A stretch of DNA of 64,000 nucleotides, taken from IMG/VR virus record IMGVR_UViG_3300016667_000484, positions 64,001-128,000 of that record; one strand, 5' to 3'. The DNA comes from a virus. Its lineage: Duplodnaviria; Heunggongvirae; Uroviricota; Caudoviricetes. The translations under genes were made by a program, and so were the position numbers. The notes under the pieces are model-generated. The model searched no databases and had not been told where the DNA came from. It was given only the letters and a program-made list of their open reading frames with translations. The stretch's first letter is position 1; the number at the start of each line of letters is the position of its first letter. Shown one piece after another: positions 1 to 64,000 of this stretch.

Positions 1-793
1 CAAGGTTCTCGAGCCCAGTCGCGTTTCCATCAGCACCAGCCATAGCGACGGCGTTGGACAGAAACAACGAGTCGATAGGACCCTCTACGACGTAGTATTT
101 CTTCGTGAAGTCAACCTGATCGAGACCGAACAACTTCGGCTTGTTCTCGTCGAGCATGATTGTGATGTAACGTATAGAGAGCTTGTCGAAAGCCCTTCCC
201 TGGAATCCGAACACGACGCCATCTCGATCGATCATCGGAAGGATGAGTCGAGGAAGATCACGCTCAGGTTGAGGAAGTTTGTCAGGAATAAGACTGTTGA
301 CCCAGGTGTTGAACTTAGGTGCGTAGTAAAGGCGATGATGAGCCTTCGAGGGGATCTTACGTTTGTTCACGTAGTTTCGAGCCGGATGATCAGCAGACAA
401 CTGGCCGAGACGTTTGATCTTGAGAAGTGGTGATCCCGTTCGTTTAAAGTTTGGTACAGGAGCTGTAAGAGTCTCGAGTGCCTTTGGTTTCTCCTGCGGA
501 GGTCGACCCGACAACTTCTCAAACTTCGAGTCGATCACATAGTCGTTGTATAGACCAGCATCTGTAAGCTTGATGAATCTCCAGAGAGGATGAGTCTGGC
601 CACAGTTGAAGCAATGGAACATGGTCGAGGTACCCTTCTCGACGAACCAACCTCGAGCAAGAGACTTTGACTTCTGGCTATCACCACAGATGGGACAGCG
701 GAAGTTTGCCTTGTATGGATTTGATTGTTTGACTTTGTACCTATCCAGGCGAGTGGATAGGATACCACAGTACTTTAGGTCTACGAGGTTCAA
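1..793 (-). CDS. gp61: DNA primase (T4 gp61-like), 5' part; runs off the window start
   Basis: Frame not in the ORF track: TTG start at 793 gives MNLVDLKYCGILSTRLDRYKVKQSNPYKANFRCPICGDSQK...HCFNCG (primase Zn finger) and TOPRIM-like VVEGPIDSLFL near position 1. Confidence 0.93.
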   Translation of the reverse strand, partial: MNLVDLKYCGILSTRLDRYKVKQSNPYKANFRCPICGDSQKSKSLARGWFVEKGTSTMFHCFNCGQTHPLWRFIKLTDAGLYNDYVIDSKFEKLSGRPPQEKPKALETLTAPVPNFKRTGSPLLKIKRLGQLSADHPARNYVNKRKIPSKAHHRLYYAPKFNTWVNSLIPDKLPQPERDLPRLILPMIDRDGVVFGFQGRAFDKLSIRYITIMLDENKPKLFGLDQVDFTKKYYVVEGPIDSLFLSNAVAMAGADGNATGLENL

Positions 794-865
794 CTACTAC
801 TACCTTAGTATTACTTCCGTTAAGACGATTATACTCAGGTTGGAGCGTTTGTACACCGAAAAGTG

Positions 866-1333
866 TCAGCCACCGAACAGAATTTTGTCCCATGGAATTT
901 CGGCCAAGATAAACCCCAAGACGCCGGCTGCGCCAAGGACGTACCACTTCCAGTTTTCAAGAGTCGTAATGCGACTGTCTAGTTTATGCTGAGTCTCAGC
1001 AATTTCCTTCAACGCCGCCAGCAACTCTTTGTGATACTTTTCACGTTCGAGGTGGTTTTCCTCTTTCATGTCTGTAATTCGTTTATGCAGAGTATCGACT
1101 TGCTTCTCAAAATCATTTTTTCTTTCTGACATGGCTAGCTTGATTCCATCAATCATCTGATCATGATTTTGAAGCTTATTCTCGTGGACAATAAGCATTT
1201 TCGAGATGCTATTTGACACTTCGGCCATTTTTTCGATAGCATCATCGATTTTCGCAGAAAAGCCTTGAATGGCGTTGATGTCACGCTTGATGATCTCTAC
1301 ATCTGTTTTAAGCGAGTTAAAATCTTCAGCCAT
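866..1333 (-). CDS. Coiled-coil protein with C-terminal transmembrane helix; candidate holin (XhlA-like topology)
   Basis: Long heptad-rich region then WKWYVLGAAGVLGFILA; last gene of endolysin-spanin cluster. Confidence 0.45.
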   Translation of the reverse strand: MAEDFNSLKTDVEIIKRDINAIQGFSAKIDDAIEKMAEVSNSISKMLIVHENKLQNHDQMIDGIKLAMSERKNDFEKQVDTLHKRITDMKEENHLEREKYHKELLAALKEIAETQHKLDSRITTLENWKWYVLGAAGVLGFILAEIPWDKILFGG

Positions 1334-1343
1334 TCAAGTAACC

Positions 1344-1757
1344 TCAGTTTGTTGTAGTGTTTATGCTATTTATCTCTGCATTCGCGGCATCAATTGCAGC
1401 GTCACTCTGCTTATAATAACCTTCATATGCAGCGATAATAGCTTGCTGTTGCTGGATATATGCTCTAATGTCAGATAGATTCAATGATATATTCTCATAG
1501 CCCTTATCAGTTAGCGCAAAAAGAACTATTGGCTGTCCCTTCTTTGCTAATTCATTGAACACTTCTTCATAGTTCTCAGGTGTTATGATAATCCATTGAA
1601 CATCACGCGTCTTGATCGGATCTGCGTATGGCAAAACGAGTTCCGGTTTATCCACTGGCTTAGCAGATACCTGAATCTCTTGCACCGGCTTTGAACACGC
1701 ACTAACGAGTAAGAGTGTCAAACAGCCAAGGGCACTCGCTATTGAACGATTTACCAT
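1344..1757 (-). CDS. o-spanin (Rz1-like outer-membrane lipoprotein)
   Basis: Signal peptide with lipobox LLVSA-C; overlaps the 3' end of the i-spanin gene. Confidence 0.75.
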   Translation of the reverse strand: MVNRSIASALGCLTLLLVSACSKPVQEIQVSAKPVDKPELVLPYADPIKTRDVQWIIITPENYEEVFNELAKKGQPIVLFALTDKGYENISLNLSDIRAYIQQQQAIIAAYEGYYKQSDAAIDAANAEINSINTTTN

Positions 1758-2163
1758 CTGTAGCATTCCTTTCAGCATCAGTCATCTCAGCTCCACTGAG
1801 CAGCTCAAAGCATCTCGCAGCTTTATCAGAAGCACCGTTGATCGCTCTCTGGACGAGAGCTGGCTTCTTTGACGCAAGATACGCAAGATCATGTTCACTC
1901 AAGCGATCTGACAATTCACGATTTTGTGCTCTTACCGCAGTGAACGCTTCATTAACACGAGTCAATTCGGCGTTCGCCGCAGCGAAGTTTTGTTGGAGAG
2001 TCGCGATCGTCTCTTCGTTTGTTTTGACCGCGAGCTCTAGCTTTGCGTTGTTCGCCACCAGCATGGCGATACGGGCTTGGCTATCTTTATAGTACCAATA
2101 GAATCCGCCGACCATAGTCAGCATGATCGCACCCATGATGAGGTAAGCCTTCAGCCCAAGCAT
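1702..2163 (-). CDS. i-spanin (Rz-like)
   Basis: N-terminal TM helix, long coiled coil, two C-terminal Cys; directly after endolysin. Confidence 0.75.
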   Translation of the reverse strand: MLGLKAYLIMGAIMLTMVGGFYWYYKDSQARIAMLVANNAKLELAVKTNEETIATLQQNFAAANAELTRVNEAFTAVRAQNRELSDRLSEHDLAYLASKKPALVQRAINGASDKAARCFELLSGAEMTDAERNATDGKSFNSECPWLFDTLTR

Positions 2164-2165
2164 GA

Positions 2166-3035
2166 TTAACCCAGAAGCTTTGCCAGAGTCTTTGGACCAG
2201 CGACACCGTCTGCGACTAGGCCATTCTTAGCTTGCCATGACTTCAGTGACGCTTCAGTTCCGATGCCAAAGATGCCGTCTGCTGCTAGACCAAGTGCGGC
2301 CTGAAGCTTCTTCACGGTTTCACCTTTGGATCCACGCTTAACTGTTTCAGCGACAGATTGAGTGACAGAATCCGTGATCTGATCGTTGACGCGGGATGGC
2401 ATAGCTTTGACCGCACCACCGAGAACCGCGAGGTTGTGTTCGTAGTGCTTTTTGCGATCGTCTAGACCAATAGTTCCACCATTGACCAACTTAGTCATCT
2501 TGACGATGTCATTTGCGTCGCAAGCGGCGTTCAGGTTACGAGAGTTCCAATACCAGCAAGCTGACTCGAGTGCGCCATCAAGAGTCTTGAGATACTCGAT
2601 CACTTCGTCAGGAGACTTGCCGATGGACTTACCAAAGTTGGTGTAGTTGTCACGACCGGTCAGTTGGATGATACCACGGCCACGGAACTTATAGCCATCA
2701 CCTGAAGCCGTGTCACCGTTACCCATACGAGACGCGTAGATCACGTTCGCGATCTTCTCTGGCTTCTTCTCGTACTCGGCTGCGTTACGTCCGGCCTTTG
2801 AGAAGTACTTGCTGAACAGTTTCTCGAGAGTCGCTGCCTTATAGTTCAGGTTCTCTTCGAGCACTGTGAAGTTCAGGGACTCATGACCGCACTGAGCACA
2901 AAAACCGGCGATACGGTTAGGTGTGTTGATTTCATACTTTGGGAAGATCTTGACCATGGCATCATACCATGCGTCAATGTTCTTGTTACCCTTCAGCATC
3001 TCTGCTACATGCGACTTTTCTAATACAAACGTCAT
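2166..3035 (-). CDS. Endolysin: GH19 chitinase/lysozyme-like domain plus C-terminal peptidoglycan-binding domain
   Basis: AQCGHES...EENLNY and GDGYKFRGRGIIQLTGRDNY motifs; C-terminal VKKLQAALG..ADGIFG..T; ATG at 3035 preceded by GAGGA. Confidence 0.9.
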   Translation of the reverse strand: MTFVLEKSHVAEMLKGNKNIDAWYDAMVKIFPKYEINTPNRIAGFCAQCGHESLNFTVLEENLNYKAATLEKLFSKYFSKAGRNAAEYEKKPEKIANVIYASRMGNGDTASGDGYKFRGRGIIQLTGRDNYTNFGKSIGKSPDEVIEYLKTLDGALESACWYWNSRNLNAACDANDIVKMTKLVNGGTIGLDDRKKHYEHNLAVLGGAVKAMPSRVNDQITDSVTQSVAETVKRGSKGETVKKLQAALGLAADGIFGIGTEASLKSWQAKNGLVADGVAGPKTLAKLLG

Positions 3036-3042
3036 CGGATCC

Positions 3043-3603
3043 TCACTTAAGTTTATCGAACGTGCCGAATCGTTTGAGGACCGACGAACCGTTCTGTTGA
3101 ATTTTCTTTTGTACTCTCTTTGGAACGCCTGGTTCGCCCTTAGGCCCAACCCCGATTCCCTGGATGTTTCCACTACCAGCACTGTTCGCGATAGGAGCAC
3201 CACCTTCGCCATCCTCGATCATCATCTCAAATTTTTTGTTGACATCGAGTGATTCGGTAGTATAATCCATATAATGGTTGAATTTAATCATTAGATCCTC
3301 TTCAGTGAGTGTATCCACATATGATTCAATCTCTTGATGTTCCTTGATCAACCATAGGGCTGCAGCATAGGAAGCAATCTTTGACTGTCCACCTGGTACT
3401 TTAGCGAGCAGTCTCTTTAGCTTCAAGATCATCAGGTCATAAGTACCAAACGCCTGTCTCTCTGCGACTGTGCTTAGGTCGCGACGCTTCTTGAGGATGT
3501 TGCCATCCTTGTCGATGATACCAAGCTTGTAGGCCGGCCAGTCTTCAAATGAAGTCGCCAGTCTTTTGATGAATGAATAGACTAAGAAGAGGTCGACTAT
3601 CAT
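3043..3603 (-). CDS. Conserved T4-like hypothetical protein
   Basis: FIKRLATSFEDWPAYKLGIIDKDG N-terminus recalled from T4-like phages; ATGA-type coupling with upstream gene. Confidence 0.6.
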   Translation of the reverse strand: MIVDLFLVYSFIKRLATSFEDWPAYKLGIIDKDGNILKKRRDLSTVAERQAFGTYDLMILKLKRLLAKVPGGQSKIASYAAALWLIKEHQEIESYVDTLTEEDLMIKFNHYMDYTTESLDVNKKFEMMIEDGEGGAPIANSAGSGNIQGIGVGPKGEPGVPKRVQKKIQQNGSSVLKRFGTFDKLK

Positions 3604-3974
3604 ATTTTTCTAAGCTCTTGTACTATGCGTGGATCTAACCCAACGTCTGATGTATAAAGGGTTCCGCCTTCATATTGAACAGTCTCAGGCAGGTAATTTA
3701 GAAATAAGACGAATGGCTTCAGCATCGTGTGGTATTCCTTAAGCTTAAAGAACAACATGTTTGTTGCTTCAGTGCCAAAACAGTTGTATAGTACAATCAC
3801 ATGATTCAGGATTAGTCTTACTTTTAGATCATCTGCTTCTTCATAACGCTTGAATAATCTCTTGAGATATTGGAACCGCTTGAGGTCTTCATAGAATTCT
3901 TCAGCACCAGATGACTTCTTAACATCGTAGCACTTCGCTGCATATAACATAAAGTTGGATTCGTTCAAAATCAT
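3600..3974 (-). CDS. Conserved T4-like hypothetical protein
   Basis: FYEDLKRFQYLKRLF...RLILNHVIVLYNCFG pattern recalled from T4-like cyanophages. Confidence 0.65.
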   Translation of the reverse strand: MILNESNFMLYAAKCYDVKKSSGAEEFYEDLKRFQYLKRLFKRYEEADDLKVRLILNHVIVLYNCFGTEATNMLFFKLKEYHTMLKPFVLFLNYLPETVQYEGGTLYTSDVGLDPRIVQELRKI

Positions 3975-3992
3975 TCGTCACTCTCTCAAGGG

Positions 3993-4018
3993 AAAGAGGG
4001 GAATTTCTTCCCCTCTTT
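3993..4018 (-). terminator. Stem-loop, probable terminator
   Basis: 11-bp stem AAAGAGGGGAA/TTCCCCTCTTT between genes. Confidence 0.5.
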
Positions 4019-4032
4019 GCATTACTACTGAA

Positions 4033-4392
4033 TTAGCTATCAGCGACTGTTGAGTCTTCAATAGCGGTATTGCCACTGACACCTGCGTCACCTGCGGCTG
4101 CAGCAGAGACCTTCATTGGGATCAGTGTCTCTACACGACGACGAGTGTTTCCATTCGCGTCGGTGTAGGTTGTGAACAGATTCCAACCTGCGGTCTTAAG
4201 ACCAGCTGCGCGGTTTGAAGTGACAGCGGCTTCAGTCGTGTCGACGAAGAATGCGTTGTTCAGGTCAACTTGGTCTGGAAGACCACCATAATCACGTGCA
4301 GTGTTTGCCGCTGGGGCGATCGAAGTATTTGCTCCATCGAGTAGATACTTTGGTGCCGATGCTCGAGCGTCAGTTTTTCCCCATAGTGCCAT
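4033..4392 (-). CDS. Hypothetical (likely virion) protein
   Basis: MALWGK N-terminus, Ala/Thr/Gly-rich, good RBS. Confidence 0.55.
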   Translation of the reverse strand: MALWGKTDARASAPKYLLDGANTSIAPAANTARDYGGLPDQVDLNNAFFVDTTEAAVTSNRAAGLKTAGWNLFTTYTDANGNTRRRVETLIPMKVSAAAAGDAGVSGNTAIEDSTVADS

Positions 4393-4424
4393 GTTAGTTC
4401 TCCTTATGAATGGGATATTAGTAT

Positions 4425-5609
4425 TTATTTGTTGTTGGTTTTCTCATCATGATGTGCTTTAGCAGCTTCCATCGAATCGAATTCCTTGAAGTACTTTCGA
4501 TCAGGAGTGTGCACTGCGTAGGTTGCCTTCTTTGGCCACTTGTTGTAGATCTTAGTGATGCGAAGATCTGAAGCTTCGTTGATCTCGACTTCTTCCTTAA
4601 CAGCAGCTTTCTTTGCTGCTGCTTTAGCTTCTGCTGCTTCACGCTTTTTACGATCGGCATCCGCAATCTTATTCAACTGCTTTTCCTTCTTCATAGCAGC
4701 TTTCCAATATGTGTCACGCCAATCCTCTTGAACAACTTCTTCGCCAAAGCGCTTCTTGCCGTGTACTTCTTGAGAAACCTTGTTCACAATATCACGACGG
4801 TTGTCAAGCTTCTCACGGTACTTAACAGACTCTGGACTATTTACGGCGCTCTTCTTAGGACGTCCAGTCTTAGTGTACTTTGAAGGATCACGTGGTCTCT
4901 CGTATTTACCACGACTGGTGAAACGATCAACGACGTCTTGACCACCCTTTTCAACATAGCGCTTCTTCAGTTCAGTTGAGATTTCGTCGATCTGTTCGAC
5001 TTCTTCACGAGCCATGACCTTAGCCTTTGCTTTGTCGGCAGGATAAGTACCAAGCTTCTTGTTCGCGACTGAGATGCCCTGATTGCGATTGCCTACACGA
5101 CGAGCAGCATCATCACGCTCTTTCTTGTCCATTGCCATACCGCCATAGGTTCTAATATTTTTCTCAGCAGTGGTGCGGTCCTTCATAGCAGCCTTTTTGT
5201 CTGCACGGGACTTGTCAATGTAGTTACGAAGAGTTGATGCCGAGACTTCATCGAGTTCGATCTCTTCTTTCACTTCAATCTTGTGTGGATACTTACCTGC
5301 GTGCTTAACTGCCCATGCCTTCGCAGCATCAACAGTTTTGTGCGTGCCGTGATGATAAGAGTGGTCCCAAACGTTGTTTCCTACATCTTGCGAAACACCA
5401 TACTCACCATTTTTGCGCTTAGACACGATGTAGTGATTTGGTTTTTCTTCGTTGAGTCGACGTGCTTGTTCTGCTTCTGCAAGGCGAACGAAGTTCTTAG
5501 CACGAACGTGGGCTGATTCGTTCAATCCTACTGCGCCGTTACGCTGACGACGATAGAAAGCGATCGCCTCGGCAAGTTGCTGATTTGTGTATTGTGAAAA
5601 GTCTGTCAT
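4425..5609 (-). CDS. Modular putative internal head protein
   Basis: Basic modules separated by EEIELDEVS, EEVEQIDEIS, EEVEINEAS spacers. Confidence 0.6.
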   Translation of the reverse strand: MTDFSQYTNQQLAEAIAFYRRQRNGAVGLNESAHVRAKNFVRLAEAEQARRLNEEKPNHYIVSKRKNGEYGVSQDVGNNVWDHSYHHGTHKTVDAAKAWAVKHAGKYPHKIEVKEEIELDEVSASTLRNYIDKSRADKKAAMKDRTTAEKNIRTYGGMAMDKKERDDAARRVGNRNQGISVANKKLGTYPADKAKAKVMAREEVEQIDEISTELKKRYVEKGGQDVVDRFTSRGKYERPRDPSKYTKTGRPKKSAVNSPESVKYREKLDNRRDIVNKVSQEVHGKKRFGEEVVQEDWRDTYWKAAMKKEKQLNKIADADRKKREAAEAKAAAKKAAVKEEVEINEASDLRITKIYNKWPKKATYAVHTPDRKYFKEFDSMEAAKAHHDEKTNNK

Positions 5610-5618
5610 GATTTCCTC

Positions 5619-6284
5619 TTATTCTTCTTCTGAGTTAAAATCTTCTTCGTCGGCCATCTCTGACTCCATGTAGTCAGCAGCGCCAGTGATATAGTCGGTT
5701 GCTAGAACGATGTCTGCTACGATGTGCCCTGGAAGTTCATCGTCATCATCGAGAAGAGTGTGTAGTCTCTTCGCGGCCGCGATCATCATTCTTAGCTGGG
5801 ACTTAGCCATACCACCTTCTTGGCCATATTCGCCGTCGTCTTTAGCTTCACCATACATCTGTTTATACTTTTTCGTATACTGAGACTCTCTGGTTTTTGC
5901 AGTGGCGTCACCTGGTGCTGGCTTATACGCAGAAGGATCATCCCAGCTCTTGTTAGCACCTTTCTTAAAGTGTGCTGCGCGAGCCTTGTCAGTGGAGTTG
6001 TTCCCTGTGCTGTACTTAGAAGATAGCTCGGATTCTCTCAGGTCTTTGTCAGCGGTGTGATAGGTTTTGCCCTTAGTGATATACGAGTTCACTCTCGCCA
6101 TCGCCCATTGTTGTGGAGTTGTGCCGGGACGATGACCGGTGCGCCACGCGGCCATACCTCGGTTATAAACCTTTCTCAGAGTGCCGACCGAAATACCAGA
6201 AGCTTCGGCCTTTTTGGCCAAGCCGGTTTCGGCTGCTTCACTTATGTCAGTCGCTTCAGCTATGATTTGCTTGAATGTTTTCAT
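5619..6284 (-). CDS. Putative internal head protein (DUF5824-like) with capsid-targeting-like N-terminus
   Basis: MKTFKQIIAEA start; LAKKAEASGIS...VYNRGMAAWRTGHRPG..QQWAMARVNS domain. Confidence 0.65.
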   Translation of the reverse strand: MKTFKQIIAEATDISEAAETGLAKKAEASGISVGTLRKVYNRGMAAWRTGHRPGTTPQQWAMARVNSYITKGKTYHTADKDLRESELSSKYSTGNNSTDKARAAHFKKGANKSWDDPSAYKPAPGDATAKTRESQYTKKYKQMYGEAKDDGEYGQEGGMAKSQLRMMIAAAKRLHTLLDDDDELPGHIVADIVLATDYITGAADYMESEMADEEDFNSEEE

Positions 6285-6293
6285 GGTTTCCTC

Positions 6294-9200
6294 TTAGTAC
6301 TTAACGACTGGATTCGGAGTGGAGAAGTTCTTCTTGCGCATGATGGTCTTTGCCACGATGTCGATCTCATCATTCTTCGAGTCGTACTTGACTACTACCG
6401 GCATGTTGAGGTCTGACTGTAGATCCTTGACAACCATCTCTGCACCTGGCTTGTCTTTGAGAGGATTGCCATGCTTAGCGTAGATCTTTTTGATCAAATC
6501 AGCGAGTTCCTTGAGCTTGATCTTAGGCGAGTTACGATCGTCATTCATGCGCTCACCGAAGTGCTTAGTGAACTCAAAGTCGATCTTGAACTTCTCGAAC
6601 ATGCGGTCGACAAACTTCTCGAAGTCCTTCATCTTTGATGCAGTGATCTCGGTGTCCTCTGCTTCCTCTTTGATCGTATGTTCAAATGCCAGTCCAACTC
6701 GAGTGTGCTTCTTCTCGTCGGCGTACTTTTTCAGGAACTTCTTAGTCAGATCAGGGACTGCATTGGTTTCATCTGGCACAGTCTTCTTGAAGTCATCAGC
6801 ATCGACGTCGCCATCAAGGTCGGTGTCGACATGCATCAAGGCGTCTTTACCAATGTGCTTGAATGGAACACCGATTCCGAGCTCATGCTTGAATGGCTTC
6901 TTGTCTTCGCTGACTTGAACAACACTCGTCTTATACTTGTTTGGGTGTCTCTCAAGTTCTTTAGCGAGTTGTGTTGCCTTTTCGTGAGACATCGGTGTAG
7001 CATGCTTGATGTGCTTCTTGATCAGGTGTGCTGATGGTGTAGTATGCACGTCAAGGTAATGATCTTGCTTGTAGAATGGACTTTTGCCCTTCACCACATA
7101 CTTCTTTTCTTCAAACATATCTTCGAACGCTTCGTTGATACCATCAGTGATCTTTGGCTTAGTGACTACACCCTTTTCGCCTGGAGTAGCAGCTTTATAG
7201 TTTGAGACCAACTTGTCAGTACCTTCGAATCCAGCACCATAGCTCTCGTGATAGGTGCGGAACTTCTTCATCTTCTGATCGCGAGAAGTCACCGCACGAA
7301 GATGACGCTCGATGTGAGCATCAATCTCTGCTTTCGTGTTGACGTCCTTTGGCGCAGGAGGAATCACTGGTGCAGGGATCTCAGCTTGGTGCATGCTCTT
7401 CGGAGTAGATCTTCCAAGTGCTGGACCGGGAATGACTACGGCTTCACCGAGGTGACCATGTGAAGCGATCCATGCTTTCGCAGCTGGGCTCTTTGGCGGG
7501 TTCTTCGCCCAGGTCGAGATCTTCTTGTAGGTGTTCAGAATGGCTGGTTCAACTTCTTGTCCGGCCGAGTTGTCGATGATGTACATGTTGTTGCCAAAGT
7601 ACTGCTGGAACTTGCCGATGTTGTGCTGCACTTCTGACCACATAGTCTCGACTTCGCTGTCTGGCAGAGAGCGAGTGCGCATTTTGTTACGAGTCTTAGC
7701 TGTATCGAGGCTGGTGTTAACAAAGATCATCGCTACGTCGTAGCCGATCTTCTTTAGCTTCTCAGCTTGCTTCTCGATCTTTCCAAAGTCTTTACCAGTT
7801 CCGTCGATCACGAGACCAAGGCGGCCATGAACTGCGTGGTCCATGAGCTTACCAGTCAAAGCTTTTGCTTGACCACGAATCTCTTGACCTTTTGGCGAGT
7901 AGATGTTCTCAGGTGTTGATGCCATTCCCGCTTTCGCTAGAGCACGTTCGAACGCGTCATCGGAGTTGATGACTTTCATACCAAGTGCGGTGAGTGCGGT
8001 TCTACCGACGATGAATGACTTGCCAGAACCTGGACCACCAGCAAGGAAAACTGCCTTGAAGATAGATGGATCGTGTACACCTTCGTTCAGTGCTACTTCA
8101 AACGCCTCGTTGATGTGATTCGTCACGAGAGCGTTGACGTTGTCGAATCCGGCTTGCTCTTCAGTCTTCGATTCACTCAGGTTGTACATACCTTCGATGA
8201 ACGCCTCGAACACTACTTCAAAGTCAAGGCCTGACTTCTGTGACTTCTCGATAAGAGCCATCGCGATCTTGATGTCCTCAGGCGACTCGTCAAATGCCTC
8301 TTGAATCACATTGAGGAGTTCAGTGTCAGTTTGTTCATGATGCATGATGTTGCGGAACGCACGGAAGCGACGATCAAGCTTCGCTTTGTTGTGCTTGTCG
8401 AACACCATGTGATAACGTGGCTTTGTGCCTTCTTCAAGGAAAGCTTCAAACGATTCATTGATGTGGCTATTAGGTTGACCTGGGACGTGATGACCGGTTC
8501 CACCTTGGCCACCTTTGCTCAAGAGAGCAACACGAGCGAACTCAGCTTTACGTACAGTAGGAAGGAGTCGTGCTGCGATCTTCGCGATCGATCTTTTTCT
8601 TTCCTCGACACGCTTGTCGATCATGATCTTTTCTGCTGGCGAGAGGGATGCGTACTCGAGACCCTTTTCACCTGCTACTTTTCTACGAATGATCTGAATA
8701 GCTTTCTTACGAGCACGACCCTCAAGGTGCTTTTGGTCAGCGATGCGAGTACGTAGGCGCTCGCGGGACATCTCCATCTTTTTCTCGAGACGACGAGCTG
8801 TGATAGCACGCTTCATTCTCTCAGCGACGCTAAGCACGTGTTCTTCTAGTTCTACTTCTTCTGCCAATTTCATACCACCTCTAACTAGGCTATACACTTC
8901 GTCTGCGTGCTTCTGTAGGTTCTTTGGAAGACCGGTTTTGAATTTTGCTGAGTCACCTTTCGATGCGGCTTCTCTCATCTTTGACGCTGACATACCTTCA
9001 ACGCCTTCGGCATCAGGATCTCTCTCACCAGCAGAAACGACTTCGATCGACTTGAAGTTGAACTCCTTGCCGTTATACTTCTTTAGTAGTGTATCGAATT
9101 CTTGTACACGATCAGCACCGGCGACAAACACCACGTTATCGAAGTGACCGGTCAGAGACTTCATCACGTCGATTAGGGTTTTTGCTGGTGCTTTTTGGAT

Positions 9201-9506
9201 GATAGAACCGAATGCTTCTTTTGCGAGCATGATCTTGTCGTCGTACGACAGAGGGTTCTTTTTTGCGTCTTGAGAGTGGCTAAGGTATACTTGAGCGACG
9301 CCATTCGCCTTCTTTGCCAGATCCTTAACCTTGTTGACTAGCTTCTCATGGCCAACTGTTGGAGGGTTCATTCTTCCAAAAGAAACTACTGCGGTTTTAG
9401 CGTTCGCTTCTTTCAGTTCAGGATTCAGAATGATGTTGCTATTTTGACCACCGACGTTCTTATCATCAGGCGTCTTCTTTGCTTTCTTTGGCTCTACTGC
9501 CATCAT
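6294..9506 (-). CDS. Multidomain protein: HIGH-type nucleotidyltransferase + helical modules + zeta-toxin-like P-loop kinase + C-terminal RelE/BECR-like domain
   Basis: FGRMNPPTVGHEKL; VFLAGGPGSGKS...VIDGTG; C-terminal FTKHFGERM; late promoter upstream. Confidence 0.75.
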   Translation of the reverse strand: MMAVEPKKAKKTPDDKNVGGQNSNIILNPELKEANAKTAVVSFGRMNPPTVGHEKLVNKVKDLAKKANGVAQVYLSHSQDAKKNPLSYDDKIMLAKEAFGSIIQKAPAKTLIDVMKSLTGHFDNVVFVAGADRVQEFDTLLKKYNGKEFNFKSIEVVSAGERDPDAEGVEGMSASKMREAASKGDSAKFKTGLPKNLQKHADEVYSLVRGGMKLAEEVELEEHVLSVAERMKRAITARRLEKKMEMSRERLRTRIADQKHLEGRARKKAIQIIRRKVAGEKGLEYASLSPAEKIMIDKRVEERKRSIAKIAARLLPTVRKAEFARVALLSKGGQGGTGHHVPGQPNSHINESFEAFLEEGTKPRYHMVFDKHNKAKLDRRFRAFRNIMHHEQTDTELLNVIQEAFDESPEDIKIAMALIEKSQKSGLDFEVVFEAFIEGMYNLSESKTEEQAGFDNVNALVTNHINEAFEVALNEGVHDPSIFKAVFLAGGPGSGKSFIVGRTALTALGMKVINSDDAFERALAKAGMASTPENIYSPKGQEIRGQAKALTGKLMDHAVHGRLGLVIDGTGKDFGKIEKQAEKLKKIGYDVAMIFVNTSLDTAKTRNKMRTRSLPDSEVETMWSEVQHNIGKFQQYFGNNMYIIDNSAGQEVEPAILNTYKKISTWAKNPPKSPAAKAWIASHGHLGEAVVIPGPALGRSTPKSMHQAEIPAPVIPPAPKDVNTKAEIDAHIERHLRAVTSRDQKMKKFRTYHESYGAGFEGTDKLVSNYKAATPGEKGVVTKPKITDGINEAFEDMFEEKKYVVKGKSPFYKQDHYLDVHTTPSAHLIKKHIKHATPMSHEKATQLAKELERHPNKYKTSVVQVSEDKKPFKHELGIGVPFKHIGKDALMHVDTDLDGDVDADDFKKTVPDETNAVPDLTKKFLKKYADEKKHTRVGLAFEHTIKEEAEDTEITASKMKDFEKFVDRMFEKFKIDFEFTKHFGERMNDDRNSPKIKLKELADLIKKIYAKHGNPLKDKPGAEMVVKDLQSDLNMPVVVKYDSKNDEIDIVAKTIMRKKNFSTPNPVVKY

Positions 9507-9559
9507 TTTCTCCTTACATCACAGGTTTACCTAGGCCTAACTGCGGTTGGTTTTGATTC

Positions 9560-9567
9560 TATTTATA
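9560..9567 (-). promoter_or_regulatory. T4-type late promoter TATAAATA
   Basis: Exact consensus upstream of the 1070-aa gene. Confidence 0.8.
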
Positions 9568-9574
9568 GTTTGGG

Positions 9575-10252
9575 CTATCTTAAGTTGTTTCTAAATGAAT
9601 CAATGAAGTGATAGTTGACTTCTGCAGACTCAGCCCAAAGCGTAGATTTTCTTAGCCATGCGATAGCTGGAGTTGGTTCCATCATCGCGAGAGGAGTTTT
9701 ACTTCCACGTTGTCCGCGAATGAAGTACGCGTTATCAACACATCCAAGGATACCTCTAGTCTCGATCTCTTGGACCAAAGTTCTAGCGGTATGACCGGTC
9801 ATGGCATACGCATGAGCTCCTTCATGACCATCGATGTCAAACACTCTGGTCGGAGGGCCGGCGGTGACGTGATCATACCGAGTGTGATCTCTCAGCTTAT
9901 AACCTAAAACAACTATTCTATTATCTGGCACATCAATGTCAATAGGATGAAGCATCAAAGCGTCGTGTTCGAGGACGACCGCACACTCGTCTCGGTCTCC
10001 GATGAGTTTCCAGATCGCAGCGTGCCCAGCTGAACAGCACGTTGGATTATCGATCATGTGATCGTATCGAGTCAAGTCGTTTGGATACTTGATCCCCGTG
10101 GCGTCCCAAGACGCTCTTGGATTCATTGCGTGGTATCCTTCAAAGAACTCGAATGGTAAACCAACATCGCGACATGACTGCGCAGCACCTTCGGCGTATC
10201 CACGAGAAAGAGGAGTGTCGATCCTTAAGATGTATGCTTTAGTAGGTTTCAT
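9575..10252 (-). CDS. Glycosyltransferase family 25-like protein
   Basis: CCSAGHAAIWK...VVLEHDA and GAHAYAM patterns typical of GT25. Confidence 0.65.
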   Translation of the reverse strand: MKPTKAYILRIDTPLSRGYAEGAAQSCRDVGLPFEFFEGYHAMNPRASWDATGIKYPNDLTRYDHMIDNPTCCSAGHAAIWKLIGDRDECAVVLEHDALMLHPIDIDVPDNRIVVLGYKLRDHTRYDHVTAGPPTRVFDIDGHEGAHAYAMTGHTARTLVQEIETRGILGCVDNAYFIRGQRGSKTPLAMMEPTPAIAWLRKSTLWAESAEVNYHFIDSFRNNLR

Positions 10253-10253
10253 G

Positions 10254-10895
10254 TCAGACTCCACGTGAGTAATCAGTGCCGCCACCTGTCGATCCCCACA
10301 GGTGCTTAGCGTATACTTTGTCTGTTCCAGAGTATTTGTAGTTAGGATCGTAGTGATCTGGGATGAAGTAATGAGAAGGCCAGATCGTGATCTTCGGCTT
10401 ATATTTTGGAATCACACGAGAGAGCCAAGCGTTACCGGTTGATTCCCACGGATGTGGGCTGAGCTGAAGAGGATAGAGCGTGTGCAACTCATCGATCAGT
10501 TGTTTGACAAACACGTTTCCCGGATTGCACGCAAGAATTGGTTGAACATATCCGCTTCGTGCGACTTCCTGCTCATAACAAGTGTAGCAATAGTCGGGAG
10601 GTGAAGTGAAGAGCTCTTCAGTGTTCTCGAGGCAAAGGAAGTCTGCTTCAGGGAAGAATCCGCCACGTTCATACAACAGCTCGTAGCGAATCAGATCTGA
10701 GACTCCACTGTATAGACCCTTAGCGAAGTAGTGCTCGATCAAGTGTTGGTTGTGAAATTTGCGGGACTCAAGATCTCTCTGGGTGAAGACTGAGTACTCC
10801 CAATCAGGGTGTTTCTCTTTCCATGTATTCATCCACTTAACAGGTGCTGGTCGTGGGCCGATCCAGATCTGCGTCATAATCTTATCAATGTTCAT
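10254..10895 (-). CDS. Glycosyltransferase family 32-like (DXD sugar-binding) protein
   Basis: IMTQIWIG...WKEKHPDWEY...SDLIRYELLYERGGFFPEAD. Confidence 0.75.
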   Translation of the reverse strand: MNIDKIMTQIWIGPRPAPVKWMNTWKEKHPDWEYSVFTQRDLESRKFHNQHLIEHYFAKGLYSGVSDLIRYELLYERGGFFPEADFLCLENTEELFTSPPDYCYTCYEQEVARSGYVQPILACNPGNVFVKQLIDELHTLYPLQLSPHPWESTGNAWLSRVIPKYKPKITIWPSHYFIPDHYDPNYKYSGTDKVYAKHLWGSTGGGTDYSRGV

Positions 10896-11446
10896 TTTAC
10901 AGTATACCACACGAAGTCATCAGTTTTGTTGTATTGGTTTTCAAAGTTCTTTTCAACGGCTCCTTTCACTGAATCGAAATGAATGTCATGCCCGATGATG
11001 AACCCGCCACGCTTAACTTTGGGCGACCAGTTCACGATGTCGTCGTCGACTCCTTTGAAAGAATGATCGGCGTCGATGAAAACGAAGTCTAACGAATTAT
11101 CAGGGATCAGCTTAGCCACTTCAGTTGTATATCCCTTGTGGAATACCGCTCGAGGTGCATGCTGAGCACAGAAGTCCATGATGTCACGGTAGTAGTGTTC
11201 ATGATTCCACGAGTGGCCGTTTTCACCCGGAAGCCATTTCTCTGGTCCAGTGTTTTCCGGCTGTGGTTCGTAGAGGTCTACGCCGATAAGTGTGAGGTTT
11301 GGGCAGTTGTTTATTAGATACTTGAAGGTGTGCCCTTCCCATGTTCCAAGCTCTGCGCCAGTCTTCCAACCATAAGTATTGCACCAATTCGCGATAGACT
11401 GCCATCTCCAGATGTTTCCACCATTATGTCCGCGGTCGTAAATCAT
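10892..11446 (-). CDS. Class I SAM-dependent methyltransferase (Methyltransf_24-like)
   Basis: GAELGTWEG, DFVFIDADHS, KRGGFIIGHD motifs. Confidence 0.8.
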   Translation of the reverse strand: MIYDRGHNGGNIWRWQSIANWCNTYGWKTGAELGTWEGHTFKYLINNCPNLTLIGVDLYEPQPENTGPEKWLPGENGHSWNHEHYYRDIMDFCAQHAPRAVFHKGYTTEVAKLIPDNSLDFVFIDADHSFKGVDDDIVNWSPKVKRGGFIIGHDIHFDSVKGAVEKNFENQYNKTDDFVWYTVK

Positions 11447-11460
11447 ATAGTTCTCCCAAT

Positions 11461-11486
11461 AAAAAAGGAGAGTCGAAACTCTCCTT
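11461..11486 (-). terminator. Rho-independent terminator
   Basis: 9-bp stem, TTCG loop, followed by T6 on the minus strand. Confidence 0.8.
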
Positions 11487-11511
11487 GACTCTATTCATAT
11501 TTATGAGAATC

Positions 11512-11652
11512 TCAGTGCCAACGGATTCCACGGGCATCAAGTTCTTTCATTCTGCGCTCAAGATCTACATGATCATACGATTCAGCGAGATAGTTATGAG
11601 CGTAGGTTCTTTCATCGAATCGACCAAAGAGTTTTCTGAAAAATTTGATCAT
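11512..11652 (-). CDS. Small protein, DUF3563-like (46 aa, not in ORF track)
   Basis: MIKFFRKLFGRFDERTYAHNYLAESYDHVDLERRMKELDARGIRWH; TGATG coupling to upstream gene. Confidence 0.5.
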   Translation of the reverse strand: MIKFFRKLFGRFDERTYAHNYLAESYDHVDLERRMKELDARGIRWH

Positions 11653-11888
11653 CACTTCGATTCCAAGATGTCGTAGATGCGGCCCTGTCTGACCATGTGT
11701 TCAATGAACTCGATCGACTCGAACTTGTATTCGCTCTTCAACTTTTGTGCGATCTCAGCGTACTGCTTGTCTTCACTCTGCATAAGCATGAGTGATACCA
11801 TCTTGTCGATCGACTTGTAGATTCCTGTTCCGATTGCTGTACTCAGCGGATTGAGTACTTTTGCAGTCTCGATAACTGCGCTGTTCAT
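11652..11888 (-). CDS. Hypothetical protein
   Basis: Short ORF, coupled to downstream ORF. Confidence 0.4.
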   Translation of the reverse strand: MNSAVIETAKVLNPLSTAIGTGIYKSIDKMVSLMLMQSEDKQYAEIAQKLKSEYKFESIEFIEHMVRQGRIYDILESK

Positions 11889-11983
11889 ATCTTTTCTCCG
11901 TAAATAGCCCAATTGCTATACGGTTATATTTATCACAAAAAGTCGACAAGTAGAATAGACATTATGTCATAGCCGGTAGTCAC

Positions 11984-13282
11984 TTATGTGACTTCTTCCC
12001 AATCCATAGACGCAAGAACGGTGTCAGAGTTAGCTCCACCTGCAATGGCTAGTGTGAAAGTAAATGGCGTTGACGTGAAGCCGTTTCTTTCGAGTTGGTA
12101 TCTGAATGGTGCACCATCGAGAGAGATGACCGGTGCGCTTTGGTTAGACACCGTTGTGTAACCCGTGATCAAAGATGTTGCGTCTGACATAGCTGTGCCG
12201 CTGATGTTGTATTCAACACATGAATCATCACCAGCCGAAACCCATGTTCCACCAGTTATAGTAGATCCGACAACAAGTTTGTATGCGTAACGGCCTACGT
12301 TAGAGGTACCTAGGACGCTGATGTTTTTCGGTAGAACTACCGCGTCAAGACGAGTAGATTTTAGACGAATCGACATCACAGGGTAGTATGTTCCACCAGT
12401 GGTTAGCGTATATGGAGTAGTGATAGGATGTGCTGCTGTACGTTGTTTTCCACGTAGCTCATAGCCACCCTCTGAAATTACTGTAGCACATATGATTCGA
12501 AGTGTACTTGAGCTAGCGGTGGCTGATGTATTTTCAATCTCTGCTCTGACTGGCAAACAAGCCGTAGTCATATACGTATTCGTCAAGGCGTTTGAGTGGT
12601 GGAAGCTATGGCAATGAATGAACTGCCCATCGATCACAAAGCCCATTCTAACTGAACCAACACCAAGCCACTCGATGTCAATGAAAAGGATCTGAGCCTT
12701 CGTCAAGTCAAGCGTTTTGAGAGAAGGTCCTGTACCGTCAAGCTTATCTACGTTCCAGTCGGCTTTTGCTACACGAGTATCAACTACAGAACCGGTCGTA
12801 TAAGAGCGTCTTACGAAGTAAATTTCAGTTCCATCTTGCTCGAGGAACATACCGTTTTGTTCGCCAAAGAACCCATAGCGTTGTCTAAGCCCAGCTTTAG
12901 GCGCTGCCATCACAAATGTTTCGAGTATCTGAAGAGACTTACCTGGTTGATACGCGAACACTCTCGATGATTCTCTCTTTATGAAAGATCCACTAGAGGT
13001 ATCGACTGTGCAAACGATGCTACTTGAATTTATGTCATGCGACATCGTGGCGCCCGTCGCGCTGTTCGCGGAGCTGATGCGGCCGTTGTCTTGATAACGG
13101 TGGAACGAATCAAATAGCGTAAATGGTTGAGACATCCTTTGGCGACCAAACGCGTCAAGTGCTACACCAGTTGGATTCGCTCCACTGACGTTGTTGCCAT
13201 ATTGATCTGCCAACATCACCGTCTCAAACAGTGTCTTATTGTCGCCAGAAAAACGATGAGTGTTTTTGTTAAACTGTGCCAT
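11984..13282 (-). CDS. Putative virion structural protein (beta-rich)
   Basis: DAFGRQRMSQPFTLFD motif recalled from T4-like cyanophage structural proteins; S/T/G-rich. Confidence 0.55.
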   Translation of the reverse strand: MAQFNKNTHRFSGDNKTLFETVMLADQYGNNVSGANPTGVALDAFGRQRMSQPFTLFDSFHRYQDNGRISSANSATGATMSHDINSSSIVCTVDTSSGSFIKRESSRVFAYQPGKSLQILETFVMAAPKAGLRQRYGFFGEQNGMFLEQDGTEIYFVRRSYTTGSVVDTRVAKADWNVDKLDGTGPSLKTLDLTKAQILFIDIEWLGVGSVRMGFVIDGQFIHCHSFHHSNALTNTYMTTACLPVRAEIENTSATASSSTLRIICATVISEGGYELRGKQRTAAHPITTPYTLTTGGTYYPVMSIRLKSTRLDAVVLPKNISVLGTSNVGRYAYKLVVGSTITGGTWVSAGDDSCVEYNISGTAMSDATSLITGYTTVSNQSAPVISLDGAPFRYQLERNGFTSTPFTFTLAIAGGANSDTVLASMDWEEVT

Positions 13283-13290
13283 GATCTATC

Positions 13291-13665
13291 TCACCATGCA
13301 CGGCAAGACCAGTAACGTGCCCTGTCTTTTGGCTTAGGAACTGAAGGGTCGTCACAGCCATGACGTGCACGGAATGACTTACGACGGGCTGGGTTGTTCT
13401 TCTTGATCGTCATGTTTGGATCACCAAACTCGACTTTCTTCGCCTTGCCATCACCGTCTGGATCAACGTAAACCTTTGACTTCTTGACGTCACCAGACAT
13501 TGGTTTATTCAAGGGAACTTCGCGACCTTTGTAAGTCGCTTCATCAAGATCTTCGTCTTCCTTGATGCCTTTTTCGTTACGCGATGCCCAGACTGCTTTA
13601 CGCTGAGCGTCACTCTTGTATTCTTCTGTTTGAAGGAACTGTAGAAAACTCTTCATCGTTGCCAT
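13291..13665 (-). CDS. Putative internal head protein (DUF6321-like)
   Basis: MKSFLQFLQTEE N-terminus; FGDPNM..RRKSFRARHGC..ARYWSCRAW. Confidence 0.6.
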   Translation of the reverse strand: MATMKSFLQFLQTEEYKSDAQRKAVWASRNEKGIKEDEDLDEATYKGREVPLNKPMSGDVKKSKVYVDPDGDGKAKKVEFGDPNMTIKKNNPARRKSFRARHGCDDPSVPKPKDRARYWSCRAW

Positions 13666-14882
13666 CCTTTCATTACGTCGGCAGAGAAGTTTGCGTGGCT
13701 GAATTGCAGACGATCAATTAACTTCACTGCGTTCTTGCCCATGTGATCGATCGCGACGAATCCTTCTTGCTCAGTGACTTTATAGCCGTCAGTAGTCTTA
13801 AGGAACGTTCCGATCTGTTTTGCTTTGTCGAGCTTACGCACAACCATATGCTTAGCGTCAACAATCAGGTCATACATGGTAAAGATGTTCACAATTTCTG
13901 ATTTAGGTGTATTTGAGAAGTACTTCATCACCTCAGCGCGTTTGGCTTCCCATGCCTCTTTGCTCTTTGGTGTTGCCTTCTTGTCAATTTCTTTCTGATA
14001 GTAGTCGTGTACGTATTTGATCAAATCGTCAACGAATCTACTCGTGTCTCCGATGCGTTCACCAACTTTTACCTTTGAGTTGATGAAGGCTTTTACTCGA
14101 ATGAGAAGCTCTTCGTTATCGGACATACCATCGAGAGAAGATCTCTTCAGGCCAGAGAAGATCTTCCCGGCCTTTGACAAGATCTCAGTGATCTCTTTCG
14201 TCTCAGCTGCGTTGAAGTTTGCCGAACCCGAGACGTCTTTGTACATCGCGTCTACTGACCAGACCGATTTCGTTTTCTTGAGGCGGCTTGCGATCTCCTC
14301 TCCAAAACTCGCTGACATTGACTCAAGAGAGTCTCCTCGGTATGTAGTGTGCCAGACCACGCCAATTCTTGAGGCAAGGATTTCACGAGCGAGTTGACTG
14401 TTCTTCGGTACCGCGTAAACAATCGTGTTAGGATGAAAAGTAATATACGGTTCTCCGTCAATATCCACTTCTCGTAGATCTTCTCTCGAATATAGGAAGT
14501 CACCTTGAACCACTCCTGTAATGCCCAGCTTAGACAGCTCTTCAAGAGCAACCTTAAGCTTTGCGTTCAAATCACCTGATGTGTCTGCATCAATATCAGC
14601 TGGTGTCTTATACACCTTGGGATCTTTGTTGAAGATCCCCTTCTTTGCGACGAAGAACTTCCCGTCACGAGGATCGATGCCAGCGAACACAGCCGGCGCG
14701 CCGTCCCATTTGATGGTTACGTTCGAAGATTTAGTTGCGTTTCCCGCAAGCATGTCACGAAGAGAGCGAAGGAAGTTGATAGACTGACGAGCACCTTCGA
14801 CACCAGCATTGAGGATGTTGTCCTCGATGTGCTCCATGTGAGTGTTCTTAGCTTCAGTGAGGAACGTATTGAATCTGATCAT
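13653..14882 (-). CDS. DUF6267-like protein with ligase-type nucleotidyltransferase motifs
   Basis: MIRFNTFLTEAKNTHMEHIED start; TIKWDG, QGDF, EGFV, VKL motifs. Confidence 0.6.
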   Translation of the reverse strand: MIRFNTFLTEAKNTHMEHIEDNILNAGVEGARQSINFLRSLRDMLAGNATKSSNVTIKWDGAPAVFAGIDPRDGKFFVAKKGIFNKDPKVYKTPADIDADTSGDLNAKLKVALEELSKLGITGVVQGDFLYSREDLREVDIDGEPYITFHPNTIVYAVPKNSQLAREILASRIGVVWHTTYRGDSLESMSASFGEEIASRLKKTKSVWSVDAMYKDVSGSANFNAAETKEITEILSKAGKIFSGLKRSSLDGMSDNEELLIRVKAFINSKVKVGERIGDTSRFVDDLIKYVHDYYQKEIDKKATPKSKEAWEAKRAEVMKYFSNTPKSEIVNIFTMYDLIVDAKHMVVRKLDKAKQIGTFLKTTDGYKVTEQEGFVAIDHMGKNAVKLIDRLQFSHANFSADVMKGWQR

Positions 14883-15664
14883 AGCTGAACCTTAGGTTTT
14901 ATCGTACCGCTAGTCATGTGGTAGATGAAGATTTCGTTCTGCTTCACCTTCTTAACCGCTTCGATGTCGCCTTGCTTAGATGTCTTGCTGTTGTTGATGA
15001 AGATCACTTCGTGGTTTTTGAAGTATCCATCGTAAGCGATCTTAGCAAACTTTTCTTCAATCGCGTTGAACTCTGCTGGTGCTTTCTCCTTCATCGTCTG
15101 TAGTACAGTCGGTGCGATCTCGGTCGAGGTACCGGCCAGGCCAAGTCTTAGACGAAGCTGGTTGAGTTCTTTCTTTGTCTCGTCGATGGGAACAGTGCCA
15201 CCAAGCTTGAAGTCATAGGCTTGACGATCGCGACTCACCGACACTGCCTTTACTTCGTATCCAGTTGATCCGACGATCACGTCTAGACCTGCCGAAGATC
15301 CACCACCGAGCTTACAGTTGTTGATGAGAAAGTACAGCGTGACTTCACCTGGGCCAATGCCCTTTAGATTATAGCTATGGAGCTTCTTGAACATCGACAT
15401 GTCTTCTCTCTTGAGCAAAGATATGAGTCTGTTCAACGTTGTCAAGTTGACGCCATCAGTGGTTTTTGAGATGTCAAACTTAGGGAAGAAATGCATATTG
15501 AAGAGATACTGAATCTCTTTCTTATGTGTTGTTGAAGTAAATTCAGTCGCCGGAATATTGAACGAAGAAATTTTCAACGCATTGTTAATGAACTCCATGT
15601 TCAAGTCTGCCACGGTGATCTCCGATCCTGATGTTTCTTCTACAAAGACTCTAAAGCGTTTCAT
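14879..15664 (-). CDS. Putative PD-(D/E)xK-fold nuclease with capsid-targeting-like N-terminus
   Basis: MKRFRVFVEE start at 15664; GPGE...LDVIVGSTGYEVKA. Confidence 0.45.
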   Translation of the reverse strand: MKRFRVFVEETSGSEITVADLNMEFINNALKISSFNIPATEFTSTTHKKEIQYLFNMHFFPKFDISKTTDGVNLTTLNRLISLLKREDMSMFKKLHSYNLKGIGPGEVTLYFLINNCKLGGGSSAGLDVIVGSTGYEVKAVSVSRDRQAYDFKLGGTVPIDETKKELNQLRLRLGLAGTSTEIAPTVLQTMKEKAPAEFNAIEEKFAKIAYDGYFKNHEVIFINNSKTSKQGDIEAVKKVKQNEIFIYHMTSGTIKPKVQL

Positions 15665-15686
15665 AGGATTCCTCTTAACTTTAGAG

Positions 15687-15694
15687 TATTTATA
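15687..15694 (-). promoter_or_regulatory. T4-type late promoter TATAAATA
   Basis: Exact consensus upstream of the 15664 start. Confidence 0.8.
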
Positions 15695-15722
15695 AAACAA
15701 AGGAGGAGCCTCAGCTCCTCCT
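15694..15722 (-). terminator. Rho-independent terminator
   Basis: 9-bp stem AGGAGGAGC/GCTCCTCCT followed by a T-rich tract on the minus strand. Confidence 0.7.
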
Positions 15723-15983
15723 CATCTGTGATACTTCAATGGCCTGTTCACCGCTTGTGATGGGTACTGCGTTGGACTTATGCATAGTCGCAATCCCCAT
15801 GATGTAGTCGCCGGTGTATACATTAGCGGCTTTCTTAGCACCATTTCCTGCGATGCCATTCGTCAGTTTAGCGTTCTCGGTTATGCCTTCTCTGAGGTTG
15901 ACGTGTTCTACGCCTTGTAGCTTAGTCCTCTTCGTGATACCTATCGAAGCGAGCCACGCCTCGTGCCGGGCCTGTGCTTCCAT
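15711..15983 (-). CDS. Hypothetical early protein
   Basis: C-terminal GIATMHKSNAVP pattern; start uncertain. Confidence 0.5.
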   Translation of the reverse strand: MEAQARHEAWLASIGITKRTKLQGVEHVNLREGITENAKLTNGIAGNGAKKAANVYTGDYIMGIATMHKSNAVPITSGEQAIEVSQMRRS

Positions 15984-16287
15984 CACCTTTTTGTTTGATT
16001 TCTTCTTCAAGATCAGTTAGCCCATAGTCTGGAAAGTAGCCGAGAGCGACACCTGCAAAGAACATCCTTCCGCCATCAGGAATGTAGTTCATGTAAAGAT
16101 AGAAGTCAAGTTCTTCTTCAGGTGTGAGGATCATGTTCTTCTTTGGATACGGCATGAATCCGTCGAAGTCCCAAAGAACCGCTTGCTTGAGTGATATGTC
16201 GTAGTCATACATCATGTCAAGCAAGCGCTTGTAGTAGATGTCGGTGGCATCACGACTTCGTTGATATGATGCTTTAGTGTACTTCAT
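15922..16287 (-). CDS. Hypothetical early protein
   Basis: MKYTK start overlapping upstream ORF; 3' end overlaps next gene. Confidence 0.4.
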   Translation of the reverse strand: MKYTKASYQRSRDATDIYYKRLLDMMYDYDISLKQAVLWDFDGFMPYPKKNMILTPEEELDFYLYMNYIPDGGRMFFAGVALGYFPDYGLTDLEEEIKQKGDGSTGPARGVARFDRYHEED

Positions 16288-16438
16288 CGTACACTTTCTC
16301 GACGAACGAGTATGGCGCACCAGACAAGCGCATAGCGGTTAGAAGCATGTTGTCGGTGTCATAAACAGCTCGTGCCGCTTCAAGGATACGTGCTTCGATG
16401 ATAGCCTCTTCAATCAGTTCACGAAGAGTTTGAGCCAT
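16274..16438 (-). CDS. Small hypothetical protein (54 aa, not in ORF track)
   Basis: MAQTLRELIEEAIIEARILEAARAVYDT...; RBS AAGGA. Confidence 0.45.
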   Translation of the reverse strand: MAQTLRELIEEAIIEARILEAARAVYDTDNMLLTAMRLSGAPYSFVEKVYDEVH

Positions 16439-16448
16439 GTTACATTCC

Positions 16449-16688
16449 TTATGCTGTTACTCGAGAGTCCAATTCGCGCTTAGTTTGTGACCATGCGTAC
16501 CGCAGAAAGTTACGGTTGTGTTCCAACGCGGTGACTGGGACCCAACTGCCTTTACGCATCGCTGAAGTCACGACCTCGCTACGTTCACCTGAAGCGATAC
16601 GAGCGGAAACGTCCTGCCCTTTTGCCTCGATGTCGGCCAGACGGGCTTTGAGAGCTTCAACGGTCAGGTGTTCAAGGAAGGTACGCAT
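16449..16688 (-). CDS. Hypothetical early protein
   Basis: MRTFLEHL start immediately after promoter/RBS cassette. Confidence 0.55.
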   Translation of the reverse strand: MRTFLEHLTVEALKARLADIEAKGQDVSARIASGERSEVVTSAMRKGSWVPVTALEHNRNFLRYAWSQTKRELDSRVTA

Positions 16689-16694
16689 GATGTG

Positions 16695-16749
16695 TTTCCT
16701 CTTTGCTTCTACTAGATCTATATAGGCTAGTGTGATCGGAATGTCAACC
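16695..16749 (-). promoter_or_regulatory. Sigma70-type early promoter plus leader cassette (copy 1)
   Basis: TTGACA-17-TATATA then CTAGTAGAAGCAAAGAGGAAA. Confidence 0.75.
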
Positions 16750-16986
16750 GCTTTCTTTGGCCATACGCTCACAATCTTTGAGAACAGCGACGATGCCTTG
16801 CTGAGCAAGTTCAGTGGGGATCACCCACTTCGTATGGTAGTCACGTTCGTCTGCACTCAAGACCCACGAGTCTTCGAAGAGGCCAGTGTTCTCGAGCGAC
16901 AAGCCGCGAGCGTTGATCGAGATGGCTTCATTCGTCGACGGATCGACCATCATCAGAGAACCGGCGATCATGATGCACTGGAGCAT
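16744..16986 (-). CDS. Hypothetical early protein
   Basis: ATG right after promoter/RBS cassette copy 2. Confidence 0.55.
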   Translation of the reverse strand: MLQCIMIAGSLMMVDPSTNEAISINARGLSLENTGLFEDSWVLSADERDYHTKWVIPTELAQQGIVAVLKDCERMAKESG

Positions 16987-16990
16987 GTTC

Positions 16991-17045
16991 TTTCCTCTTT
17001 GCTTCTACTAGTACAATATAAGCAAAAATTTTCGGAATGTCAACC
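16991..17045 (-). promoter_or_regulatory. Sigma70-type early promoter plus leader cassette (copy 2)
   Basis: TTGACA-17-TATATT then identical 21-nt CTAGTAGAAGCAAAGAGGAAA. Confidence 0.75.
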
Positions 17046-17063
17046 AGCTGAGCACACTTTTCG

Positions 17064-17071
17064 TATAAATA
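17064..17071 (+). promoter_or_regulatory. T4-type late promoter TATAAATA (plus strand)
   Basis: Exact consensus upstream of the plus-strand endonuclease. Confidence 0.75.
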
Positions 17072-17101
17072 ATCGTATGGGTAGGAAACTTGGAGTCGGT
17101 C

Positions 17102-17749
17102 ATGGTGCAGCATTCACCGTATACCTATTTAATAGGTTGGTCCAAACACGATCTTTGGTACTATGGTGTGCAGTATAACTCAAAAGCTCGACCCGAGAAT
17201 CTTTGGACTACTTATTTTACCTCTTCTAAGATAGTCAAACTTACGAGAGAAAAATGCGGAGAACCCGATGTAGTTGAAGTGCGAAAAACCTTTAGCAACA
17301 AAGACGCTGCGAGGCTATGGGAACACAAAGTCTTGCGTCGAATTGGAGCAAGAAAGTCTAAACGGTGGCTGAACCAAACTGACAATCTGCATCATTATCC
17401 TAGAATCCCAAAGTCACCTTGGAATAAGGGTAGAACCCTATCTGCTGAGCAAAAAGAAAAGATTCGCGACAGTCTTAAAGGCCGGACTCTATCAGGTGAA
17501 CACCGAGCAAAGATGTCTGCTGCACATCAAAGACGCGACAAGTCTATATCAGATGAAACTAGACTGAAGATGAGTAAAGCAAAGGCCGGAAAGAATACTG
17601 CGCCTGAGACAAAGGAAAAGATGCGTCTTGCAAAACTTGGTGTAAAGAAAGATCCGGTTAAATGCCCTTACTGTGACAAATCTGTAGCACCACATCTTTT
17701 TGATCGCTGGCACAACAAAAACTGCAAATATTTTACACCGATTACATAG
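17102..17749 (+). mobile_element. Free-standing GIY-YIG homing endonuclease with NUMOD3 repeats (opposite strand)
   Basis: YTYLI...WYYG, repeated KGRTLSAEQKEKI/KGRTLSGEHRAKMS NUMOD3-like motifs; RBS GGAG. Confidence 0.8.
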
Positions 17750-17766
17750 AATCATGATAAATAGCT

Positions 17767-17938
17767 GTATGGGTGCGTGATATCACGTCTAAACAACGTA
17801 GAGGCAAGTGTGATAGCTTACAAAATCACAGATGGAACAGTTGGGGTCGCATCAAGTATGCCGGTGGGGTTCCGCCCAACATTCACGTATCGTGCACGGT
17901 GAAATGCCGCTCAATTAAGTTTGGGCGGCATTTCCTTT
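17767..17938 (+). ncRNA. Candidate structured non-coding RNA
   Basis: Late-promoter-like GATAAATA upstream, nested stems with G-U pairs, terminal GC-rich hairpin. Confidence 0.45.
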
Positions 17939-17939
17939 T
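17901..17939. terminator. Hairpin terminator between convergent transcripts
   Basis: GAAATGCCGC/GCGGCATTTC stem followed by CTTTT. Confidence 0.7.
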
Positions 17940-18121
17940 GCATGATCGGGATACACCAGAGTGAAGAACGGCGGAGTGAATCCATCGAACCCCGATCCCA
18001 AGTTCAGTGAACGACACAGCTTCACTGCTTCATCCTTATCTTCTCTCGTAGTCACTACCAGCTCAGAACCTTTCTCGATGATCTCGAAGAGGTTCTTTTT
18101 TTCGTTCACTCGGTAACCCAT
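17915..18121 (-). CDS. Small conserved hypothetical protein downstream of gp41
   Basis: LNLGSGFDGFTPPFF motif; RBS GGAG. Confidence 0.55.
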   Translation of the reverse strand: MGYRVNEKKNLFEIIEKGSELVVTTREDKDEAVKLCRSLNLGSGFDGFTPPFFTLVYPDHAKGNAAQT

Positions 18122-18133
18122 GATGTAGTCTCC

Positions 18134-19567
18134 TTAGTTGAAGTTGCCAAAGTTCGGTTTCTTTTTCTTGAAGCTGCTAAGCTTCCGTGGTTCGAAGTCG
18201 TCGTCTTGCATCATGCCCGAGTTGTCAAAGATGGGATGATCTTCTTGCTCGATCTGTTTGGTTCCACCCGTCAAACCTTCTTGAGCAGACTCTTCAGCAT
18301 CAAACAGCTTCATCTTCGAACGATCGATTCCTATGATGAAACGCTTCGGGCTGTCGATGCTTCCCCAACGATTCTTCAGCTGCTTGACCATGAGTTGCCC
18401 GATCTTTTCGAGTTCTTCGGTCGAGATGAGAGCGAACATGAAGTCTGCAGTTGCTGGAAGGCCAAACGACTCTGAGGTGTCGGTGATCTCGACATCAGAG
18501 TTGCCATAACCCGAGCGAGTCGTCTGAGTAGCTGACATGACCGGAACGTTGAATTCCATCGCCAAGCCACGAAGTTCTTCTGCGATCGCTTTGATCAAGG
18601 TGTACGAGTTGATATTCGCACCATGTTTAAGCCGAGACGACATACAGATGTTGAGATAGTCGATGAAGATGATGTCGGGAATGAAGTTTTTCTTGAGCTT
18701 CAGTTCGTTCAGCAAGTGTCGGAAGTGATTTGCACCTGCCGAACCAGTCGGGTATTCCTTGACGATCAGTTTGCCTGAGGTTCTACTCTTCACACGATCG
18801 ATCTTCTTGCGATAAGACTCGAGTGGCATGAGACGCAGGTCATCGAGAGTAACATCGAGAAGGTTGGCGTCGATACGTTCTGCGATGCGTTCTTCGGCCA
18901 TCTCCATCGTGATGTACAGGACGTTCTTACCTGACATCAACGACGCCGCAGCACAGTGAGTCATAAACAGAGTCTTACCTACGCCCGTACCCGCAAGAGC
19001 AACTGACAGCGACTTCTTACTCAAGCCACCCTTCGTGATCTTGTTGAAGTAATCGAGGTCGAACTCAAGTTTTTCTTCGAGACGATGATAGAACTCAAAA
19101 CGTTCATCGGAGTTCTCAAGGAAGTCGTGACCAACGTTCGTGTCGAAGCTTACGCCAAGCGCATCACTCAAGAGCTGAGGGATCGCACCTTTGTCGAGTT
19201 CCTTGACCTTACCATCGAGAACGAGGATCGATTGACGAACTGCGTTGTAGATCGCTTTGTCCTGACAGAACTTTTCAGTCGTGTCGACAAGCCAAGCTTG
19301 GTCAGTCTTCTCATCATAAGTCAAGCCATCTAGCGCAGATGTGACTTGTTTGTAACGTTCTTCGTTCAGGCTGTTCGATTCATCAATCGCGATACGAAGT
19401 GCAGTCTTGGTCGGTAAACCGTTATATTGATCGATGTAGCTCTTGATCGCGTTGTAGAGGAACTTGTCATTCTGATCCTCGAAGTACTCGTCTTTTAGAA
19501 ACGGAAGGACTGTTCTTACATAGCTTTCATTGTGGATCATCCCCGCTAGGATTGTCTGTTCGATCAT
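18134..19567 (-). CDS. gp41: Replicative DNA helicase
   Basis: Walker A LAGTGVGKT, YITMEMAEERIAER, ISESFGLPATAD-like motif. Confidence 0.97.
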   Translation of the reverse strand: MIEQTILAGMIHNESYVRTVLPFLKDEYFEDQNDKFLYNAIKSYIDQYNGLPTKTALRIAIDESNSLNEERYKQVTSALDGLTYDEKTDQAWLVDTTEKFCQDKAIYNAVRQSILVLDGKVKELDKGAIPQLLSDALGVSFDTNVGHDFLENSDERFEFYHRLEEKLEFDLDYFNKITKGGLSKKSLSVALAGTGVGKTLFMTHCAAASLMSGKNVLYITMEMAEERIAERIDANLLDVTLDDLRLMPLESYRKKIDRVKSRTSGKLIVKEYPTGSAGANHFRHLLNELKLKKNFIPDIIFIDYLNICMSSRLKHGANINSYTLIKAIAEELRGLAMEFNVPVMSATQTTRSGYGNSDVEITDTSESFGLPATADFMFALISTEELEKIGQLMVKQLKNRWGSIDSPKRFIIGIDRSKMKLFDAEESAQEGLTGGTKQIEQEDHPIFDNSGMMQDDDFEPRKLSSFKKKKPNFGNFN

Positions 19568-19775
19568 ACGTACCTCTAATGATTTTTACTATGTCTTTCG
19601 AAGAGACGAGCGTGCATTTGGACGAGATTTCATCCATTCGTTTCTTCGGAATGTCGTAGTGATTTTTGTGGAACCAATGGCGACCAATGTTAAGGTCGGC
19701 CGCCATTGCATGGAGATTTTCAATCGAGTATGGAATACAGACTAGGTGTCGCTTTCCATCTGTGACGTACATCAA
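19527..19775 (-). CDS. DUF4031-like small protein
   Basis: HLV...LHAMAADLNIGRHWFHKNHYDI. Confidence 0.55.
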   Translation of the reverse strand: MMYVTDGKRHLVCIPYSIENLHAMAADLNIGRHWFHKNHYDIPKKRMDEISSKCTLVSSKDIVKIIRGTYDRTDNPSGDDPQ

Positions 19776-20851
19776 TCCTCCAGATCTTCGTCCTCGTCAA
19801 AGTCAACTTTCGTGGTCTCGTCACCGAGCAAGGACCGAGTAGCTACAGTGTACCGATCCTTAATATAATCCGCGAAGTTCGTTTTGTCAAACATCATTTT
19901 CCAGAAAGCACCGTTGTCGACGATTTCCTTAGCACGAAGAAGCTTCTCCGACAGGACTTCACCGGTCTCAGCGTTTACCGCTTCATACCAGCCAACCTTT
20001 GGCTTACGAAGGTAACCACCCTCTTCAGCTACTTCCATCAGGCCTGACCACTTTGCGATACCACCTTCGAAGGTAACTGTGATCGGAATAGAAGACTTCT
20101 CACGTACGTGACGAGACTTCTCGATGTTGATGACGAAGTGATAGCCCTTGATCTCGGTGCCTTCCTTCTCCTGACGACGACCAAGAATCCAGATGTTGTC
20201 AGCTGACAGGTAGATACCCGTACCACCCGAGACGATCGCCTTCGGATACAGACCTTGTTCCATGTAGATGTGGTTGACCACGATCATCGGAATGTCTTTC
20301 AAGTTCAGATGCGGAGTGACGATGCGGAAAACCGACTTGAGTTGCTTAGCACGAGACATGTCAGCGACAGACTTACCATCAGCTGCGTCGTCAACTTCTT
20401 TCTTCGAAGCGAGGTTACCGATCGAGTCGATGACGATGATGACGTGATCTTTCTTCTCGATCGCCTCGAGTTGCTGGACGATGTCGAACTTCAGCTCTTC
20501 AATGTTTGTGATAGGAGTGTGAATGACTCGGGACATGTCGATGTCAAACGCTTCGAAGTATGCCTGAGGTGTACCAAATTCCGAGTCATAGAAGAGGATG
20601 ATCGCATCATCGTACTTCTTCTGGTATGCAGCGGCCATTAGCAAAGCGAAGGCCGACTTAAAGTGTTTCGATGGACCTGCGAGCATGGTCAGGCCGGGAA
20701 GAAGCCCGCCGTCGATGCTACCCGAGAGTGCTACGTTGACCATCGGGACTTGAGTAGGAATTGATTCCTTCTTACCAAACACCTTTGAGTCCAGAAGAGG
20801 TGCGGTCATTTTTACTGTAGACGCTTTTAACAACTTATCCATTAGCGACAT
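19772..20851 (-). CDS. uvsX: RecA-like recombinase
   Basis: AGPSKHFKS, DSEFG, IDSIGNLASKKE motifs. Confidence 0.97.
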   Translation of the reverse strand: MSLMDKLLKASTVKMTAPLLDSKVFGKKESIPTQVPMVNVALSGSIDGGLLPGLTMLAGPSKHFKSAFALLMAAAYQKKYDDAIILFYDSEFGTPQAYFEAFDIDMSRVIHTPITNIEELKFDIVQQLEAIEKKDHVIIVIDSIGNLASKKEVDDAADGKSVADMSRAKQLKSVFRIVTPHLNLKDIPMIVVNHIYMEQGLYPKAIVSGGTGIYLSADNIWILGRRQEKEGTEIKGYHFVINIEKSRHVREKSSIPITVTFEGGIAKWSGLMEVAEEGGYLRKPKVGWYEAVNAETGEVLSEKLLRAKEIVDNGAFWKMMFDKTNFADYIKDRYTVATRSLLGDETTKVDFDEDEDLED

Positions 20852-20890
20852 ATGCGATTTTCTCCTATTGTGCGATTGTAGTTCGTTTCT

Positions 20891-23407
20891 TCAACCAAAG
20901 AAACTTTCGAGTGTATTTACGTGTTCGAGCTGCCAGTTGATTGCATCAGACACGAGCTTGAGTGGTTCTTTAAACGTCTTGTCAAACTGTGTGTCGTAGT
21001 CGATGTATCGATGCACGTCGAGTTCTTTTGGAAGGAACTGCGGGAACGCGATAACGTTCGTGCCTAGGGTGTTAGGCATCTTGAGATAACAGAACTTCAC
21101 CTTGTTGCCATTCTTGATCTCATCATCACGAAGCTTTAGCTTTTTGACGTGGTGATTGTAGACGATAGCACCACGAACATGGATCGGGACACCTTTCTTG
21201 AAGAGTGTCGATCGATCTTCCCACTTGTCGATCTCACTGACACCACGAGGAAAGCTTACTTCTTCAGGCTCAAGTCCTTTGAACACCTCATAGAAGTCAG
21301 ACACGAATTTTTGAAGGTCCTTCTCAGTTCCACTCAGCATGAGCTTATACGCTTCTTTGAACTTACCACGTACGATCGCAGGAGTGGAAGACTTAACTGC
21401 TTCGATGCCCATGATCTTCAGCTTGGGTTCTGCGTATTGAACACCTTCGGAGTTGTGAACGTTAAGGATGTATCGCTTCTTTGCGGTCCAGATTCCAGCG
21501 TCCGCGATTGCTTCTCGCTTCATCGCCATAGTGTTCTTGAAGGCGTTCTGCTGTTTGAAGAGAATCTCGTAAGCATCTTCGAGAACTTTCTCAAACTTTT
21601 GATCACATGCTTTGTCAAGGAAACCGACAGGGTCCGATGCTTTGACGTGCTTGACTAGAGGTGCCATGTTGACGTACAGTGAGTCGGTATCCATGTAGAG
21701 TACGTAGTCTACTGCAGCCGTATTCATGATCTTGTTCATAGCGATGTTCATGTACTTCTCAGCCCAACGAATCGAGAGCTGGCCAGAGAGTGTGATACCC
21801 TCTGCGATTCGAATGTCGAAGTACCGGAAGTATTTATTCCCGAGAGCGCCATAAAGTGAGTTCATCAAGATTTTAATTGCTTGCTGAGTGTTGTCAAGCT
21901 GGTTCATCTCGCGCTTGAGTTCATCAGCATGGGTCTCTTCATACTTCTGTTTGACACCAAGCATCTTCTTCTTAGTTGCCTTACGCTCGGCGTAGTAGTT
22001 CTCAATGATCTCGGGAAGGAAGCCTTGCTTGTCCTTTCGGAACATGACACCATTCGCCGCCACTGCAACATCCATCTTACGAATTTCTTCTGGAAGATCA
22101 ATGCCTTTCAGATAAAAGTCGACGTCACATGGCATGCCATAAGAGGCGTTGTCAACGATGGTCTCAGGTGACATGTTGTATTGAACAATCGTCATCGGAT
22201 ACAGAGAGTTCAAGTCGAAAGACACGACCCACTCATGCCGACCAACCTGCGGATCCTTGACGTAACCGCCCGGATACTCTGGACGATGCTTGTCCTCAGA
22301 AGGTGGGATCGCGATGTTCTTTTGGCTGAGATAACGATAGATGATCGAGTCCCAGATCGCAGTCGTACCGAGAGTGTCAGGATAGTTGACACCGCCCTTG
22401 TATGCGATGATCAGTGCCAGAGCCAACAGACCAGTTTGTGCTTCCAGCTTATCAACAAGGACAACGTCTCGAATGTTATAGTCGATGAACTTCTGGTGAT
22501 CCTGTTCGTACAGGTTATGAAGCGAACCGTACTCTTCGTATGAAAGTTTACGCTCACCGAGGATCACGTGAGAGATGTGGTCAAGTGAGTAAGACTCTTG
22601 AGGACCATACACATATCCAAACTTCTGGAACAAGTCCATGTAGTCAAGTTGATGAACACCGTAGATCTCGTAAGCGTCAAGCGACTTACCCTTCACACCG
22701 ATCTGACGATAGTTCACGATGTTCCAAGGCGAGAGCTTCTTCGCCCACTCCTCGCCGAGAAGCTTGGTGATACGGTTGACCAGATACGGGATGTCGAAGA
22801 GTCGAACGTTCCAACCGGTGATGACGTCAGGATAATGCTCTTCCCAATACGTCAGGAACTTCATTAACAGCTCGTTCTCATCGGTACACTTCACGTATCG
22901 AACGAGGCAACCTTCAGGAATACCCTTTGCTTTGCTTGCGTCGTAGTGCTTCAATCCCCAGACGTGGTAGACCGAGCTCTTGCTGTTCTTCATCGTGATC
23001 GATGTGACAGGGTAGCGTGCTTGTTCAGGGAACGGGAAACCATCATCGGACTTGACTTCGATGTCAATGTTGCCGATTGCGATGTGACTCAGGTTAACCT
23101 TGATGTCACCCGGAAAACGTTCGTTGATGAACTGTGCGACGTAGTTGTTGTTTCCAAAGACCTTGAAGTTATCGACGTCTTTGTAAGTCTCGAAGAACTC
23201 TTTTGCATCGTTGATCGAGTCGAACTTCATGGGCTCGACCTTCGTACCATCGAGTGAAGTCCATTGACCTGTCCAGTGACCTTCCTTGGCCTTTACATAG
23301 AAAGTTGGTGCAAACTTGACTCTTTCATGAATTCTCGTACCATTGTCAGTGTATCCACGATATAGAATGCTGCCGCCCATGCGGTGCACAGAAGTATAGA
23401 ACGTCAT
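20891..23407 (-). CDS. gp43: Family B DNA polymerase
   Basis: Exo DIEV; SFDLNSLYP, KILMNSLYGALGN, YMDTDS, KKRY; start MTFYTS at 23407. Confidence 0.98.
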   Translation of the reverse strand: MTFYTSVHRMGGSILYRGYTDNGTRIHERVKFAPTFYVKAKEGHWTGQWTSLDGTKVEPMKFDSINDAKEFFETYKDVDNFKVFGNNNYVAQFINERFPGDIKVNLSHIAIGNIDIEVKSDDGFPFPEQARYPVTSITMKNSKSSVYHVWGLKHYDASKAKGIPEGCLVRYVKCTDENELLMKFLTYWEEHYPDVITGWNVRLFDIPYLVNRITKLLGEEWAKKLSPWNIVNYRQIGVKGKSLDAYEIYGVHQLDYMDLFQKFGYVYGPQESYSLDHISHVILGERKLSYEEYGSLHNLYEQDHQKFIDYNIRDVVLVDKLEAQTGLLALALIIAYKGGVNYPDTLGTTAIWDSIIYRYLSQKNIAIPPSEDKHRPEYPGGYVKDPQVGRHEWVVSFDLNSLYPMTIVQYNMSPETIVDNASYGMPCDVDFYLKGIDLPEEIRKMDVAVAANGVMFRKDKQGFLPEIIENYYAERKATKKKMLGVKQKYEETHADELKREMNQLDNTQQAIKILMNSLYGALGNKYFRYFDIRIAEGITLSGQLSIRWAEKYMNIAMNKIMNTAAVDYVLYMDTDSLYVNMAPLVKHVKASDPVGFLDKACDQKFEKVLEDAYEILFKQQNAFKNTMAMKREAIADAGIWTAKKRYILNVHNSEGVQYAEPKLKIMGIEAVKSSTPAIVRGKFKEAYKLMLSGTEKDLQKFVSDFYEVFKGLEPEEVSFPRGVSEIDKWEDRSTLFKKGVPIHVRGAIVYNHHVKKLKLRDDEIKNGNKVKFCYLKMPNTLGTNVIAFPQFLPKELDVHRYIDYDTQFDKTFKEPLKLVSDAINWQLEHVNTLESFFG

Positions 23408-23465
23408 GAAAACTCCTTTGATAGAACAAGTCCAGTATACACCATCTAGCATGAGGTGTCAACTA

Positions 23466-23489
23466 CTTAGGGGTCCGAAGACCCCTAAG
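23466..23489 (-). terminator. Stem-loop with C(UUCG)G tetraloop
   Basis: 10-bp stem between hsp20 and the gp43 promoter. Confidence 0.6.
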
Positions 23490-23509
23490 CATTTACTTTT
23501 TACTCTGTG

Positions 23510-23956
23510 TTACTCGCTAAGGTAACCGTAAGAACCTTTGCTTGGCGCTGGTTCATTGATGTCAACCTTCTTCGCTTTCTTCTCTGGGACGATGTTGTCG
23601 AGGAAGATGCGAAGCATGCCGTTGATCAACTCTGCGTTCTTGATCTCAACCGTATCGGCGAGTGTGAACGCACGGGCAAATGGACGCTCAGCGATACCCT
23701 TGAACAGATAGTTCTTCTCGTCGCCCGAGTTCGCGATGTTGCCGTTGATCTTCAGGGTGTTGTCTTCGAGTGTGATCTCGATGTCTTGCTTACCGAATCC
23801 AGCTACGGCCATCTCGATTACGTAGGTGTTCTCACCGGTCTTCTTGATGTTATATGGCGGGTAAGTGATTGCCTTTGTAGCTTGAGCCTGAAGTTCTTTG
23901 AACTGATCGAAGAACTTGTCGAAGCCAATGGCGAATGGGTCGAATTGATTAGTCAT
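23510..23956 (-). CDS. hsp20: Small heat shock protein (IbpA/Hsp20 family)
   Basis: YPPYNI, EMAVAGF, YLFKGIAER, NGML motifs. Confidence 0.93.
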   Translation of the reverse strand: MTNQFDPFAIGFDKFFDQFKELQAQATKAITYPPYNIKKTGENTYVIEMAVAGFGKQDIEITLEDNTLKINGNIANSGDEKNYLFKGIAERPFARAFTLADTVEIKNAELINGMLRIFLDNIVPEKKAKKVDINEPAPSKGSYGYLSE

Positions 23957-24014
23957 GTATATGCCTCCTAATTTAGCAAGGATAAAGGTGGGACCCGTTA
24001 TGGCATCCCACCCT

Positions 24015-24022
24015 TATTTATA
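24015..24022 (-). promoter_or_regulatory. T4-type late promoter TATAAATA
   Basis: Exact consensus upstream of hsp20. Confidence 0.75.
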
Positions 24023-24045
24023 CACCAGATCCGTAGATCTGTCAA

Positions 24046-24441
24046 TCACTTTCTTTTGCCGATGGAGTACTTTGGAACCAATTCCCATTCGTTCTTCTCC
24101 TTATGTGGAAGTACTTTGATCTGTGAAAGAGGTGCTACTGGATCTTGTACAGACTCAGGCTTTACTGCTTTCACGAGTCCCCACTCTTCAAGGAGGTTCA
24201 CGATAGTATTTCGGCGGGCGGCGTCTTCATCAGACAAAGTGTTGGCTTTGCCATCGAGGATGAAGAGCTCTTTGAAGTGAACAATGTAATACTTCCCCTG
24301 CTTATGCAGGATGTGGCACGATTGGTACAACACCTTATCTTTCTTCGAAGCTACTCCAATGCGAGTTAGAGTCTCCTTCACTTTCAAGAAAGAATCTTGT
24401 GTTGGTAGCTCAACCTCCACGAGACTATCTACAATATTCAT
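24046..24441 (-). CDS. regA: Translational repressor RegA
   Basis: FLKVKETLTRIGVAS...LYQSCHILHKQGKYYIVHFKELF. Confidence 0.97.
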   Translation of the reverse strand: MNIVDSLVEVELPTQDSFLKVKETLTRIGVASKKDKVLYQSCHILHKQGKYYIVHFKELFILDGKANTLSDEDAARRNTIVNLLEEWGLVKAVKPESVQDPVAPLSQIKVLPHKEKNEWELVPKYSIGKRK

Positions 24442-24833
24442 TGCTTTCCACCTTTATGTCGTCGTTTACGCAACGATTCTAGTTGTTCTTCCGACAGTAA
24501 AGCTAGATATTCTTTGCCGATAGTCCTATTGCACAAGTACATCTCACAAACAAGATCTAGATCTTCATCCGCCGTCGCTTTAGCCCATTTACGGAATGGC
24601 CGTTTCTTGGACCTAACTGTATTTATAGCAATCTCATATTGAGCGCGCTTTGGCAGATAATGAAGACCATTGATCAGGTTCGCGATGAGGATCGTATCTT
24701 CGTGTTGAGACAACGCAAGGTTCGTCAGCCAAGGATTGTAACCATCCTCGGCCAACTTGTCATTCTCTGAACCCCTCATCATGTTGTCCTTCGTCTGAAG
24801 GATGCTGTTCACATATTCAAAGGGATTCGTCAT
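24438..24833 (-). CDS. gp62: Clamp loader small subunit
   Basis: NPFEYVNSI...YNPWLTNLALS; position between gp44 and regA. Confidence 0.85.
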   Translation of the reverse strand: MTNPFEYVNSILQTKDNMMRGSENDKLAEDGYNPWLTNLALSQHEDTILIANLINGLHYLPKRAQYEIAINTVRSKKRPFRKWAKATADEDLDLVCEMYLCNRTIGKEYLALLSEEQLESLRKRRHKGGKQ

Positions 24834-25011
24834 ACTCATCATCCTTTTCGTTGTCAATAGTGTCAGAACACTTGAGACACAAGTAAGCAGTGCCGATCGT
24901 TCCGCCGTTTTCTCCGTAACGATACTTCACCTGTGAAAACTTGTCGTCTTTGATTGTCTTTTCACATATCAAACACTTTGGCAGCTCTTTCTTCTTAAAC
25001 CATCCGAGCAT
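24817..25011 (-). CDS. Small Cys-motif protein
   Basis: CLIC and CLKC pairs. Confidence 0.4.
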   Translation of the reverse strand: MLGWFKKKELPKCLICEKTIKDDKFSQVKYRYGENGGTIGTAYLCLKCSDTIDNEKDDEYDESL

Positions 25012-25012
25012 A

Positions 25013-25963
25013 TCATTTCCAATCATTCAACTCGGCCATCAGTGTAACCAATGCGGCCATTCGGTTGATCTCAGGATTTGCTACGAACGCTTCTTTGTAT
25101 TCGTGCTCGGCCAAGATGATGATAGAGTCAGCGACGGAAGAAGTGCTGTTGAGCTTCAACGGTAGGATGTCGTAGAGAGCACGATAGAGTGTAGCCGAAT
25201 CGATGTCAGAGTGTTCGGCAACCCACTTACGTACGTCCGCGAACTTCTTGTTTTTCAAGAACATCACAAGTTCTTCGATAGTTTCACTTGACTTGTTGCG
25301 AAGAACGCCTGCGTCGATCGCACCAGTTGCAGCGTATCGCTGAAGTTCGTTGAGAACTCGACGCCAATCTGGGAAGTACGAGTTGATGAGTTCAGCGACT
25401 GCCTTCTGATCATACTTCACATGTTCTGTGTCAAGGATACCAAGGGTACGCTTGAAGAACTGAGCGGCGAGCTTCGGGCGATCTTCTGGTCGGATATTGA
25501 AGTTAACTACCGAACACCGAGAGTGAAGAGGCTCGATGATACGATTGACAAAGTTACAAGTCAGGATGAACCCGCAGTTCTTCGAGAACTCTTCCATGAA
25601 GTTACGAAGTGCAGGCTGAGTTGAGTTCGCGTTGAGATAGTCAGCCTCGTCGAGGATGACGTACTTACGTCCACCACTGAACGAAACAGTTGAAGCAAAG
25701 TTTTGGATGTCGACGCGAAGTGTGTCGATGTTGCCATTCATAGAACCGTTGATGACGATGTAGTCAGCACCGAGTTCGTCAAGCATCGCTCGAGCGATAG
25801 TGGTTTTACCCACACCTGCACGACCAGCGAGCAAAAGATTCGGAACATTCTTGTCATCCACGAACCTTTGGAAAGTGTCCTTCAAATCTTTTGGAAGGAT
25901 GGTATCAGCAACAGTACGAGGACGATACTTTTGACACCACAAATATTCATTCACGTCATTCAT
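25013..25963 (-). CDS. gp44: Clamp loader large subunit
   Basis: QKYRP, GRAGVGKTT, ILDEAD, SRC motifs. Confidence 0.96.
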   Translation of the reverse strand: MNDVNEYLWCQKYRPRTVADTILPKDLKDTFQRFVDDKNVPNLLLAGRAGVGKTTIARAMLDELGADYIVINGSMNGNIDTLRVDIQNFASTVSFSGGRKYVILDEADYLNANSTQPALRNFMEEFSKNCGFILTCNFVNRIIEPLHSRCSVVNFNIRPEDRPKLAAQFFKRTLGILDTEHVKYDQKAVAELINSYFPDWRRVLNELQRYAATGAIDAGVLRNKSSETIEELVMFLKNKKFADVRKWVAEHSDIDSATLYRALYDILPLKLNSTSSVADSIIILAEHEYKEAFVANPEINRMAALVTLMAELNDWK

Positions 25964-26567
25964 TATGTAGTACTCCATGTTTCTTGATGTAGTTCGGAGA
26001 GTGTCCGGTGTTTCTAGATGCTGCAGCCACAGATGGGTATTCTACACCATCATACGTTACACGTACACTGTTTTTTGGTGTTTTACCAAACATACCATTA
26101 GATGATCCAGATATGGTCTTACTTCTGACTTCCCTGTCCTCTTTAGACATATTAGACCAAAATTCTTTACGTTTAGACGATTGTTTGAGTTTAGTTTCTT
26201 CGGAGTGCGTTTTTCCGCGCATTCTGCCTCCCGGATACTCAGTGCGGTTTGCGTGATGTTTAGCAATTGCTTCTAGGAAATTTGGTGATGAAGATGTATC
26301 ACCACCATCTCCACCTTCAGTCATATTGTATTCTGGCTTAAGCGCTCTTATCCAAAACTTTTCACGTTCGTCTAAGTCATGGTTAACATGTTCCAAGACC
26401 TCTATGAGAAAATTTTCAAAACCATATTTTCTCATAGATCTGTACAGATACGTATTTCCACCAGAGTGATTATATCGATGTTTAGCGAATCGTTCTTCGA
26501 TCGATTTAGTGGTTTTGCCTACGTAAAATTTTCCGTTGACTTGGTTTACAATCTTATATATGATCAT
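25956..26567 (-). mobile_element. Free-standing GIY-YIG (Seg-like) homing endonuclease
   Basis: IIYKIVN...FYVGKT, YNMTEGGDGG, NUMOD3 RGKTHSEETK, NGMFGK. Confidence 0.88.
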
Positions 26568-26596
26568 GGCTATCTCCAATTATCGTCCTATGACAA

Positions 26597-26604
26597 TATT
26601 TATA
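26597..26604 (-). promoter_or_regulatory. T4-type late promoter TATAAATA
   Basis: Upstream of GIY-YIG gene. Confidence 0.75.
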
Positions 26605-26622
26605 AGATAGTAGATTTATGAT

Positions 26623-26654
26623 AAAAGAAGGGTACGGAGTTCATCCCGTACCCT
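26623..26654 (-). terminator. Rho-independent terminator
   Basis: 9-bp stem AGGGTACGG/CCGTACCCT followed by TCTTTT. Confidence 0.7.
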
Positions 26655-26669
26655 GTAGTAAGGGTTATC

Positions 26670-26873
26670 TTATTCCGAGTCGGCTTCGGTGTCAACCGAT
26701 TCTTCCGAGGAAACTTCGGCGGACTGGGCTTCTTGAGCGGCCTTGACGAACGAAGCACATTTGTCACGAAGTTGACCCACTTGACTCAGTTCATCTCCAC
26801 GGAACGCGCCACGAGCGCTGACGATGTCGATGATTTGAACCATTGCTGCGATGTCGTTGAGGGTAAGTTGCAT
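26670..26873 (-). CDS. Small conserved hypothetical protein
   Basis: IDIVSARGAFRGDELSQVGQLRDK motif recalled downstream of gp45 in T4-like phages. Confidence 0.6.
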   Translation of the reverse strand: MQLTLNDIAAMVQIIDIVSARGAFRGDELSQVGQLRDKCASFVKAAQEAQSAEVSSEESVDTEADSE

Positions 26874-26885
26874 AGTATGTTCTCC

Positions 26886-27536
26886 TTATTTTGCTTCAAG
26901 TGCGATGTAGTATTCAGCTTTGCTCGATTTGAAGTGAGCAAGACCACGAGTCGACAACGAGACGTCGTAATCGTTTTGCATCAGTCGAAGGTTCTCGACT
27001 TTGATGATCATCCGGAATTCTGGGATGCTGAGGCTTTCTGCGATGACGATTTCGTACGCGTCAGCAGTAGGGTTCTTCGAATCAACCGCTGACATTGAGA
27101 TGGACGATCCATCGCTTGTGAAAGCGATCTCCGCGAGCTTCAGGACGCCTGCAGCCTTGATTACAGAGTCAAGTTCTTTCCACTTGATGTTGACCGTTGC
27201 TTCAGGAGTCGGGAACTTGATGTCCTTGTCAGGCGGAGACACGACCATCGCTTCAGCTGCGTAAGTATACGAGACCTTACTCTTGCCGGACGAAATGATA
27301 AACTTGTCAGCTAGGAACTCGACGTCGGGATCATCGAAGAGAGACAGAGTGGCCAAGAAACGAGACAGGTCGTAAACCCGAGCTGTTCCCTGGAAGTTCT
27401 CAGCGACTGTAGCAGAAGCCATCACGGTTTTCTGGGGGTGCATCGTGCGGATGACCGACCCTGGTTTGAAAACCAGCCCAGAGTTGATGGTCGAAAAGTT
27501 CTTAAGAACACCGATAGTTTCGTTGCTAAATTTCAT
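26886..27536 (-). CDS. gp45: Sliding clamp
   Basis: MKFSNETIGVLKNFSTINSGL...IYDL-like YDLSRFL; position before gp44. Confidence 0.95.
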   Translation of the reverse strand: MKFSNETIGVLKNFSTINSGLVFKPGSVIRTMHPQKTVMASATVAENFQGTARVYDLSRFLATLSLFDDPDVEFLADKFIISSGKSKVSYTYAAEAMVVSPPDKDIKFPTPEATVNIKWKELDSVIKAAGVLKLAEIAFTSDGSSISMSAVDSKNPTADAYEIVIAESLSIPEFRMIIKVENLRLMQNDYDVSLSTRGLAHFKSSKAEYYIALEAK

Positions 27537-27539
27537 GAT

Positions 27540-28478
27540 TTATTTCACCTTCTTCATGGCAGCACGACGCTGCTGTCTGTTCAAAACGGGTTGGGTAGTC
27601 TTATTTATATCACCATCATTGGATTTTGTCAAATAGTTCTTTTGGTTAGACGCGGCACTGGCCGTAGGTGACGCCTGAATCGCTGCCATAGCAGATAGTG
27701 ATCCACCAAAAGTGTACGATCCGACGTGCTGTAGTTGCATCCACGGGCAAAGCCAAACACTGATCCCGATCTTGCGAGCATAGTGACTGAACATATAGTC
27801 TTCTGACAGATACCGCTTGGTCTCTGGATCAATGACGCAGTCAAAGAACGTAGTGATCTCTCGACTTCCGTCGAAGTGCTCGGTACGAACATGGTCAGGG
27901 ATGTAGCTGAGTTCCGGGTATGCCTTAGCATACTTCTCAAAGACTTCACGATGGATCATCATGAAGCCGGTGCCACCTTCACGAATCTTTACGGGTTCAT
28001 CGATCTTAAACGATGTGATGTTCTCATCGGGATTGAACACATAGTCGCCGATGAAGTGTTCGAGTTGGAACGGATTCTTGTCAGCAAATCCACGTTCCAC
28101 TGCGACCTTGATCTTTTCCCACGCGATCGTTTTCTTTGGATACGCACCGGTGATGATGCCGTACTCATCTGCTGAGTTCGAGAGGTGCAACAGAGTAAGA
28201 ACGTCTTTGTGGTTAAACCCAATGTCAGAGTCAATGAACATCAGGTGCGTACAGTCAGAGCGTAAGAACTCATCGACGCAATAGTTTCGTGCACGAGTGA
28301 TCAGAGATTCGTTGAAGAGATAGTAATACCTCAGTTGAATTCCATATGTGGCACATACCGCGGACAAGTCGTTTGTTGATCGTGTGAACATACCGGCGCA
28401 TTGTCCACCATACATCGGTGTAGCCACAAACAACTTCTTTTTTCGTAGATCATCTACTTTGATTTCTAATTTCATCAC
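27540..28478 (-). CDS. GT-A fold glycosyltransferase-like protein
   Basis: FVATPMYGG, NESLITRARN, MFIDSD (DXD), GTGFMMI, SEDYMF. Confidence 0.7.
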   Translation of the reverse strand: MMKLEIKVDDLRKKKLFVATPMYGGQCAGMFTRSTNDLSAVCATYGIQLRYYYLFNESLITRARNYCVDEFLRSDCTHLMFIDSDIGFNHKDVLTLLHLSNSADEYGIITGAYPKKTIAWEKIKVAVERGFADKNPFQLEHFIGDYVFNPDENITSFKIDEPVKIREGGTGFMMIHREVFEKYAKAYPELSYIPDHVRTEHFDGSREITTFFDCVIDPETKRYLSEDYMFSHYARKIGISVWLCPWMQLQHVGSYTFGGSLSAMAAIQASPTASAASNQKNYLTKSNDGDINKTTQPVLNRQQRRAAMKKVK

Positions 28479-28978
28479 TTACCTTTCACTGGTCTTGCGT
28501 TTTCGAGCTGGCCTTTGATGAACTTAGCGCATTGCTTTGACGTCCATGCCATTTCATCAACGGCTGGAAGGCGATCATCTTTACCGATTCCACGAATGAC
28601 TGAGGCGGTCAACATCATAGCAGAAGCCATGATCATGCAGACTTGGTGAAGGTCAGACCCATCTTCACCGTCGTCGTAATCGTGGCCACGTTCAAAGTCT
28701 TCGATGTGACGCTTTAAGCTGTCAATCATCTGCTGCCACGGGAGCCCTTTTTCCCAGTTACGATCGGAATATTTCTGAGCTCCGTATTCAAGTGAGGCTG
28801 CAGCAGCCGCAATAGCTTCAAGAGGAACATGTCGAGTATAGGGAATCCCGAGGCCCTCACGTACCGCACCTGTTTCTGTTGCTTTGTACGTTGGTGCATC
28901 CGGTGATGATTTTCCATTAGCTTTTTTGACATCAGGGTAACCTCCAATCGGTTCATATAGTTCGCGATCACTCATCAT
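28475..28978 (-). CDS. dATP/dGTP diphosphohydrolase-like (DUF5664) all-alpha NTP pyrophosphatase
   Basis: YGAQKYSDRNWEKG...DSLKRHI...SDLHQV pattern. Confidence 0.75.
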   Translation of the reverse strand: MMSDRELYEPIGGYPDVKKANGKSSPDAPTYKATETGAVREGLGIPYTRHVPLEAIAAAAASLEYGAQKYSDRNWEKGLPWQQMIDSLKRHIEDFERGHDYDDGEDGSDLHQVCMIMASAMMLTASVIRGIGKDDRLPAVDEMAWTSKQCAKFIKGQLENARPVKGK

Positions 28979-29625
28979 CGTTTAGGCTGCTCCATATCGT
29001 TCTCAAGCCGAGCGATAGTCTGCAGACGAAGGATGTCAGCAGCAATATCATAACGGCTGTCATGTTTCACAAAAGTCTTGTTCCAATACTCTTCATCGGC
29101 GAGAGGGCAGAAACCATTCTGCTTTGGGAAGTTCAGTTTGGCGTCGATCCACGTACGAGTGTCACGCACAGACCAGAACTTCAAGAGCTCTTCGATCTCG
29201 GCGCGTCGGCCAATGAGCTTAGCCCAACGCTGCAAGATGATCGGATCGAACGTATTCGATCTGGACCACCAGTAATTGATCTTCCCGACTTCCTTGAGAT
29301 AGTTGATGAAGTTTTCAATGAAGACTTCCACGCGAACGTCTGCTGCACTTGGCTTCAGGACCTTCTTTGCGTCTTCAGATTGAGATAGCCACCAATCAAG
29401 GTCACGCTGAGTATAGACCGCACCAAACTCACGTACTTGATGTGCCATCTCGAGTTTGTCTTTACGAGCAAGGCTCACGAGTTCTTCGAGAGTGTAGGGG
29501 TTGTCAGAGGTAAAGCGATCCCAATCGAACGCCAGATATGAGCAGTCAAGCATTGGGATCGCAAAGACGTCTTGACCTAGAGTCTCGAAGTCATAGATAA
29601 AATGTTGGTTCACTGTTTGCCCCAC
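28975..29625 (-). CDS. DEDD 3'-5' exonuclease (DexA-like)
   Basis: IYDFETLG, WSRSNTFD, RDTRT, HDSRYD. Confidence 0.8.
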   Translation of the reverse strand: MGQTVNQHFIYDFETLGQDVFAIPMLDCSYLAFDWDRFTSDNPYTLEELVSLARKDKLEMAHQVREFGAVYTQRDLDWWLSQSEDAKKVLKPSAADVRVEVFIENFINYLKEVGKINYWWSRSNTFDPIILQRWAKLIGRRAEIEELLKFWSVRDTRTWIDAKLNFPKQNGFCPLADEEYWNKTFVKHDSRYDIAADILRLQTIARLENDMEQPKR

Positions 29626-29795
29626 CTTCCGGCATCACGTTTTTTGGTTTTTGTTGCATAATCTTCATCGGAAACAGCGCATGGATCATTAAGAGCATTG
29701 TGTAGCGTCGATAGATCATCTTTCCAGCACTTGATGCAGTAACTGCCTTCTCTACCGTCTTGAGTAACAGTTCTCACGAGGGAATGTTGGTTCAA
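29610..29795 (-). CDS. Small hypothetical protein
   Basis: Coupled overlaps with both neighbours. Confidence 0.4.
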   Translation of the reverse strand: MNQHSLVRTVTQDGREGSYCIKCWKDDLSTLHNALNDPCAVSDEDYATKTKKRDAGRWGKQ

Positions 29796-30991
29796 AAGAA
29801 ATTCTCCAAGGTCTGTTCTTTAGCAGAGTACTCTGCCTTCTGAGTATGATTATACTGCAAAACGTAATCGGTGTCAACTACTTGTCGGTTGCCCTTCAAA
29901 TATTCTACGACTTCGGTCGCCATGTCGGTCGCGGTTTGTACCGGTACGTTCTGGCAGATGTGGTTGGCGTTGCCGGTTCCAGCGTTCACGAGTTCAAAGT
30001 CCTCGGGTAGACCCATGATCGTCATCGCTTCACGATAAGTGATGTAACGATCTTCGTGAGGGTGAGTCAACATGGTCGGGTAGTGACCGACGAACGCACC
30101 GATGTAGTCCTTAGGAATGATCGTGCCACGACGCATGATGTTCTCACCACGACCGAGCTTTTCATGACGATACTTGCACTTCTCGACTTCTTTCTCGTAA
30201 CCATGCTTAGCCATCCACTCACCAACTTGCATGTAGTTGTAACCCATGCGCTCGATGTACGAGAACACATCACTGTTACGAACTTTCTGAGGCTCGACGA
30301 TGTCAGAGAACTGGCGATGAGTGATGCCGCCATGAATCTCTTCAAGGATGAACTTGTAGTACAGGTCGTCCTTCGACGGAGTCTTCTTGTTGATCGGATC
30401 CATCTGAAAGTTTGACTTGATACCAAGCAGGACATCTTCGATCTTCGTGTATGGGCGATTGTAGTAGTGAAGAAGTGGAGTCTTGTCTCCCTTCCAGAAG
30501 AAGTAGAAAGAACGCTCACGAATCTGAGGACCGCCATGAAGCAGAGTCTTTGTACGATACACCGACATCGTGTAACCATTCTTCTTGCCGATCGCCTTCA
30601 GTTCATTACGAACGTTCTCACCGATCTTCCCTGCAAAGCCAGGAGCATTTTCTCCCCACAGGACTTGAGGCTTCAGGTCACCAAGCACATACTCAGTTGT
30701 GATACGCATCCACTTGTTGTTTTCGTTGTGATCGCCGAAGCCATGTGATAGCTGACTCAAGCCCGCGCACGGGCATACGGACGAGACCACATCAACATTC
30801 ATATGGGGTTTACCACCTTCATCAAGAACGTAGTAAGGAACATCACCGGCGTAGTGGTTGACGATGTGGGCGTCGTTTGCTGCGAAGGCTTTGTACGACA
30901 TCATGTACTCTGGTCTTCGACCAAAAGCACGTTCAGCGCCGATTGTTTCACCACCGATGAGAGGGACGATTGATGCGTGAGTAAAAGTCAT
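29792..30991 (-). CDS. DNA cytosine-C5 methyltransferase-like protein with degenerate motif I
   Basis: CPCAGLS (IV), ENAPG (VI), PQIRERSF (VIII), TYREAMTIMGLPEDF (IX); motif I reads IVPLIGG. Confidence 0.8.
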   Translation of the reverse strand: MTFTHASIVPLIGGETIGAERAFGRRPEYMMSYKAFAANDAHIVNHYAGDVPYYVLDEGGKPHMNVDVVSSVCPCAGLSQLSHGFGDHNENNKWMRITTEYVLGDLKPQVLWGENAPGFAGKIGENVRNELKAIGKKNGYTMSVYRTKTLLHGGPQIRERSFYFFWKGDKTPLLHYYNRPYTKIEDVLLGIKSNFQMDPINKKTPSKDDLYYKFILEEIHGGITHRQFSDIVEPQKVRNSDVFSYIERMGYNYMQVGEWMAKHGYEKEVEKCKYRHEKLGRGENIMRRGTIIPKDYIGAFVGHYPTMLTHPHEDRYITYREAMTIMGLPEDFELVNAGTGNANHICQNVPVQTATDMATEVVEYLKGNRQVVDTDYVLQYNHTQKAEYSAKEQTLENFF

Positions 30992-32232
30992 AGATTATCC
31001 TTCACCTGTTTCATAAGATCTTCAAATACATACTCAGAGTCTTGGTGAGCTTTGTAGAAAGCATATGCACCTTCGCGCCACTCATCACGGAGGATCGGAT
31101 CGTCAGCGAGTCTCTTAACTGTATTTATTGCTTCTTCCATGTCTGACTTCTCTTTCGAGAGCCAGATTGTGAAGTTATCTTTAGACTTAGACAGAGGATC
31201 ACCTGTGACGCGATGAACACAGATGTCGCCATACTCTTTACGGAACACTGGAACGGTGCCGACCGAAGCCACTTCACAATGAGTGTACTCGATCGACTTC
31301 TCGATGAACTTAGACTTCAGGATCGACAGCTGGTAACCAAAGCCAACCTTAGACATCCGATGAAGCAACTTGTCGTTGACGTATGGGCCGAAGACCGAAG
31401 CTTTGTGGCCATACCGACCACCGAGGTGAAAGCCTTCTGGTTCAGATTTGATCTCATTGTAGAAGTCGCTCAGCTCCTTAAACGCCAAGAAAGCCGGAGA
31501 CTTCTCGATGCCTTCAAACGTAGTCAGGTACTCATTCGGCATCAGGTATTCGTTGTGCCACTGGAACATGAGGTCGAAACCCTTCCACGAGGTGCAACGA
31601 CCGATCCACTTATGATGCCATGGATCTTGTTCAGTGATGTCTTTCCAGTAGAGCTTGCGGTTGAGTTCAAAGTCAAGGCCCGGCTGGAAGTTCAAGATCT
31701 TCTTTGAGTCTTCTTCATCGTCGCCAAAGAACGACATCAACGATGAGCCGGCGTTACGTTCCTTGACGTAGTCAGAGAAGTCATTCGTGCGGGCATGAGC
31801 AAAGATCAGAGTCGCAGCATCGATCGCTTCGTCGAGAGCAGCATTACGCTTGATCGAATAGATCGTATGGTCGTGTTGAATCAGGATCACCGGCTTCTTG
31901 AAAGACTTCAATGCTTTGATCCAGTTGTCGATAGCTTCATCGCCTGCGCCTTTGCCACGGCCGTTACCCAGCGCAGGCAGAGAGTTGATGAAGATGTAGT
32001 CAGACTGATTGCACTCTTCGATGAAGCGATTGATCTGAGCTTCATCTGCAAACTTGAACAGATCAACTTCGCCCAAGTCGTGTGCGTTCTTACGAGAGAA
32101 CGTCTTATCTTTTGCTGCGTACACTTTGGTCTGATAGCCATGAGCTTTCAACCACTTGACTTGCTCAACAGTGTACTTCGTGACACCACATCCTTCGATG
32201 CCACGGGCCATGATGATGGCTACCTTAGTCAT
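30988..32232 (-). CDS. agt: DNA alpha-glucosyltransferase homologue
   Basis: MARGIEGCGVTK, QHDH, WIGRCTSWKG, EGIEKSPAF, GFGYQLS, EYTHCE match recalled T4 a-gt sequence. Confidence 0.9.
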   Translation of the reverse strand: MTKVAIIMARGIEGCGVTKYTVEQVKWLKAHGYQTKVYAAKDKTFSRKNAHDLGEVDLFKFADEAQINRFIEECNQSDYIFINSLPALGNGRGKGAGDEAIDNWIKALKSFKKPVILIQHDHTIYSIKRNAALDEAIDAATLIFAHARTNDFSDYVKERNAGSSLMSFFGDDEEDSKKILNFQPGLDFELNRKLYWKDITEQDPWHHKWIGRCTSWKGFDLMFQWHNEYLMPNEYLTTFEGIEKSPAFLAFKELSDFYNEIKSEPEGFHLGGRYGHKASVFGPYVNDKLLHRMSKVGFGYQLSILKSKFIEKSIEYTHCEVASVGTVPVFRKEYGDICVHRVTGDPLSKSKDNFTIWLSKEKSDMEEAINTVKRLADDPILRDEWREGAYAFYKAHQDSEYVFEDLMKQVKDNL

Positions 32233-32596
32233 AGATATACCTCTTACATTTGTCTAGAATTCGGTTCAATTCAACCTTGTCATTCAGGACTCTGTTCCTT
32301 GGCGAAGGGTGCGGTAGCCTGAAATGCATTTTATTTATGCGGTCGAGAACGGCAGACGGGAATCCACCGAGCGCTATGACTTTATTATAACCCAAAACTG
32401 CAGATTGTACATAGCTAAAGTCGATGTCTTTCAACTTTACTTCTCCACGTACATCTGTGCAGTTCATGAATGAGTAGTATCGAACACCAAGAAGATCGGT
32501 CCATTGATTGAGCCGATCGATCGTGTGGTTCTTGTAGTGAAACGCTTTCGGGTTATTCCCCGGATTCTGCCCGAGGATCAAAATCGATGAAGTCAA
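32225..32596 (-). CDS. Minimal uracil-DNA-glycosylase-superfamily protein
   Basis: ILGQNPG (motif A-like) and LPHPSPRN (motif B-like); TTG start with GGAG RBS. Confidence 0.6.
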   Translation of the reverse strand: MTSSILILGQNPGNNPKAFHYKNHTIDRLNQWTDLLGVRYYSFMNCTDVRGEVKLKDIDFSYVQSAVLGYNKVIALGGFPSAVLDRINKMHFRLPHPSPRNRVLNDKVELNRILDKCKRYIYD

Positions 32597-33023
32597 AGTC
32601 CACTCCTGCTTCGTCAAAGAAGTTCATGCTCGTCATCCAAGAGTCGAGCCACTTCCCATCCACTTTCTGGTTCGGCATCACGACGCGCTTGATACCAACC
32701 TGAATGACGCCCTTGGCACACTCAGAACAGATCGGAAGACCGTACACATACAGTGTGGCACCATCAAGTGAGGTACCATTGTAAGTCGCGTTGTAGATCG
32801 CATTCATCTCAGCATGAACGACGAACTTGTACTTCGTCTCACGATCATGAAGACGAGTGAAGTCGTCTTTGAGACCACGTGGCAGGCCATTGAAACCTTG
32901 GGACAGGACTTGTCCCTTAGCTCCAACAGTGACCGCGCCGATCTTACTCGATGGGTCCTTTGACCATTGTGCTACCTCATACGCAAGCTTGAGGTAGCGT
33001 AGATCCCACTTAAGGTTGTGCAT
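32553..33023 (-). CDS. cd: dCMP deaminase
   Basis: SKDPS, GFNG, HAEMNAI, PICSECAK zinc motifs. Confidence 0.92.
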   Translation of the reverse strand: MHNLKWDLRYLKLAYEVAQWSKDPSSKIGAVTVGAKGQVLSQGFNGLPRGLKDDFTRLHDRETKYKFVVHAEMNAIYNATYNGTSLDGATLYVYGLPICSECAKGVIQVGIKRVVMPNQKVDGKWLDSWMTSMNFFDEAGVDFDFIDFDPRAESGE

Positions 33024-33678
33024 TCATCAGCTCCTCGATGAACTTGAAGTGACGTTCGTAGACGTGAAGGTTGGTCGCAGTCCAGATGATGTCACCACAT
33101 TCGACACCTAGGTCTGACGCAAGCTGCTTCTGGACATGCATTGCCCAATGGATGTCGTTGTCGTAGCCAAACACAGCGTCGTTCGAACGCATCAGATAGT
33201 GACTGATGAGTTTGCCATCGCGGATCAAGAAGGTATTCGCGTAGGTGCAGATGAAGTCCGACATCCCATCACGTTTGTAGTCTTCGTGCATCGACGGACG
33301 ATTGTAAATCATCACCGCACGACGGCTGTTTGGATTCGCTTTAAGTTCCTTGAGAACATTATCGTACTGGTTGAAGTTTTCCTCGTGCCAGATGAGATAG
33401 CCATAGTTCGAGTTGATCTCGCCAAAGTCTGAGCAGACTTGATTCCAGATCGCAGGAGTTCCACCCGGGATGTCGTCAACATACAAAGACTGAGACTTAT
33501 ACCACTCGAGTTCGCGTTCGATGTACTCGTAGTTTGGTTTGCGGATGATCCAGTCTTCGTCAGCGATGAACGACTCGCCGATCACCTCGATCGTCTTCAC
33601 TCCGGTCTTGTCGATAACGAAGTCTTGATCTTTGTACTTCTGAATGAGCTTGGCTCGAATGTCAGCGACTCTTTGCAT
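33010..33678 (-). CDS. gp42: dCMP hydroxymethylase (thymidylate-synthase fold)
   Basis: DKTGVKTIE, EINSNYG, SRRAVMIYNRPSM, DFICT, RSNDAVFGYDND (Asp at the cytosine-specificity position). Confidence 0.88.
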   Translation of the reverse strand: MQRVADIRAKLIQKYKDQDFVIDKTGVKTIEVIGESFIADEDWIIRKPNYEYIERELEWYKSQSLYVDDIPGGTPAIWNQVCSDFGEINSNYGYLIWHEENFNQYDNVLKELKANPNSRRAVMIYNRPSMHEDYKRDGMSDFICTYANTFLIRDGKLISHYLMRSNDAVFGYDNDIHWAMHVQKQLASDLGVECGDIIWTATNLHVYERHFKFIEELMNAQP

Positions 33679-34222
33679 TTTGTACTCCGTCTAGGAACTT
33701 AGTCACGGTGTCGTAGGTGTTCTTGAACCCGCCGTTTTCGTGAATGTTGATGTGAAGTTTGTTTGGAATGATAGAACGTTTGAATGCTTCTTCGAATGCA
33801 ATCCGCGTCTCGTCGAACTCGGAGGGAGTACCTTCGAGAGAATTCTCGTCGTTACGCTCCATGATGTTGTGAGTCCAGTCAGTGAGAAGTACGAGAGCGA
33901 TCTCATCATCTTTACGAATCAGCATGTTCTCGATCGCGTAGATGTCTTCTGGGTCTGCGTTTCGATACTTCTTGCCATACACGATCGCACCAAGGTGGAA
34001 CCTATCGTAGATAACGTTGAAGTCTTCAGCGTAGTTCAGGTAGTAGCTGGTGTCTAGAAGCGACTTGTAGTGCTGAACTTCCCACTCGTTGGGGTTCTCT
34101 ACCTTAGGCGGAGACGACGAGTGATGGACGAGAATACGTGGATCGGTGAAGTATCGCTTGCGGAGCTGTTCGACAAGCGTCGACTTACCGCAACGATCCA
34201 TGCCTTCGATGATCAAAATCAT
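33662..34222 (-). CDS. Deoxynucleotide monophosphate kinase (thymidylate-kinase fold)
   Basis: IIEGMDRCGKST P-loop and YDRFHL. Confidence 0.8.
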   Translation of the reverse strand: MILIIEGMDRCGKSTLVEQLRKRYFTDPRILVHHSSSPPKVENPNEWEVQHYKSLLDTSYYLNYAEDFNVIYDRFHLGAIVYGKKYRNADPEDIYAIENMLIRKDDEIALVLLTDWTHNIMERNDENSLEGTPSEFDETRIAFEEAFKRSIIPNKLHINIHENGGFKNTYDTVTKFLDGVQNAKSR

Positions 34223-34656
34223 GCAAACCTCTTGTGTTTAGAAATTGCCTTTGAGTGTTCAAGGAGTTCTTGAACACGGTTATCAGTTATTGTACACAAT
34301 GGAATGCATTCTGTCAATGGATACTTACGACAAATGCGCCCATCGCTTGGGTAAGCGAGAGACTTCTTGTCCTTGTGGTTGATGCTTAGGTAAAGCAAGA
34401 TGCCGTCTTCTTCTTTCTCTGGCACCTTGACGAAGAAGAGAAGATCCACTCCATCACACTTCGCCCACTGCTTCTTGTCGACCCAGAAAGACTGTGAAGA
34501 ATGGTTCAGGCGAGACGTCTTGACTTCGTACGTCATGCCATTGATGGTGCCATCTTTCTTATCGTCATACCAGTCATGGGTACGCACTGCGTCCTCGAAA
34601 AACTCGAGGACGATGCTCTCACCGATTTCACCTGCAGATCGTCTTACGTCTTTCAT
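34219..34656 (-). CDS. Putative PD-(D/E)xK endonuclease
   Basis: GEIGESIV...KDGTINGMTYEVKT. Confidence 0.55.
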   Translation of the reverse strand: MKDVRRSAGEIGESIVLEFFEDAVRTHDWYDDKKDGTINGMTYEVKTSRLNHSSQSFWVDKKQWAKCDGVDLLFFVKVPEKEEDGILLYLSINHKDKKSLAYPSDGRICRKYPLTECIPLCTITDNRVQELLEHSKAISKHKRFA

Positions 34657-34657
34657 G

Positions 34658-35254
34658 TCAGCACTCTGCAAAATACCACGCTGACCATTTTTTCGAAGCG
34701 GAGTTACACCGATAATACACTTGGCTATACACAAGACCTGAATAGTGCTCGATCACGTCATGATATGTTTCATATCGCACGCCATCAACGATGAACGATC
34801 TCTGTTTGTTTTTTCTGTGGTTATTTCCATCTAGTACAAGTTCGATATTATTCTCTCGATAGGCACTTCTCCACCGATAAGAATCGGATTTTTGCGCGGG
34901 TATCAATCTCCGATTTTCATCAGATGTAACATAATGCACCCTAGATCTGGACATCAACAATGCGGTCAATCGCTTGACTGAAAAATTCTTTCCATTGAGT
35001 AGGGCGTTAATGATCAGTTCTGCAGACTTTTGTCGTGGAAAAATGTGTTCCGATGTGTATTGGTTGTAATCTACCGCTTCTTGGCTGCAGTATCCAGTAT
35101 AGATTTCTGCAAGCTCCCAGATTTGATTACGAATGCCATTGACAAACCATCTCAAAGATTTTGAGTTATGTCGATGCGCGGGAAACCCTTCTAAAATGTA
35201 TACCGCGAATGATTCATAGTCGCGGCGTACTGTTTCACGGTGGATGTGTGTCAT
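34658..35254 (-). CDS. Putative His-Me-finger (HNH-like) nuclease with C-terminal DNA-binding module
   Basis: SEHIFP...VHYVTSDENRRL; C-terminal IVDGVRYET NUMOD1-like segment. Confidence 0.55.
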   Translation of the reverse strand: MTHIHRETVRRDYESFAVYILEGFPAHRHNSKSLRWFVNGIRNQIWELAEIYTGYCSQEAVDYNQYTSEHIFPRQKSAELIINALLNGKNFSVKRLTALLMSRSRVHYVTSDENRRLIPAQKSDSYRWRSAYRENNIELVLDGNNHRKNKQRSFIVDGVRYETYHDVIEHYSGLVYSQVYYRCNSASKKWSAWYFAEC

Positions 35255-35257
35255 GTG

Positions 35258-35491
35258 TTAGCGCCGTTCGTAGACGTAGACGTCGGCAGTTTTCGCGAGA
35301 GGCAGAGGAAGTGACTGATTGTAACGACGGTTGCCGAGACGAGGACCGCGGCCCTGAAGCTTCACGTACTTTTTCGAACCAGTGTATTTGTTCTCAAGAC
35401 GAACGAGCATCTTCACCAGGTTCAGAACTTCGTCGTCGGCTTTGCCGTTCACAAGGTCAACGGTCATAATGTAAGCGTTCGTGCGAGTCAT
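35258..35491 (-). CDS. Hypothetical early protein
   Basis: Downstream of early promoter; KLQGRGPR motif. Confidence 0.55.
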   Translation of the reverse strand: MTRTNAYIMTVDLVNGKADDEVLNLVKMLVRLENKYTGSKKYVKLQGRGPRLGNRRYNQSLPLPLAKTADVYVYERR

Positions 35492-35520
35492 GGTGTTCTC
35501 TTTCTGTTGGTTACCAGATA

Positions 35521-35556
35521 GATATAAGCTAAGAGGGGAAGAATGTCAACCCCTCT
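35521..35556 (-). promoter_or_regulatory. Early promoter with -35 inside a stem-loop (PeSL-like)
   Basis: TTGACA-17-TATATC; AGAGGGG/CCCCTCT inverted repeat around the -35. Confidence 0.7.
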
Positions 35557-35929
35557 CGAACTTATTTTTCAGCTTTTCGTACATTTCTTTTTCCCGTGAT
35601 TCAGTCGCAGCACGAGATTCCGCTTCCTTCTTCAGGCGGAATCTGTACTCAACCTCTGTCTCATAGCGTTTGCCATACAAAACATACGACGGTGAACATG
35701 AACAGTCATGTCTGCATCCACAGTCTCGCTTCTCGTGAAAAGTCATATCTCGGTAACGATCACGATTCTCTTTCATCATCCATGTCAGTTCATTGATTAG
35801 CGACTTCAAAGAACTGTGTGGGTGCAAACGATGTGAGGCGTATCCATAATCAATGTATTCCGAGCCACCGTACGGATACCGCATGATCTTAGGTTCTGCA
35901 CCGACTGGTACTTCAATCAACTTTTTCAT
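35546..35929 (-). CDS. Hypothetical protein
   Basis: ORF track; Cys cluster CGCRHDCSC. Confidence 0.5.
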   Translation of the reverse strand: MKKLIEVPVGAEPKIMRYPYGGSEYIDYGYASHRLHPHSSLKSLINELTWMMKENRDRYRDMTFHEKRDCGCRHDCSCSPSYVLYGKRYETEVEYRFRLKKEAESRAATESREKEMYEKLKNKFERG

Positions 35930-35972
35930 CAGTCTAAGATACCTTTGAGTGAGTTATCATGATCATTTCTTC

Positions 35973-36335
35973 TTAAGCGGCGAACCGCATCTTCGCCATT
36001 TGCTCGGTGCACTTGTAACGCTTACCGTCAGCAGCGTTGATGTACACGAAGGGCATCTTGTGAGCACGAGTGTTGTAGTCGACGAGCTCGTCACCAAACT
36101 TGTTCTTCAGCTTCAAACCGAGAGCAGCAACACGAGTCTCAAGGATCACATTCGAGAAACTCTTAGCACCGACAACTTTCGCTTTGACTTTGATCTCGAC
36201 TTCAGCTTCGCTGAACTTCATCGAACCGACTTCGAACTCAAGGTTCGAGTCGATGCCGTACTTGCTCAGGAGAGCACTCATCTCAGCACGAAGGGCAGTC
36301 AGGTTCTTACGGTCGAATTTCGCGAACTTCGTCAT
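35973..36335 (-). CDS. Hypothetical early protein
   Basis: Downstream of early promoter. Confidence 0.6.
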   Translation of the reverse strand: MTKFAKFDRKNLTALRAEMSALLSKYGIDSNLEFEVGSMKFSEAEVEIKVKAKVVGAKSFSNVILETRVAALGLKLKNKFGDELVDYNTRAHKMPFVYINAADGKRYKCTEQMAKMRFAA

Positions 36336-36371
36336 TTTGTCGTACCTTGCTTTGTTCTTCCTTACTAGTTA

Positions 36372-36409
36372 GATATAATCAACCCCACCAGTAATGTCAA
36401 CTGGTGGGG
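36372..36409 (-). promoter_or_regulatory. Early promoter with -35 inside a stem-loop (PeSL-like)
   Basis: TTGACA-17-TATATC; perfect 9-bp inverted repeat CCCCACCAG/CTGGTGGGG around the -35. Confidence 0.75.
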
Positions 36410-36439
36410 CGCACTTTTTTCACTTTTTCTGCACTTTTT

Positions 36440-36862
36440 TCAGAGAACTTCTGGAAGGTGCCCGTGGTTACCTTCATGCGAAGGCGGAACCCAGCCATTC
36501 GGCTTCATCAAGTCAGGCAGACCCCAAGGGTTAGGACGATCCCACTTGACACCGGGAGACTTGGCCATGTTTGCGGCATGAACACGATTCCATGCTTCAG
36601 TCGCATCGACACCCATGACGTCAAGTGTACCGATCGCGAAGACGCACAAGTCGATCAGACCATCGACCACTTCCTCTGCGTTGCTTTGAATAAGCGCGGC
36701 GTCAGATGTCTCCTTGAACTCTTCGTGAACCATGCTCAGACGAAAAGCCATATACTTGCGAAGTAGATCCTTATCACCTTCCGCAAGCTTCTTTGTCATC
36801 CATTCATTCACACCAAACTTAGCATGCATATCAGCGATGTCTTTGACCCAATTGTCGCTCAT
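36440..36862 (-). CDS. MazG-like/PRA-PH all-alpha NTP pyrophosphatase
   Basis: EEFKE...EVVDGLIDL...VHAANMAK...DLMKP. Confidence 0.8.
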   Translation of the reverse strand: MSDNWVKDIADMHAKFGVNEWMTKKLAEGDKDLLRKYMAFRLSMVHEEFKETSDAALIQSNAEEVVDGLIDLCVFAIGTLDVMGVDATEAWNRVHAANMAKSPGVKWDRPNPWGLPDLMKPNGWVPPSHEGNHGHLPEVL

Positions 36863-37278
36863 TTAGATTTCTCCATTTCAAAAATACGTTTGCGTAGACC
36901 AGAGCTACTGAAGCGATGGTCTCGCTTATTGAAGTATAGATCAATAGCACGGGCTTGGCACACGTCCTTGCCCGTGAAGTCTTTGTCTTTGTACTCTTCG
37001 CCGAGTATCCTTACATTTATATCATACATTCCAAGAATGTCAACAAGATCATTCTCCGTCACGTATGGCACAATCTCGTCGACGTACCGCACAGCAGACA
37101 ACTGCACGTATCGTTCAACCAAGGTCTGAACAGGCTTATTCTTCTCAGGACGATCAATGCTAGGATCCACCTGAAGACCACAGATCAAATAGTCGCATTG
37201 AGTCTTAGCCTCGCGAAGCATCGCGACGTGACCGGCGTGAAGAAGGTCGAATGTGGAACAGGTGAATCCTACGATCAT
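36859..37278 (-). CDS. TagD-like glycerol-3-phosphate/sugar cytidylyltransferase
   Basis: STFDLLHAGH, GLQVDP, YVDEIV, GEEY, RFSSS motifs. Confidence 0.85.
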   Translation of the reverse strand: MIVGFTCSTFDLLHAGHVAMLREAKTQCDYLICGLQVDPSIDRPEKNKPVQTLVERYVQLSAVRYVDEIVPYVTENDLVDILGMYDINVRILGEEYKDKDFTGKDVCQARAIDLYFNKRDHRFSSSGLRKRIFEMEKSK

Positions 37279-37421
37279 TTGAGCTCCGTGAGTTGCTGAA
37301 TCAAAAACTGTCGTTCGCTGTACAGAGACCGCATATACTTCTCAGCGGTCTTCTCTGCCTCTAAGACGACGATGCGATCTGTTAGTTGTTTTATCTGTTG
37401 CTGAATCTGTTCTCTTGTCAT
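37275..37421 (-). CDS. Small coiled-coil protein (48 aa, not in ORF track)
   Basis: MTREQIQQQIKQLTDRI...; ATGA coupling to downstream gene. Confidence 0.45.
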   Translation of the reverse strand: MTREQIQQQIKQLTDRIVVLEAEKTAEKYMRSLYSERQFLIQQLTELK

Positions 37422-37427
37422 GATACC

Positions 37428-39137
37428 TCACGCTGCGATTTGGCTAAAGTTTTTCTTCTTCTCAAACTTGATCACATGATCAAACTTGTCGTGTAGAGAG
37501 TCGCCTTTGTGACTGATGATGAAGACGTTCGAGTCAGCGGTGATCTCATTCACGATCTTCAGGAACTCGTCTGTCCCAGCTTGGTCCAGCGATCCATCGA
37601 GCACTTCGTCCATGATCAGCAAGTTTGTCGTCACAGAGTTGCGAAGTTTTGATACAGCTCGCCATGTGAACATCAAGGCTAGGTCGATACGAAGCTTCTC
37701 ACCTTCACTAAAGGAAGCATACGAAAACTCGTCACGGAACCGAGAGAGGATCTTCTCGTTGAAGTTCTCATCAAGTTGGAAGTCAACAAAGAACTCCATC
37801 GCCGCGAGGTACTTGTTGATCAGCTTGTTCATGATCGGAACGTATTGCTTGATGATACGAGTCTTAATCCCGCCATCTTTCAGCATTGAACCGACTACAG
37901 ACAGTGTCTCTTTGTCCTCGGACAACGTCTTGGCTTTGTCCATGAGGGCTTTGAGTTCTTCTTTGTATCCGGCGATCTTGCTGGTGTCGATTTCAGCGAC
38001 GTTCTTTTCTGCTTCGTCAAGCTCCTTTTTAAGCCCAGCAAGAGTAGACTTCGCTATTCGGATGTTCGCGGTGTGATCATTTCTTGCGAGGCTAAGGCGA
38101 TGTATGTTTGACTCTACGTCGGAAATTTCACCTAGCCGGTCGTTGACTTTTTCGATCTTTCCATCGATGACAAGTAAGGCGTTTTCGATCTCAGAAATTT
38201 TGCCAGACTTCTCGCTAATGGTTGATACCTTAAAGTCATGCTCAATTCCCTGCCGGCAAGTGGGGCAGTTGTCGTGTGCATGATAGAACTTCACGTCTTT
38301 TTGTAAGGTCGTCAGCTTAGATGAAAGATCGTTCTTCAGCGTCTTAAACTGAGTTAGCTTACTCGACAGATCAACTTTGTCAGCGATCGTGCCGATAAGT
38401 GTAGCGATCTGATCGTCAAGTTCTTCTGCACAGCTTTCTTCACCTTCAATGAACTCGATGCGTTCCCGCATCTTGTCTTTGATACGAGACACTTCGCTTT
38501 CTTTCAGACGACGAATCGACTCGTTATGTTCCTTCGCGGAGTCGATCTTCGTCTTGACAAGATCAACGTCGTACTTGATCTGCATCAGGTCGTTCTTGTT
38601 GTTGGCGATCTTTTCCTTCAGCAGGTTGTTCATGGTGCTGAAGATTTGAATGTCAAGCAAGTCTTCAATCACTTCACGGCGGTGTTGAGCCGGAAGTTGC
38701 ATGAATGGCACGAAGGTAGAACTACCGAGGACGACCACCTGACCAAAGGACTTGTAGTTCATCTTGAGGATGTTGTCCTCAAGATAAGCTTGGTAGTCTC
38801 GAGCAGATGCGTCTTGGTTGAGTAACTCACCGTTCTTCCAGATCTCAAAGATCGTAGGCTTCATACCACGTTTGATCGTGAAGTCAGCGCCATTCGAAGT
38901 GAAGTAAACCTCGACCATAAGATCACGCTGATTGATCGAGTTCATCAACTGCGGCTTGTTGATCTTACGAAACGCTTTCCCATACAAAGCGAATGAGATT
39001 GCGTCGAGGATAGTAGACTTACCTGCACCATTCTCGCCCACGATCAAAGTGCTCTTGTTACGATTCAGATCGATCGTAGTCCACGCATTACCCGTCGACA
39101 AGATGTTCTTATATTTCACTTTGGTGAAGGTTAGCAT
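37428..39137 (-). CDS. gp46: SbcC/Rad50-like recombination ATPase
   Basis: GENGAGKST, CPTC hook, FSEGEK, LIMDEVLD, ISHK. Confidence 0.97.
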   Translation of the reverse strand: MLTFTKVKYKNILSTGNAWTTIDLNRNKSTLIVGENGAGKSTILDAISFALYGKAFRKINKPQLMNSINQRDLMVEVYFTSNGADFTIKRGMKPTIFEIWKNGELLNQDASARDYQAYLEDNILKMNYKSFGQVVVLGSSTFVPFMQLPAQHRREVIEDLLDIQIFSTMNNLLKEKIANNKNDLMQIKYDVDLVKTKIDSAKEHNESIRRLKESEVSRIKDKMRERIEFIEGEESCAEELDDQIATLIGTIADKVDLSSKLTQFKTLKNDLSSKLTTLQKDVKFYHAHDNCPTCRQGIEHDFKVSTISEKSGKISEIENALLVIDGKIEKVNDRLGEISDVESNIHRLSLARNDHTANIRIAKSTLAGLKKELDEAEKNVAEIDTSKIAGYKEELKALMDKAKTLSEDKETLSVVGSMLKDGGIKTRIIKQYVPIMNKLINKYLAAMEFFVDFQLDENFNEKILSRFRDEFSYASFSEGEKLRIDLALMFTWRAVSKLRNSVTTNLLIMDEVLDGSLDQAGTDEFLKIVNEITADSNVFIISHKGDSLHDKFDHVIKFEKKKNFSQIAA

Positions 39138-39277
39138 TTAGTCTTTGCCTCATATATTCTTTTAGCTAAATCATCAACCGACACACGTTCGAAGAATCCC
39201 TTATCTTTTAAGAATTTAGCCTGTTCTATCCACTTCAATTGTTCGTCGAACTTCATGCTTTCCCAATCATTTTTCAT
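39131..39277 (-). CDS. Small protein upstream of gp46 (48 aa, not in ORF track)
   Basis: MKNDWESMKFDEQLKWIEQAKFLKDKG...; overlaps both neighbours. Confidence 0.45.
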   Translation of the reverse strand: MKNDWESMKFDEQLKWIEQAKFLKDKGFFERVSVDDLAKRIYEAKTKC

Positions 39278-39884
39278 ATTTTCTACCCTTAACAATATTA
39301 TCACGCCATGGAAGCATTTGAAGATTTTCTTTTTCAGCTAAAACTTCTGGTGGTATGCCATTTTCAAATCCAAATCTTGCTGGAATGATATGATCAAGAT
39401 GATATACATCTACTTGGCCGGCAACTCCTCGAACGTATCCGTTAGGATTAATGTCAGATTCGAATTCATCGTAAGTTTTTTCGGTCAAAGTTTTTAGTCT
39501 ATTTCGGTATTGCTTATACTCTTTAAGTTCTTCCTTTGAAAGAACCCGTTTTTCTATTCCGGCTAACATATTTGGTGTAGGATTAGACCATCTAGCTTTG
39601 GCCCTTTCTGAAAGCTTAATTCTTGTAGAATCCGCAATTTTTCGTTCGTGTATAGCATGAAAACATTGTATGCTACAGTGTTTTGAGTTGCTCACAAATG
39701 CTTTATTACAATTTGGACAAGTCTTTTCTCCAATGAAGATCTCTTTTGGTCTTCCGGGTTTTGCGACAACTCCGGCCCGTTTTCTAGCTCTACATATCGT
39801 AGCACTGCCTACGCCATATGTTTCCATTAATTCGTGTATAGGACGGTCAATAGTGTTGATCGCATCTTGCGTCGTGAACTTCAT
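39267..39884 (-). mobile_element. Free-standing HNH-like homing endonuclease
   Basis: CPNC..CSIQC Zn module, YHLDHIIP...ENLQMLPWRDNIVKG; AT-rich; own late promoter. Confidence 0.75.
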
Positions 39885-39904
39885 ATAACATCTCCTTTCA
39901 GAGA

Positions 39905-39912
39905 TATTTATA
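39905..39912 (-). promoter_or_regulatory. T4-type late promoter TATAAATA
   Basis: Upstream of HNH gene. Confidence 0.75.
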
Positions 39913-39948
39913 TGATTCAGGATTTGTAACGAACTTTTGTGAATGTGA

Positions 39949-40113
39949 TCATATCCGTCGCTTCCTATTCTTCTTTTTATTCAAATTCTTTGCCAACGCA
40001 TAATTTGCATGCGGTAAAGAGCTGAACCATTTGACGTGTCCATCGGAATATTGAACACCATACTCGGTCTCGCCAGACTCGAGCTTTCTTTCAACAACTT
40101 TAGACTTCATCAT
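39949..40113 (-). CDS. Small basic protein (54 aa, not in ORF track)
   Basis: MMKSKVVERKLESGETEYGVQY...; ATGA coupling to gp47. Confidence 0.45.
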   Translation of the reverse strand: MMKSKVVERKLESGETEYGVQYSDGHVKWFSSLPHANYALAKNLNKKKNRKRRI

Positions 40114-41171
40114 AGACTCACTGCTTCCTGATACAGGTCACGGAGAAACTCATTGATGCGGTCTTTGTTGGTTTTCACCTCAAGGCTGTCAACGTAAACA
40201 CGCAGAAGAGACAGGGTATCTTGAGCTTCATCGACGAGTTCGCCTTCATCGATGATGTCGAAGTTCAAGTGATCTTCAACGACCTTGATGTCAGCTGCTC
40301 CGGCTGACTGTATCTTGTCGATGAACAGGTCAAAGTTGTAAGGGTTGTTCTTTTTCTTAACTATAACCTTAACGTACGTAGATGTCAACATCGAAACGTC
40401 GAGTTCGTCAATATCTTCTACGGTTAGGTCGGTGTCGTCATACTCGAGCTTGTGGAAGATGGAGTAAGGATTCTGAATGAACTCCATCTCAAGAGTCTCG
40501 GTATCAAAGATGTGGAAACCACGTTTGCCGGCGTAGTCGGTCCACGTCATCTCATATGGAGCACCAAGGTAAGTGATGTTTTCGTGGGTTGATGGGTGAT
40601 GATAGTGACCAGAGTAGACCGCTAGGAACTTCTTGAAGTCAGCTCGGTCTAGGCCATGATCAGACAGTTGACCTTTCATCATCTCGAATCCCGCGAACTC
40701 GAAGTGGCCCATCAGGATTTTCGCCGAAGTCTCCTTGAAAGCTTCGAAAGAGTCCTCCGCGTTACTGGCGCAGATCCAAGGCGATAGCATAACATCGCAA
40801 GATCCAAGACGAATAGTAACCGGCTCATGAGTGTAAACATTGTAGTTGGTATACTCCTTCAGTAGCAAGTCCATCGTGTTGATGTCGTTAGTGTTCTTGA
40901 AATACGTTGTGTGGTTGCCAACTACAGAGTGAACTGTGATACCGCGTTCTTTGAGCGGATCAAAGTACATCTGCTTAGCGCGACGAAGAGTCACGAAGTT
41001 TACGTACTTTCTACGGTCGAAGGTGTCACCTAGATCAAGAACTGTGTCGATTCCGCGGGCGTCGAGAGTCGGGAAAAACACGTCGTGATAGAATTTCTCA
41101 TAGTAGTCGAGGAATAGTATGCTGTCACCTCGAACACCAAAGTGCATATCACAAATCACAGCAACTTTCAA
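40110..41171 (-). CDS. gp47: SbcD/Mre11-like recombination nuclease
   Basis: DMHFG, LGDTFD, GNH, GHFE, SGHYH metallophosphoesterase motifs. Confidence 0.97.
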   Translation of the reverse strand: MKVAVICDMHFGVRGDSILFLDYYEKFYHDVFFPTLDARGIDTVLDLGDTFDRRKYVNFVTLRRAKQMYFDPLKERGITVHSVVGNHTTYFKNTNDINTMDLLLKEYTNYNVYTHEPVTIRLGSCDVMLSPWICASNAEDSFEAFKETSAKILMGHFEFAGFEMMKGQLSDHGLDRADFKKFLAVYSGHYHHPSTHENITYLGAPYEMTWTDYAGKRGFHIFDTETLEMEFIQNPYSIFHKLEYDDTDLTVEDIDELDVSMLTSTYVKVIVKKKNNPYNFDLFIDKIQSAGAADIKVVEDHLNFDIIDEGELVDEAQDTLSLLRVYVDSLEVKTNKDRINEFLRDLYQEAVSL

Positions 41172-42040
41172 TTTGAGGCCTTTCTCGAGAATTTGATTTG
41201 CATGAATTTTTCGCCTTTAGATCTTTCCAAAACACCAATAGCTATTAGACGACCTATCATAGATTCATAGGATGGTTCGTCATATGGCAATATCTCATTT
41301 AGTCTGTGGCAGTATTGTCTGATTAATTCTTCAACATCTAAAGAATTCATTGGTCCATTCCTCTTAATTCTAAACGTTGGATCAAACCCATTTAAGTACA
41401 ATTTTTCATATAAGGATTTAGTAACCCCCGTAGCATCTTCTAAATCCTTATACCCCAAATAGGTGGCGCCATTATACTCGAGTCTTTTAGCAACGACTTC
41501 TTTAGCTCTTTGTGCACCTATTTTAGCTCGTCGCCTTTGTTCGGCTAAAATTCCTTCAGGGTCACGATTAAGCCTTTCATAAAAGCTACTTCTGAAAGTT
41601 TCACCTGTTTTCGCTTTACGTGATTCTGCACCTATCCAAGACTTTCTAACGGACTCTGATACCTGATCGCACCAATGATTGGTTGTTTTGCTGGGATGAT
41701 TTGCTGCGGCGAAAACGGCCCATTGTTTTCTAAAGTTTTCGTATGCTTTACCTGAAAGCACGGCCGTGTTACCATGTATCATTCTATGATAGGCCCACCA
41801 CATTTTTCTGTTATTATCACCGGTGGTCATTTTCGTCAGTAGTTTATGACACAAGTAATGTTCTCTCGCCGAAAGCGCAACTAGGTTTGTTAGATCATTA
41901 GATCCTCCTAAGCTTCTGGGTAATATATGGTGAATTTCGGTATAGCATCCGACCAGTGGATACGATTTTCGATTAGAGATAATCCTTTCGTACCAAGTGG
42001 TGTACTTGTTTTCTAAGAAGATAGTCATGTTTAACTCCAA
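41168..42040 (-). mobile_element. Free-standing HNH (Mob-like) homing endonuclease
   Basis: EIHHILPRSLGGSNDLTNLVALSAREHYLCH; AT-rich. Confidence 0.88.
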
Positions 42041-42063
42041 ACAACATTGGTGTATTACATGAC

Positions 42064-42071
42064 TATTTATA
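42064..42071 (-). promoter_or_regulatory. T4-type late promoter TATAAATA
   Basis: Upstream of HNH gene. Confidence 0.75.
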
Positions 42072-42102
42072 CGTTAACAGAATTCGGTGATGACTGCTAC
42101 CT

Positions 42103-42666
42103 TCATTCTTCATCCTCGTAAAAATTCTCGAGACCTTTTTTCTTCTTCGGAGTCTTCTTCTTTGTTGCCATAGTGGCTTCGTACTTCTCAACGAAGTCGT
42201 TCATGTAGTCGTTGTTCAAATCAACAAAGGCTGCGCTGCCTGCGTCAGAGTGATCACCACGTTCGACGATAGCATCAGTCAGAACGGAGTTCTCAAGCAC
42301 CTTGTGACGAATATAGGTCTGCTTCTTCTCTTTATGAATACGACGAATGAAAGCAAACCAAATGACTTGAGTGAAGTACGCGAACGGGTTGTTCGACTTC
42401 TCTGGATCAAAGTTGTTGACACACATGATGGCGTTCTCTAGACCATCTGCGATCATATCATCACGGTACGTGTAGTTGATGAAGTTAGGTTTATATGCCA
42501 GTCGATTCGCGATCTGGTAGAGACACTCGCCGATGTAGTTCGGGATACGTGGTGGCTCTTCTCCGCTGTCCTCGGCTTCACGTACAGCTTTCTTGTACTT
42601 GATCATCGCTTCGAGGAACTCAGCGTTGTTAACGTAGTTACGTTTCTTCTTGGGTGTAAGGGTCAT
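42103..42666 (-). CDS. gp55: Late-transcription sigma factor
   Basis: NYVNN, IGECLYQIA, NFINYTYRDDMIADG, NPFAYFTQ. Confidence 0.97.
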   Translation of the reverse strand: MTLTPKKKRNYVNNAEFLEAMIKYKKAVREAEDSGEEPPRIPNYIGECLYQIANRLAYKPNFINYTYRDDMIADGLENAIMCVNNFDPEKSNNPFAYFTQVIWFAFIRRIHKEKKQTYIRHKVLENSVLTDAIVERGDHSDAGSAAFVDLNNDYMNDFVEKYEATMATKKKTPKKKKGLENFYEDEE

Positions 42667-42692
42667 GCTCCCTCCTTTTTTGTTACTTGTTC

Positions 42693-42721
42693 AGTCTACC
42701 ACAACTGTGTTGAAATGTCAA
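42693..42721 (-). promoter_or_regulatory. Sigma70-type promoter for gp55
   Basis: TTGACA-17-TAGACT. Confidence 0.7.
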
Positions 42722-42805
42722 CAGTTTTCTTTTGAGTGCACTTTTTGGTTGACATCTACGTACAGCTGAGTATAATGCCATTATGGCTATCAAAATTCAG
42801 TAGTA

Positions 42806-43177
42806 TTAGTTCTTAGTAGCAGACTTGGATTCGACTAAGGCTGCAAAGATGTCTTCTAGCTCAGAGGTAAATTCCGAGTCTTCTTCCATCTGTTTGATCT
42901 GCTCCCGTTCTTGAATACGGTGCATGAACTCGTCATAGTACTCTACCGCTTTCTTCGAAGCTTTGCTTGCAAAGAGTATGGATGTATTACGTAGCATGAC
43001 TGAGTTTCCTTCAGAGAGGAGTAACCAACTCTTGGCGAATAGGCCAAGGTGAGGATCAACTACCACTACGATAGGAGCGTACAGCTCTGTGTATTCGTCG
43101 TCTTTTCGAACATACGTGAGGAGGTCTTCTCCATTTTGAAGCTTTACGTGCTGAAGCGTCTGGTCTTTCACTATCAT
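42806..43177 (-). CDS. Conserved hypothetical protein downstream of uvsW (Sm-like)
   Basis: VKLQNGEDL motif; conserved position. Confidence 0.6.
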   Translation of the reverse strand: MIVKDQTLQHVKLQNGEDLLTYVRKDDEYTELYAPIVVVVDPHLGLFAKSWLLLSEGNSVMLRNTSILFASKASKKAVEYYDEFMHRIQEREQIKQMEEDSEFTSELEDIFAALVESKSATKN

Positions 43178-44631
43178 CCCTTTACCTCTACGTTGTAGAT
43201 TTTGAACTCAAAGCCTTCTTCGCTGTAGATCTTGACACGTTCCATGAAGTGCTTAGTCGCGAAGTTTTGTGTGTTCTTCCATTGCAGGTCGTCGACGATG
43301 TCGTACAAGACTGCTGATGATTTGTCTTTGCCTTTACGAAGAACTCGACCGATAGACTGTAGGTTGCGGATTCGACCCTTTGAAGGAGAAGCAAAGATTA
43401 AGTTGTCCAACTCTGGTATATTTATGCCCGTCGAAAAGGTGCCGTATGAAGCACAGATGATGTTGCCCTTTGTCTTTCGTACGTCATGACGAATCAACTC
43501 GCGTTCATCGGTCTTCACACCACCATGAACGAAGTAGACGTTGTGTTCTTCTGACTTGTTCAACATATCAAACAAAGCTTGACCATGCTTGTCGACATAC
43601 TGGAAGAGGATCAGAGTGTTGCCTGGAAGATTCCACGCGAGGTTTCTTATGAATACGTTGCGTGAGTTGTTGCGTACGATCCAGTCGATCTCTTCTTGAT
43701 ACGACTTACCTTTGTTGGCTTTCTTGACTTCATCGGGGTACTTCAGGACGAGCGCCTTGATCTTGAAGCTAGCGAGAACGTTGTCGTCGATCAACTTCTT
43801 CGTCTTCGTCACAGTGAACACCGTTCCGAATAGGCCTTCAAGGACAAGCTTATGTGTCTGTGTTCCATCGAGCGTACCCGTGAGCCCGTAGCGATACTTC
43901 ACGTGTGGCATCTTCTCAAGGATCGAAGTGAGTGACTTCGCCTTGAAGTTGTGTGCTTCATCTCCAAAGACCACATCGAACTTCTCAAAGAAAGTCTTCG
44001 GCATCTTGTAGACTGACTGCCACGTGGTGATTGTGATCTCAGCTTCAACATCCTTTTCCATACCTCCACGAATCTTGTGGATGCTTAGCTTCTTCCCTTT
44101 GTTGTACTCGACAAAGTCTGAAGCCATCTGATCAACGAGTGATGTCGTAGGGACAACAACCAACACCTTGCGATCAAGCATGAGGTGATGTGCCATGATG
44201 AGGTAGATGATGAATGATTTGCCCGACGCAGTAGGCGAAAGGAACAGAGCACGGTTATGCCGAATCGCATGAACGATCGCGTCGTTCTGATAGTCACGAA
44301 CTTCAAAGGCGGCGTCGACTTGCTTTGCTAGGTCGTATCCATAATCGTCTGGAACTGCTTCGGTCTCTCCGAGTTCCTTTGAGACCCGGCAGTCATAACC
44401 ACGTTGATCACAGAACTTCTTGATGTATGGTATCAGTCCGGCGTAAATGTATCCAGTCATCACGTTCAAGAGACGAACTTTTCCGTCCCATACTTTGTTC
44501 CGAACAGCCGGCATAAACTTTGCGCCTGGAACTTCAAATGTGAAATACTCTGACATCTCCATCTTCAGCGATGGTTCTGCCGATACTCTTACAAAGACTT
44601 CATTTACTTTTTCGACTGATACAATATCCAT
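43174..44631 (-). CDS. uvsW: SF2 DNA helicase UvsW
   Basis: VRDYQ, SPTASGKS, GDEAH, GLTGT, STGINI, QSIGRVLR. Confidence 0.97.
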   Translation of the reverse strand: MDIVSVEKVNEVFVRVSAEPSLKMEMSEYFTFEVPGAKFMPAVRNKVWDGKVRLLNVMTGYIYAGLIPYIKKFCDQRGYDCRVSKELGETEAVPDDYGYDLAKQVDAAFEVRDYQNDAIVHAIRHNRALFLSPTASGKSFIIYLIMAHHLMLDRKVLVVVPTTSLVDQMASDFVEYNKGKKLSIHKIRGGMEKDVEAEITITTWQSVYKMPKTFFEKFDVVFGDEAHNFKAKSLTSILEKMPHVKYRYGLTGTLDGTQTHKLVLEGLFGTVFTVTKTKKLIDDNVLASFKIKALVLKYPDEVKKANKGKSYQEEIDWIVRNNSRNVFIRNLAWNLPGNTLILFQYVDKHGQALFDMLNKSEEHNVYFVHGGVKTDERELIRHDVRKTKGNIICASYGTFSTGINIPELDNLIFASPSKGRIRNLQSIGRVLRKGKDKSSAVLYDIVDDLQWKNTQNFATKHFMERVKIYSEEGFEFKIYNVEVKG

Positions 44632-45068
44632 TAAGCGCCTGTTCTGAACTTCTCCCAATCTACAATTGTTTTCAGGAGGAAGTTCCTATTACTAATGTGT
44701 TTGATGATTGATTCCAAATACGCGACGATTTCTTCTTGCAAACCGATTTTAAGCGAGAGTTTGATTACGTCGGGGTCAGCCTCAAGATACTGAGGCACAT
44801 CAGCACGAAGAAGTTTGAGTGGTTGCGGTTTCCAGCCATGTTGCTTGAGCTCTTCATCGTCAAGCTCTCCGCGATACCACTCAGTCTTGAGCTTACAGAG
44901 AATCTTGTACTCAGCCTTGAGCTTCTTCAGCTTCAAGCCCTCTTCAACGTACCAACGGAAGTATTTATTGTGCAGCTTAGGGATGTCTGCGGTAGACTTT
45001 GAGATGTTGACCTGATCGATCTCACCGTCTTTAGCCCATTCATTATAGAGAGTTTCAATATCCATCAT
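44631..45068 (-). CDS. uvsY: Recombination mediator UvsY
   Basis: IPKLHNKY, WYRG, YLEAD, SNRNFLLK..VDWEKF. Confidence 0.92.
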   Translation of the reverse strand: MMDIETLYNEWAKDGEIDQVNISKSTADIPKLHNKYFRWYVEEGLKLKKLKAEYKILCKLKTEWYRGELDDEELKQHGWKPQPLKLLRADVPQYLEADPDVIKLSLKIGLQEEIVAYLESIIKHISNRNFLLKTIVDWEKFRTGA

Positions 45069-45116
45069 ACAACTCCTTCACATATCAAAGTATAATACCA
45101 TACACTGAGAAGAATG

Positions 45117-45605
45117 TCAATGGAATCGATGGAGTTCGAACCCGTTGTGCTGGAACGTGATTTCACATGTTACGTATGTGATGCCTTGAGCAGTGACGTC
45201 CATGTTGATGTTGCTCATCGATATAGGAAACACCTTCTTAAAGCTGAACTCGATGTTTGGGTTTTGGCTACTATTGAGTAATATCAATGATGCATCTGAG
45301 TACAATCCATCGTCGCTATTCTGCAACGCTTTGTATTGATCAAATGAGTTGTTCTTCGTGAGTCCCCACATCCAATTCAAGATCTCTTCATAAGCGTACA
45401 TGTTCTCATCAACTCGAATGGTAACACTGAATGGATCTGTCTCGAGCTTATCGCCTGCTAAGTGAATAGACTTGAATGGTGTAGGTGAAGTAGTGCTTCC
45501 CATAGACATGCCAGGCAAATTAGCACCTTGAACAAAGAACTCCACGTTCGGAAGACGCTTGATCTTGAACGCGAACCCTAAGGGTGAAAGAAAATTCTGT
45601 TGCAT
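45117..45605 (-). CDS. gp3: Tail tube terminator/completion protein
   Basis: NFLSPLGF...VEFFVQGANLPG; position after gp23. Confidence 0.85.
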   Translation of the reverse strand: MQQNFLSPLGFAFKIKRLPNVEFFVQGANLPGMSMGSTTSPTPFKSIHLAGDKLETDPFSVTIRVDENMYAYEEILNWMWGLTKNNSFDQYKALQNSDDGLYSDASLILLNSSQNPNIEFSFKKVFPISMSNINMDVTAQGITYVTCEITFQHNGFELHRFH

Positions 45606-45636
45606 GCGCTTTTCCTATTGACATTAGTAGTACCAG

Positions 45637-45644
45637 TATTTATA
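45637..45644 (-). promoter_or_regulatory. T4-type late promoter TATAAATA
   Basis: Upstream of gp3. Confidence 0.75.
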
Positions 45645-45651
45645 GTGCTCA

Positions 45652-45681
45652 AAAAGAAAAGGGACTCCCGAAGGAGTCCCA
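45652..45681 (-). terminator. Rho-independent terminator after gp23
   Basis: GGGACTCC-TTCG-GGAGTCCC then TTTTCTTTT. Confidence 0.88.
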
Positions 45682-45715
45682 GTTTGTTTTGCGTTCGGTT
45701 AACCCGACTTCTCGA

Positions 45716-47008
45716 TTAGAGGATGTTGGTAACGCGGACCTTGCGGTAGTACTTGTTAGCGTTAGCGTTAAGAGCGCCAGCGCCAACCGACAGACCTTCA
45801 GCGAATGGGTTAGCAACCATGCCGTAACGGGTTTTGAAGCCGATCTTCGACTGGAAGCTGTTCTCACCCACAGCGCGGACCATCTGCAGAGGAACATATG
45901 GGCAGTAGAAGAGGCCAGCGTCGAAGGACGAAGCACCCTTGTAACCTACAACCAGGTAGTTCGAGGTAGCATATGGGTCGATGTACACACGGAAGCGACC
46001 GTTAAGCACACCAGCGAAGGTGTTGCCGGTGTCGTCAACGTTCAGTGCGTTGCTGTTGAGAGCTGGGGTGTAGTCAAGGACACCAGCCATTTGCAGAGCC
46101 GATGCAACATCGCTCGAGCAGATGACCATGTTACCCTTACCACGACGGGTGTCTTTTGCGATCTGGTTAGCTTCGCGTTCGATCTGGAACATCAGACCCT
46201 TGAACTTCTCAACTGACCAACGGCCGTTAGCATCGACGTCGAGGTCGAATGTACCAGCAGCTGCCGTACCAGTTTGAGCACCAACAACCGAAACACCATA
46301 AACCGTGCGAACAACTTCACGGTTGATTTCTGCAAGCAGTTCAGCCTGAAGCATGTTTGCGAGTTCCGACTCAGCGTCAAGACCGTGGATTGCCTTCAGG
46401 TCCTGTGCGAGTTCAGTGGTGTACTCAGCCTTCAGTGCGCGGCTCTTTGCAGTGACCGACACTTTTTCGATGCTGAATGACATCTGGTTGAAGTCACCAT
46501 CACCTGCGCCACCCATGCCGAGACGTTCAGCAGCCGAGGTTGCCATACCAGTACCCGTGCCCCACTGTGAAGTGTTAGCAAAGTCGGTTGGGAAAGGCGA
46601 ACCGGTGTGAGTGCCGGTACCGGAGAAGTCGGTGTCAGCTTCGTTGTAGAAAGCTTCTGCCGTTGCTGCGGTGGTGTTTGCGTAGTTCGAACGCATCGCG
46701 AAGATGAGGCCGGTAGGACCGGTCATTGGCTGAACACCTGCGATGTCGTAAGCAATGAGGTTAGGCATTGCACGGCGAACGAGGGTGATAAGCACTGGGT
46801 CGTAGTTCTGAGCTACACCGGTGTTGTTGACATGTGCTGCTTCCGACAGGAACGAAGCTGGCGAATAGGTTGAACCTTCCTTCAGCGCCGATTCTGTATT
46901 CTCAAGAAGCTGAGCTGTAACAGCCTTGCGGTGATTGTCCTTAATTCCTGGAAGCGAATTGTGCTCCAGAACAGGACCCCACTTCTTCATTAGTTCTTCA
47001 TTTTTCAT
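45716..47008 (-). CDS. gp23: Major capsid protein
   Basis: GVQPMTGPTGLIFAMR, KSRALKAEYT.ELAQDLKAIHGLDAE, FYCPYVPL, GFKTRYG. Confidence 0.99.
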   Translation of the reverse strand: MKNEELMKKWGPVLEHNSLPGIKDNHRKAVTAQLLENTESALKEGSTYSPASFLSEAAHVNNTGVAQNYDPVLITLVRRAMPNLIAYDIAGVQPMTGPTGLIFAMRSNYANTTAATAEAFYNEADTDFSGTGTHTGSPFPTDFANTSQWGTGTGMATSAAERLGMGGAGDGDFNQMSFSIEKVSVTAKSRALKAEYTTELAQDLKAIHGLDAESELANMLQAELLAEINREVVRTVYGVSVVGAQTGTAAAGTFDLDVDANGRWSVEKFKGLMFQIEREANQIAKDTRRGKGNMVICSSDVASALQMAGVLDYTPALNSNALNVDDTGNTFAGVLNGRFRVYIDPYATSNYLVVGYKGASSFDAGLFYCPYVPLQMVRAVGENSFQSKIGFKTRYGMVANPFAEGLSVGAGALNANANKYYRKVRVTNIL

Positions 47009-47042
47009 TTGTTAAAGTCTCCTTTGATGGATTATCTGGATC

Positions 47043-47050
47043 TATTTATA
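47043..47050 (-). promoter_or_regulatory. T4-type late promoter TATAAATA
   Basis: Upstream of gp23. Confidence 0.8.
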
Positions 47051-47054
47051 CAAA

Positions 47055-47966
47055 TTAGATTTTGCCAAATTTGTCAAGCGAAGCAACATACGCTGCAACT
47101 GCTGGATTAACCGCAGGAGCCTTTTCGTCTACTTCTTCTTCAAGAACTTCAGCGTGATCTTCACCGCGAGCAACTGACTCAGTGAAATAGCTTTCCTTGA
47201 TTGTCTCAAGCTTTGCGACGAAGTCTTCTACTGATTCGTAGGAAACACCTTCAGCAAGAGTTTGGAAACGTGCTACGTCAGTAGCGACCATGCCTTCTGA
47301 GAGAGCAGCAAATGCTACGTTCTTTTGAAGTTCTTCTTTTTCTGCACGCTCAGCGATGAGTGCTTCGAAAAGTTCGTTGTACTTAGCTTCAGTCTCAGCG
47401 ACTTGCTCTTCCATTGCTGCGATAGCGTCAGCTTCACCTTCCTCGATTTCGAGGTCGTGATCTTCAACAAGAGCCTTGAGGCCATTGAGGATCGACTCAG
47501 CAACTTGTACCTTGTAGCCAGTCTCGAGAGCGACTTCGTTCTCAGCCATCCAGTTCTCGATAACGTAGTCGAGGTATGAATCGAGCTTGTCAGTCAGTTC
47601 TTCGATAACAGCTTCGGTCTGCTCTTCAAGAGCAGCTTCGAATTCTTCTTCGAGTTCTGCACGAACTGCTTCGACACGCTCATGAATAGCTGCTTCGAAA
47701 ATAGTCGTGGTCTTCGACTTGAAGTCTTCCGAAAGGTCAGTGCCGTCGAACAGAGATGCAATCATCTCCTTCAGGCCAGTGTCGTTCGAACCCATAGGAG
47801 TCTTCACGTTCTTTTCGATGTCTTCTGGTTTGCCGGTAGCGTCGTCTTGAAACTTGTCTGCTAGACGTTTCTTGACTGGACCGCCAGCGCCGGTTACTGG
47901 ATCAGCTGCATACGACTTTTCGCCGGTTGCCCACTTCTCTTCCAGGTTGTTTAGATTTGCATCCAT
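47055..47966 (-). CDS. gp22: Prohead core scaffold protein
   Basis: LSEDFKSK..TIFEAA, DSYLDYV..WM.EN; acidic coiled coil. Confidence 0.92.
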   Translation of the reverse strand: MDANLNNLEEKWATGEKSYAADPVTGAGGPVKKRLADKFQDDATGKPEDIEKNVKTPMGSNDTGLKEMIASLFDGTDLSEDFKSKTTTIFEAAIHERVEAVRAELEEEFEAALEEQTEAVIEELTDKLDSYLDYVIENWMAENEVALETGYKVQVAESILNGLKALVEDHDLEIEEGEADAIAAMEEQVAETEAKYNELFEALIAERAEKEELQKNVAFAALSEGMVATDVARFQTLAEGVSYESVEDFVAKLETIKESYFTESVARGEDHAEVLEEEVDEKAPAVNPAVAAYVASLDKFGKI

Positions 47967-48006
47967 TTAATTTCTCCTTTGTGACGAGTCAAAATTTGAT
48001 CAATAG

Positions 48007-48014
48007 TATTTATA
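48007..48014 (-). promoter_or_regulatory. T4-type late promoter TATAAATA
   Basis: Upstream of gp22. Confidence 0.8.
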
Positions 48015-48035
48015 CGAATGAGATTTTCTAACAAA

Positions 48036-48698
48036 TTATAGGCTCTTGAGGAACTTTTCAAATACCGCAATTACGGCAGCTTCATCAATTTGACTATAAT
48101 TCTTCTTCACTTGTTCTTCAATACGGTCAAACGCGTTTGCCGCTCTCCAAGATGAAGAAGCCACGTCATAAACCCACTCAACACCTTCCATAATACCTTT
48201 CACAAAGGCATCTGGTGCAGAAGGATCGGCGACAATATCGCCAGCAGTTGCAAGCATGAAGTCATTCTGGACTTCCATGATACCCTGCTTATTGGGCTTT
48301 ACCGAACCCATACCACGAGACGAGATACCGAGTTGAGCGCCAGAGTCGATCAGTCCCTTGACGACATCACCCATCGGTGTCTTAGTGATCTTTGCTTTGC
48401 CGACGACGTTTGAGCCGTCTGCCTTTAGTTCCGTGAAAAGGTGGGAAACCCGATCAAGGTTGATAGTTGGTCCTTGAGGGTGACCAAGTTCTCCAAACGC
48501 ACGATTCTTCGTGACGTAATTGTCGTTGTAGCGATTCATCTCACGAATCAAGACGTTCGAAGGATAGATTCTGCCATTTCTGTTCTTAATATCACCTTGC
48601 ATGATGATACCTTCGATGAAATAGTTCTTCTCACCCTTTTCGCTTGATTCAGTCAGATAACGAACTTCTTCAACGATTTCTTTAATGAGTAGTGCCAT
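48036..48698 (-). CDS. gp21: Prohead protease
   Basis: NRNGRIYP, GELGHP, GISSRGMGS, DIVADPSAPDAFV. Confidence 0.97.
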   Translation of the reverse strand: MALLIKEIVEEVRYLTESSEKGEKNYFIEGIIMQGDIKNRNGRIYPSNVLIREMNRYNDNYVTKNRAFGELGHPQGPTINLDRVSHLFTELKADGSNVVGKAKITKTPMGDVVKGLIDSGAQLGISSRGMGSVKPNKQGIMEVQNDFMLATAGDIVADPSAPDAFVKGIMEGVEWVYDVASSSWRAANAFDRIEEQVKKNYSQIDEAAVIAVFEKFLKSL

Positions 48699-48714
48699 TT
48701 TAAGCTCCTTTGAG

Positions 48715-48957
48715 TTATTTATAAGCTATGGCAACACAATTAACAGCAACGCTCGCTGCAATCGTATCAGTGGGTTCTTTGATAAAGAACTGCTCATTAC
48801 CGGCAATCATAGTGTATGTGCCAATAGTTCCTGAGGTGTTTGCAAAGGTGAGTACCGACGCGTTTGGTGCATGCACTCTGACGAGTGCAGCGCCTCCGAC
48901 GGTGTTAGCCGTCGTGACGCTGATCTCTGTTCCTTTGACTTTGATGTAGTCAGCCAT
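48715..48957 (-). CDS. Small hypothetical head-region protein
   Basis: ORF track; beta-rich; TAATG coupling. Confidence 0.55.
   Translation of the reverse strand: MADYIKVKGTEISVTTANTVGGAALVRVHAPNASVLTFANTSGTIGTYTMIAGNEQFFIKEPTDTIAASVAVNCVAIAYK
48716..48723 (-). promoter_or_regulatory. T4-type late promoter TATAAATA
   Basis: Upstream of gp21. Confidence 0.75.
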
Positions 48958-50879
48958 TAGATGTTCTCCGCGAAGCTAAGGATCTCTTGGAATCCTTTCT
49001 TACCAGACATCATACGCTCTTCCATCTTTGCCTTATTTGCACCGTTGAGTTGAGTGAATAGGCTGTTCAACGAATCCACTGACTCGCGAGTAAGAGTCAC
49101 TGAAGAACCATCATGAAGTTTCATCGCGCCGACTTTGAAAGCTTCGTCGATTTGCTCGGCTTCTTCTTTTGCAAGACGGTCTGCAGCACGCTGAATGCCT
49201 TTAGAGCGATTATCAGCATTGCGACCAGATTGCTTATACCATTCCTTATCACCGATATTAGCGGCAGTCATTCTATCTCTCATCGCATTTGGAAGAGTGT
49301 TACGATGCGCAACACCGGCTGCTTTCTTTACATAAGAACCGAGAGTCTTCCTTGAGAGCTCATCAAGTTGATCAGCATCTTCTTCCAACTTATTTAAGTG
49401 TGAATGATGAACATCCCAAACGGAACCATGAGTTCCATCTGCTCTGACTCTTGCGATGCCCTTTTTCGAACCCTTAGCCATATGGACAGTTCCAGTCATG
49501 CGCTTGCCTGAATCTGGGTCTTCCCAGTGAACCCTATCACCTGTTTGAATTGATTCATCAAGCCCTTCGACTTCTTCTTTCACTGCGTCTTCTGGATTCT
49601 TCTTGACTGGATTTGGCTTATTCGACTTCTTGTAAATCGTGTAGCTCGAGTTTTCCTGATCGATCGAAGCGTCTTCTTTTTGCAGAGCACGGCCAATCGC
49701 CTTACGACGATTCTTCAGATACTTGTCGGACTTATCAACGTCGCCATCATTGTCGATGTCGTCGTCTTCTTTACCGACGGGATCCATTGCTTCTTTCTTG
49801 ATGCTCTTTGCGATCTCATGACCCTTGATGATGGTCGACTTCTTCAGAGGAGGACGATCACCAGTTGCTTTCATAGCAGCGGCCATGCCAACTGCATATG
49901 GGTTTACAGCTTTTTCGTCAAGGTCAAATTCTTCAGTCAATGAAGGCTTAACCACATGATAGTTTGGTTCACTACGCATGCGACGTTTGTGCTCATCTTG
50001 GATCTCTTTTCTTGTATAAGATCCATGAGGGAAGTTATTAAGTGCATGGTACTTGAGTTTAGAGCTCGACATCTTATCGATGCCTTCTTCAAGCTCGACT
50101 TCTTCGCTCATCTTATTCGCAGCGAGTGTCATACCTTTGCCACGTTTGATGAAACGCTTGTAAGAATCTGTAGTCTTCTGAACGCTAGCAGGAGTGAAAC
50201 TCTTAGCAGACATACCCTTCTCGACTTCAGCCTTTGCTTTCTTACGATCGGCACCGGCTTTTGCATGATAGCTGCGCAGTTTGTCGTCTGAGAGTTCGTC
50301 AATTTGCTCGACTTCTTCGCTCATCTTATTCGCAGCGAGTGTCATACCTTTGCCACGTTTGATGAAACGCTGACTAGCATCAATAGTTTTCTGAACACTA
50401 GAAGAAGTGAAACTCTTAGCACCTCTGCCATTCTTAACATCATCACTCGAAAGACTTAAGTCTGAAAGACCTTTCTTAAGTTCAACCCTTGCTTTCTTAC
50501 GATCAGCACCAGCCTTTGTGTAATAGTCACGTAGTTTGTCGCCTGACAACTCATCGATCTGCTCGACTTCTTCTACTTTGATTTCACCTGCACGGCGCAT
50601 CACAGTCTTAGCCCGGCTCTGGCCAGTCTTTGGGTCGATCGCTTGGACAATGACTGGTTCTTTGTCAGCACGCTTGGTATGGACTTCAGCTGCTTCGTAC
50701 ACCGCAACGTCATCTTCCTGATCAGCCTTGCGCTTTGCCTTAGGCTTATCTGAAGTGAACTGCGACTCAGTGTCATACGGAGTCTTGATCTTCATGATGA
50801 CGTGTTTGTCTTTGAAGTTCTTCTCGTCACCCGAGCGAGGCTCGTAGACGGTCTCGAATAGTTTTGAAAATTTGATCAT
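48957..50879 (-). CDS. gp68: Expanded prohead core protein (gp68 position) with repeated modules
   Basis: Synteny gp20-x-x-gp21; multiple EEVEQIDELS spacers; C-terminal helical domain. Confidence 0.55.
   Translation of the reverse strand: MIKFSKLFETVYEPRSGDEKNFKDKHVIMKIKTPYDTESQFTSDKPKAKRKADQEDDVAVYEAAEVHTKRADKEPVIVQAIDPKTGQSRAKTVMRRAGEIKVEEVEQIDELSGDKLRDYYTKAGADRKKARVELKKGLSDLSLSSDDVKNGRGAKSFTSSSVQKTIDASQRFIKRGKGMTLAANKMSEEVEQIDELSDDKLRSYHAKAGADRKKAKAEVEKGMSAKSFTPASVQKTTDSYKRFIKRGKGMTLAANKMSEEVELEEGIDKMSSSKLKYHALNNFPHGSYTRKEIQDEHKRRMRSEPNYHVVKPSLTEEFDLDEKAVNPYAVGMAAAMKATGDRPPLKKSTIIKGHEIAKSIKKEAMDPVGKEDDDIDNDGDVDKSDKYLKNRRKAIGRALQKEDASIDQENSSYTIYKKSNKPNPVKKNPEDAVKEEVEGLDESIQTGDRVHWEDPDSGKRMTGTVHMAKGSKKGIARVRADGTHGSVWDVHHSHLNKLEEDADQLDELSRKTLGSYVKKAAGVAHRNTLPNAMRDRMTAANIGDKEWYKQSGRNADNRSKGIQRAADRLAKEEAEQIDEAFKVGAMKLHDGSSVTLTRESVDSLNSLFTQLNGANKAKMEERMMSGKKGFQEILSFAENI
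50093..50371. repeat. Exact 66-nt direct repeat (50093-50158 and 50306-50371) within duplicated protein module
   Basis: gctcgacttcttcgctcatcttattcgcagcgagtgtcatacctttgccacgtttgatgaaacgct occurs twice. Confidence 0.9.
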
Positions 50880-50891
50880 TTGATCACCTTA

Positions 50892-51479
50892 TTACTTTTC
50901 GGTTGCAGGAACTTTAACATTGCCTACAATTTTTCTGATGCCAATATCCATACCCTTGTTGCGCTTAGATAGTGTTTTTGGATCGTTGGCTGGAGCTCCC
51001 ATAGCAGCTCCTTTGAACACCTGACCGGAAGCATCATCTTTAGATTGCTGAGCTTTTTTGAGATAAGACACAACTGTTGGCTTTGAAATTTCATCGATTT
51101 GGTCTAGGTCTTCACACATTTCATCTTCTTCGAGGTCGACTTCTTCGCTAATTTTTTTCAACTGAGAATGTGGTACTTTAGTAGTAGTTCCGTGACTATT
51201 ATCAATACGTACTTGAGCGTGCTTGATTCCTTTTCTTTTCATACCAGAAGCCATGGTAACAACACCAGTAACGTTCTTTCCTACGTCGGGATCATGCCAA
51301 GAAACTTTATCACCGTCTTTAATTTCTTCTTCGAGGTCGACTTCTTCTTCATAAACAGCAGGCGAGAAACGCGACTGAATTGCTGCAGCCATCTTTTCTT
51401 GCATCACAGCATGAAGAGTTGATTCGAACGACGCAGCGTCCTTATTGTATGCTGCACTGATTAGGTCTCTAACTGACAT
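50892..51479 (-). CDS. gp67: Expanded prohead core protein (gp67 position)
   Basis: Directly after gp20; helical N-terminus then EEEVDLEE-flanked module. Confidence 0.55.
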   Translation of the reverse strand: MSVRDLISAAYNKDAASFESTLHAVMQEKMAAAIQSRFSPAVYEEEVDLEEEIKDGDKVSWHDPDVGKNVTGVVTMASGMKRKGIKHAQVRIDNSHGTTTKVPHSQLKKISEEVDLEEDEMCEDLDQIDEISKPTVVSYLKKAQQSKDDASGQVFKGAAMGAPANDPKTLSKRNKGMDIGIRKIVGNVKVPATEK

Positions 51480-51490
51480 TGGAGTACTCC

Positions 51491-53086
51491 TTATTGTTGA
51501 GTTGGATTTGGTTTAGGCTGAGGTGGATTCGAATCAATCTGCGAAGGTGGCTCTGCTGGTGGTTCTGCCTGTGGCTCTTCCTTTGCTTCATCCTCAATCT
51601 GTTTCTTCATCTCGTCGATTTCATCTTCGGTCATATGTAGAACGTTCTTACGTACCCAATCTTTTGAGTAGTAGTCGCCAACATAGTTGACAACGTTACT
51701 GAGAACATCCATGCGATCACGAAGAATCTCTGCTTGCTTAAGCTCTTCAAAGTGGTTATCGAGTTGGAAGTTATAACGAAGCTTCTCACGAATCTCTGGC
51801 CATTCTTCTGGCTTGATGATGCCCTTCAGAACGAGTTGCTTCTCAAGTGCTTTGTCAAACAGGTTCGAGAATCGTGCACGAAGACGGCGAATAAACTTGT
51901 TGAACTTCACTTCATCACGAGAGATTTCCGAAGAGCGACCAAGGGAGAATCCGGTCTCTGGCTCAAGGCGAGAGATAGGAACGTTCAATGACTTGTACAA
52001 CTTCTTTTGGAAGTAGACGACGTCATCCATCTCACCAAGGTTCTGACCACCTGGAAGAGTGGTGATCTCTGTACCACGGTTACCTTCACGGCGTGGAAGC
52101 CAGAAGTCATCGGTGATCGTCATGAACTTACGGTCATCACGCATCTCACCAGTCGAAGCATCATAAACGAGTTTGTTCTTGTGGTTGACCATCATCTCAC
52201 GAAGATACTGCTCAGCCTTCACCTTTGGTAGGTTACCCACGTCGATGTAGAAGATACGACGTTCAGGAGCACGAGCGAGACGATAGATAACAAGAGAGTC
52301 CTCCATCATACGCAGCTGGTTCAAAGGCTTATACGCCTTATGCAAGTGCGATAGGATGATGGTATTCTTTTCGTTCAGCACACCAGAGTTGCAGTTGATG
52401 ATCGAGTCTTTCGCGACCTTTAGACCTTGAATCGACTCAAGCGAACCGATGATGTTCGCGCTGTTGACATCATAACCACGCTCTGTATACACATAGTATT
52501 CATTCTTAACTTTCTTGATCGGGAACTGGTTCGCTGGAATCCCTGCGCCCGAGTTCACATTACGATCACGCTCGAACTCACGAACTTTACGGATCTTGCG
52601 TGGATCAACGTAACGGAGCTCTTGAATACCTTTCTTTGGCGACGTCTCGTCAATCATCACGTGATAGTAGAGACGGCCATCAACATACCAACGAGTGAAG
52701 ATCTCGTAGCCTTGGTTATTGAAGTCAAGGAGCTTGAGAATTGTATCAAACTCCTCGCGAATCTTTTTCTTGATCGAGTCGGGATACTCTAAGTCGTCGG
52801 TCACACACTCGATGGCTTGCTTTTCATCAGTGATGTTGATCGCTTCATTGACGATGTCGTCAACAGCAGCTTGAACTTCTGGCTGTTGAAGCATGGCGCG
52901 GTAGCGATTGACGAGGTCCGCCTCTGTCTTAGCAGTTCCATCAAGGTCAACATACGTGGATTGAGTGCTACCCGCAGCGATCGAGATAGCACCTTCATCA
53001 TTGACAGGTTCAGCGAAGGAGCGAACATTGAGTTGCTCCTTCGACGTGTCTTTTCTCTTGATTTCAAACCCAAATAGTTGAGCCAT
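51491..53086 (-). CDS. gp20: Portal protein
   Basis: WYVDGR, NQLRMMEDSLVIYRLARAPERRIFYIDVGNLP, DFWLPRREG. Confidence 0.99.
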   Translation of the reverse strand: MAQLFGFEIKRKDTSKEQLNVRSFAEPVNDEGAISIAAGSTQSTYVDLDGTAKTEADLVNRYRAMLQQPEVQAAVDDIVNEAINITDEKQAIECVTDDLEYPDSIKKKIREEFDTILKLLDFNNQGYEIFTRWYVDGRLYYHVMIDETSPKKGIQELRYVDPRKIRKVREFERDRNVNSGAGIPANQFPIKKVKNEYYVYTERGYDVNSANIIGSLESIQGLKVAKDSIINCNSGVLNEKNTIILSHLHKAYKPLNQLRMMEDSLVIYRLARAPERRIFYIDVGNLPKVKAEQYLREMMVNHKNKLVYDASTGEMRDDRKFMTITDDFWLPRREGNRGTEITTLPGGQNLGEMDDVVYFQKKLYKSLNVPISRLEPETGFSLGRSSEISRDEVKFNKFIRRLRARFSNLFDKALEKQLVLKGIIKPEEWPEIREKLRYNFQLDNHFEELKQAEILRDRMDVLSNVVNYVGDYYSKDWVRKNVLHMTEDEIDEMKKQIEDEAKEEPQAEPPAEPPSQIDSNPPQPKPNPTQQ

Positions 53087-53119
53087 TCATAATCTCCTTA
53101 CTAGAGTCCCTGCCACTAA

Positions 53120-53677
53120 TTAAGCGTTAGTGCCAGCATCTCCAGTGACACCACCAGAGATGTCCCACCAGTCATATTGGAAGGTCACAGTGAACTCTTC
53201 AATGGCGTCCGTTGTTCCCCAGTCCATTTGAACTTCGCTGACGTTCACTGGGAACAGGCCGTTGAAGTTATACACACGAAGCGGAACACCGGTCTTAGAG
53301 AACTGAGTGATCTGAGCTTGCGCTTTATATTGAAGTGGTGAAGCAGAACCAAACGTAGTGATGTTACCCTGGTGAGTGTTAATTGACGACATCCAGGTTT
53401 CCATCGCGTTACGAACAGCAAAGTCCTCATCATTGATGACTGTCACAGTCCACGTGTCGAATGTTCTATCACCAGCGAGTTTGATCTTGCGACCGAAGTA
53501 TGGGACTTCGATGAAACCGAGTGTCGATGGTGGAAGAGTTGCCGCTTTTGCCATGAACCTGAATTTATCGTCAGAAATGTTATTGCTCGTTGGGTTAGTG
53601 ATTTGTACTTGGAAGAGCGATGGCTTCGCTCCTCCGAGTGCTAGTTGTGATCTAAGGTCATTGATATTGAAAGCCAT
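53120..53677 (-). CDS. gp19: Tail tube protein
   Basis: GGAKPSLF, PYFGRKIKLAGDRTF, IEEFTVTFQYDWW. Confidence 0.97.
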   Translation of the reverse strand: MAFNINDLRSQLALGGAKPSLFQVQITNPTSNNISDDKFRFMAKAATLPPSTLGFIEVPYFGRKIKLAGDRTFDTWTVTVINDEDFAVRNAMETWMSSINTHQGNITTFGSASPLQYKAQAQITQFSKTGVPLRVYNFNGLFPVNVSEVQMDWGTTDAIEEFTVTFQYDWWDISGGVTGDAGTNA

Positions 53678-53698
53678 GTCTTATCTCCTTCTTTCGAA

Positions 53699-53706
53699 TA
53701 TTTATA
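53699..53706 (-). promoter_or_regulatory. T4-type late promoter TATAAATA
   Basis: Upstream of gp19. Confidence 0.8.
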
Positions 53707-53708
53707 CC

Positions 53709-55298
53709 TTAGCGCTTACCAATGATTTCTTCAAACTGAACGCCGGTGCGAACTGCAACGAAGTTGAGTTGAATGAAGTTGATCGAACGTGCAGGCTTGA
53801 TGTAGATGTCACCACGGAATTCATTGCGATCAATGACTTCTGAGGTGTTGTTGGTGTCGTCACACACGACCTTGAAGTCGTAGATGCCACGGCGGCCTTG
53901 TACATCACGAAGAAAAGGTTCTACAAGGTTTCTGAACTGAGCACGAGTGAATTCATCGTTGAACTCGAACAGAGTCGACTTCGATGCTCTCGTGATTGCC
54001 TTTTCAAGCACGATGAAGAGACGGCGTACGTTGATACGATCGAAGGCAGAAGGCTTCTTAAGACCGGTCTTATCACCGAACAGAACAGTTCCCTGACCTG
54101 GCTGAGTGATGACTGGGTTAACCGAAGCTTTATACAGTTCGTCACGATCTGCCTTTGCAGGATTGTACGCGAGCTTGATGATGTTCTTGATGCCACCGCG
54201 GTTGTAGCCAGCAGGCGAGAACCAAGGATCACGAACGTCGTCGGTGCGAGCGCACAAACCGGCGATGTCACCATTCAGTGGAGTGTAAGTGTAGGTGTCA
54301 TTATAACGGTCGTAACGATACTTGTAACCAGAGTCGATGACTACATACGAAGAACTTGTCACGTCGTTTGCGAAGGTCTTGATGTTAGTAAGTGCAGCAC
54401 CTGCAGCAACGTTAACAACATCACTCGATTCAGGTGAAACGAATACCACACAATCCATACGTGCTTCTGCCAGTTGAATGAGGAGGTTAGCAAGTTGTGC
54501 ACCATTTGACGTACCCTTTGCCTTTCCCTGGATGATCAACGAGATGTCGATGTCTTCTGGGTTAGCGAACAGTTCGTATGCGTCTTGAATGTCTCCAAAC
54601 GCAATTGACGATTCGGAATCACCATTTGCGCCACCTGTCAGTGCGTCTGTACCAGCCTGGTTGAACGTAGCGGTAGGAGTTCCAGCGATTTTGATGTAGT
54701 TTGAACGAGTGTTGATTACATCGACGTAGTAGTTGTTGGTGCCATCAGCGGTCTTAGCGCCAGAGTTGATTGAAACGTTTTCAAACAGTTCGATAACAGT
54801 AGGAGTCGTAGAACCAGTGAATTCACCAGTGGTGTCGACAACTGCGATGTGAACACAGTTAGCATCTGGAGTACCATAAGCAGCACTCGTCAAAAGAGTG
54901 TTTGCACCAGTGAGGTCTGCTTTCTTTGTCGTCAGAATCGTCAAAGAATTCCCCAGGCTGCCTTTATACTTGGCGTTGATCGTAGCGAGATACGCGTTTG
55001 ATGCTACGTTTGCCGATGCAGCTGCGGTAGCCGATGCGTTGTCAGCACGAACAACATAAAGTGAGTTCGCATATGCCAAGAAGTCAGCGGCGCTGAAGAA
55101 AGTTTCGATGTTAAGTCCAGCAACAGGTTTACCAAATCTTCTCACCAATTCAGTCTCTGACGAAACCAGAACTGGCTCAAGTGTTGGGCCCCATGCGAAA
55201 ACACCAGCGATAGCGCCGGTTGTTGACGAGACTGCTGGCACAACCGTGGATAGGTCAATCTCAGTGACGTTAATTCCTGGGCTTGTTTGATATGCCAT
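53709..55298 (-). CDS. gp18: Tail sheath protein
   Basis: SPGINVTEID, PWFSPAG, FDRINVRRLF, YIKPARSINFI. Confidence 0.98.
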   Translation of the reverse strand: MAYQTSPGINVTEIDLSTVVPAVSSTTGAIAGVFAWGPTLEPVLVSSETELVRRFGKPVAGLNIETFFSAADFLAYANSLYVVRADNASATAAASANVASNAYLATINAKYKGSLGNSLTILTTKKADLTGANTLLTSAAYGTPDANCVHIAVVDTTGEFTGSTTPTVIELFENVSINSGAKTADGTNNYYVDVINTRSNYIKIAGTPTATFNQAGTDALTGGANGDSESSIAFGDIQDAYELFANPEDIDISLIIQGKAKGTSNGAQLANLLIQLAEARMDCVVFVSPESSDVVNVAAGAALTNIKTFANDVTSSSYVVIDSGYKYRYDRYNDTYTYTPLNGDIAGLCARTDDVRDPWFSPAGYNRGGIKNIIKLAYNPAKADRDELYKASVNPVITQPGQGTVLFGDKTGLKKPSAFDRINVRRLFIVLEKAITRASKSTLFEFNDEFTRAQFRNLVEPFLRDVQGRRGIYDFKVVCDDTNNTSEVIDRNEFRGDIYIKPARSINFIQLNFVAVRTGVQFEEIIGKR

Positions 55299-55346
55299 GT
55301 TTTAATCTCCTTTTGTGAGCATTATTCCATAAATAGAGCTTCCCAC

Positions 55347-55354
55347 TATTTATA
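55347..55354 (-). promoter_or_regulatory. T4-type late promoter TATAAATA
   Basis: Upstream of gp18. Confidence 0.8.
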
Positions 55355-55364
55355 AGAAAGGCAA

Positions 55365-56534
55365 TTACCAGTCATCAAGCCACGTATCTCGCTTTGGAAT
55401 GTACACTGGCTCGATTTGCGGTTCAATATCATCCCACGTTAATCCGAACGGCATCAGATCGTCCATGATCTCTTCATCAGTCTTTTCACGAAGTCTCATC
55501 ATCGTATTTATGTCAGTGATGTCTTTGAAGAACGGTTGTGTGGTCAACCACGCAAAAAGAACGAGTCCCATCACCAAGTCATCATGACAACCAGATTCAG
55601 CTTCATATGACGCGCCTTTTCTCGAGAACGTCGACAATTCATTGATCGTATGGAAGTCATAGATCTGAAGTTGCTTCTGTTCACAGAGAAGTTTCAACAC
55701 CGAACACCCAATCGACTTGACCTGCTTAGTCGTACGAATACCTTTGTCGACATTCGAACCAAAGCCACCAGAGATTCTCTTCCCTGATCGTCCGGCTGAT
55801 TCAGTGTAAAGCAGAGTCTCGACTTCAAAGTCAAAGTGAAGTGTATCTGAAACTTGTCCACCGATGTCGTTGATCTCGATTAGAACATATGCGTCGTTGT
55901 AGGACTTCGTTGTTCTGAAGATGATGTCGGCGTAGTCAACAGGTGTCACGAAGTTGTTGCGATATGTCGCCACTTGCTGGTATGGCATCTTCGTCACGTC
56001 GATGATGTGGAACGCTGAGTAGTCAAGACCTTTACCACGAGAGACGTCTGCGATACATACGTATGTTCGACCCTTCTCTGGGCGTGAGTAGACTGACAAG
56101 CCCTGTGACTCGTGAAGTGGAGTCTTATAAGCAGTCTGCATGAACTTGAGTGTAGCACCATCGATCAGTGTACCAGATGAACCTAGGAACTGACAATTAT
56201 GACTTACTACGTCGTTTGTGTAATATTCGTGTCCGGCGCCAACTTCAAGCAAATCGTAGTAATACTCTTCATTCTGGCTGTCATTCGTGAAAACCGCGTT
56301 AACACGTTCTAAACCATCTTTGGTAAAAATTTGATCGTCAGTTTTTAATTGTCTTGCACTCATAAACCCTAATGGCGTCTTGATTAAGTGTTCAGGCGTA
56401 CACTCAACGGTCTTTCCAGAGTTGGTAAAAACGTGAGTGCTTTCTTTTCGTTTAGTTCTAGAAATACCTTCAAAATCTTGCCAACCATTAGGTGTTAAGA
56501 CTTGAATGTTCGATAGATTTTGTACTTTTTCCAT
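55365..56534 (-). CDS. gp17: Terminase large subunit C-terminal half fused to split-intein C fragment
   Basis: 113-aa intein part ending VVSHN, then CQFLGSSGTLID...DVSRGKGLDYS...HDDLVM nuclease domain. Confidence 0.93.
   Translation of the reverse strand: MEKVQNLSNIQVLTPNGWQDFEGISRTKRKESTHVFTNSGKTVECTPEHLIKTPLGFMSARQLKTDDQIFTKDGLERVNAVFTNDSQNEEYYYDLLEVGAGHEYYTNDVVSHNCQFLGSSGTLIDGATLKFMQTAYKTPLHESQGLSVYSRPEKGRTYVCIADVSRGKGLDYSAFHIIDVTKMPYQQVATYRNNFVTPVDYADIIFRTTKSYNDAYVLIEINDIGGQVSDTLHFDFEVETLLYTESAGRSGKRISGGFGSNVDKGIRTTKQVKSIGCSVLKLLCEQKQLQIYDFHTINELSTFSRKGASYEAESGCHDDLVMGLVLFAWLTTQPFFKDITDINTMMRLREKTDEEIMDDLMPFGLTWDDIEPQIEPVYIPKRDTWLDDW
56196..56534 (-). mobile_element. Split intein, C-terminal fragment (IntC, 113 aa)
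   Basis: Block B CTPEH, block F YYDLLEV, block G SHN followed by Cys+1. Confidence 0.92.
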
Positions 56535-57195
56535 TTAGGATTCCTCTTATTGCGTTAGAAGTAACACCAAAGACTATAGCGTAATATTCGGCATAAAGCT
56601 TTTCTAACGTTAATGATTTCCCATTAGGTGTTGTCAACTGCTTGATGGCGACAGATCCAACATGTTCTTTATCAGATGATTTAACGAACTGCTTAACAAA
56701 TTCATCTTCAAACTCTATGGAGTTATTCTTGTATGATTCAATAATAGCAATGACTTCATCTTTAGAAACCTTTCTGCTACCATGAAATTTACCGACCCTA
56801 CCTGCAGACATTTTATCTTTAGTTTCTTTGCTCAGTGTTCTACCATTCTGACGGTAGGAACCGGTCTTAGACCAATGATTCTCGCGCATTTTAAACTTAG
56901 TTTCTTCAGAAAATTTTAGTCCGAGGGTGTTGAATTTTTCACAATCTTTTAGTTTTCCGCCATTTGGCGTCATATTCAAACCATTATTATACGTATCATA
57001 CTTGGTTATAAAGTATTCTTCTAATTTTCTGGCTTCACTATAATCATCACATGTTGATAAGATAATGTGTTCTTTGACACCACTTTCAAATCTTTTAGAC
57101 CTACGGTGATCAGACAGACGCTTATTCATATTCAATGTAATCCCAACGTATTTCATATCATCAGTTCTAATTATAAGATAGACGTAAATAGTCAT
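56488..57195 (-). mobile_element. GIY-YIG homing endonuclease between the two gp17 halves
   Basis: IYVYLI...KYVGIT..RLSDH, NGLNMTPNGG, NUMOD3 motifs; AT-rich. Confidence 0.88.
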
Positions 57196-57214
57196 GTTAA
57201 TTCTCCTTCATGAC

Positions 57215-57222
57215 TATTTATA
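57215..57222 (-). promoter_or_regulatory. T4-type late promoter TATAAATA
   Basis: Upstream of the GIY-YIG gene and gp17 C-half. Confidence 0.8.
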
Positions 57223-57226
57223 ATTC

Positions 57227-58138
57227 CTAGGAATTAGCAAGTAAAGTGTATAGATCTTGAACACTGATTTTTCTTATTTCACCGGTGCTTTTATCCCGAA
57301 TTGTAACCAAAGTAGATCCATGCACGCATTCATATTCTTGGGCAAACTTCTCTTGGTCAAAGTTGAGTGCCTCGAGTGTCTCCTGCTTCCAAGCTTCACC
57401 GCGGCCGGGTACAAGATCCCACGTGACTTCGACGTATTGGTAACCATTCGACCCTTGCTTCGCGCCTTCACAGATCTTGAAGAAGTGGTTCAGGCCGTTA
57501 GGAGTAGAAGTCATCAGCAGTTTAGTTTCTTCACCGGATGAGATGGTTGGGTAAACCGAAGCGAAGAACTCGTCATAACCTTCCACGAACGCACATTCGT
57601 CGATGTACAGGAACGCGATCGACTTACCACGAATGGAGCTCGATGTGGTCGTACCTGCGTAGACCTTACAACCATTCTCAAGTTCGATCGAGTTCTTGTT
57701 CCACTCAAGGATACCATGCTGCATCCACTTTGGCAAGTTTTCATACGCGAGTTTGACTCGCTCGAGAACTTCCTTTGAACCCTCGCCTTTGTTTGAGAGG
57801 ATACCCACGTTCTTGAATTCATTGAAGATGATATAGTGGAGGATGATAGCGACTGCTGTGGTAGTCTTACCCGCCTGACGTGCGGTAAGCACAGCGACAC
57901 GACGATTGTTGAAGATCTTCGTGGCGATTTCTTTCTGATAGTCATACATCTGAAGCGGAATGAGACCGCGGTCAACGTGTACGATTTTGATGTACTTCTC
58001 AGCGAAATAGATGGGATCCATCATACACAGCGCCATCTCTTGAAGCTGCTCAGGTGTCCACTGCTGTTGCTGACCGATACGCTTGAGGAGGTTGTTACCT
58101 AGGTAACCCTTCTCTGGCTTAGGAGTTTGATTGTCCAT
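57227..58138 (-). CDS. gp17: Terminase large subunit N-terminal (ATPase) half fused to split-intein N fragment
   Basis: YQKE, ARQAGKTT, YIDECAF, TSTPNG motifs. Confidence 0.95.
   Translation of the reverse strand: MDNQTPKPEKGYLGNNLLKRIGQQQQWTPEQLQEMALCMMDPIYFAEKYIKIVHVDRGLIPLQMYDYQKEIATKIFNNRRVAVLTARQAGKTTTAVAIILHYIIFNEFKNVGILSNKGEGSKEVLERVKLAYENLPKWMQHGILEWNKNSIELENGCKVYAGTTTSSSIRGKSIAFLYIDECAFVEGYDEFFASVYPTISSGEETKLLMTSTPNGLNHFFKICEGAKQGSNGYQYVEVTWDLVPGRGEAWKQETLEALNFDQEKFAQEYECVHGSTLVTIRDKSTGEIRKISVQDLYTLLANS
57230..57328 (-). mobile_element. Split intein, N-terminal fragment (IntN, 33 aa)
   Basis: CVHGSTLVTIRDKSTGEIRKISVQDLYTLLANS-stop after extein QEYE. Confidence 0.9.
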
Positions 58139-58631
58139 TTTTCCTCATGTCTGCTAGAACTTTCAGCAGATCATGGGTGGTCCCGACGAATAGGTTGTTA
58201 TTTGTCACGTTACCACCAGATCCAGTCTGAGGTTCATCATTAAGCTTTTCCTCTTCAACTTTCTTCTTTGAGAGTTGAACGAGTTCTTTATTGGCGTCGA
58301 CGAGAGTCTTCATAGTCGTGGCCAACACTTCGAATGCTCGAGGATGCTGCGAGGATGTCGCGACACCAAGTAGTTCTTCAAGAGCTTGTGTACCCTTTTC
58401 AATCACGTCATACATGTTCTTTCGAGCGTAGTCATAGTCATTATCAGCTTCTTCTGTTCGTGACATCGGAGGCTGAGGTTCCTTTGGTATATGCGCAGTC
58501 AACTTCTTTGATAGGTGTGACGCGTCAGCTGACAACGGTTTAGCGACTGGCTTATCTTCTACGATTTCAGCTTCTTCAATCTCAGCACCAAGTGGAGGTA
58601 ACCCAAGATACTTACTCAATTTCTCTGTCAT
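58119..58631 (-). CDS. gp16: Terminase small subunit
   Basis: DYDYARKN, HPRAFEV, NNNLFVGTT.DL. Confidence 0.92.
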   Translation of the reverse strand: MTEKLSKYLGLPPLGAEIEEAEIVEDKPVAKPLSADASHLSKKLTAHIPKEPQPPMSRTEEADNDYDYARKNMYDVIEKGTQALEELLGVATSSQHPRAFEVLATTMKTLVDANKELVQLSKKKVEEEKLNDEPQTGSGGNVTNNNLFVGTTHDLLKVLADMRKNGQSNS

Positions 58632-59422
58632 GCTGGTAGAATCCTCACGATGTGAGCCCAATCATCTTCAATGTTGATGTTGGCATATGGTATAGTTTGT
58701 GTAATGTCAGTCGTTGGTTGACCGTTGGCAGTCAATCCAGGCTGGACGTTGATTTGCTCAACCGGATTAGATGCATCCATCGAACTAAAGAAGTTGACGT
58801 CAGCGAACTTGATGATCTTCTTCTCAGTCGTTGGACCGTAGTAGTAACCCTTGATCGTAAAAGTCAACGTCCACGTGATGGCACGAAGTTCTTCATACGA
58901 TCCCTCGTAGGAATCTTCTTTTGACACAGAATTCAACACGATCGGGATGTCAGTCAATTCATCTGAGCCATCGACCAACTTAGCACTCACAGTAAACGCT
59001 GGTCTAAAATATGGCAGAATCTGCTCAACGATCTTGAGTCCGTCTTCCGAATACTTCACCATGATGTTGAGTTCGAACGCCAGGTCATATGGAACCGGAG
59101 AGTATTGCACGCCAGCAGTACTTGGAGTTGTGCCGTTCGTCTTGTTGCCAAACATTCCCGTGAGTTTTCTCTCGCCATCATACTCGATGTTGATCATCTC
59201 GAATGACATACGTGGAAGAGTGATGGCAGGAGCGGTGAATGTTGGGTCTTGCTCGATTCTCGCGAGATATTTCTCCATTGGACCATAGTTCAATGGAACT
59301 TTCATGATCTGTTGCTGAACACCGGCGTTGTCTTTGCGATAGATTGATATGTCATTGAACAACGTACCAAACATCGCTACGTATCGACGAGTCGTTTGAT
59401 TATAGAATGTGTGACCGAACAT
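58628..59422 (-). CDS. gp15: Tail sheath stabiliser/terminator
   Basis: FGTLFNDI, KVPLNYGP, LPRMSFE, QILPYF. Confidence 0.95.
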   Translation of the reverse strand: MFGHTFYNQTTRRYVAMFGTLFNDISIYRKDNAGVQQQIMKVPLNYGPMEKYLARIEQDPTFTAPAITLPRMSFEMINIEYDGERKLTGMFGNKTNGTTPSTAGVQYSPVPYDLAFELNIMVKYSEDGLKIVEQILPYFRPAFTVSAKLVDGSDELTDIPIVLNSVSKEDSYEGSYEELRAITWTLTFTIKGYYYGPTTEKKIIKFADVNFFSSMDASNPVEQINVQPGLTANGQPTTDITQTIPYANINIEDDWAHIVRILPA

Positions 59423-60084
59423 TAGTAGTTACTCTCGCCAAATGGATTCGATTCGCTGAAGTCGAGTATGTTGTCAGCTTCAGTTTCAATCGTCAGGTTG
59501 TCAGCAATCGGATCGATGGACTCGATTCCAGCGATTGTGTTGTTCGCAGTCGTCTTGTACTTAAGTAGCCACGTGTCAATCTCTTCAACGCCCGTATTGA
59601 ACACCTCGTTCGAGTATTCAAACAGCTCAACGCGGAAGTCATAAACCTGAAGTGAACCCATCTGATAGAAGATAGACTCGTGTTCGACGTGCTTGATTTG
59701 AAAGATCTTTCGGTTCAGAGGGAAGTAGATCAAGTCGCCTTCAAGTGGACGAACCTCTTCATTGTACAAACCGACGTCTTCCATGAACTTTCTCATCGAC
59801 ATCGTGAGAGTCATCGAGTCACGAATCTGTAGACCGAACTTCGAGAGGAAGTCACCATCACCTTGGAACCCTTCAACGTTCTTCACGTACATCTCAACGA
59901 GGAACGCCTGATCGTAAGTCGGCAAGTCATCTTCATTGAGCAGGTCATCGAGCGCGCCATAATTACGCTTCATGTACCACACATCGATGCCGAAGATACG
60001 AATACTCTCAATGATCAGATCTTCAATGAGTCGCTGTTCACCTGAGTTCGTAAAGTTGTTGAAGTAGAAATTTTGCGCCATCAA
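59422..60084 (-). CDS. gp14: Neck protein
   Basis: EQRLIEDLIIESI, GDFLSKFG, EGDLIYFP, FEYSNE. Confidence 0.95.
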   Translation of the reverse strand: MMAQNFYFNNFTNSGEQRLIEDLIIESIRIFGIDVWYMKRNYGALDDLLNEDDLPTYDQAFLVEMYVKNVEGFQGDGDFLSKFGLQIRDSMTLTMSMRKFMEDVGLYNEEVRPLEGDLIYFPLNRKIFQIKHVEHESIFYQMGSLQVYDFRVELFEYSNEVFNTGVEEIDTWLLKYKTTANNTIAGIESIDPIADNLTIETEADNILDFSESNPFGESNY

Positions 60085-60698
60085 ACATAACTCACATTAG
60101 GGTTATTCTTTTTGATCATACCGTACAGTTGCGTTCTGCTATATGGACCATTTTCAACTGCTGATTTAACCGATTCATATTTTACACCATTGACTACGAT
60201 TTGCTTTCGCATCTTAGTCAAATACTCTTCAGAATTATGTGCCTCTTTGATGGCTTTACTGTGTTCCAAAGTCTTCGATTTACCGCTTAGTTGTGATCGA
60301 ATCAATTTCTTAGTTGATTCATTGTGTGGTCCATTTATTCTACCTGTCAACGATGATTTGATTTTGTCAATAGTTTCCCGTGTATGTACTTTACCATAAA
60401 ACGGATTTAGTTTTCCAGTTCTAAGTCGGTTCAGTTCACTAATGACGTTACTCAATTCTTCTGGCGTTTTAGCCATACGTTTCGCAATCATATGACATGC
60501 AGCATAATCACCCTGATTAAAATGTAAATCATAATGTTCTTTAATTGTAACCAACTTCAAATTTGAAATGTCGTTATTACCATGATTACCGTCTACATGA
60601 TGGATTTCATATGATCTACCAAACTCATCTTTGGGAATCTTACCATTTGCAGATTCCCAAATTTTTCTATATGTCCTATTGCTCATTTGCTCATCCAA
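60081..60698 (-). mobile_element. Free-standing HNH homing endonuclease with NUMOD3
   Basis: YEIHHVDGNHGNNDISNL..EH..H; NPFYGKVHTRET; AT-rich. Confidence 0.88.
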
Positions 60699-61431
60699 TC
60701 AGGTCATGGACCGGGAGTGAATAACTCGACAGCATCTCATCTTCAAGTCTTCTAATCTCTGCGACAGCATCATCGAGTATTCGTTCACCGTTAAATTGTA
60801 CACCACCTGGAAGTTGCATGCCAATAAATTTCGTGAGGTTTCTTCCCCAGGCTTCTTGGATCTTCGCTGTCGCGTAGTTCTGAAGCCAACGATCTTTCCA
60901 CACGTCGGCGTAGACTTCTGGATCAACAGTCTGATAGCACTCATAGATCACCCAGTTGCCAACATCAAGTTTATCCCAGTCCGCGTCGATGTAAAGGCGA
61001 TTCACATGACGATTGTAGCGAAGAGGCTGACGACCAACTAGCAACTCTTCCATGAATCCCAAGTATTGGAAAGACATGTAATAGTTGACCATGTTGTAGT
61101 TGACAAACTCATGCAGGTTGTTTAAGATGAACTGGTAACGAGCGCTGAAGATACTCGAACCAATGAGACCAGTGTCGACTGGAAATAGGTTCACTACACC
61201 AATGACGTTCTCTGGAACTGGCAAGTAACGGTTATTTTTGTCAGTCTGTGTGATCTGATACTTCGTATATGACTTTTGTGCACCATCAAAGTGATAGTCC
61301 CAGTAGTATGACAACGCCTCATCGACACGATCATCGAGCTGGTCTTGATCTACGTTGATCTCGATCACTGGCTTGCCTAGCTTACGTAGGCACCATTCTT
61401 TGAATTCTGCGCGTGTAGTAGGTTGTGCCAT
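60691..61431 (-). CDS. gp13: Neck protein
   Basis: CLRKLGKPVIEINVD, QEAWGRNLTKF.GMQLPGGV. Confidence 0.96.
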   Translation of the reverse strand: MAQPTTRAEFKEWCLRKLGKPVIEINVDQDQLDDRVDEALSYYWDYHFDGAQKSYTKYQITQTDKNNRYLPVPENVIGVVNLFPVDTGLIGSSIFSARYQFILNNLHEFVNYNMVNYYMSFQYLGFMEELLVGRQPLRYNRHVNRLYIDADWDKLDVGNWVIYECYQTVDPEVYADVWKDRWLQNYATAKIQEAWGRNLTKFIGMQLPGGVQFNGERILDDAVAEIRRLEDEMLSSYSLPVHDLIG

Positions 61432-61449
61432 GTGAATCTCCTTTGAGGA

Positions 61450-61457
61450 TATTTATA
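61450..61457 (-). promoter_or_regulatory. T4-type late promoter TATAAATA
   Basis: Upstream of gp13. Confidence 0.8.
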
Positions 61458-61914
61458 ACGTAGGCCAAACTACATCAAAGGGGAACCCAGATTGTTGGGT
61501 TATGTCGCGAAGTGCTTGACGATACACTACAACGTTGTTTGGTACTGCCACTCCAGTTTCAAGTGATTTGATCACATACCAATCGGTTTCTGCTAATAGA
61601 GCGTCTCTTTGGGTTCGAACGTTGGTACTATTATCTTGAATGATTTGTTGTTTTTCTTCGTCAGAGAGTTCTAAAACATTCCAATCTTGCACCCATATAT
61701 TATCGATTAAAATCGGGTCTTGTTGCACAACTCTTTGAACATGTGGATCATGACTCGGCATCGGTTTAACATTGACCGGATAGACGTTAAATTCCGCACA
61801 CGTTTCGTCTGTCATTGGTAATGGGAATGATACATTAGGATTATCGTATCTAAGTTGATCTTGACTGTACGGATATTGATAACCGGTGTTAGTTACTAAA
61901 ATGTACATTTTCAA
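61453..61914 (-). CDS. Tail fibre assembly chaperone-like protein
   Basis: C-terminal VRTQRDALLAETDW...YRQALRDIT.QSGFPFDVVWP. Confidence 0.75.
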   Translation of the reverse strand: MKMYILVTNTGYQYPYSQDQLRYDNPNVSFPLPMTDETCAEFNVYPVNVKPMPSHDPHVQRVVQQDPILIDNIWVQDWNVLELSDEEKQQIIQDNSTNVRTQRDALLAETDWYVIKSLETGVAVPNNVVVYRQALRDITQQSGFPFDVVWPTL

Positions 61915-62179
61915 CTCCCAGCTGGTCTTGAATTACATCCCGAATAATCATAGCTTTACGCTGTTCAATTAATGAAGATTGAAGTAAACCTTCAAGTTGT
62001 GCTTTAAATTCCATCATGGCTTCATCAATAGGTGATTCACCGATATGTTCTTTGTTGATTTTTTCAATAGCAAGAGTGTAGTTATCAATATTAATTTGAT
62101 ATTCTAGGATTTCTTGGTGTCGTTGGTTCAGAGCCTGAGTTAAAATTTCTTGTTTATTCATAATATGTTCCTTATCCAA
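61889..62179 (-). CDS. Hypothetical helical protein
   Basis: ORF track; coupled to neighbours. Confidence 0.5.
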   Translation of the reverse strand: MDKEHIMNKQEILTQALNQRHQEILEYQINIDNYTLAIEKINKEHIGESPIDEAMMEFKAQLEGLLQSSLIEQRKAMIIRDVIQDQLGVENVHFSN

Positions 62180-63200
62180 ATGTTACGCCATACGCAGTTG
62201 TTGCGCTAGCGGATAGAGCAGTTCCTGGGTTTGCGTATTTAGTACCGAATCCAGAAGACGACCATCGATATACGCTGATGAATGGTGTAGTCACATGTGC
62301 TACAGCTATAGCCGTATTATCTGCCGAAAACGCTACGCTGTATCCGACGCCTGCAGGTAAAGTTCCTGGGTTAGTATACTTAGTGCCGAATCCGGTAGAC
62401 GTCCACGGATATGCAGTAATGTAAGGAGTACCAGTGTGTGCAACAGCAATTTGGTTGCCGTCTGCAGAAAAAGATATTCCGCGGCCAGTACTAGCAGGAA
62501 GAGTTCCTGGGTTAGTGTACTTAGTACCGAAACCCGGTGACCATGGATACACCGATATAAACGGAGTGCTAGCATGAACAACCGCGATGTTACTTCCATC
62601 GGGAGAGAAGTTCACGCCAAACGCGTTTCCTGTAGGTAAAGTTCCTGGGTTTGCGTACTTAGTACCGAAACCCGGTGACCATGGATACACCGATATATAT
62701 GGTGTACCAGTGTGACCAACGGCTAACTGATTACCATTAGGAGAAAACGCTATAGCGTTTCCAGCGCCGCCTGGAAGAGTTCCCGGGTTTGCGTATTTAG
62801 TGCCGAATCCCGATGAAGACCATGGATACGCTGCTACGAACGGTGTACCGGCGTGTGATATAGCTATAGATGTAGCTGATGGCGTGAACGAAACACCGTT
62901 ACCCTGACCAGTAGGAAGAGTTGCTGGGTTTGCGTATTTAGTGCCAAATCCCGACGAAGACCATGGATAAACAGTAACAAATGGTGATACCGCGTGGGAT
63001 ACCGCTAAGTATGCATTACTCTTTGAAAACTCTGGATTATATGCAGTGCCAGTCGGTGTAGTAGCAGGATCTGAAAATTTAGTGCCAAATCCTGACGTAG
63101 CAGTCCATCTGTAAACAGAAATATAGGGTGTTCCGTCGTGAGTAATGGCGATATATTCTGTCTTCATCACCCCTGATGAAAATAATTTGTTATATAACAT
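62172..63200 (-). CDS. Seven-bladed beta-propeller repeat protein (candidate receptor-binding protein)
   Basis: Seven ~46-aa repeats containing YPW..GFGTKY.NP.TLP; ATG at 63200 coupled (TAATG) to upstream fibre gene. Confidence 0.75.
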   Translation of the reverse strand: MLYNKLFSSGVMKTEYIAITHDGTPYISVYRWTATSGFGTKFSDPATTPTGTAYNPEFSKSNAYLAVSHAVSPFVTVYPWSSSGFGTKYANPATLPTGQGNGVSFTPSATSIAISHAGTPFVAAYPWSSSGFGTKYANPGTLPGGAGNAIAFSPNGNQLAVGHTGTPYISVYPWSPGFGTKYANPGTLPTGNAFGVNFSPDGSNIAVVHASTPFISVYPWSPGFGTKYTNPGTLPASTGRGISFSADGNQIAVAHTGTPYITAYPWTSTGFGTKYTNPGTLPAGVGYSVAFSADNTAIAVAHVTTPFISVYRWSSSGFGTKYANPGTALSASATTAYGVTFG

Positions 63201-64000
63201 TATGCAGAATATCCAACCAAAGATCCGTAAATGGTAGTACCCACTTTCCACAGAGTAATTACAGTCCAACCTGTGGTACCAAGTGTTGGAGCAATACCAC
63301 CGCCCGATGAGTTACCTATCCATGTAACGCCCATAGTAGTCCACGTAATAGTATAAGCCGTACCATTATTTATCATAAGAGTCATTGAAGATCCTGCAGG
63401 CCAGTTAGTTGGGGATACAGGCGTACGAGACGCGCCTAAAGTCCATTGTTGAATCGTACCATTTGCTGGTGACAAGTCAACAGATGCACCGTCGGTCACT
63501 GTAAATATGTCTTCAATAATAGCACCAATGACTTCGATGCCGTTTGGTTTAACCTTCAGCACTTCAACCTGAGTTCCAGCTTTCATCACTGCAAGAGAGA
63601 GTATGCCGTTTTCTGCTGCAGCTGTTGGATCAGAGATGTAACTTTGAATGTAAGAGTAACCAGCTTCACCTGCGTTAGAGTTGTTTCCGCGGAAGCTTAT
63701 CGCACCGATTGCATCGGAAGCCGCAGGCGATGCAGAATCTCTATGGAGAAGTAACGTCGGACCAAACACCGCACCATCATTTGTGTGCGTGACTCGAAGT
63801 GTATCAGGCAAGCTACCAATGTTAGGTGAAGACAAATGGAATGGTGACGCCGGTGTAGTAGTACCGACACCAACTCTGGAGTTAACACTGTCGACGAACA
63901 GTGTTGTAGAGCTGAAGGCAGCGTTAGATGTGGCAGTAAAGATGTCTGAGAATGTTTTTGCACCAGCGATTGTCTGCGTTTCCGCAGTGAGAACACCAGC
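63200..64000 (-). CDS. Tail fibre/structural protein, C-terminal part; runs off the window end
   Basis: Frame open to 64000 (AGVLTAETQTIAGAKTF...SRVGVGTTTP); QTIAGAKTF and VGVGTTTP fibre motifs. Confidence 0.75.
   Translation of the reverse strand, partial: AGVLTAETQTIAGAKTFSDIFTATSNAAFSSTTLFVDSVNSRVGVGTTTPASPFHLSSPNIGSLPDTLRVTHTNDGAVFGPTLLLHRDSASPAASDAIGAISFRGNNSNAGEAGYSYIQSYISDPTAAAENGILSLAVMKAGTQVEVLKVKPNGIEVIGAIIEDIFTVTDGASVDLSPANGTIQQWTLGASRTPVSPTNWPAGSSMTLMINNGTAYTITWTTMGVTWIGNSSGGGIAPTLGTTGWTVITLWKVGTTIYGSLVGYSA

Follow-up and report, generated by a model that had tools for sequence, protein, structure and literature searches.

About eight late proteins of an uncultured 195-kb phage of the T4 superfamily begin with a decapeptide, M-x-x-F-x-x-[FY/IL]-[LIVF]-x-E, that in this phage clade probably corresponds to the capsid targeting sequence (CTS) of T4, packaging mechanism included. 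As read from the sequence, enzymes such as an RNA-ligase-like protein are most likely loaded into the virion by means of this tag. We strongly infer that the tagged proteins are packaged and cleaved in this phage, which encodes a gp21-type prohead protease; they are predicted to be injected and may have a role in counter-defence. The window referred to below is the whole stretch analysed, 64,000 nucleotides of this genome (positions 64,001 to 128,000 of IMG/VR record IMGVR_UViG_3300016667_000484).

Late Operons and Tagged Genes of the Locus

All genes treated here lie on the minus strand. The window contains 17 copies of the T4-type late promoter TATAAATA, where 0.9 are expected, and it also precedes the genes for the major capsid protein (MCP), scaffold, protease, tail tube and sheath. 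Copies on the minus strand at 15687..15694 and 9560..9567, the latter upstream of a 1070-aa gene, head both operons of the locus. Both had been reported in the initial annotation, as had five tag-like N-termini and the late status of the genes; both promoters and all five N-termini were found at those positions, and the genes do sit in late operons with TATAAATA promoters.

The first gene encodes a 261-aa protein (14879..15664) whose tag, MKRFRVFVEE, is followed by a spacer of 8 residues. It lies within an ORF spanning 14879-15700, and we take 15664 as the real start because TATAAATA stands 23 nt upstream of that ATG, behind a terminator-like G+C-rich hairpin and T-run (about 15695-15723) that closes the upstream gene. 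The core of the protein has invariant residues E107, D128, E137 and K139, resembling the PD-(D/E)xK pattern. A nuclease-like nature, as in the initial annotation, is at most tentatively suggested by this invariant E...D...ExK pattern and a weak language-model lead.

The next gene (13653..14882) encodes a 409-aa DUF6267 protein with the tag MIRFNTFLTE/A, where the slash marks the predicted cut. Residues K58-x-D60-G61, D128, E373-G374 and K387 are invariant in the family, as are nucleotidyltransferase motifs I, III, IV and V. The AF2 model has a pLDDT of 93.9, falling to only 39 in residues 1-10, the tag, which is disordered. The best structural alignments of the fold are to the adenylyltransferase domains of Rnl2, Rnl5, REL1 and Trl1-LIG, with Z-scores of only 6.4-8.2. 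On the basis of the model, DUF6267 can confidently be predicted to be an RNA-ligase-like covalent nucleotidyltransferase.

A 121-aa protein (phrog_7595; 13291..13656) carries the tag MKSFLQFLQTEE from the second Met of ORF 13291-13665; this is likely to be the true start since the ATG at 13656 overlaps the upstream stop codon (ATGA). The 121-aa module is fused to the C terminus of a cytidylyltransferase in phage Melnitz. The gene is paired with a downstream structural gene, as in the _191/_190 pair of phage S-SZBM1. A 221-aa DUF5824 protein (5619..6284) has the tag MKTFKQIIAE/A; in Melnitz and HTVC008M its module is internal and follows EEFQLDE/ or DIEIDE/.

The genes between 9575 and 13282 carry no tag. 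They comprise the 432-aa virion structural protein (phrog_1645; 11984..13282), two small ORFs and, at 9575..11446, a Methyltransf_24 methyltransferase, a DXD glycosyltransferase and a GT25 glycosyltransferase, these last three falling outside the cargo cohort. The initial annotation had proposed an ~11-kb locus of many packaged proteins; the locus is not uniformly cargo. The annotation's nucleotidyltransferase, kinase and ligase-like assignments hold, and the tagged set is, as it proposed, larger than that of the T4 internal proteins (IPs): eight proteins across the genome bear the tag, and a 1070-aa polyprotein carries tags within its chain.

Polyprotein, Acidic Linkers and Head Cluster

The polyprotein-like 1070-aa gene (6294..9506) encodes an NMNAT/cytidylyltransferase-like module (TVGH, SASKMR), a P-loop kinase (GGPGSGKS) and an uncharacterised C-terminal module, all of which occur as separate, tagged genes in related phages. 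The N terminus of the 1070-aa protein carries no tag. Three internal tag-like sites, [HG]INE[SA]FE..[LF].E[EG], lie at residues 353, 469 and 794, and an EEVELEE linker at residue 216. Internal tags of this kind are without T4 precedent. The neighbouring 394-aa protein (4425..5609) has a variant N terminus (MTDFSQYTNQQLAE/A) and the linkers EEIELDE, EEVEQIDE and EEVEINE.

The EEVEQIDE-type linkers of the 1070-aa and 394-aa proteins recur in head-core proteins whose genes lie between those for portal and protease. One of these is a 640-aa repeat protein (48957..50879) with the tag MIKFSKLFE and seven such linkers, probably a prohead core protein; the other is a 195-aa protein with three acidic linkers (50892..51479), found where T4 has gp67/gp68. 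These four proteins hold 14 of the 15 acidic linkers. The prohead maturation protease itself (phrog_207; 48036..48698) has 34% identity to T4 gp21 (E 2.7e-23). The scaffold, gp22-like with four internal F..hh.E sites, and the MCP are encoded at 45716..47966. The MCP propeptide site is likely to be SFLSE/AA, which is similar to the ends of the tags.

Consensus and Frequency of the Tag

The consensus derived from 106 distinct tags reads M-[KLI]-[SKRT]-F-[KR]-x-[FY]-[LI]-x-E-[AEGD], or in short form M-[KLI]-x-F-x-x-[FY]-[LI]-x-E-[AEG], with which MKTYQEFIAEA of T4 agrees. For counting we used the strict pattern M..[FY]..[FYILMV][FILMV].{0,2}E. It matches eight true N termini in the 195-kb genome, roughly ten-fold above the 0.6 expected; column shuffles of all N termini gave a mean of 0.61 matches and a maximum of 4 (2000 shuffles), and internal Met positions gave 2/1181 (Fisher p = 5e-5 versus N termini). 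Three of the eight lie outside the window, on a 164-aa Acb1-like protein, a 335-aa protein and a 101-aa protein, and the promoter variants GATAAATA and AATAAATA stand upstream of two tagged genes there. In the T4 genome the same pattern is not significantly enriched (3 observed versus 1.3 expected). The expression is by itself short and not very specific, and in view of this and the T4 count the weight of the case lies on conservation and modularity rather than on the number of matches.

Among 120 close DUF6267 homologues, positions 4, 7, 8 and 10 of the tag are conserved and positions 2, 3, 5, 6 and 9 are free to vary. The conserved positions are those found critical by mutagenesis of the T4 CTS, where residues 4 and 7 serve targeting and residues 8 and 10 processing (PMC9026906).

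Distribution of the Tag among Related Phages

Comparison with relatives supports the view that the tag is an optional, portable T4-CTS-like module, apparently ending in a gp21-type [ILV]-x-E site. Orthologues of the 409-aa and 261-aa proteins exist in tagged and untagged forms. Cyanophage DUF6267 orthologues begin precisely past the predicted cut (MAKNTHLEHLED), and in the 261-aa family about one third have a tagged extension of 18-20 aa, the remainder beginning at the core. [ILVMF]-x-E directly precedes the core in 102 of 110 leader-bearing DUF6267 representatives, against a background of 13%. Borders of the kinase module read h-x-E-G in 12/12 distinct cases, as MK.F..F..EG where the module is a separate gene and as E[LF][ED]L[ED]EG where it is fused; the DUF5824 module likewise has a tag as a separate gene and an [ILV]-x-E linker when fused.

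A scan of relatives, as the initial annotation had suggested, found 134 tagged ORFs out of 1255, in 21 families, across 80 related contigs. The tag was absent from all of about 250 other orthologues in those contigs, among them 113 replication genes (gp41, UvsX or gp43; 0/113).

Virion Proteomes of Related Phages

Published virion proteomes include tagged NMNAT-like enzymes of two cyanophages. S-SZBM1_140 (MRFRQFIIEA) is present in virions, while the untagged _141 and _142 were undetected (PMC9146016); _190, the orthologue of the 432-aa protein, is also in the S-SZBM1 virion proteome. The S-SCSM1 NMNAT (MKSFLQFLKEA) and its four neighbours are virion proteins (PMC9602691), and S-CREM2 virions likewise yielded a cytidylyltransferase (PMC10665884). 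The virion-associated NMNAT-like, cytidylyltransferase and kinase proteins of S-SCSM1, S-SZBM1, S-CREM2 and S-CBWM1 are orthologues of the module with which the 1070-aa protein begins, and they belong to the same syntenic block, downstream of gp41; two start with a tag. These papers report detection only, their authors leaving open a possible contamination by abundant late proteins, and none in the literature searched ties the enzymes to a CTS or to protease sites.

Proposed Mechanism and Alternatives

We propose that the tagged proteins are synthesised late and are built into the prohead by means of the tag, which, as a short amphipathic helix lying outside the folded domain, would bind the scaffold core during its assembly. 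Cleavage by the gp21-type protease after the Glu of [ILV]-x-E would then remove the tags and would also separate the modules of the 1070-aa polyprotein and of the acidic-linker proteins of 394, 640 and 195 aa. Retained in the head alongside the DNA, the mature cargo would comprise the RNA-ligase-like DUF6267 protein, the NMNAT-like nucleotidyltransferase, the P-loop kinase, DUF5824, the PD-(D/E)xK-like protein and small proteins, together with the Acb1-like 2H phosphodiesterase encoded elsewhere in the genome. Core binding, Glu cleavage and retention in the virion would be followed by ejection into the cell and action there, most likely in RNA end-healing and sealing and in nucleotide-based counter-defence, before phage transcription. 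Ejection of enzymes of 25-45 kDa through the tail is assumed from the precedents of T4 Alt and IPIII. In many Acb1-like homologues positions 4, 7 and 8 are kept but the Glu is absent, and T4 Acb1 itself starts MMEFKDF; the N terminus of the Acb1 family may therefore be intrinsic to its fold.

It is unlikely that the tagged and linker-rich proteins serve solely as prohead core or scaffold, being targeted, cut by the protease, degraded and expelled like T4 gp22, gp67 and gp68, with no active enzyme delivered and the enzymes acting, if at all, in the producing cell. The 640-aa, 195-aa and 394-aa proteins would fit such a role, as they are rich in repeats and acidic linkers and have no enzyme domain, two of them lie at the gp67/gp68 position, and the scaffold has similar internal sites. 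However, CsCl-purified virions of S-SZBM1, S-SCSM1 and S-CREM2 yielded homologues of the NMNAT-like enzyme and its neighbours, the cut sites fall at module borders outside the enzyme folds, and the T4 IPs and Alt are precedents for CTS-type cargo that is retained.

It is quite improbable that the N-terminal pattern has no role in targeting and reflects expression signals (A/T-rich first codons that favour initiation) or a generic amphipathic start common among phage proteins. Codons for Lys, Thr and Phe are A/T-rich, the pattern is near chance level in T4 and some relatives, and similar starts occur in T4 gp61.1 and Acb1, which are not known as packaged proteins. Yet conservation is at the amino acid level and at spaced positions, the others being free; the motif recurs at module borders within fused proteins, where initiation is irrelevant; and the tag is present or absent as a block and missing from the other orthologues of the same contigs.

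Slightly less probable still is capsid-unrelated cytoplasmic assembly or polyprotein processing, perhaps by another protease, of a multi-enzyme RNA-repair or nucleotide-metabolism complex: the ligase, kinase, nucleotidyltransferase and HAD or 2H phosphoesterase modules do form a coherent pathway and are fused in differing orders among phages, but the locus encodes no other protease, the same tag is found on the 640-aa head-cluster core protein and many unrelated small proteins, such proteins were detected in virions of relatives, and the tag matches the T4 CTS residue for residue.

Comparison with Known Systems

The closest counterparts of the proposed packaging system are the T4 internal proteins IPI, IPII and IPIII, reportedly described with their CTS by Mullaney and Black in 1996. 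The CTS of IPI-IPIII is reviewed in PMC9026906. The two systems share an N-terminal propeptide of 10-19 residues with an aromatic residue at position 4, hydrophobic residues at 7 and 8 and Glu at 10 (MKTYQEFIAEA and MKTFKEFTST of T4 match the consensus here). In both, the genes are expressed late and cluster in plastic loci, the genome encodes a gp21-type protease, and the tag stays constant while the cargo behind it varies. The predicted cargo here differs in consisting mostly of large enzymes and multi-domain polyproteins, whereas that of T4 is small basic proteins; tag-like sites here are also internal, at module borders; and the clade as a whole has at least 21 families of cargo. No sequence homology was detected between the cargo and the T4 IPs.

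T4 Alt is a precedent for an enzyme carried in the head: this ADP-ribosyltransferase is processed at both termini by the prohead protease gp21, injected with the DNA and active before phage transcription. It belongs to another class of enzyme and stands alone, in contrast to the several enzymes here that apparently form a pathway. The giant phages of the phiKZ-like group and SPN3US also package many ejection proteins in the head, enzymes among them, and cut them after Glu at a short A/S-x-E motif, and the head-packaged Dar proteins of P1 are anti-restriction cargo. Propeptides in those systems exceed 100 residues and have no shared decapeptide, and both lineages and cargo differ.

The predicted activities recall Trl1, the fungal and plant tRNA ligase with kinase and 2H cyclic phosphodiesterase, and T4 Pnkp with Rnl1/Rnl2: the likeness lies in the DUF6267 fold, the tag is found here on a P-loop kinase and a 2H phosphoesterase as well, and relatives of this phage have a tagged HAD phosphatase. 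In sequence the cargo does not resemble T4 Pnkp or Rnl, and the putative 2H enzyme scores best as the anti-CBASS protein Acb1, not as an RNA CPDase. If the packaging proposed here is correct, a T4-like label loads a larger set of cargo, most of it enzymes, than the T4 IPs.

Predicted Late Gene Locus and Its Promoters

The source sequence (195,338 bp, 46.8% G+C), of which the window covers bases 64001-128000, was identified by PHROG scans as a T4-superfamily phage. Its genes include a portal (51491-53086) and, on the minus strand, a gp21-type prohead protease (48036-48698; phrog_207, E 5.5e-77; 34% identity to T4 gp21, E 2.7e-23), a gp22-like scaffold (47055-47966; phrog_237) and a gp23-like capsid protein (45716-47008). 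The same scans identified the tail tube and sheath, along with gp43 polymerase, UvsX and gp41 helicase. The gene order gp43-UvsX-gp41 followed by the locus at 4425-15664 is common to this phage and its nearest sequenced relatives. The closest sequenced relatives of the locus proteins are found in C48C1, Stenotrophomonas phage DLP6, Methylophilales phage Melnitz, Pelagibacter phage HTVC008M and the cyanomyoviruses. A megablast search of the locus against phage genomes gave no match.

Every gene of the locus lies on the minus strand. The initial annotation had noted five N-termini resembling the capsid targeting sequence (CTS) of T4 and two late promoters, and all were found where it had placed them. 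The 221-aa DUF5824 protein (5619-6284) begins MKTFKQIIAEA, the 409-aa DUF6267 protein (13653-14882) begins MIRFNTFLTEA, a 121-aa protein (start 13656, its ATG overlapping the upstream stop as ATGA) begins MKSFLQFLQTEE, and a 261-aa protein (start 15664) begins MKRFRVFVEE. The fifth, MIKFSKLFE, heads a 640-aa protein of the head gene cluster (48957-50879, minus strand). The late promoter sequence TATAAATA is present at 9560 and at 15687-15694, the latter copy lying behind a hairpin and T-run that terminate the previous gene and 23 nt upstream of the 261-aa gene. There are 17 copies of TATAAATA in the window versus 0.9 expected, and copies also lie upstream of the capsid, scaffold, protease, tube and sheath genes. 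This enrichment and the position before head and tail genes argue that T4-type late promoters are in use, with one predicted for each of the two locus operons. Three further tagged genes lie outside the window. Those for 335-aa and 101-aa proteins carry GATAAATA and AATAAATA ∼25-35 nt from the ATG (upstream regions at genome positions 172931 and 41547), which are possible variant late promoters. No late promoter is found near the third, the Acb1-like gene discussed below.

The untagged genes in the middle of the locus encode a methyltransferase, two glycosyltransferases, a 432-aa structural protein and two small ORFs. That the whole 11-kb locus is cargo is ruled out, as the glycosyltransferase, methyltransferase and 432-aa genes carry no tag. 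The SAM methyltransferase (Methyltransf_24) and the DXD-type and GT25 glycosyltransferases form a block at 9575-11446 (minus strand), in a predicted late operon between structural and putative cargo genes, and this block is found in few related contigs. At 4033-4392 (minus strand) lies a gene for a 119-aa protein starting MALWGKTDA. Its conserved family, which includes S-SZBM1_136, S-SCSM1_95 and HTVC008M gp135, has been detected in virions in cyanophage proteomes and is annotated as structural or tail-fibre protein.

Sequence and Distribution of the N-terminal Tag

The loose motif of the initial annotation, which internal Met positions and non-coding frames also match, was dropped in favor of the strict pattern M..[FY]..[FYILMV][FILMV].{0,2}E. 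Eight real N-termini match genome-wide, five inside the window and three outside (164, 335 and 101 aa), compared with 2 of 1181 internal Met positions (Fisher p = 5e-5). When the columns of all N-termini were shuffled 2000 times, matches averaged 0.61 and never exceeded 4. In T4 the same pattern finds IPII, IPIII and gp61.1, and since these three matches are not a significant excess over the 1.3 expected, the tag count alone is weak evidence.

Metagenomic homologues of the 409-aa protein (120 sequences, 72-91% identity) start M-x-x-F-x-x-[FY]-[LI]-x-E-x-KNTHM, with positions 4, 7, 8 and 10 kept and the rest of the tag varying freely. Related contigs yielded 106 distinct tags, whose consensus is M-[KLI]-[SKRT]-F-[KR]-x-[FY]-[LI]-x-E-[AEGD]. 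Position 4 is Phe in 95 of the 106 and Tyr in 11; position 7 is Phe (48), Tyr (48) or Leu (9); position 8 is Leu (48), Ile (42) or Val (12). Glu occupies position 10 in 101; in MKSFLQFLQTEE it is found at 11 instead, and in other exceptions at 9.

The tag spans residues 1-10, or up to about 18 with its spacer. As in T4, it has an N-terminal place, hydrophobic or aromatic residues at positions 4 and 7 and (L/I)-x-E at positions 8-10, in a phage with a gp21-type protease and a scaffold core. The T4 CTS propeptide likewise lies at the extreme N terminus, comprises 10-19 residues and is outside the folded cargo. The start of T4 IPII and IPIII, MKTYQEFIAEA, fits the consensus of this clade, and that of IPI, MKTFKEFTST, shares positions 1-7. 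Amber-suppressor mutagenesis of T4 IPIII assigned targeting to residues 4 and 7 and processing to residues 8 and 10 (PMC9026906), and the kept positions of the tag match this map. Within T4 itself (NC_000866), the hypothetical 54-aa protein gp61.1 (18966-19130) has the CTS-like start MKTFKEFIKED, and ipI (73591-73878) directly adjoins acb1/57B (73952-74410), whose product starts MMEFKDFSTG.

Tagged families were surveyed by scoring plus-strand ORFs in 80 IMG/VR contigs, taken with flanks, that encode a DUF6267 protein of 53-74% identity. The tag was found on 134 of 1255 ORFs, in 21 families. DUF6267 is tagged in 50 of 77 cases. The other named families are a cytidylyltransferase polyprotein, a stand-alone kinase, a 206-aa DxDxT HAD-like phosphatase, an HD_4 hydrolase and a DUF6321 protein; more than 10 are without known relatives. 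None of ∼250 other orthologues in these contigs is tagged, and 113 of them are gp41, UvsX or gp43 genes. Among the tagged proteins of these contigs, the HAD-like phosphatase weakly matches the HAD domain of "Swiss Army Knife" RNA repair proteins, a 105-aa protein falls just below the Pfam cut-off for a phospholipase-A2-like domain, and one polyprotein has 1622 aa.

The Tag as an Optional Module

Comparison of orthologues suggests that the tag is a portable module, present in some members of a family and missing from others, with a protease-type site at its end. Among 150 DUF6267 representatives (50% identity) about half are tagged and many begin at the core. Isolates whose DUF6267 bears the tag include Stenotrophomonas phage DLP6 and Melnitz. 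The cyanophage orthologues S-SZBM1_141 and S-PM2 p138 begin MAKNTHLEHLED, exactly past the predicted cut. Fused representatives retain [ILV]-x-E-[AS] immediately before the core, and an [ILV]-x-E-type site is present in 102 of the 110 representatives with a leader, against a background of 13%. In the family of the 261-aa protein, approximately one-third of members have a tagged extension of 18-20 residues (MKRFRxFIKEE, MLSFQQYITER, MYSFTRYLQEE and others), and the others begin at the conserved core.

The same kind of site marks module borders inside longer proteins (predicted cuts are shown by a slash). The kinase module is a separate gene in Melnitz (MKTFAELQEG/VYDPNIFK) and HTVC008M (MIPFILKEG/LYDPGIFK); in the window it is internal to a 1070-aa polyprotein-like protein (6294-9506), where it is preceded by INEAFEVALNEG/VHDPSIFK. 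All 12 distinct kinase-module borders found have h-x-E-G. DUF5824 carries the tag MKTFKQIIAE/A here and is internal in Melnitz and HTVC008M, behind EEFQLDE/ and DIEIDE/. The 1070-aa protein has no N-terminal tag; it contains three internal [HG]INE[SA]FE..[LF].E[EG] sites, at residues 353, 469 and 794, with the F/+3/+4/+6 spacing of the tag. These repeated protease-like sites sit at module borders. We know of no precedent for loading via internal tags.

Link to the Head Genes

The tagged 640-aa protein is a repeat protein encoded between portal and protease, the position occupied in T4 by the genes for the core proteins gp67 and gp68. Together with the adjacent 195-aa protein (50892-51479; both within 48957-51479, minus strand) it consists of repeated basic units (..LS.DKLR.YY.KAGADRKKA..) split by EEVEQIDE-type acidic linkers, and cleavage of the two proteins would give a set of small basic peptides. 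The linker, EE[VIF][ED](x)[LI][EDN]E (for example EEVEQIDE/LS, EEVELEE and EEIELDE/VS), occurs 15 times genome-wide. Fourteen of these copies are in four proteins, namely the 640-aa and 195-aa proteins of the head cluster and the 394-aa (4425-5609) and 1070-aa proteins of the locus. Four F..hh.E sites occur in the scaffold, and the likely propeptide site of the capsid protein, SFLSE/AA, is close to the tag ends FLTE/A and IIAE/A. Prediction of a complex between the scaffold and the 121-aa tagged protein scored 0.01 and gives no verdict either way.

Predicted Activities of the Putative Cargo

Searches of the PDB with single DUF6267 sequences and profiles returned nothing meaningful, and an atlas search returned no named family. 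A first AlphaFold2 (AF2) run with 27 close homologues was poor (pLDDT 57.9) and was replaced by a model from a 102-sequence alignment (pLDDT 93.9, pTM 0.90), in which residues 1-10 are disordered (pLDDT 39 versus >90 for the fold). Residues Lys-58, Asp-60, Gly-61, Asp-128, Glu-373, Gly-374 and Lys-387 are invariant in the 102 sequences, where mean column identity is 37%. They correspond, in order, to ligase motifs I (K58-x-D60-G61), III (D128), IV (E373-G374) and V (K387); the lysine of motif I is the residue that ATP-dependent RNA ligases nucleotidylate. The best non-helical structural matches are RNA ligases throughout, with middling Z-scores: Naegleria Rnl (PDB 5cot) 8.2, over 188 aligned residues with a root mean square deviation of 4.0; REL1 (PDB 1xdn) 8.0; Trl1-LIG 7.7; T4 Rnl2 7.5; and T4 Rnl1 6.4. 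The top Foldseek matches were DNA ligases, and weak (E 0.06). On the basis of motifs and modeled fold, we read DUF6267 as a putative RNA-ligase-like enzyme with a probable adenylyltransferase domain. The model also has a ∼130-residue helical insert between motifs III and IV, and His-15 and His-18, close to the predicted mature N terminus, are invariant or nearly so.

The N-terminal module of the 1070-aa protein is NMNAT/cytidylyltransferase-like, with TVGH and SASKMR matching the (H/T)xGH and SxxxxR signatures, a Pfam CTP_transf_like score of 23.7 bits (cut-off 21) and matches to phrog_395 (6.5e-42) and the cytidyltransferase phrog_3041 (1.2e-69). Its P-loop kinase module matches AAA_33 and Zeta_toxin at ∼1e-10 and, weakly, a polynucleotide-kinase PHROG. 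Two further modules have no function assigned. The 261-aa protein has invariant Glu-107, Asp-128, Glu-137 and Lys-139 and no Pfam, PHROG or PDB sequence match; atlas leads are weak (0.82 to the restriction endonucleases Eco47II, SmaI and HinP1I). The invariant residues resemble the D...(D/E)xK signature of PD-(D/E)xK nucleases, and the protein may be such a nuclease. The enzyme assignments of the initial annotation were largely right, those of nucleotidyltransferase, kinase and ligase-like protein being upheld. In NCBIfam, no cohort protein matched a family with a meaningful score. A phmmer search of all modules against T4 proteins gave no match at E ≤ 1, and the cargo is thus not homologous at the sequence level to the T4 internal proteins, Pnkp or Rnl.

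The 164-aa protein (genome 181725-182219, minus strand; start MLGFKDFMEKA) is a predicted Acb1, an anti-CBASS 2H phosphodiesterase (PF23474, 50.7 bits versus a gathering cut-off of 27), with two H-x-[TS] motifs, FHTT and PHVS. Nearly all of its 120 homologues start M..[FL][KR].[FY][MIL]. Because many members keep positions 4, 7 and 8 without the Glu, and T4 Acb1 starts MMEFKDF, this N terminus may belong to the family rather than being a loading tag. However, several homologues share the start MKTFKEFTS with T4 IPI, the product of a gene adjoining T4 acb1.

Virion Proteomes of Relatives

In S-SZBM1, cytidylyltransferase _140 and its neighbor _139 were detected in CsCl-purified virions, and _141 (DUF6267) and _142 were not (PMC9146016). 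The start of _140 is tagged (MRFRQFIIEA); _141 and _142 are untagged. The NMNAT-like protein of S-SCSM1, annotated with four neighboring genes as virion proteins from mass spectrometry (PMC9602691), starts MKSFLQFLKEA, nearly the same as the tag of the 121-aa protein. Cytidylyltransferase and kinase are also present in S-CREM2 virions (PMC10665884). Indirect evidence that the tag acts in incorporation into proheads comes from the tagged S-SZBM1 and S-SCSM1 proteins. According to the authors of the three proteome studies, however, abundant late proteins may have been carried over (PMC9146016, PMC9602691, PMC10665884). The literature that could be searched gave no link of these virion proteins to CTS and nothing on DUF6267, nor on CTS, propeptide or gp21 combined with cyanophage; neither cytidylyltransferase nor internal proteins are covered in the PhiM9 paper.

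Discussion

These observations are best explained by a CTS-like system of loading and processing, which we consider fairly probable. The initial annotation had proposed that the ∼11-kb locus encodes many packaged proteins, a candidate virion-delivered enzyme kit. This interpretation is supported in part, loading and processing being favored here and delivery and purpose remaining suppositions. From the analogy of T4 IPI*, Alt and P1 Dar, we infer that the cargo might be ejected and serve in counter-defence.

In its broadest form, the proposal is of general cargo loading by CTS tags and [ILV]-x-E linkers in a cyanophage- and pelagiphage-like branch of the T4 superfamily, with a head-borne enzyme kit ejected with the DNA that neutralizes defences before transcription. 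As a whole we hold this to be unlikely. An RNA ligase, a polynucleotide-type kinase and HAD or 2H end-healing enzymes would then form a Trl1-like healing-and-sealing set, accompanied by an NMNAT-like NAD enzyme, an HD hydrolase and the Acb1-like cyclic-nucleotide phosphodiesterase. Their targets would be RNA-cleaving, NAD-depleting and cyclic-nucleotide-signaling defences, met before any phage gene is transcribed.

If real, the CTS-like loading system would explain the recurring NMNAT-like enzymes and kinases in cyanophage virion proteomes, inseparable there from contamination, and would offer a simple sequence rule by which head cargo and protease cut sites could be predicted for an abundant group of aquatic and soil phages. 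The CTS principle, which in T4 serves a few small proteins, would then apply to more than 20 cargo families, polyproteins and entire enzyme pathways among them, and would indicate counter-defence acting before transcription. DUF6267 gains a probable predicted activity, that of an RNA ligase, and the tag may serve to load foreign proteins into such capsids.

The ligase, kinase and 2H phosphoesterase of this phage, with the tagged HAD phosphatase of its relatives, resemble the healing-and-sealing sets of Trl1 or T4 Pnkp/Rnl; the likeness would be a functional analogy, homology being unsupported by sequence. With the T4-type internal proteins the proposed system shares a constant tag, variable cargo and a plastic locus. 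Unlike those proteins, the putative cargo here is far larger and enzymatic.

Follow-up and report, generated by a model that had tools for sequence, protein, structure and literature searches.

The locus described here raises the question of why a single phage protein of 1070 amino acids joins several different enzyme domains through short, near-identical spacers. For decades, the capsid targeting sequence (CTS) of phage T4 has been familiar as a tag at the N-terminus of small internal proteins. In the present protein (P0001), encoded at 6294–9506 of the window (the whole 64,000-nucleotide stretch of DNA that was analysed; all features discussed lie on its minus strand), a motif of this kind recurs between domains. 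The source is taken to be a large, uncultured T4-like marine phage. A preliminary description had proposed a polyprotein matured inside the capsid into separate enzymes, and all the computational tests that it named came out favourable. With somewhat better than even confidence, we infer that P0001 is a capsid-targeted polyprotein which is packaged, processed by a gp21-type protease and ejected as individual enzymes.

Domain organization of the precursor

The open reading frame starts at an ATG with a GGAG Shine-Dalgarno and encodes a protein of 119.6 kDa (pI 9.2). The HIGH-type nucleotidyltransferase, the P-loop kinase and the C-terminal FTKHFGER module noted in the preliminary description were all confirmed. 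The nucleotidyltransferase (NTase; residues 36–217, 8856–9401), of NMNAT/PPAT-like type, matches Pfam CTP_transf_like (PF01467) above threshold at residues 43–152 (23.7 versus 21 bits). Its motifs GRMNPPTVGH (44–53) and SASKMR (173–178) are invariant in 26 homologues and contain T50-x-G52-H53 and S173-A-S-x-M-R178, equivalent to the (H/T)xGH and ISxxxxR-type motifs, both invariant. The closest folds (Z, VIA) are NadM 2qjt (13.4), NMNAT 1f9a (13.2) and PPAT 4nah (12.7), the last being within 1 Z of NadM/NMNAT and statistically tied with NMNAT; sequence profile matches lean weakly to PPAT and MJ0951.

The P-loop kinase (residues 479–684, 7455–8072) is assigned as PNK/PSTK/zeta-like from Pfam and structural matches. 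Residues 484–622 match Zeta_toxin (39.8 versus 22.3 bits) and AAA_33 (41 versus 27 bits), and the domain was also matched by Foldseek. Walker A GGPGSGKS (490–497) and Asp516 of NSDD are invariant among homologues. Z values (VIA) are 15.7 for PSTK, 15.0 for CthPnkp, 13.2 for zeta and 13.0 for T4 PNK, so that tRNA and polynucleotide kinases resemble the domain no less than zeta toxin does; the zeta-type UDP-GlcNAc phosphorylation considered earlier thus finds no specific support. With their catalytic motifs invariant, the NTase and the kinase are not dead scaffolds. The suggested analogy with NadR stands at the fold level, the NTase being nearest to NMNATs and NadR aligning over both domains (Z 10.6), but the superposition is poor (rmsd 24 A). 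Like NadR, the precursor has a HIGH NTase followed by a P-loop kinase in N-to-C order, and its NTase finds its best structural matches in NadM and archaeal NMNAT. Unlike NadR, it lacks an HTH domain, separates the two enzymes by about 260 residues and two spacers, and has a kinase whose structure resembles PSTK, Pnkp and zeta more than it does the NadR kinase.

The C-terminal module C2 (residues 951–1070, 6297–6656), which carries FTKHFGER, is a putative RegB/RelE-like endoribonuclease. Its AF2 model (pLDDT 90.8) shows two helices on a four-stranded sheet, as in the RegB/RelE-ParE fold, with a RegB-like extra N-terminal helix. T4 RegB 2hx6 is matched at Z 7.0 (VIA; 116/126 residues, rmsd 5.2 A), followed by RelE, HigB2, ParE and YafQ at Z 4.4–5.7 (VIA), all of these values being modest. 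Foldseek returned HigB2 with probability 0.82 and, against BFVD, a RegB-family protein (E 7.9e-5, TM 0.60–0.65). C2 is therefore predicted to fold as a RegB/RelE-type RNase, in agreement with the RelE/BECR-type fold suggested previously. Sequence homology was undetected when the C2 family alignment was compared with T4 RegB by hhalign (probability 0.2%, E 0.28); in this non-significant alignment, the invariant H982-x3-R986 of C2 falls on H48-x3-R52 of RegB. The catalytic histidines of RegB are H48 and H68 (PMC3014915), and a second invariant histidine corresponding to H68 is absent from the C2 family alignment, in which E963, H982, R986, R991, N992, N1034, K1053, T1054, R1057 and K1058 are invariant. 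While C2 shares its fold with RegB and the RelE/HigB/YoeB toxins, RegB differs in being early and non-packaged, and C2 lacks an antitoxin partner among the annotated neighbouring genes. As none of these matches an antitoxin family, the kinase too has no epsilon/PezA-type antitoxin among them. The C2 family comprises 1131 representative clusters at 50% identity.

The remaining parts are mostly small modules and linkers. A disordered, Lys-rich leader (residues 1–33, 9408–9506; pLDDT <50 over residues 1–35) begins MMAVEPKKAKK and ends in LKE33/A, a conserved [LI]-x-E site (a slash marks the known or presumed cleavage position), so that a canonical CTS of about 10 residues is absent from the precursor's own N-terminus. 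E33 is invariant in 26 homologues and near-invariant in 59. At the NTase/m1 boundary, conservation points to a candidate gp21 site, L220-x-E222, within EEVELEE (216–222, 8841–8861); E222 is invariant, L220 near-invariant, and residues 218–225 have pLDDT <50. Module m1 (residues 226–331, 8514–8831; pLDDT 80–92) is an Arg/Lys-rich helical module with many invariant Arg, which comes after the NTase in nearly every homologue that has one; the predicted fragment containing it (223–359) has a pI of 10.8. Homologue comparison and pLDDT delimit m2, a small acidic helical module (residues 409–463, 8118–8282). A linker of one helix and a conserved GAGFEGTDKL..Y....PGE stretch (residues 716–788, 7143–7361) commonly precedes a spacer and C2 in homologues. 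Module C1 (residues 802–944, 6675–7103), with its DxDxDG loop at 894–899 (6810–6827), is mobile among homologues and has pLDDT <50 in the full-length model, where its alignment is poor. The LKE/A (31–34), EEVELEE, IKEE (945–948) and DxDxDG elements described earlier are all present.

Spacers resembling the T4 capsid targeting sequence

All three near-identical spacers occur exactly as first quoted. S1, HINESFEAFLEE (residues 348–359, 8430–8465), lies in a low-pLDDT segment (332–371) and has a CTS-like F4/F7/L8/E10 register; S2, HINEAFEVALNE (residues 464–475, 8082–8117), directly precedes the kinase, with pLDDT <50 at 464–478; S3, GINEAFEDMFEE (residues 789–800, 7107–7142), is likewise conserved. 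A degenerate fourth spacer, S4, VGLAFEHTIKEE (residues 937–948, 6663–6698), stands directly before C2 and matches in position and register the spacer found ahead of C2 in most homologues. The motif [ILVM]NE[AST]F occurs three times in P0001 versus once in the other 260 open reading frames of the 195-kb genome, and the CTS-register pattern F..[FILMA][LIVF].E three times against 0.23 expected (P ~0.002). Module junctions keep the spacers in most homologues examined. Across the family, 116 of 267 proteins have the motif at an equivalent junction. The same four modules recur in variable order across homologues with spacers at the junctions.

The spacer family logo is [VI]NE[AS]FEx[LFM][MLF]E. In T4, residues 4 and 7 of the CTS serve targeting and residues 8 and 10 processing; gp21 cleavage follows L/I-X-E, and the gp23 propeptide has 65 residues (PMC9026906). 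The spacers share the register F-x-x-F-[LI]-x-E/A with both the T4 CTS and the T4 gp23 cleavage site: S1 reads F-E-A-F-L-E-E/G, the gp23 site F-G-S-F-L-T-E65/A, and T4 IPII and IPIII begin MKTYQEFIAE/A. The register of S2 and S3 is partial, with A or M at position 7 and, in S3, F at position 8; Val is frequent at P3 of the upstream [VI]-N-E, unlike the L/I preference of T4. As far as sequence can tell, the spacers are copies of the T4 capsid targeting sequence, more than protease sites.

Genomic setting

A T4-type late promoter, TATAAATA (9560–9567), is located about 54 nt upstream of the ATG. Its motif occurs in 17 copies in the window against 0.9 expected, including copies directly upstream of gp23, gp22 and gp21, and the promoter is kept upstream of a homologue on an independent contig (P0016). 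Judged from this promoter match, the gene is probably transcribed late.

The cognate gp21 to which the preliminary description referred is found in this genome. A gp21-type prohead protease (48036–48698; Peptidase_S77, PF03420, 116 bits, above the family cut-off) is presumed to be the processing enzyme for P0001. The gp22-type scaffold (47055–47966; T4_CASP, E 1e-58) carries three FEAx[LI]xE copies of the same pattern as the P0001 spacers, and in the gp23 major capsid protein (45716–47008) ASFLSE56/A aligns with T4 gp23 GSFLTE65/A. Downstream of P0001, a co-oriented DUF5824 gene of 221 aa (5619–6284), fused into the polyprotein in many homologues, begins with a T4-type CTS, MKTFKQIIAE/A; a CTS is also found at the N-terminus of the neighbouring 409- and 273-aa proteins. 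The next gene encodes a K/E-rich protein of 394 aa (4425–5609) with EEVEQIDE-type and LAE/A sites and an enrichment of [LI]xE (z 3.1), which is likely another head-internal protein. EEVELEE and EEVEQIDE motifs are common to the P0001 region and to core proteins between portal and protease, EEVELEE being also present in a 640-aa core protein.

Proposed cleavage and packaging

Since the linkers copy the T4 CTS, the precursor is most likely cut inside the head and injected as an enzyme kit. The CTS-like helices could instead merely target P0001 to the head, where it would stay uncut between domains or be cut only at E33 and E222, and, in the manner of T4 Alt, be ejected as a single large multi-enzyme protein. 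We regard this as unlikely. The CTS-like motifs, the late promoter and the virion detection of homologues fit it equally well, a T4 CTS with Asp at position 10 still targets while remaining unprocessed (PMC9026906), and S2 and S3 depart from the ideal register. However, nearly every spacer retains a candidate cleavage sequence: [LIMFV]xE follows in 145 of 158 spacer instances, and is itself followed by Ala, Gly or Glu. Such sites are also concentrated in linkers and avoided in domains. Ten of the 14 [LI]xE sites of P0001 fall within the 34% of the protein with pLDDT <50 (P 0.005), with 10 in linkers versus 3.9 expected (P 0.002) and 1 in folded domains versus 5.0 (P 0.027); homologues show the same trend, although the site-depletion statistics are modest. 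Moreover, each module occurs elsewhere as a separate CTS-headed protein, which indicates that the separated state is functional. The stand-alone NTases P-SSM2_194 and S-CREM2 gp154 start with MKSFSQFLTE and MKNFSSFLTE; stand-alone C2 proteins start with MKSFEQYIEE (GD1_42), MKSFKEFIYE (P0125) and MKTFKEFIAE (P0255); and the stand-alone kinase HTVC008M gp129 begins MIPFILKE/GLYDPGIFKA at the S2-equivalent position. The N-terminal CTS of these proteins sits exactly where the fusion has a spacer.

Physical evidence on packaging comes solely from mass spectrometry of cyanophage virions and concerns homologues of the NTase. The NMNAT-like proteins S-CREM2 gp154 (34% identity, E 1e-26), S-SZBM1_140 and those of S-SCSM1 and S-CBWM1 were detected by mass spectrometry in purified virions, in four independent proteomes, whose authors warn that late enzymes made in abundance may be carried along when virions are purified (PMC10665884, PMC9146016, PMC9602691). 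Additionally, phiM12 gp159 (NT-m1-m2-C2) is annotated 'hypothetical' in a genome where other proteins are marked virion structural, and the protein may thus have been unseen in the phiM12 proteome. The co-purification caveat would suit a cytoplasmic late multi-enzyme (for NadR-like NAD salvage, or RNA repair and processing) that is never packaged and whose spacers are conserved interdomain or oligomerisation helices. Fusions of an NTase and a P-loop kinase are common in metabolism, as the NadR alignment illustrates, and a module set that co-occurs in any order fits a functional pathway too. This explanation nevertheless seems even less probable than ejection in one piece, as it leaves unexplained why the linker motif equals the phage's N-terminal CTS and scaffold repeats, why stand-alone modules begin MK[ST]F..[FY][IL].E, why this leader is missing from the GAP32 jumbo-phage NTase, and why the NTase is found in four virion proteomes. 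A further explanation, that the motif arose by chance or through low complexity in an E/F/A-rich protein and that the frame is a fusion artefact, is effectively refuted. P0001 is rich in Glu and Lys, and short motifs do recur by chance in proteins of this kind, but the excess over expectation and the conserved junctions speak against chance. More than 2400 homologues are known from independent samples, and in many of them the fusion recurs on independent contigs, which speaks against an assembly artefact.

In the favoured polyprotein reading, the late-expressed precursor would be assembled into the scaffolding core of the prohead by way of its CTS-like helices. The gp21-type protease would then cut after L/I-x-E in the flexible linkers, at E33, E222, S1–S3 and the degenerate S4. 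The released fragments, mostly basic, would be the NMNAT-like nucleotidyltransferase (~21 kDa), the Arg-rich helical module (~16 kDa, pI 10.8), the small acidic module (~13 kDa), the PNK/zeta-type kinase (~35 kDa), the DxDxDG-loop module (~17 kDa) and the RegB/RelE-like endoribonuclease (~14 kDa). These would be retained within the DNA-filled head and pass into the host alongside the genome, and would therefore be able to act before any phage gene expression. The leading guess is that C2 cleaves host mRNA, while the NTase and kinase pair perform NAD or RNA-end chemistry.

Comparison with known systems

One close parallel is offered by the CTS-targeted, gp21-processed internal proteins of T4, with which P0001 shares an aromatic residue at position 4, a hydrophobic one at 7, I/L at 8 and Glu at 10, followed by Ala/Gly, as well as late expression, basic cargo, gp21 and gp22 in the genome, and host-takeover enzymes (Alt) among the cargo. 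Whereas T4 uses a single N-terminal propeptide on single-domain cargo, in P0001 the signal is internal and is repeated 3 to 4 times along one 120-kDa chain, between enzyme domains of different kinds. The literature searched contained nothing that applies the T4 CTS to enzymes, to positions within a polyprotein or to the abundant T4-like phages of the sea.

Giant phages (phiKZ, 201phi2-1, SPN3US) likewise have inner-body and ejection proteins that a diverged gp21 homologue cleaves after Glu at multiple sites. It divides large head-internal proteins into several pieces, and the propeptide regions hold redundant sites (PMC9026906). Their substrates differ in having minimal S/A/G-x-E motifs, which are not CTS-like, and no strings of recognisable metabolic or RNA enzymes. 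The cyanomyovirus core 'cytitidyltransferase' or NMNAT-like virion protein (P-SSM2_194 T4-GC190, S-CREM2 gp154, S-SZBM1_140) is homologous to the NTase at 34–49% identity, and two of the three homologues inspected have a full N-terminal CTS. These proteins are NTase-only, of 286–425 aa with one N-terminal CTS, whereas in P0001 kinase, C1 and RNase modules follow as well, behind internal spacers.

Significance

If the polyprotein reading is true, it would explain the recurrent "cytidylyltransferase/NMNAT-like" proteins and kinases in cyanophage virion proteomes, and the large uncharacterised RegB/RelE-like RNase family would be probable injected cargo. A sequence rule would predict which phage proteins are delivered with the DNA, which bears on the earliest host shut-off and on counter-defence, and natural multi-cargo designs would be suggested for T4-based protein delivery. 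More tentatively, reiterated internal CTS and cleavage cassettes may form a general modular grammar of T4-like marine and soil phages, in which modules are strung together, packaged, cut in the head and injected at time zero as a kit of an mRNA-cutting RNase for host shut-off and NAD/RNA-end repair enzymes against abortive-infection defences. The modules named in this grammar are the NMNAT-like NTase, the PNK/zeta-like kinase, the RegB-like RNase, DUF5824, DUF6267 and others. Were such a grammar to hold, sequence would directly reveal which proteins uncultured T4-like phages inject.

Gene, Domains, and Genomic Setting

The minus-strand open reading frame at 6294–9506 encodes, as had been proposed, a 1070-aa protein (P0001, a putative polyprotein) whose ATG start is preceded by a GGAG ribosome-binding site, and all strings quoted from it in the preliminary description were found in place. 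The source record is a 195-kb T4-like virus, estimated to be complete, for which a megablast search of phage records returned no near relative. DNA polymerase, UvsX, gp41 helicase, portal, the prohead protease gp21, the scaffold gp22, and the major capsid protein gp23 are also encoded in the window. The expected HIGH-type nucleotidyltransferase (NTase) was recovered by Pfam as CTP_transf_like (residues 43–152) and the kinase as Zeta_toxin/AAA_33 (484–622), both above curated thresholds; the zeta-like enzyme is a P-loop kinase, and a UDP-GlcNAc kinase function gained no specific support. In PHROGs, residues 2–462 correspond to phrog_23027 and phrog_3041 ('cytidyltransferase'), the kinase to phrog_12810, and residues 954–1067 to phrog_14518, while an NCBIfam search gave nothing useful. 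Directly upstream, 9575–11446 (minus strand) specifies a GT25-like glycosyltransferase, a DXD sugar-binding glycosyltransferase, and Methyltransf_24. This arrangement, running from DUF6267 through the methyltransferase and both glycosyltransferases to the polyprotein, recurs on an independent 139-kb contig, where the late promoter is also retained.

The family is large, with more than 2400 homologues, many of 800–1300 aa and on contigs up to 190 kb. Across 120 homologues mapped with the query modules, the string is NTase, m1, (S), (DUF5824), m2, (S), kinase, (C1), link, (S), C2, where S is the spacer motif; it is variable, as C1 and DUF5824 change position and some members have no kinase.

NTase and Kinase Identity

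The TxGH and SASxMR motifs of the NTase are invariant. Its top structural matches by VIA are NadM (Z 13.4) and archaeal NMNAT (13.2), with PPAT effectively tied at 12.7 and numerous NaMNATs next, near 12. When the full-length model was searched with Foldseek, only kinase matches came back, and the NTase was placed by VIA alone. In the ESM Atlas it falls in virus-only CTP_transf_like clusters; C1 (802–944) found nothing there (best 0.79, under the lead threshold). NMNAT activity can be proposed tentatively, with rather less than even confidence. In the kinase, Walker A, Asp516, and several Arg are invariant, and the nearest structures are PSTK (Z 15.7), Clostridium thermocellum Pnkp (15.0), zeta toxin (13.2), and T4 PNK (13.0), along with Kti12 and Pnkp1; the top Foldseek TM-score is 0.71, to CthPnk. 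Single-sequence PDB searches with the three domains returned only noise, and profile matches to PDB were all weak (PPAT 0.0076, MJ0951 0.0044, AK5 0.0043, PSTK 0.0075, zeta 0.083). NadR aligns across both the NTase and the kinase (Z 10.6). CoA synthase, which pairs PPAT with dephospho-CoA kinase, and PAPS synthase are possible architectural analogues, supported only by the near-tied PPAT score of the NTase, at most 1 Z unit from the NMNATs, and by DPCK and PAPSS matches lower in the kinase ranking. Additionally, Sinorhizobium phage phiM12 gp159 (L001:6001–7809) consists of NTase, m1, m2, and a well-conserved C2 without kinase; its NTase may be inactive because TVEH replaces TxGH.

Spacers as Proposed Capsid Targeting and Cleavage Signals

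T4 gp21 cleaves after L/I-X-E (PMC9026906). The capsid targeting sequence (CTS) of IPIII comprises its first 10 residues, of which 4 and 7 serve targeting and 8 and 10 processing (PMC9026906). In the T4 genome, IPII and IPIII begin with MKTYQEFIAE/A and IPI with MKTFKEF (a slash marks a known or candidate cleavage point), and the gp23 maturation site FGSFLTE65/A aligns with ASFLSE56/A in gp23 of the window. The polyprotein spacer S1 (348–359), SFEAFLEE/G, has exactly the register of the T4 CTS and gp23 site, and S2 (464–475) and S3 (789–800) retain F4, the hydrophobic pair, and the Glu. Judged from sequence, the spacers reproduce the signal that T4 uses for capsid targeting and cleavage. Genome-wide, F..[FILMA][LIVF].E occurs 23 times against 12.8 expected, and 3 times in the polyprotein against 0.23 (P 0.002); gp22 contains three internal copies. 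A complex prediction of gp22 with the S1 segment (residues 336–380) scored 0.00, which speaks neither for nor against.

Spacer conservation in homologues, on which the preliminary description had depended, was borne out. The motif [ILVM]NE[AST]F lies at module junctions, with 184 instances in 116 of 267 collected family proteins, and its logo reads [VI]-N-E-[AS]-F-E-x-[LFM]-[MLF]-E-[EA]-E. Of 158 unique instances, 145 are followed by [LIMFV]-x-E, the next residue being mostly Ala, Gly, or Glu. Within this genome, three copies are in the polyprotein and a single one in the other 260 ORFs.

The CTS-register pattern F..[FILMA][LIVF].E also stands at the N-termini of four proteins of the genome, one outside the window. 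The 221-aa DUF5824 protein encoded downstream begins with MKTFKQIIAE, a pattern match. CTS-like leaders are likewise carried by a 409-aa DUF6267 protein (13653–14882, minus strand; E 4e-111; MIRFNTFLTE), a 273-aa protein if read from its internal ATG, as 261 aa (14879–15664, minus strand; MKRFRVFVEE), and one of 124 aa (13291–13665, minus strand; MATMKSFLQFLQTE), near whose genes a late promoter lies at 15687–15694. In phrog_455 of other phages, the DUF6267 domain is fused with the P0001-type NTase. Outside the window, a 335-aa protein (171924–172931 of the whole record, minus strand) starts with MQSFKHFFVE and is a candidate CTS cargo.

Furthermore, modules encoded as separate genes in other T4-like phages start with a CTS where the fusion has a spacer, and by this sequence comparison the internal spacer is the counterpart of an N-terminal CTS. 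The kinase HTVC008M gp129 begins MIPFILKE/GLYDPGIFKA, its polyprotein counterpart being FEVALNE/GVHDPSIFKA. Stand-alone C2 proteins begin with MKSFEQYIEE (Paraglaciecola GD virus 1 gp42), (M)KTFLQFEQS (Melnitz_31), MKSFKEFIYE (metagenomic P0125), and MKTFKEFIAE (metagenomic P0255; 8/10 identical to T4). The NTases P-SSM2_194 and S-CREM2 gp154 begin with MKSFSQFLTE and MKNFSSFLTE, whereas that of jumbo phage GAP32 has no leader. For internal C2 copies, a CTS-like pattern lies within 32 residues upstream in 36%, compared with 8% of control windows. In Pelagibacter phage HTVC008M (L002, gp128–gp131), separate neighbouring genes encode the kinase (gp129) and an NTase-DUF5824 protein (gp130), in the order opposite to the polyprotein; gp128 has a TNKYKKDTPGQ segment found before spacers elsewhere, and gp131 an internal MVKSFKEVEE.

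Predicted Structure and Cleavage Sites

The full-length AlphaFold model, built from a 59-sequence alignment, has confident blocks for the NTase (36–217), m1 helices (226–331), m2 (409–463), kinase (479–684), and C2 (951–1070). Every candidate cleavage site lies in segments with pLDDT below 50 (1–35, 218–225, 332–408, 464–478, 685–715, 789–955). There are only 14 [LI]xE tripeptides, 10 of them in the 34% of the chain that was modelled with low confidence (P 0.005); folded domains hold 1 against 5.0 expected (P 0.027) and linkers 10 against 3.9 (P 0.002). The depletion recurs in homologous kinase and NTase domains. As a control, [LI]xE over-representation was highest in gp22 (z 4.6) and gp21 (z 4.4), and was also seen in the 394-aa neighbour (z 3.1) and core proteins; by whole-protein count the polyprotein does not stand out, and only its domain-versus-linker distribution does. 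A main rival is that it is packaged without inter-domain cleavage; such cleavage is favoured with modest confidence. The predicted fragments, m2 excepted, are basic (pI 8.6–10.8), like T4 internal proteins.

Between portal and gp21, the T4 gp67/gp68 position, K/E-rich proteins of 640 aa (48957–50879, minus strand) and 195 aa (50892–51479, minus strand) repeat EEVEQIDE/LS, EEVELEE/G, and EEVDLEE motifs; they probably belong to the prohead core and are cut by gp21 at several sites. The DIDNDGDVD loop of the 640-aa protein resembles DTDLDGDVD in C1.

C2 Module

The proposed RelE-type RNase fold holds for C2, whose top match is T4 RegB (VIA Z 7.0, 116/126 residues, rmsd 5.2 Å), followed by RelE, HigB2, ParE, and YafQ toxins. 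Folded alone, C2 reaches pLDDT 90.8, and Foldseek returned HigB2 and RelE (PDB), a RegB-family protein (BFVD, E 7.9e-5), and ParE/RelE (AFDB clusters). It keeps 91–100% identity in homologues only about 50–65% identical overall. C2 is promiscuous, with 1131 representative clusters in proteins of 105–1317 aa, at either end or mid-protein, nearly always with the same partners, NTase, kinase, and DUF5824. An active site is argued for because polar residues are invariant (E963, H982, R986, R991, N992, N1034, K1053, T1054, R1057, K1058). An hhalign comparison of the C2 profile with T4 RegB was not significant; that alignment places H982-x3-R986 opposite H48-x3-R52 of RegB, where H48 is one of two catalytic histidines (PMC3014915). 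RNase function of C2 is rated somewhat probable. Distant relatives (26–32% identity) occur in Klebsiella phage Kp4865-1 and Escherichia phage Phi05_1387 B, unannotated 19–41 kb records that are not T4-like; therefore, the RNase-like module also exists outside the CTS context.

Predicted Late Expression and Virion Association of Homologues

The T4 late promoter TATAAATA has 17 copies in the window, where 0.9 would be expected, and 16 of them are on the minus strand, which is the coding one. The polyprotein ATG has a copy 54 nt upstream, and others directly precede gp23, gp22, and gp21. Because the stretch from 9506 to 4033 contains no other copy, the DUF5824, 394-aa, and 119-aa head-protein genes are probably co-transcribed with the polyprotein. 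The copies, for example at 47043, 48007, 48716, and 53699, stand ahead of nearly all minus-strand late transcription units, and the 17 together provide a ready late-gene map for this uncultured phage.

S-CREM2 gp154, which matches residues 40–223 at 34% identity (E 1e-26), was detected in CsCl-purified virions (PMC10665884). S-SZBM1_140 (PMC9146016) and the NMNAT-like proteins of S-SCSM1 and S-CBWM1 (PMC9602691) were also detected in virions; CTS is unmentioned in all three papers. The cyanophage proteome authors noted 'frequent detection' with a warning of possible co-purification. The other main rival, a purely cytoplasmic multi-enzyme, would leave the CTS identity, the stand-alone leaders, and this virion proteomics unexplained.

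Biological Implications

The CTS and gp21 principle belongs to the textbook picture of T4, and detection of the NTase in virions has already been published. In the literature searched, there was no account of CTS leaders on the marine-phage enzymes, of reiterated internal CTS and cleavage cassettes, or of the RegB-like cargo family; searches on DUF5824, DUF6267, or CTS in cyanophages or pelagiphages found nothing. The observations are most economically read as a capsid-targeted polyprotein, for which head targeting is quite probable. It would be made late in infection, dock into the scaffolding core via its reiterated CTS-like helices, and be cut by gp21 in the linkers; the fragments would stay in the head and be ejected with the DNA. 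Biologically, the purpose may be to shut off host mRNA instantly, to reconstitute NAD+, or to heal RNA ends.

Follow-up and report, generated by a model that had tools for sequence, protein, structure and literature searches.

The 409-aa DUF6267 protein encoded in the viral DNA analysed here (a stretch of 64,000 nucleotides, called the window below) is probably a catalytically competent, very divergent member of the polynucleotide ligase superfamily that is delivered from the phage head together with its tagged operon partners. In the proposed reaction, Lys58 of a K-W-D-G motif would attack a nucleotide donor, most likely ATP, and a lysyl-NMP would be formed. The NMP would then be passed on to a 5'-phosphate end, after which a 3'-OH would close the break, and D128, E373 and K387 would serve as the residues of ligase motifs III, IV and V. 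The likeliest substrates would be nicks in duplex nucleic acid, RNA or DNA, as in the nearest structural neighbours Rnl5 (the Naegleria enzyme NgrRnl), REL1 (from T. brucei) and Rnl2. The gene would lie between those of a nuclease-like protein and a small basic protein in a late operon with translational coupling. The prohead core would take up the three tagged proteins, a gp21-type protease would cut them after Glu10 or Glu11, and they would leave the head with the DNA and enter the next host, where they would act before any phage gene expression. A kinase/adenylyltransferase polyprotein, encoded at 6294-9506, may be co-delivered cargo.

The elements named in the preliminary description are all real, and each was found in a check of the sequence where it had been placed, on the minus strand. 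The locus is arranged as follows, in the direction of transcription:

15694..15723, minus strand: terminator-like GC-rich hairpin with a T run, read from the sequence, which ends the upstream gene 15711-16010
15687..15694, minus strand: late promoter box TATAAATA of the T4 type, which precedes ATG 15664 by 23 nt
14879..15664, minus strand: nuclease-like protein, 261 aa, basic (pI 9.2), with a PD-(D/E)xK nuclease-like core
13653..14882, minus strand: DUF6267 protein, 409 aa, pI 8.8, with a predicted divergent ligase-type covalent nucleotidyltransferase fold
13291..13656, minus strand: small protein, 121 aa, very basic (pI 9.5), phrog_7595, starting MKSFLQFLQTE

The 261-aa gene starts at ATG 15664, in agreement with the end coordinate first proposed. 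TTG 15700 was rejected as its start because the homologues begin at the same Met as ATG 15664, and because both the hairpin and TATAAATA would fall within the extension. The stop codon of gene 15711-16010 sits in the loop of the hairpin. The ATGA overlap between the upstream reading frame (stop at 14879) and the start of 13653-14882 was confirmed, and the ATG of the 121-aa protein overlaps the DUF6267 stop in another ATGA, with an alternative ATG at 13665. An ARYWSC motif lies at the C-terminus of the 121-aa protein and, in one relative (P0243), is fused in front of DUF6267. The promoter box is present in 17 copies in the window against 0.9 expected from shuffles (19-fold enriched), with 16 of the 17 on the coding strand. 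Judging from these signals, we infer that the operon of nuclease-like protein, DUF6267 and small basic protein is expressed late. The gene pair is conserved: of 80 viral loci, 69 have the nuclease-like gene ahead of DUF6267 in the same orientation, and in 47 of these the two genes abut.

The membership of the 409-aa protein in DUF6267 (PF19782) was borne out by a whole-domain match to the Pfam profile (372 bits against a gathering cutoff of 27; E 4e-111), which runs from residue 13 to 401 and takes in positions 1-374 of the 376 in the profile. A literature search found no paper naming DUF6267 or “cytitidyltransferase”. The family was aligned from 110 representatives, which are 36-53% identical to the window protein and have a mean column identity of 35%. 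The ligase-type elements of the protein are the following:

14700..14711, minus strand: motif I, K58-W-D60-G61, invariant in 110; K58 is the predicted nucleotidylated lysine
14499..14501, minus strand: motif III acidic residue D128 in strand VVQGDFLY, invariant, with Asp in place of the usual Glu
13827..14210, minus strand: helical insert, ~130 residues long (225-352), after the motif IIIa region and before motif IV, from the secondary structure of the model
13710..13766, minus strand: motif IV E373-G374 and motif V K387 (with R391) in EQEGFVAIDHMGKNAVKLIDR; E373, G374 and K387 invariant

The strings TIKWDG (K58/D60/G61), VVQGDF (D128), EQEGFV (E373/G374) and AVKLIDR (K387/R391) were checked residue by residue. 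Thirteen positions are invariant in all 110 representatives, namely H18, K58, D60, G61, K81, D128, N152, Y156, H178, K344, E373, G374 and K387; R391 and, in the motif IIIa region that also holds N152 and Y156, F149 are kept in at least 90% of the sequences. The ligase motifs I, III, IV and V that had been read in 13653-14882 thus carry catalytic-type residues conserved throughout the family. Because these columns, and those of the nuclease-type motif in 70 sequences, are invariant, neither set of motifs is a chance string. Motif V has no second lysine (K-L-I-D-R, not K-x-K). This absence and the Asp of motif III are points against a ligase.

Sequence methods gave no significant link between DUF6267 and ligases. 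The sequence and the profiles, for both the whole protein and its N-terminal half, yielded chance matches alone against PDB sequences (phmmer/hmmsearch), and HMMs of the Rnl1-like and Rnl2/5-like families of the phage found zero DUF6267 sequences. The window protein matches none of PF09511 (Rnl1), PF09414 (Rnl2-type) and PF01068 (DNA ligase); PF09511 is touched below threshold by 5 of the 110 relatives, with a best E of 6e-4. At the level of sequence, DUF6267 is a family separate from these Pfam RNA and DNA ligase families. The DUF6267 profile did not match the single Rnl1-like and Rnl2/5-like proteins of the phage in hhalign. Against Rnl1-like and Rnl2/5-like profiles, for which 19 and 22 viral homologues were used, motifs I, III, IV and V fell in register, with P values of 0.007-0.03 that are not significant. 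K58 was placed on the motif I lysine of the Rnl2/5-like family, QGD was paired with QGE of the same profile, and motifs IV and V were paired with EG...K-x-K of the Rnl1-like profile. In the structural model, motif I lies between two strands.

The predicted structure of the DUF6267 protein (pLDDT 93.9) contains an adenylyltransferase-domain fold. Its best solved-structure matches are RNA ligases, which rank above DNA ligases and include Trl1, and the ligase reading therefore withstood the comparison of structures. Foldseek against the PDB placed DNA ligases and Rnl1 on top, weakly and not significantly. A search of BFVD gave an Agrobacterium phage RNA ligase (E 6e-4), and a language-model Atlas search gave no named match for DUF6267. 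The protein has no OB domain. The invariant K344 lies in the helical insert 225-352; known ligases lack such an insert, and the helical-bundle noise of the fold search maps to it. Compared with the nick-sealing RNA ligases NgrRnl (Rnl5, PDB 5cot), REL1 (1xdn) and T4 Rnl2 (1s68/2hvq), DUF6267 shows no detectable sequence similarity. It also differs from them in the ~130-residue helical bundle before motif IV, in the Asp of motif III and the K-x-x-D-R of motif V, and in an invariant HxxH(E/D) segment at the predicted mature N-terminus, preceded by a capsid-targeting-like propeptide.

Two further readings of this fold can be weighed here. The likeness to ligases might be superficial, with DUF6267 acting as a structural or scaffolding internal head protein. 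The protein is basic, as are the T4 internal proteins, and the sequence searches described above would agree with such a role. However, catalytic-type residues are strictly invariant in a family of otherwise modest conservation, ligases consistently top two independent structure searches, and many orthologues are untagged and absent from virion detections, which makes this reading highly improbable. It is less far-fetched, yet still improbable, that DUF6267 is a nucleotidyltransferase that does not ligate and instead caps RNA 5' ends or AMPylates a protein or a small molecule. In the AMPylation version, it would work with the always-adjacent HIGH-motif (NMNAT-like) adenylyltransferase, and CTP_transf_like proteins indeed adjoin or are fused to DUF6267 across cyanophages. 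The superfamily includes capping enzymes, BFVD gave weak matches to mRNA-capping enzymes, and the second motif V lysine is absent. In contrast, no capping enzyme occurs among the top 50 solved-structure matches, and the protein retains K/R in the region of motif V as well as every other ligase motif.

Profile scans of the genome of this uncultured phage revealed three other ligase genes, coding for Rnl1-like, Rnl2/5-like and gp30-like (PF01068, E 4e-18) enzymes. This counts against the ligase reading, since a fourth ligase would need a special role. DUF6267 might primarily be a DNA ligase, a non-orthologous replacement of gp30 that seals Okazaki fragments and repair nicks in cyanomyoviruses; in the window phage, a tagged version would travel inside the head and would seal nicks of the incoming genome. 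This is a serious alternative, though not a probable one. In the comparison of T4-like cyanophages by Sullivan et al. 2010, DUF6267 (T4-GC71) is a core gene: in their table of 26 genomes, it is present in 16/16 cyanophages and 0/10 other T4-like phages, and gp30 DNA ligase (GC1627) and RnlA (GC1653) have exactly the opposite distribution. The gene adjoins the gp43-uvsX-gp41 replication block both in P-HM1 and in the window, and the structural matches include DNA ligases. However, the window genome keeps its gp30-type ligase, and the complementarity between DUF6267 and gp30 is thus not absolute. The higher rank of RNA ligases in the fold search and the missing OB domain also argue against this role, and a gene that is late and tagged is an ill fit for a replication-fork enzyme.

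To return to the head-delivered ligase, its most far-reaching form is possible though doubtful: DUF6267 would be an active polynucleotide ligase, packed into the capsids of T4-like phages and injected with their DNA, and the long-missing ligase of marine cyanomyoviruses. If true, it would be the first virion-delivered ligase, and breaks in the incoming genome, or in host or phage RNA, would be sealed ahead of all phage gene expression. The family is widespread (>2600 clusters at 50% identity), and the ligase-type assignment may explain how nucleic acids are sealed in cyanomyoviruses that have neither gp30 DNA ligase nor RnlA.

The upstream partner had been described as carrying a pattern typical of PD-(D/E)xK nucleases. 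This motif stood, and the signature is complete, with D...(D/E)-x-K and the upstream helix Glu; support from the fold is weak. The motif is located as follows:

15248..15283, minus strand: D128...E137-V-K139 catalytic-type motif, with E107 at 15344-15346

E107 (in GPGE), D128 and E137-x-K139 are invariant in 70 sequences of the family. The 261-aa protein belongs to no Pfam or PHROG family, and Pfam gave no match for any of the 70 members. Its comparison with PDB sequences returned chance matches alone, and Foldseek against the PDB gave nothing significant for its model. The long structural matches are weak and are solely type II restriction enzymes, and the Atlas search likewise gave restriction-enzyme leads alone (0.82). 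On these models, the protein looks like a DNA restriction-type enzyme rather than an RNase. Its scores against the monomeric type II restriction endonucleases MspI, HinP1I, ThaI and DpnI are weak and come with no shared sequence family. Unlike these enzymes, it has no adjacent methyltransferase, and it appears to be late and, by its tag, putatively targeted to the virion. The DNA of the phage itself is probably modified with hydroxymethylcytosine. A complex prediction for the nuclease-like and DUF6267 proteins scored 0.00, which says nothing either way on binding.

The presence of a nuclease, a kinase and a ligase-type protein raises the matter of RNA repair. T4 Pnk and Rnl1 counter PrrC by repairing cut tRNA. 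An injected RNA kit along the lines of the cut/heal/seal module first suggested, pre-loaded in the virion, is in our view unlikely. In it, the nuclease, the kinase and DUF6267 (joined in relatives by a phosphatase) would mend tRNA or mRNA after cleavage by anticodon nucleases of the host. The nearest folds of DUF6267 are RNA ligases, among them the ligase-kinase tRNA ligase Trl1. The P-loop kinase in the polyprotein at 6294-9506 is of the AAA_33/zeta type and weakly matches a polynucleotide-kinase PHROG, and a kinase of this type is fused to DUF6267 in two relatives (P0245 and P0400). Between the nuclease and DUF6267, related phages encode a HAD-type DxDxT phosphatase-like protein that has a tag of its own. 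Nevertheless, the nuclease partner resembles a DNA enzyme, and canonical Rnl1 and Rnl2/5-like genes are available to the window phage for RNA repair. Other phages also have fusions of DUF6267 to ADP-ribosyltransferase and Cu/Zn-SOD (superoxide dismutase) domains; since such cargo is unrelated, the kinase fusion may mean shared packaging and not a shared pathway. Fungal and plant Trl1 (ligase-kinase-CPDase; 6n0t, 9r3w) and T4 Pnk with Rnl1 differ from the present set in the AAA_33/zeta type of the kinase and in the unrelated enzymes among the fusion partners. In addition, the window kinase is part of a separate polyprotein 4 kb away, and there is no 2H phosphoesterase.

The head delivery of the putative ligase is suggested by the N-termini of the three proteins. 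MKRFRVFVEE, MIRFNTFLTE and MKSFLQFLQTE match the start of T4 ipII/ipIII, MKTYQEFIAE (NC_000866). In the T4 capsid-targeting peptide, residues 4 and 7 are needed for targeting and residues 8 and 10 for processing (PMC9026906). DUF6267 and the nuclease-like protein have F4, F7, L/V8 and E10 where T4 ipII/ipIII have Y4, F7, I8 and E10:

15635..15664, minus strand: capsid-targeting-like propeptide MKRFRVFVEE of the nuclease-like protein, with F4, F7, V8 and E10
14853..14882, minus strand: capsid-targeting-like propeptide MIRFNTFLTE of DUF6267, with F4, F7, L8 and E10 and predicted cleavage after E10

The 195-kb genome was scanned with a strict tag pattern at 1675 candidate Met positions; it matched these three consecutive genes only, with ~0.18 matches expected by chance. 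In the models, pLDDT is below 50 at residues 1-9 of DUF6267, whose Pfam domain begins at residue 13, and at residues 1-3 and 11-13 of the nuclease-like protein. A capsid-targeting-like peptide is present in 51 of the 110 DUF6267 representatives. Among the 70 nuclease homologues, the tag extension is absent in 33 and present in 26, and the tag on this protein therefore behaves as an add-on. The rigid pattern used to tabulate the co-variation of nuclease and DUF6267 tags misses variants that are one residue shorter, such as MRFIEFISE. Fused DUF6267 relatives have a hydrophobic-x-Glu site a few residues before the conserved KNxHxEH domain start. Among cultured phages, the tag is carried by the relatives in Stenotrophomonas phage DLP_6 (gene AAY80_066), phage C48C1 and Methylophilales phage Melnitz; in DLP_6 and C48C1, the predicted mature protein would begin one residue later than residue 11.

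The idea of capsid targeting was strengthened by the late promoter, by a gene for a gp21-type prohead protease in the genome (Peptidase_S77, PF03420, E 1.5e-34), which also has a gp23 gene, and by a comparison within cyanophage S-SM1. There, the cytidylyltransferase next to DUF6267 starts with MKKFSAFLNE and is a virion protein detected by proteomics, whereas the DUF6267 protein of S-SM1 has no such start and was not detected. As a point against packaging, DUF6267 is not flagged as detected in the virion proteomes of S-SM1, S-PM2 or Syn9, although the orthologues of S-SM1 (SSM1_189) and P-HM1 (PHM1_161), the two inspected, have no tag. Since both the nuclease-like and the DUF6267 proteins of the window begin with the ten-residue tag that loads T4 proteins into the head, they are probably injected with the DNA. 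They share with T4 IPI, IPII, IPIII and Alt this N-terminal peptide (aromatic residues at 4 and 7, aliphatic at 8, Glu at 10), a basic character, late expression (read here from the promoter motif only) and a gp21-type protease gene. The likeness to Alt extends to relatives in which DUF6267 is fused to an Alt-like ADP-ribosyltransferase domain. However, the T4 cargo consists of small inhibitor proteins, whereas the putatively packaged cargo of the window phage would be nucleic-acid enzymes. The tagged kits, here or in relatives, contain ligase-like, nuclease-like, kinase, adenylyltransferase and ADP-ribosyltransferase domains. This suggests that the T4 capsid-targeting system may deliver whole enzyme kits across aquatic T4-like phages. 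If so, early host takeover and counter-defence would include a layer that has hardly been explored. The window phage is a T4-like water phage.

Beside its predicted ligase-type fold and ligase motifs, the 409-aa DUF6267 protein has a nuclease-like neighbour that is conserved, and its operon shows late signals and leaders of the packaging type. The source phage is T4-like. Its record of 195,338 bp (window at bases 64001–128000) is rated complete by CheckV and contains genes for the gp23 major capsid protein (PF07068, E 2e-147) and a gp21-type prohead protease (PF03420, E 1.5e-34). By this region, the isolates closest to it are Kyanoviridae phage C48C1, Stenotrophomonas phage DLP_6, and the Methylophilales Melnitz phages. 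The gp43 polymerase, UvsX, and gp41-type helicase lie directly upstream of a three-gene operon, whose features are as follows.

Features of the operon (window coordinates)
15694–15723, minus strand: terminator-like hairpin that closes the preceding gene
15687–15694, minus strand: TATAAATA, after the hairpin and before the ATG at 15664
14879–15664, minus strand: gene for the 261-aa nuclease-like protein, first of three
13653–14882, minus strand: gene for the 409-aa DUF6267 protein; its ATG overlaps the preceding stop (ATGA)
13291–13656, minus strand: gene for the 121-aa protein, also with an ATGA overlap, with the DUF6267 gene

Toward the ATG at 15664, the hairpin is followed by TATAAATA, a Shine-Dalgarno-like AAGAGGA, and the start codon. 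The window holds 17 copies of this octamer, 16 of them on the coding strand, where 0.9 would be expected. Because of this enrichment it is taken to act as the T4-type late promoter of this phage. The preliminary description was confirmed overall: its motifs, genes, and starts are where it had placed them, and a residue check recovered every residue quoted.

Pfam places the 409-aa protein in DUF6267 over its full length (E 4e-111), and PHROG places it in phrog_455. The family is very large, with at least 8000 matches at E ≤ 1e-5 and at least 2667 clusters at 50% identity. Across an alignment of 110 representatives (36–53% identity to the query), the following positions never vary: H18, K58, D60, G61, G68, K81, D128, N152, Y156, G174, H178, K344, E373, G374, K387, F394, and N398. 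According to the alignment and the model, K58-x-D60-G61, D128, E373-G374, and K387 correspond in order and in strand context to ligase motifs I, III, IV, and V. Judged by sequence comparison, ties to ligases are absent or marginal. Sequence and profile searches of the PDB found no link to ligases, 5 of the 110 members touched PF09511 below threshold, and hhalign against self-built ligase profiles was marginal (P 0.007–0.03), placing K58 on the motif I lysine, QGD on QGE, and EG...K on motifs IV/V.

The AlphaFold2 model built from the 110-sequence alignment has a pLDDT of 93.9 and a pTM of 0.90, with disorder confined to residues 1–9. Its best matches among solved structures were RNA ligases.

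Matches of the DUF6267 model among solved structures (with the two values recorded for each)
NgrRnl, 5cot: 8.3; 189
REL1, 1xdn: 8.3; 195
Trl1 ligase domain, 6n0t: 8.0; 201
T4 Rnl2, 1s68 / 2hvq: 7.7 / 7.5; 179 / 178
Trl1-LIG-KIN, 9r3w: 7.4; 208
MthRnl, 5d1o: 6.8; 194
T4 Rnl1, 9do4: 6.5; 157
DNA ligases: 5.5–6.3; 144–195

Short helical matches scattered among these fall on a helical insert (residues 225–352). In Foldseek searches of predicted viral structures, DUF6267 relatives ranked first, followed by an Agrobacterium phage RNA ligase (E 6e-4) and, more weakly, further RNA ligases and kinase-ligases; against the PDB, DNA ligases and Rnl1 ranked highest, none significantly. Structure prediction and residue invariance give the ligase-fold reading good support: DUF6267 is predicted to be a ligase-type nucleotidyltransferase whose catalytic set is complete or nearly so, yet a family of its own. 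Unlike known ligases, it has Asp as the motif III residue, K-x-x-D-R rather than K-x-K as motif V, an insert of about 130 helical residues with the invariant K344, and an invariant His-rich segment opening the domain, and it lacks an OB domain. Lys58 would be nucleotidylated, and the protein would then join ends.

DUF6267 (T4-GC71) is present in 16/16 cyanophages and 0/10 other T4-like phages (PMC3037559, supplementary file 3), and the distribution of gp30 DNA ligase (GC1627) and RnlA (GC1653) is exactly reversed in the table of Sullivan et al. (PMC3037559). This perfect complementarity means that, for the family, a DNA-ligase role is a serious competing reading, even though the present phage has both DUF6267 and a gp30-type ligase. 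Its canonical ligases, Rnl2/5-like (381 aa, extra N-terminal domain), Rnl1-like (374 aa), and gp30-type, lie outside the window within 6 kb (about 3767–4912, 6836–7960, and 9074–9628 of the genome), which would make DUF6267 the fourth gene of ligase type.

The T4 proteins ipII and ipIII start with MKTYQEFIAE and ipI with MKTFKEF (NC_000866). Ten N-terminal residues are enough for packaging, residues 4 and 7 being the main targeting determinants and 8 and 10 governing processing (review of Black laboratory work, PMC9026906). The starts in the operon are MKRFRVFVEE (261-aa), MIRFNTFLTE (DUF6267), and MKSFLQFLQTE (121-aa); in each, residues 4 and 7 are Phe, residue 8 is aliphatic, and a Glu stands at 10 or 11. 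The strict pattern, applied genome-wide to 1675 candidate Met positions, occurs only in these three adjacent genes (0.18 expected). A looser pattern adds a 221-aa DUF5824 protein (5619–6284, minus strand, E 5e-24; leader MKTFKQIIAEA) and a 335-aa ORF outside the window (minus strand of the genome, start 172931; MQSFKHFFVEQ). By sequence the tag is an add-on: among the 110 DUF6267 representatives 51 have it, as do 26 of the 70 homologues of the nuclease-like protein, while others begin at the conserved core.

A natural test of the tag is offered by the Synechococcus phage S-SM1. Its cytidylyltransferase T4-GC190 (L168:1457–2620, or NC_015282 148256–149419) starts with MKKFSAFLNE and was detected in the virion by proteomics (PMC3037559 and supplementary file 3). 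The adjoining DUF6267 gene, T4-GC71, has no such start and no proteomic flag (PMC3037559, supplementary file 3); the P-HM1 DUF6267 is likewise untagged. The pair supports the view that the tag functions as a packaging signal in phages of this group, and the tagged window proteins are therefore predicted head cargo. The earlier capsid-targeting idea gained from the late promoter, gp21-type protease, and S-SM1 pair. Packaging in the head is plausible, and experiment supports it indirectly. Cleavage after Glu10 and injection would follow.

The 261-aa protein matches no Pfam or PHROG family but has about 360 homologues. In 70 of them E107 (in GPGE), D128, E137, and K139 are invariant, a classical PD-(D/E)xK pattern at the sequence level, which bears out the putative nuclease motif. 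Among 80 viral loci with a homologue of this protein (40–75% identity), DUF6267 lies downstream on the same strand in 69, abutting in 47; in 5 of the other 11 the sequence simply ends. Since the loci share descent, these counts show a stable module, not independent events. Some loci carry a single gene between the two. One type encodes a phosphatase-like protein of HAD type, about 200 aa long (L107:4761–5366 and L093:4807–5427, IMG/VR contigs, and L082:5745–6350). It has the DxDxT motif, as FDIDETLFHT, and a tag-like start of its own, MKKFSEYLKEE; PF03767 matches one homologue at E 3e-6. The other is a homologue of the 432-aa phrog_1645 "virion structural protein" of the window (11984–13282, minus strand, E 7e-135), which moves about within the module and takes this place in loci L127 and L131. 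The 433-aa DLP_6 gene, matched by cluster position only, is annotated "exodeoxyribonuclease VII large subunit".

The preliminary description had proposed that the nuclease, the kinase, and DUF6267 share a cut/heal/seal pathway. The closest folds are RNA ligases, and kinase or phosphatase neighbours resemble T4 Pnk/Rnl1 and Trl1; nevertheless, the pathway is unproven, and the argument is weakened by DUF6267 fusions to unrelated enzymes. Longer relatives carry DUF6267 as one module of a polyprotein, with a hydrophobic-x-Glu site a few residues ahead of the conserved KNxHxEH that opens the domain. Its partners include zeta/AAA_33 kinase, CTP_transf_like, DUF5824, ADP-ribosyltransferase, and Cu/Zn superoxide dismutase domains. 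The ADP-ribosyltransferase exoenzyme domain PF03496, joined to DUF6267 in the relatives P0410 and P0413 (726/725 aa), recalls the packaged T4 Alt; the dismutase fusion forms a 65-member ESM Atlas cluster. Tag-like linkers separate the modules of both fusions, which suggests head-cargo polyproteins. Several long relatives have a DUF5824-DUF6267 fusion. In the relative P0243, the R-A-R-Y-W-S-C-R-A-W motif, C-terminal in the 121-aa protein (13291–13656, minus strand), forms an N-terminal module parted from DUF6267 by an I-L-E site.
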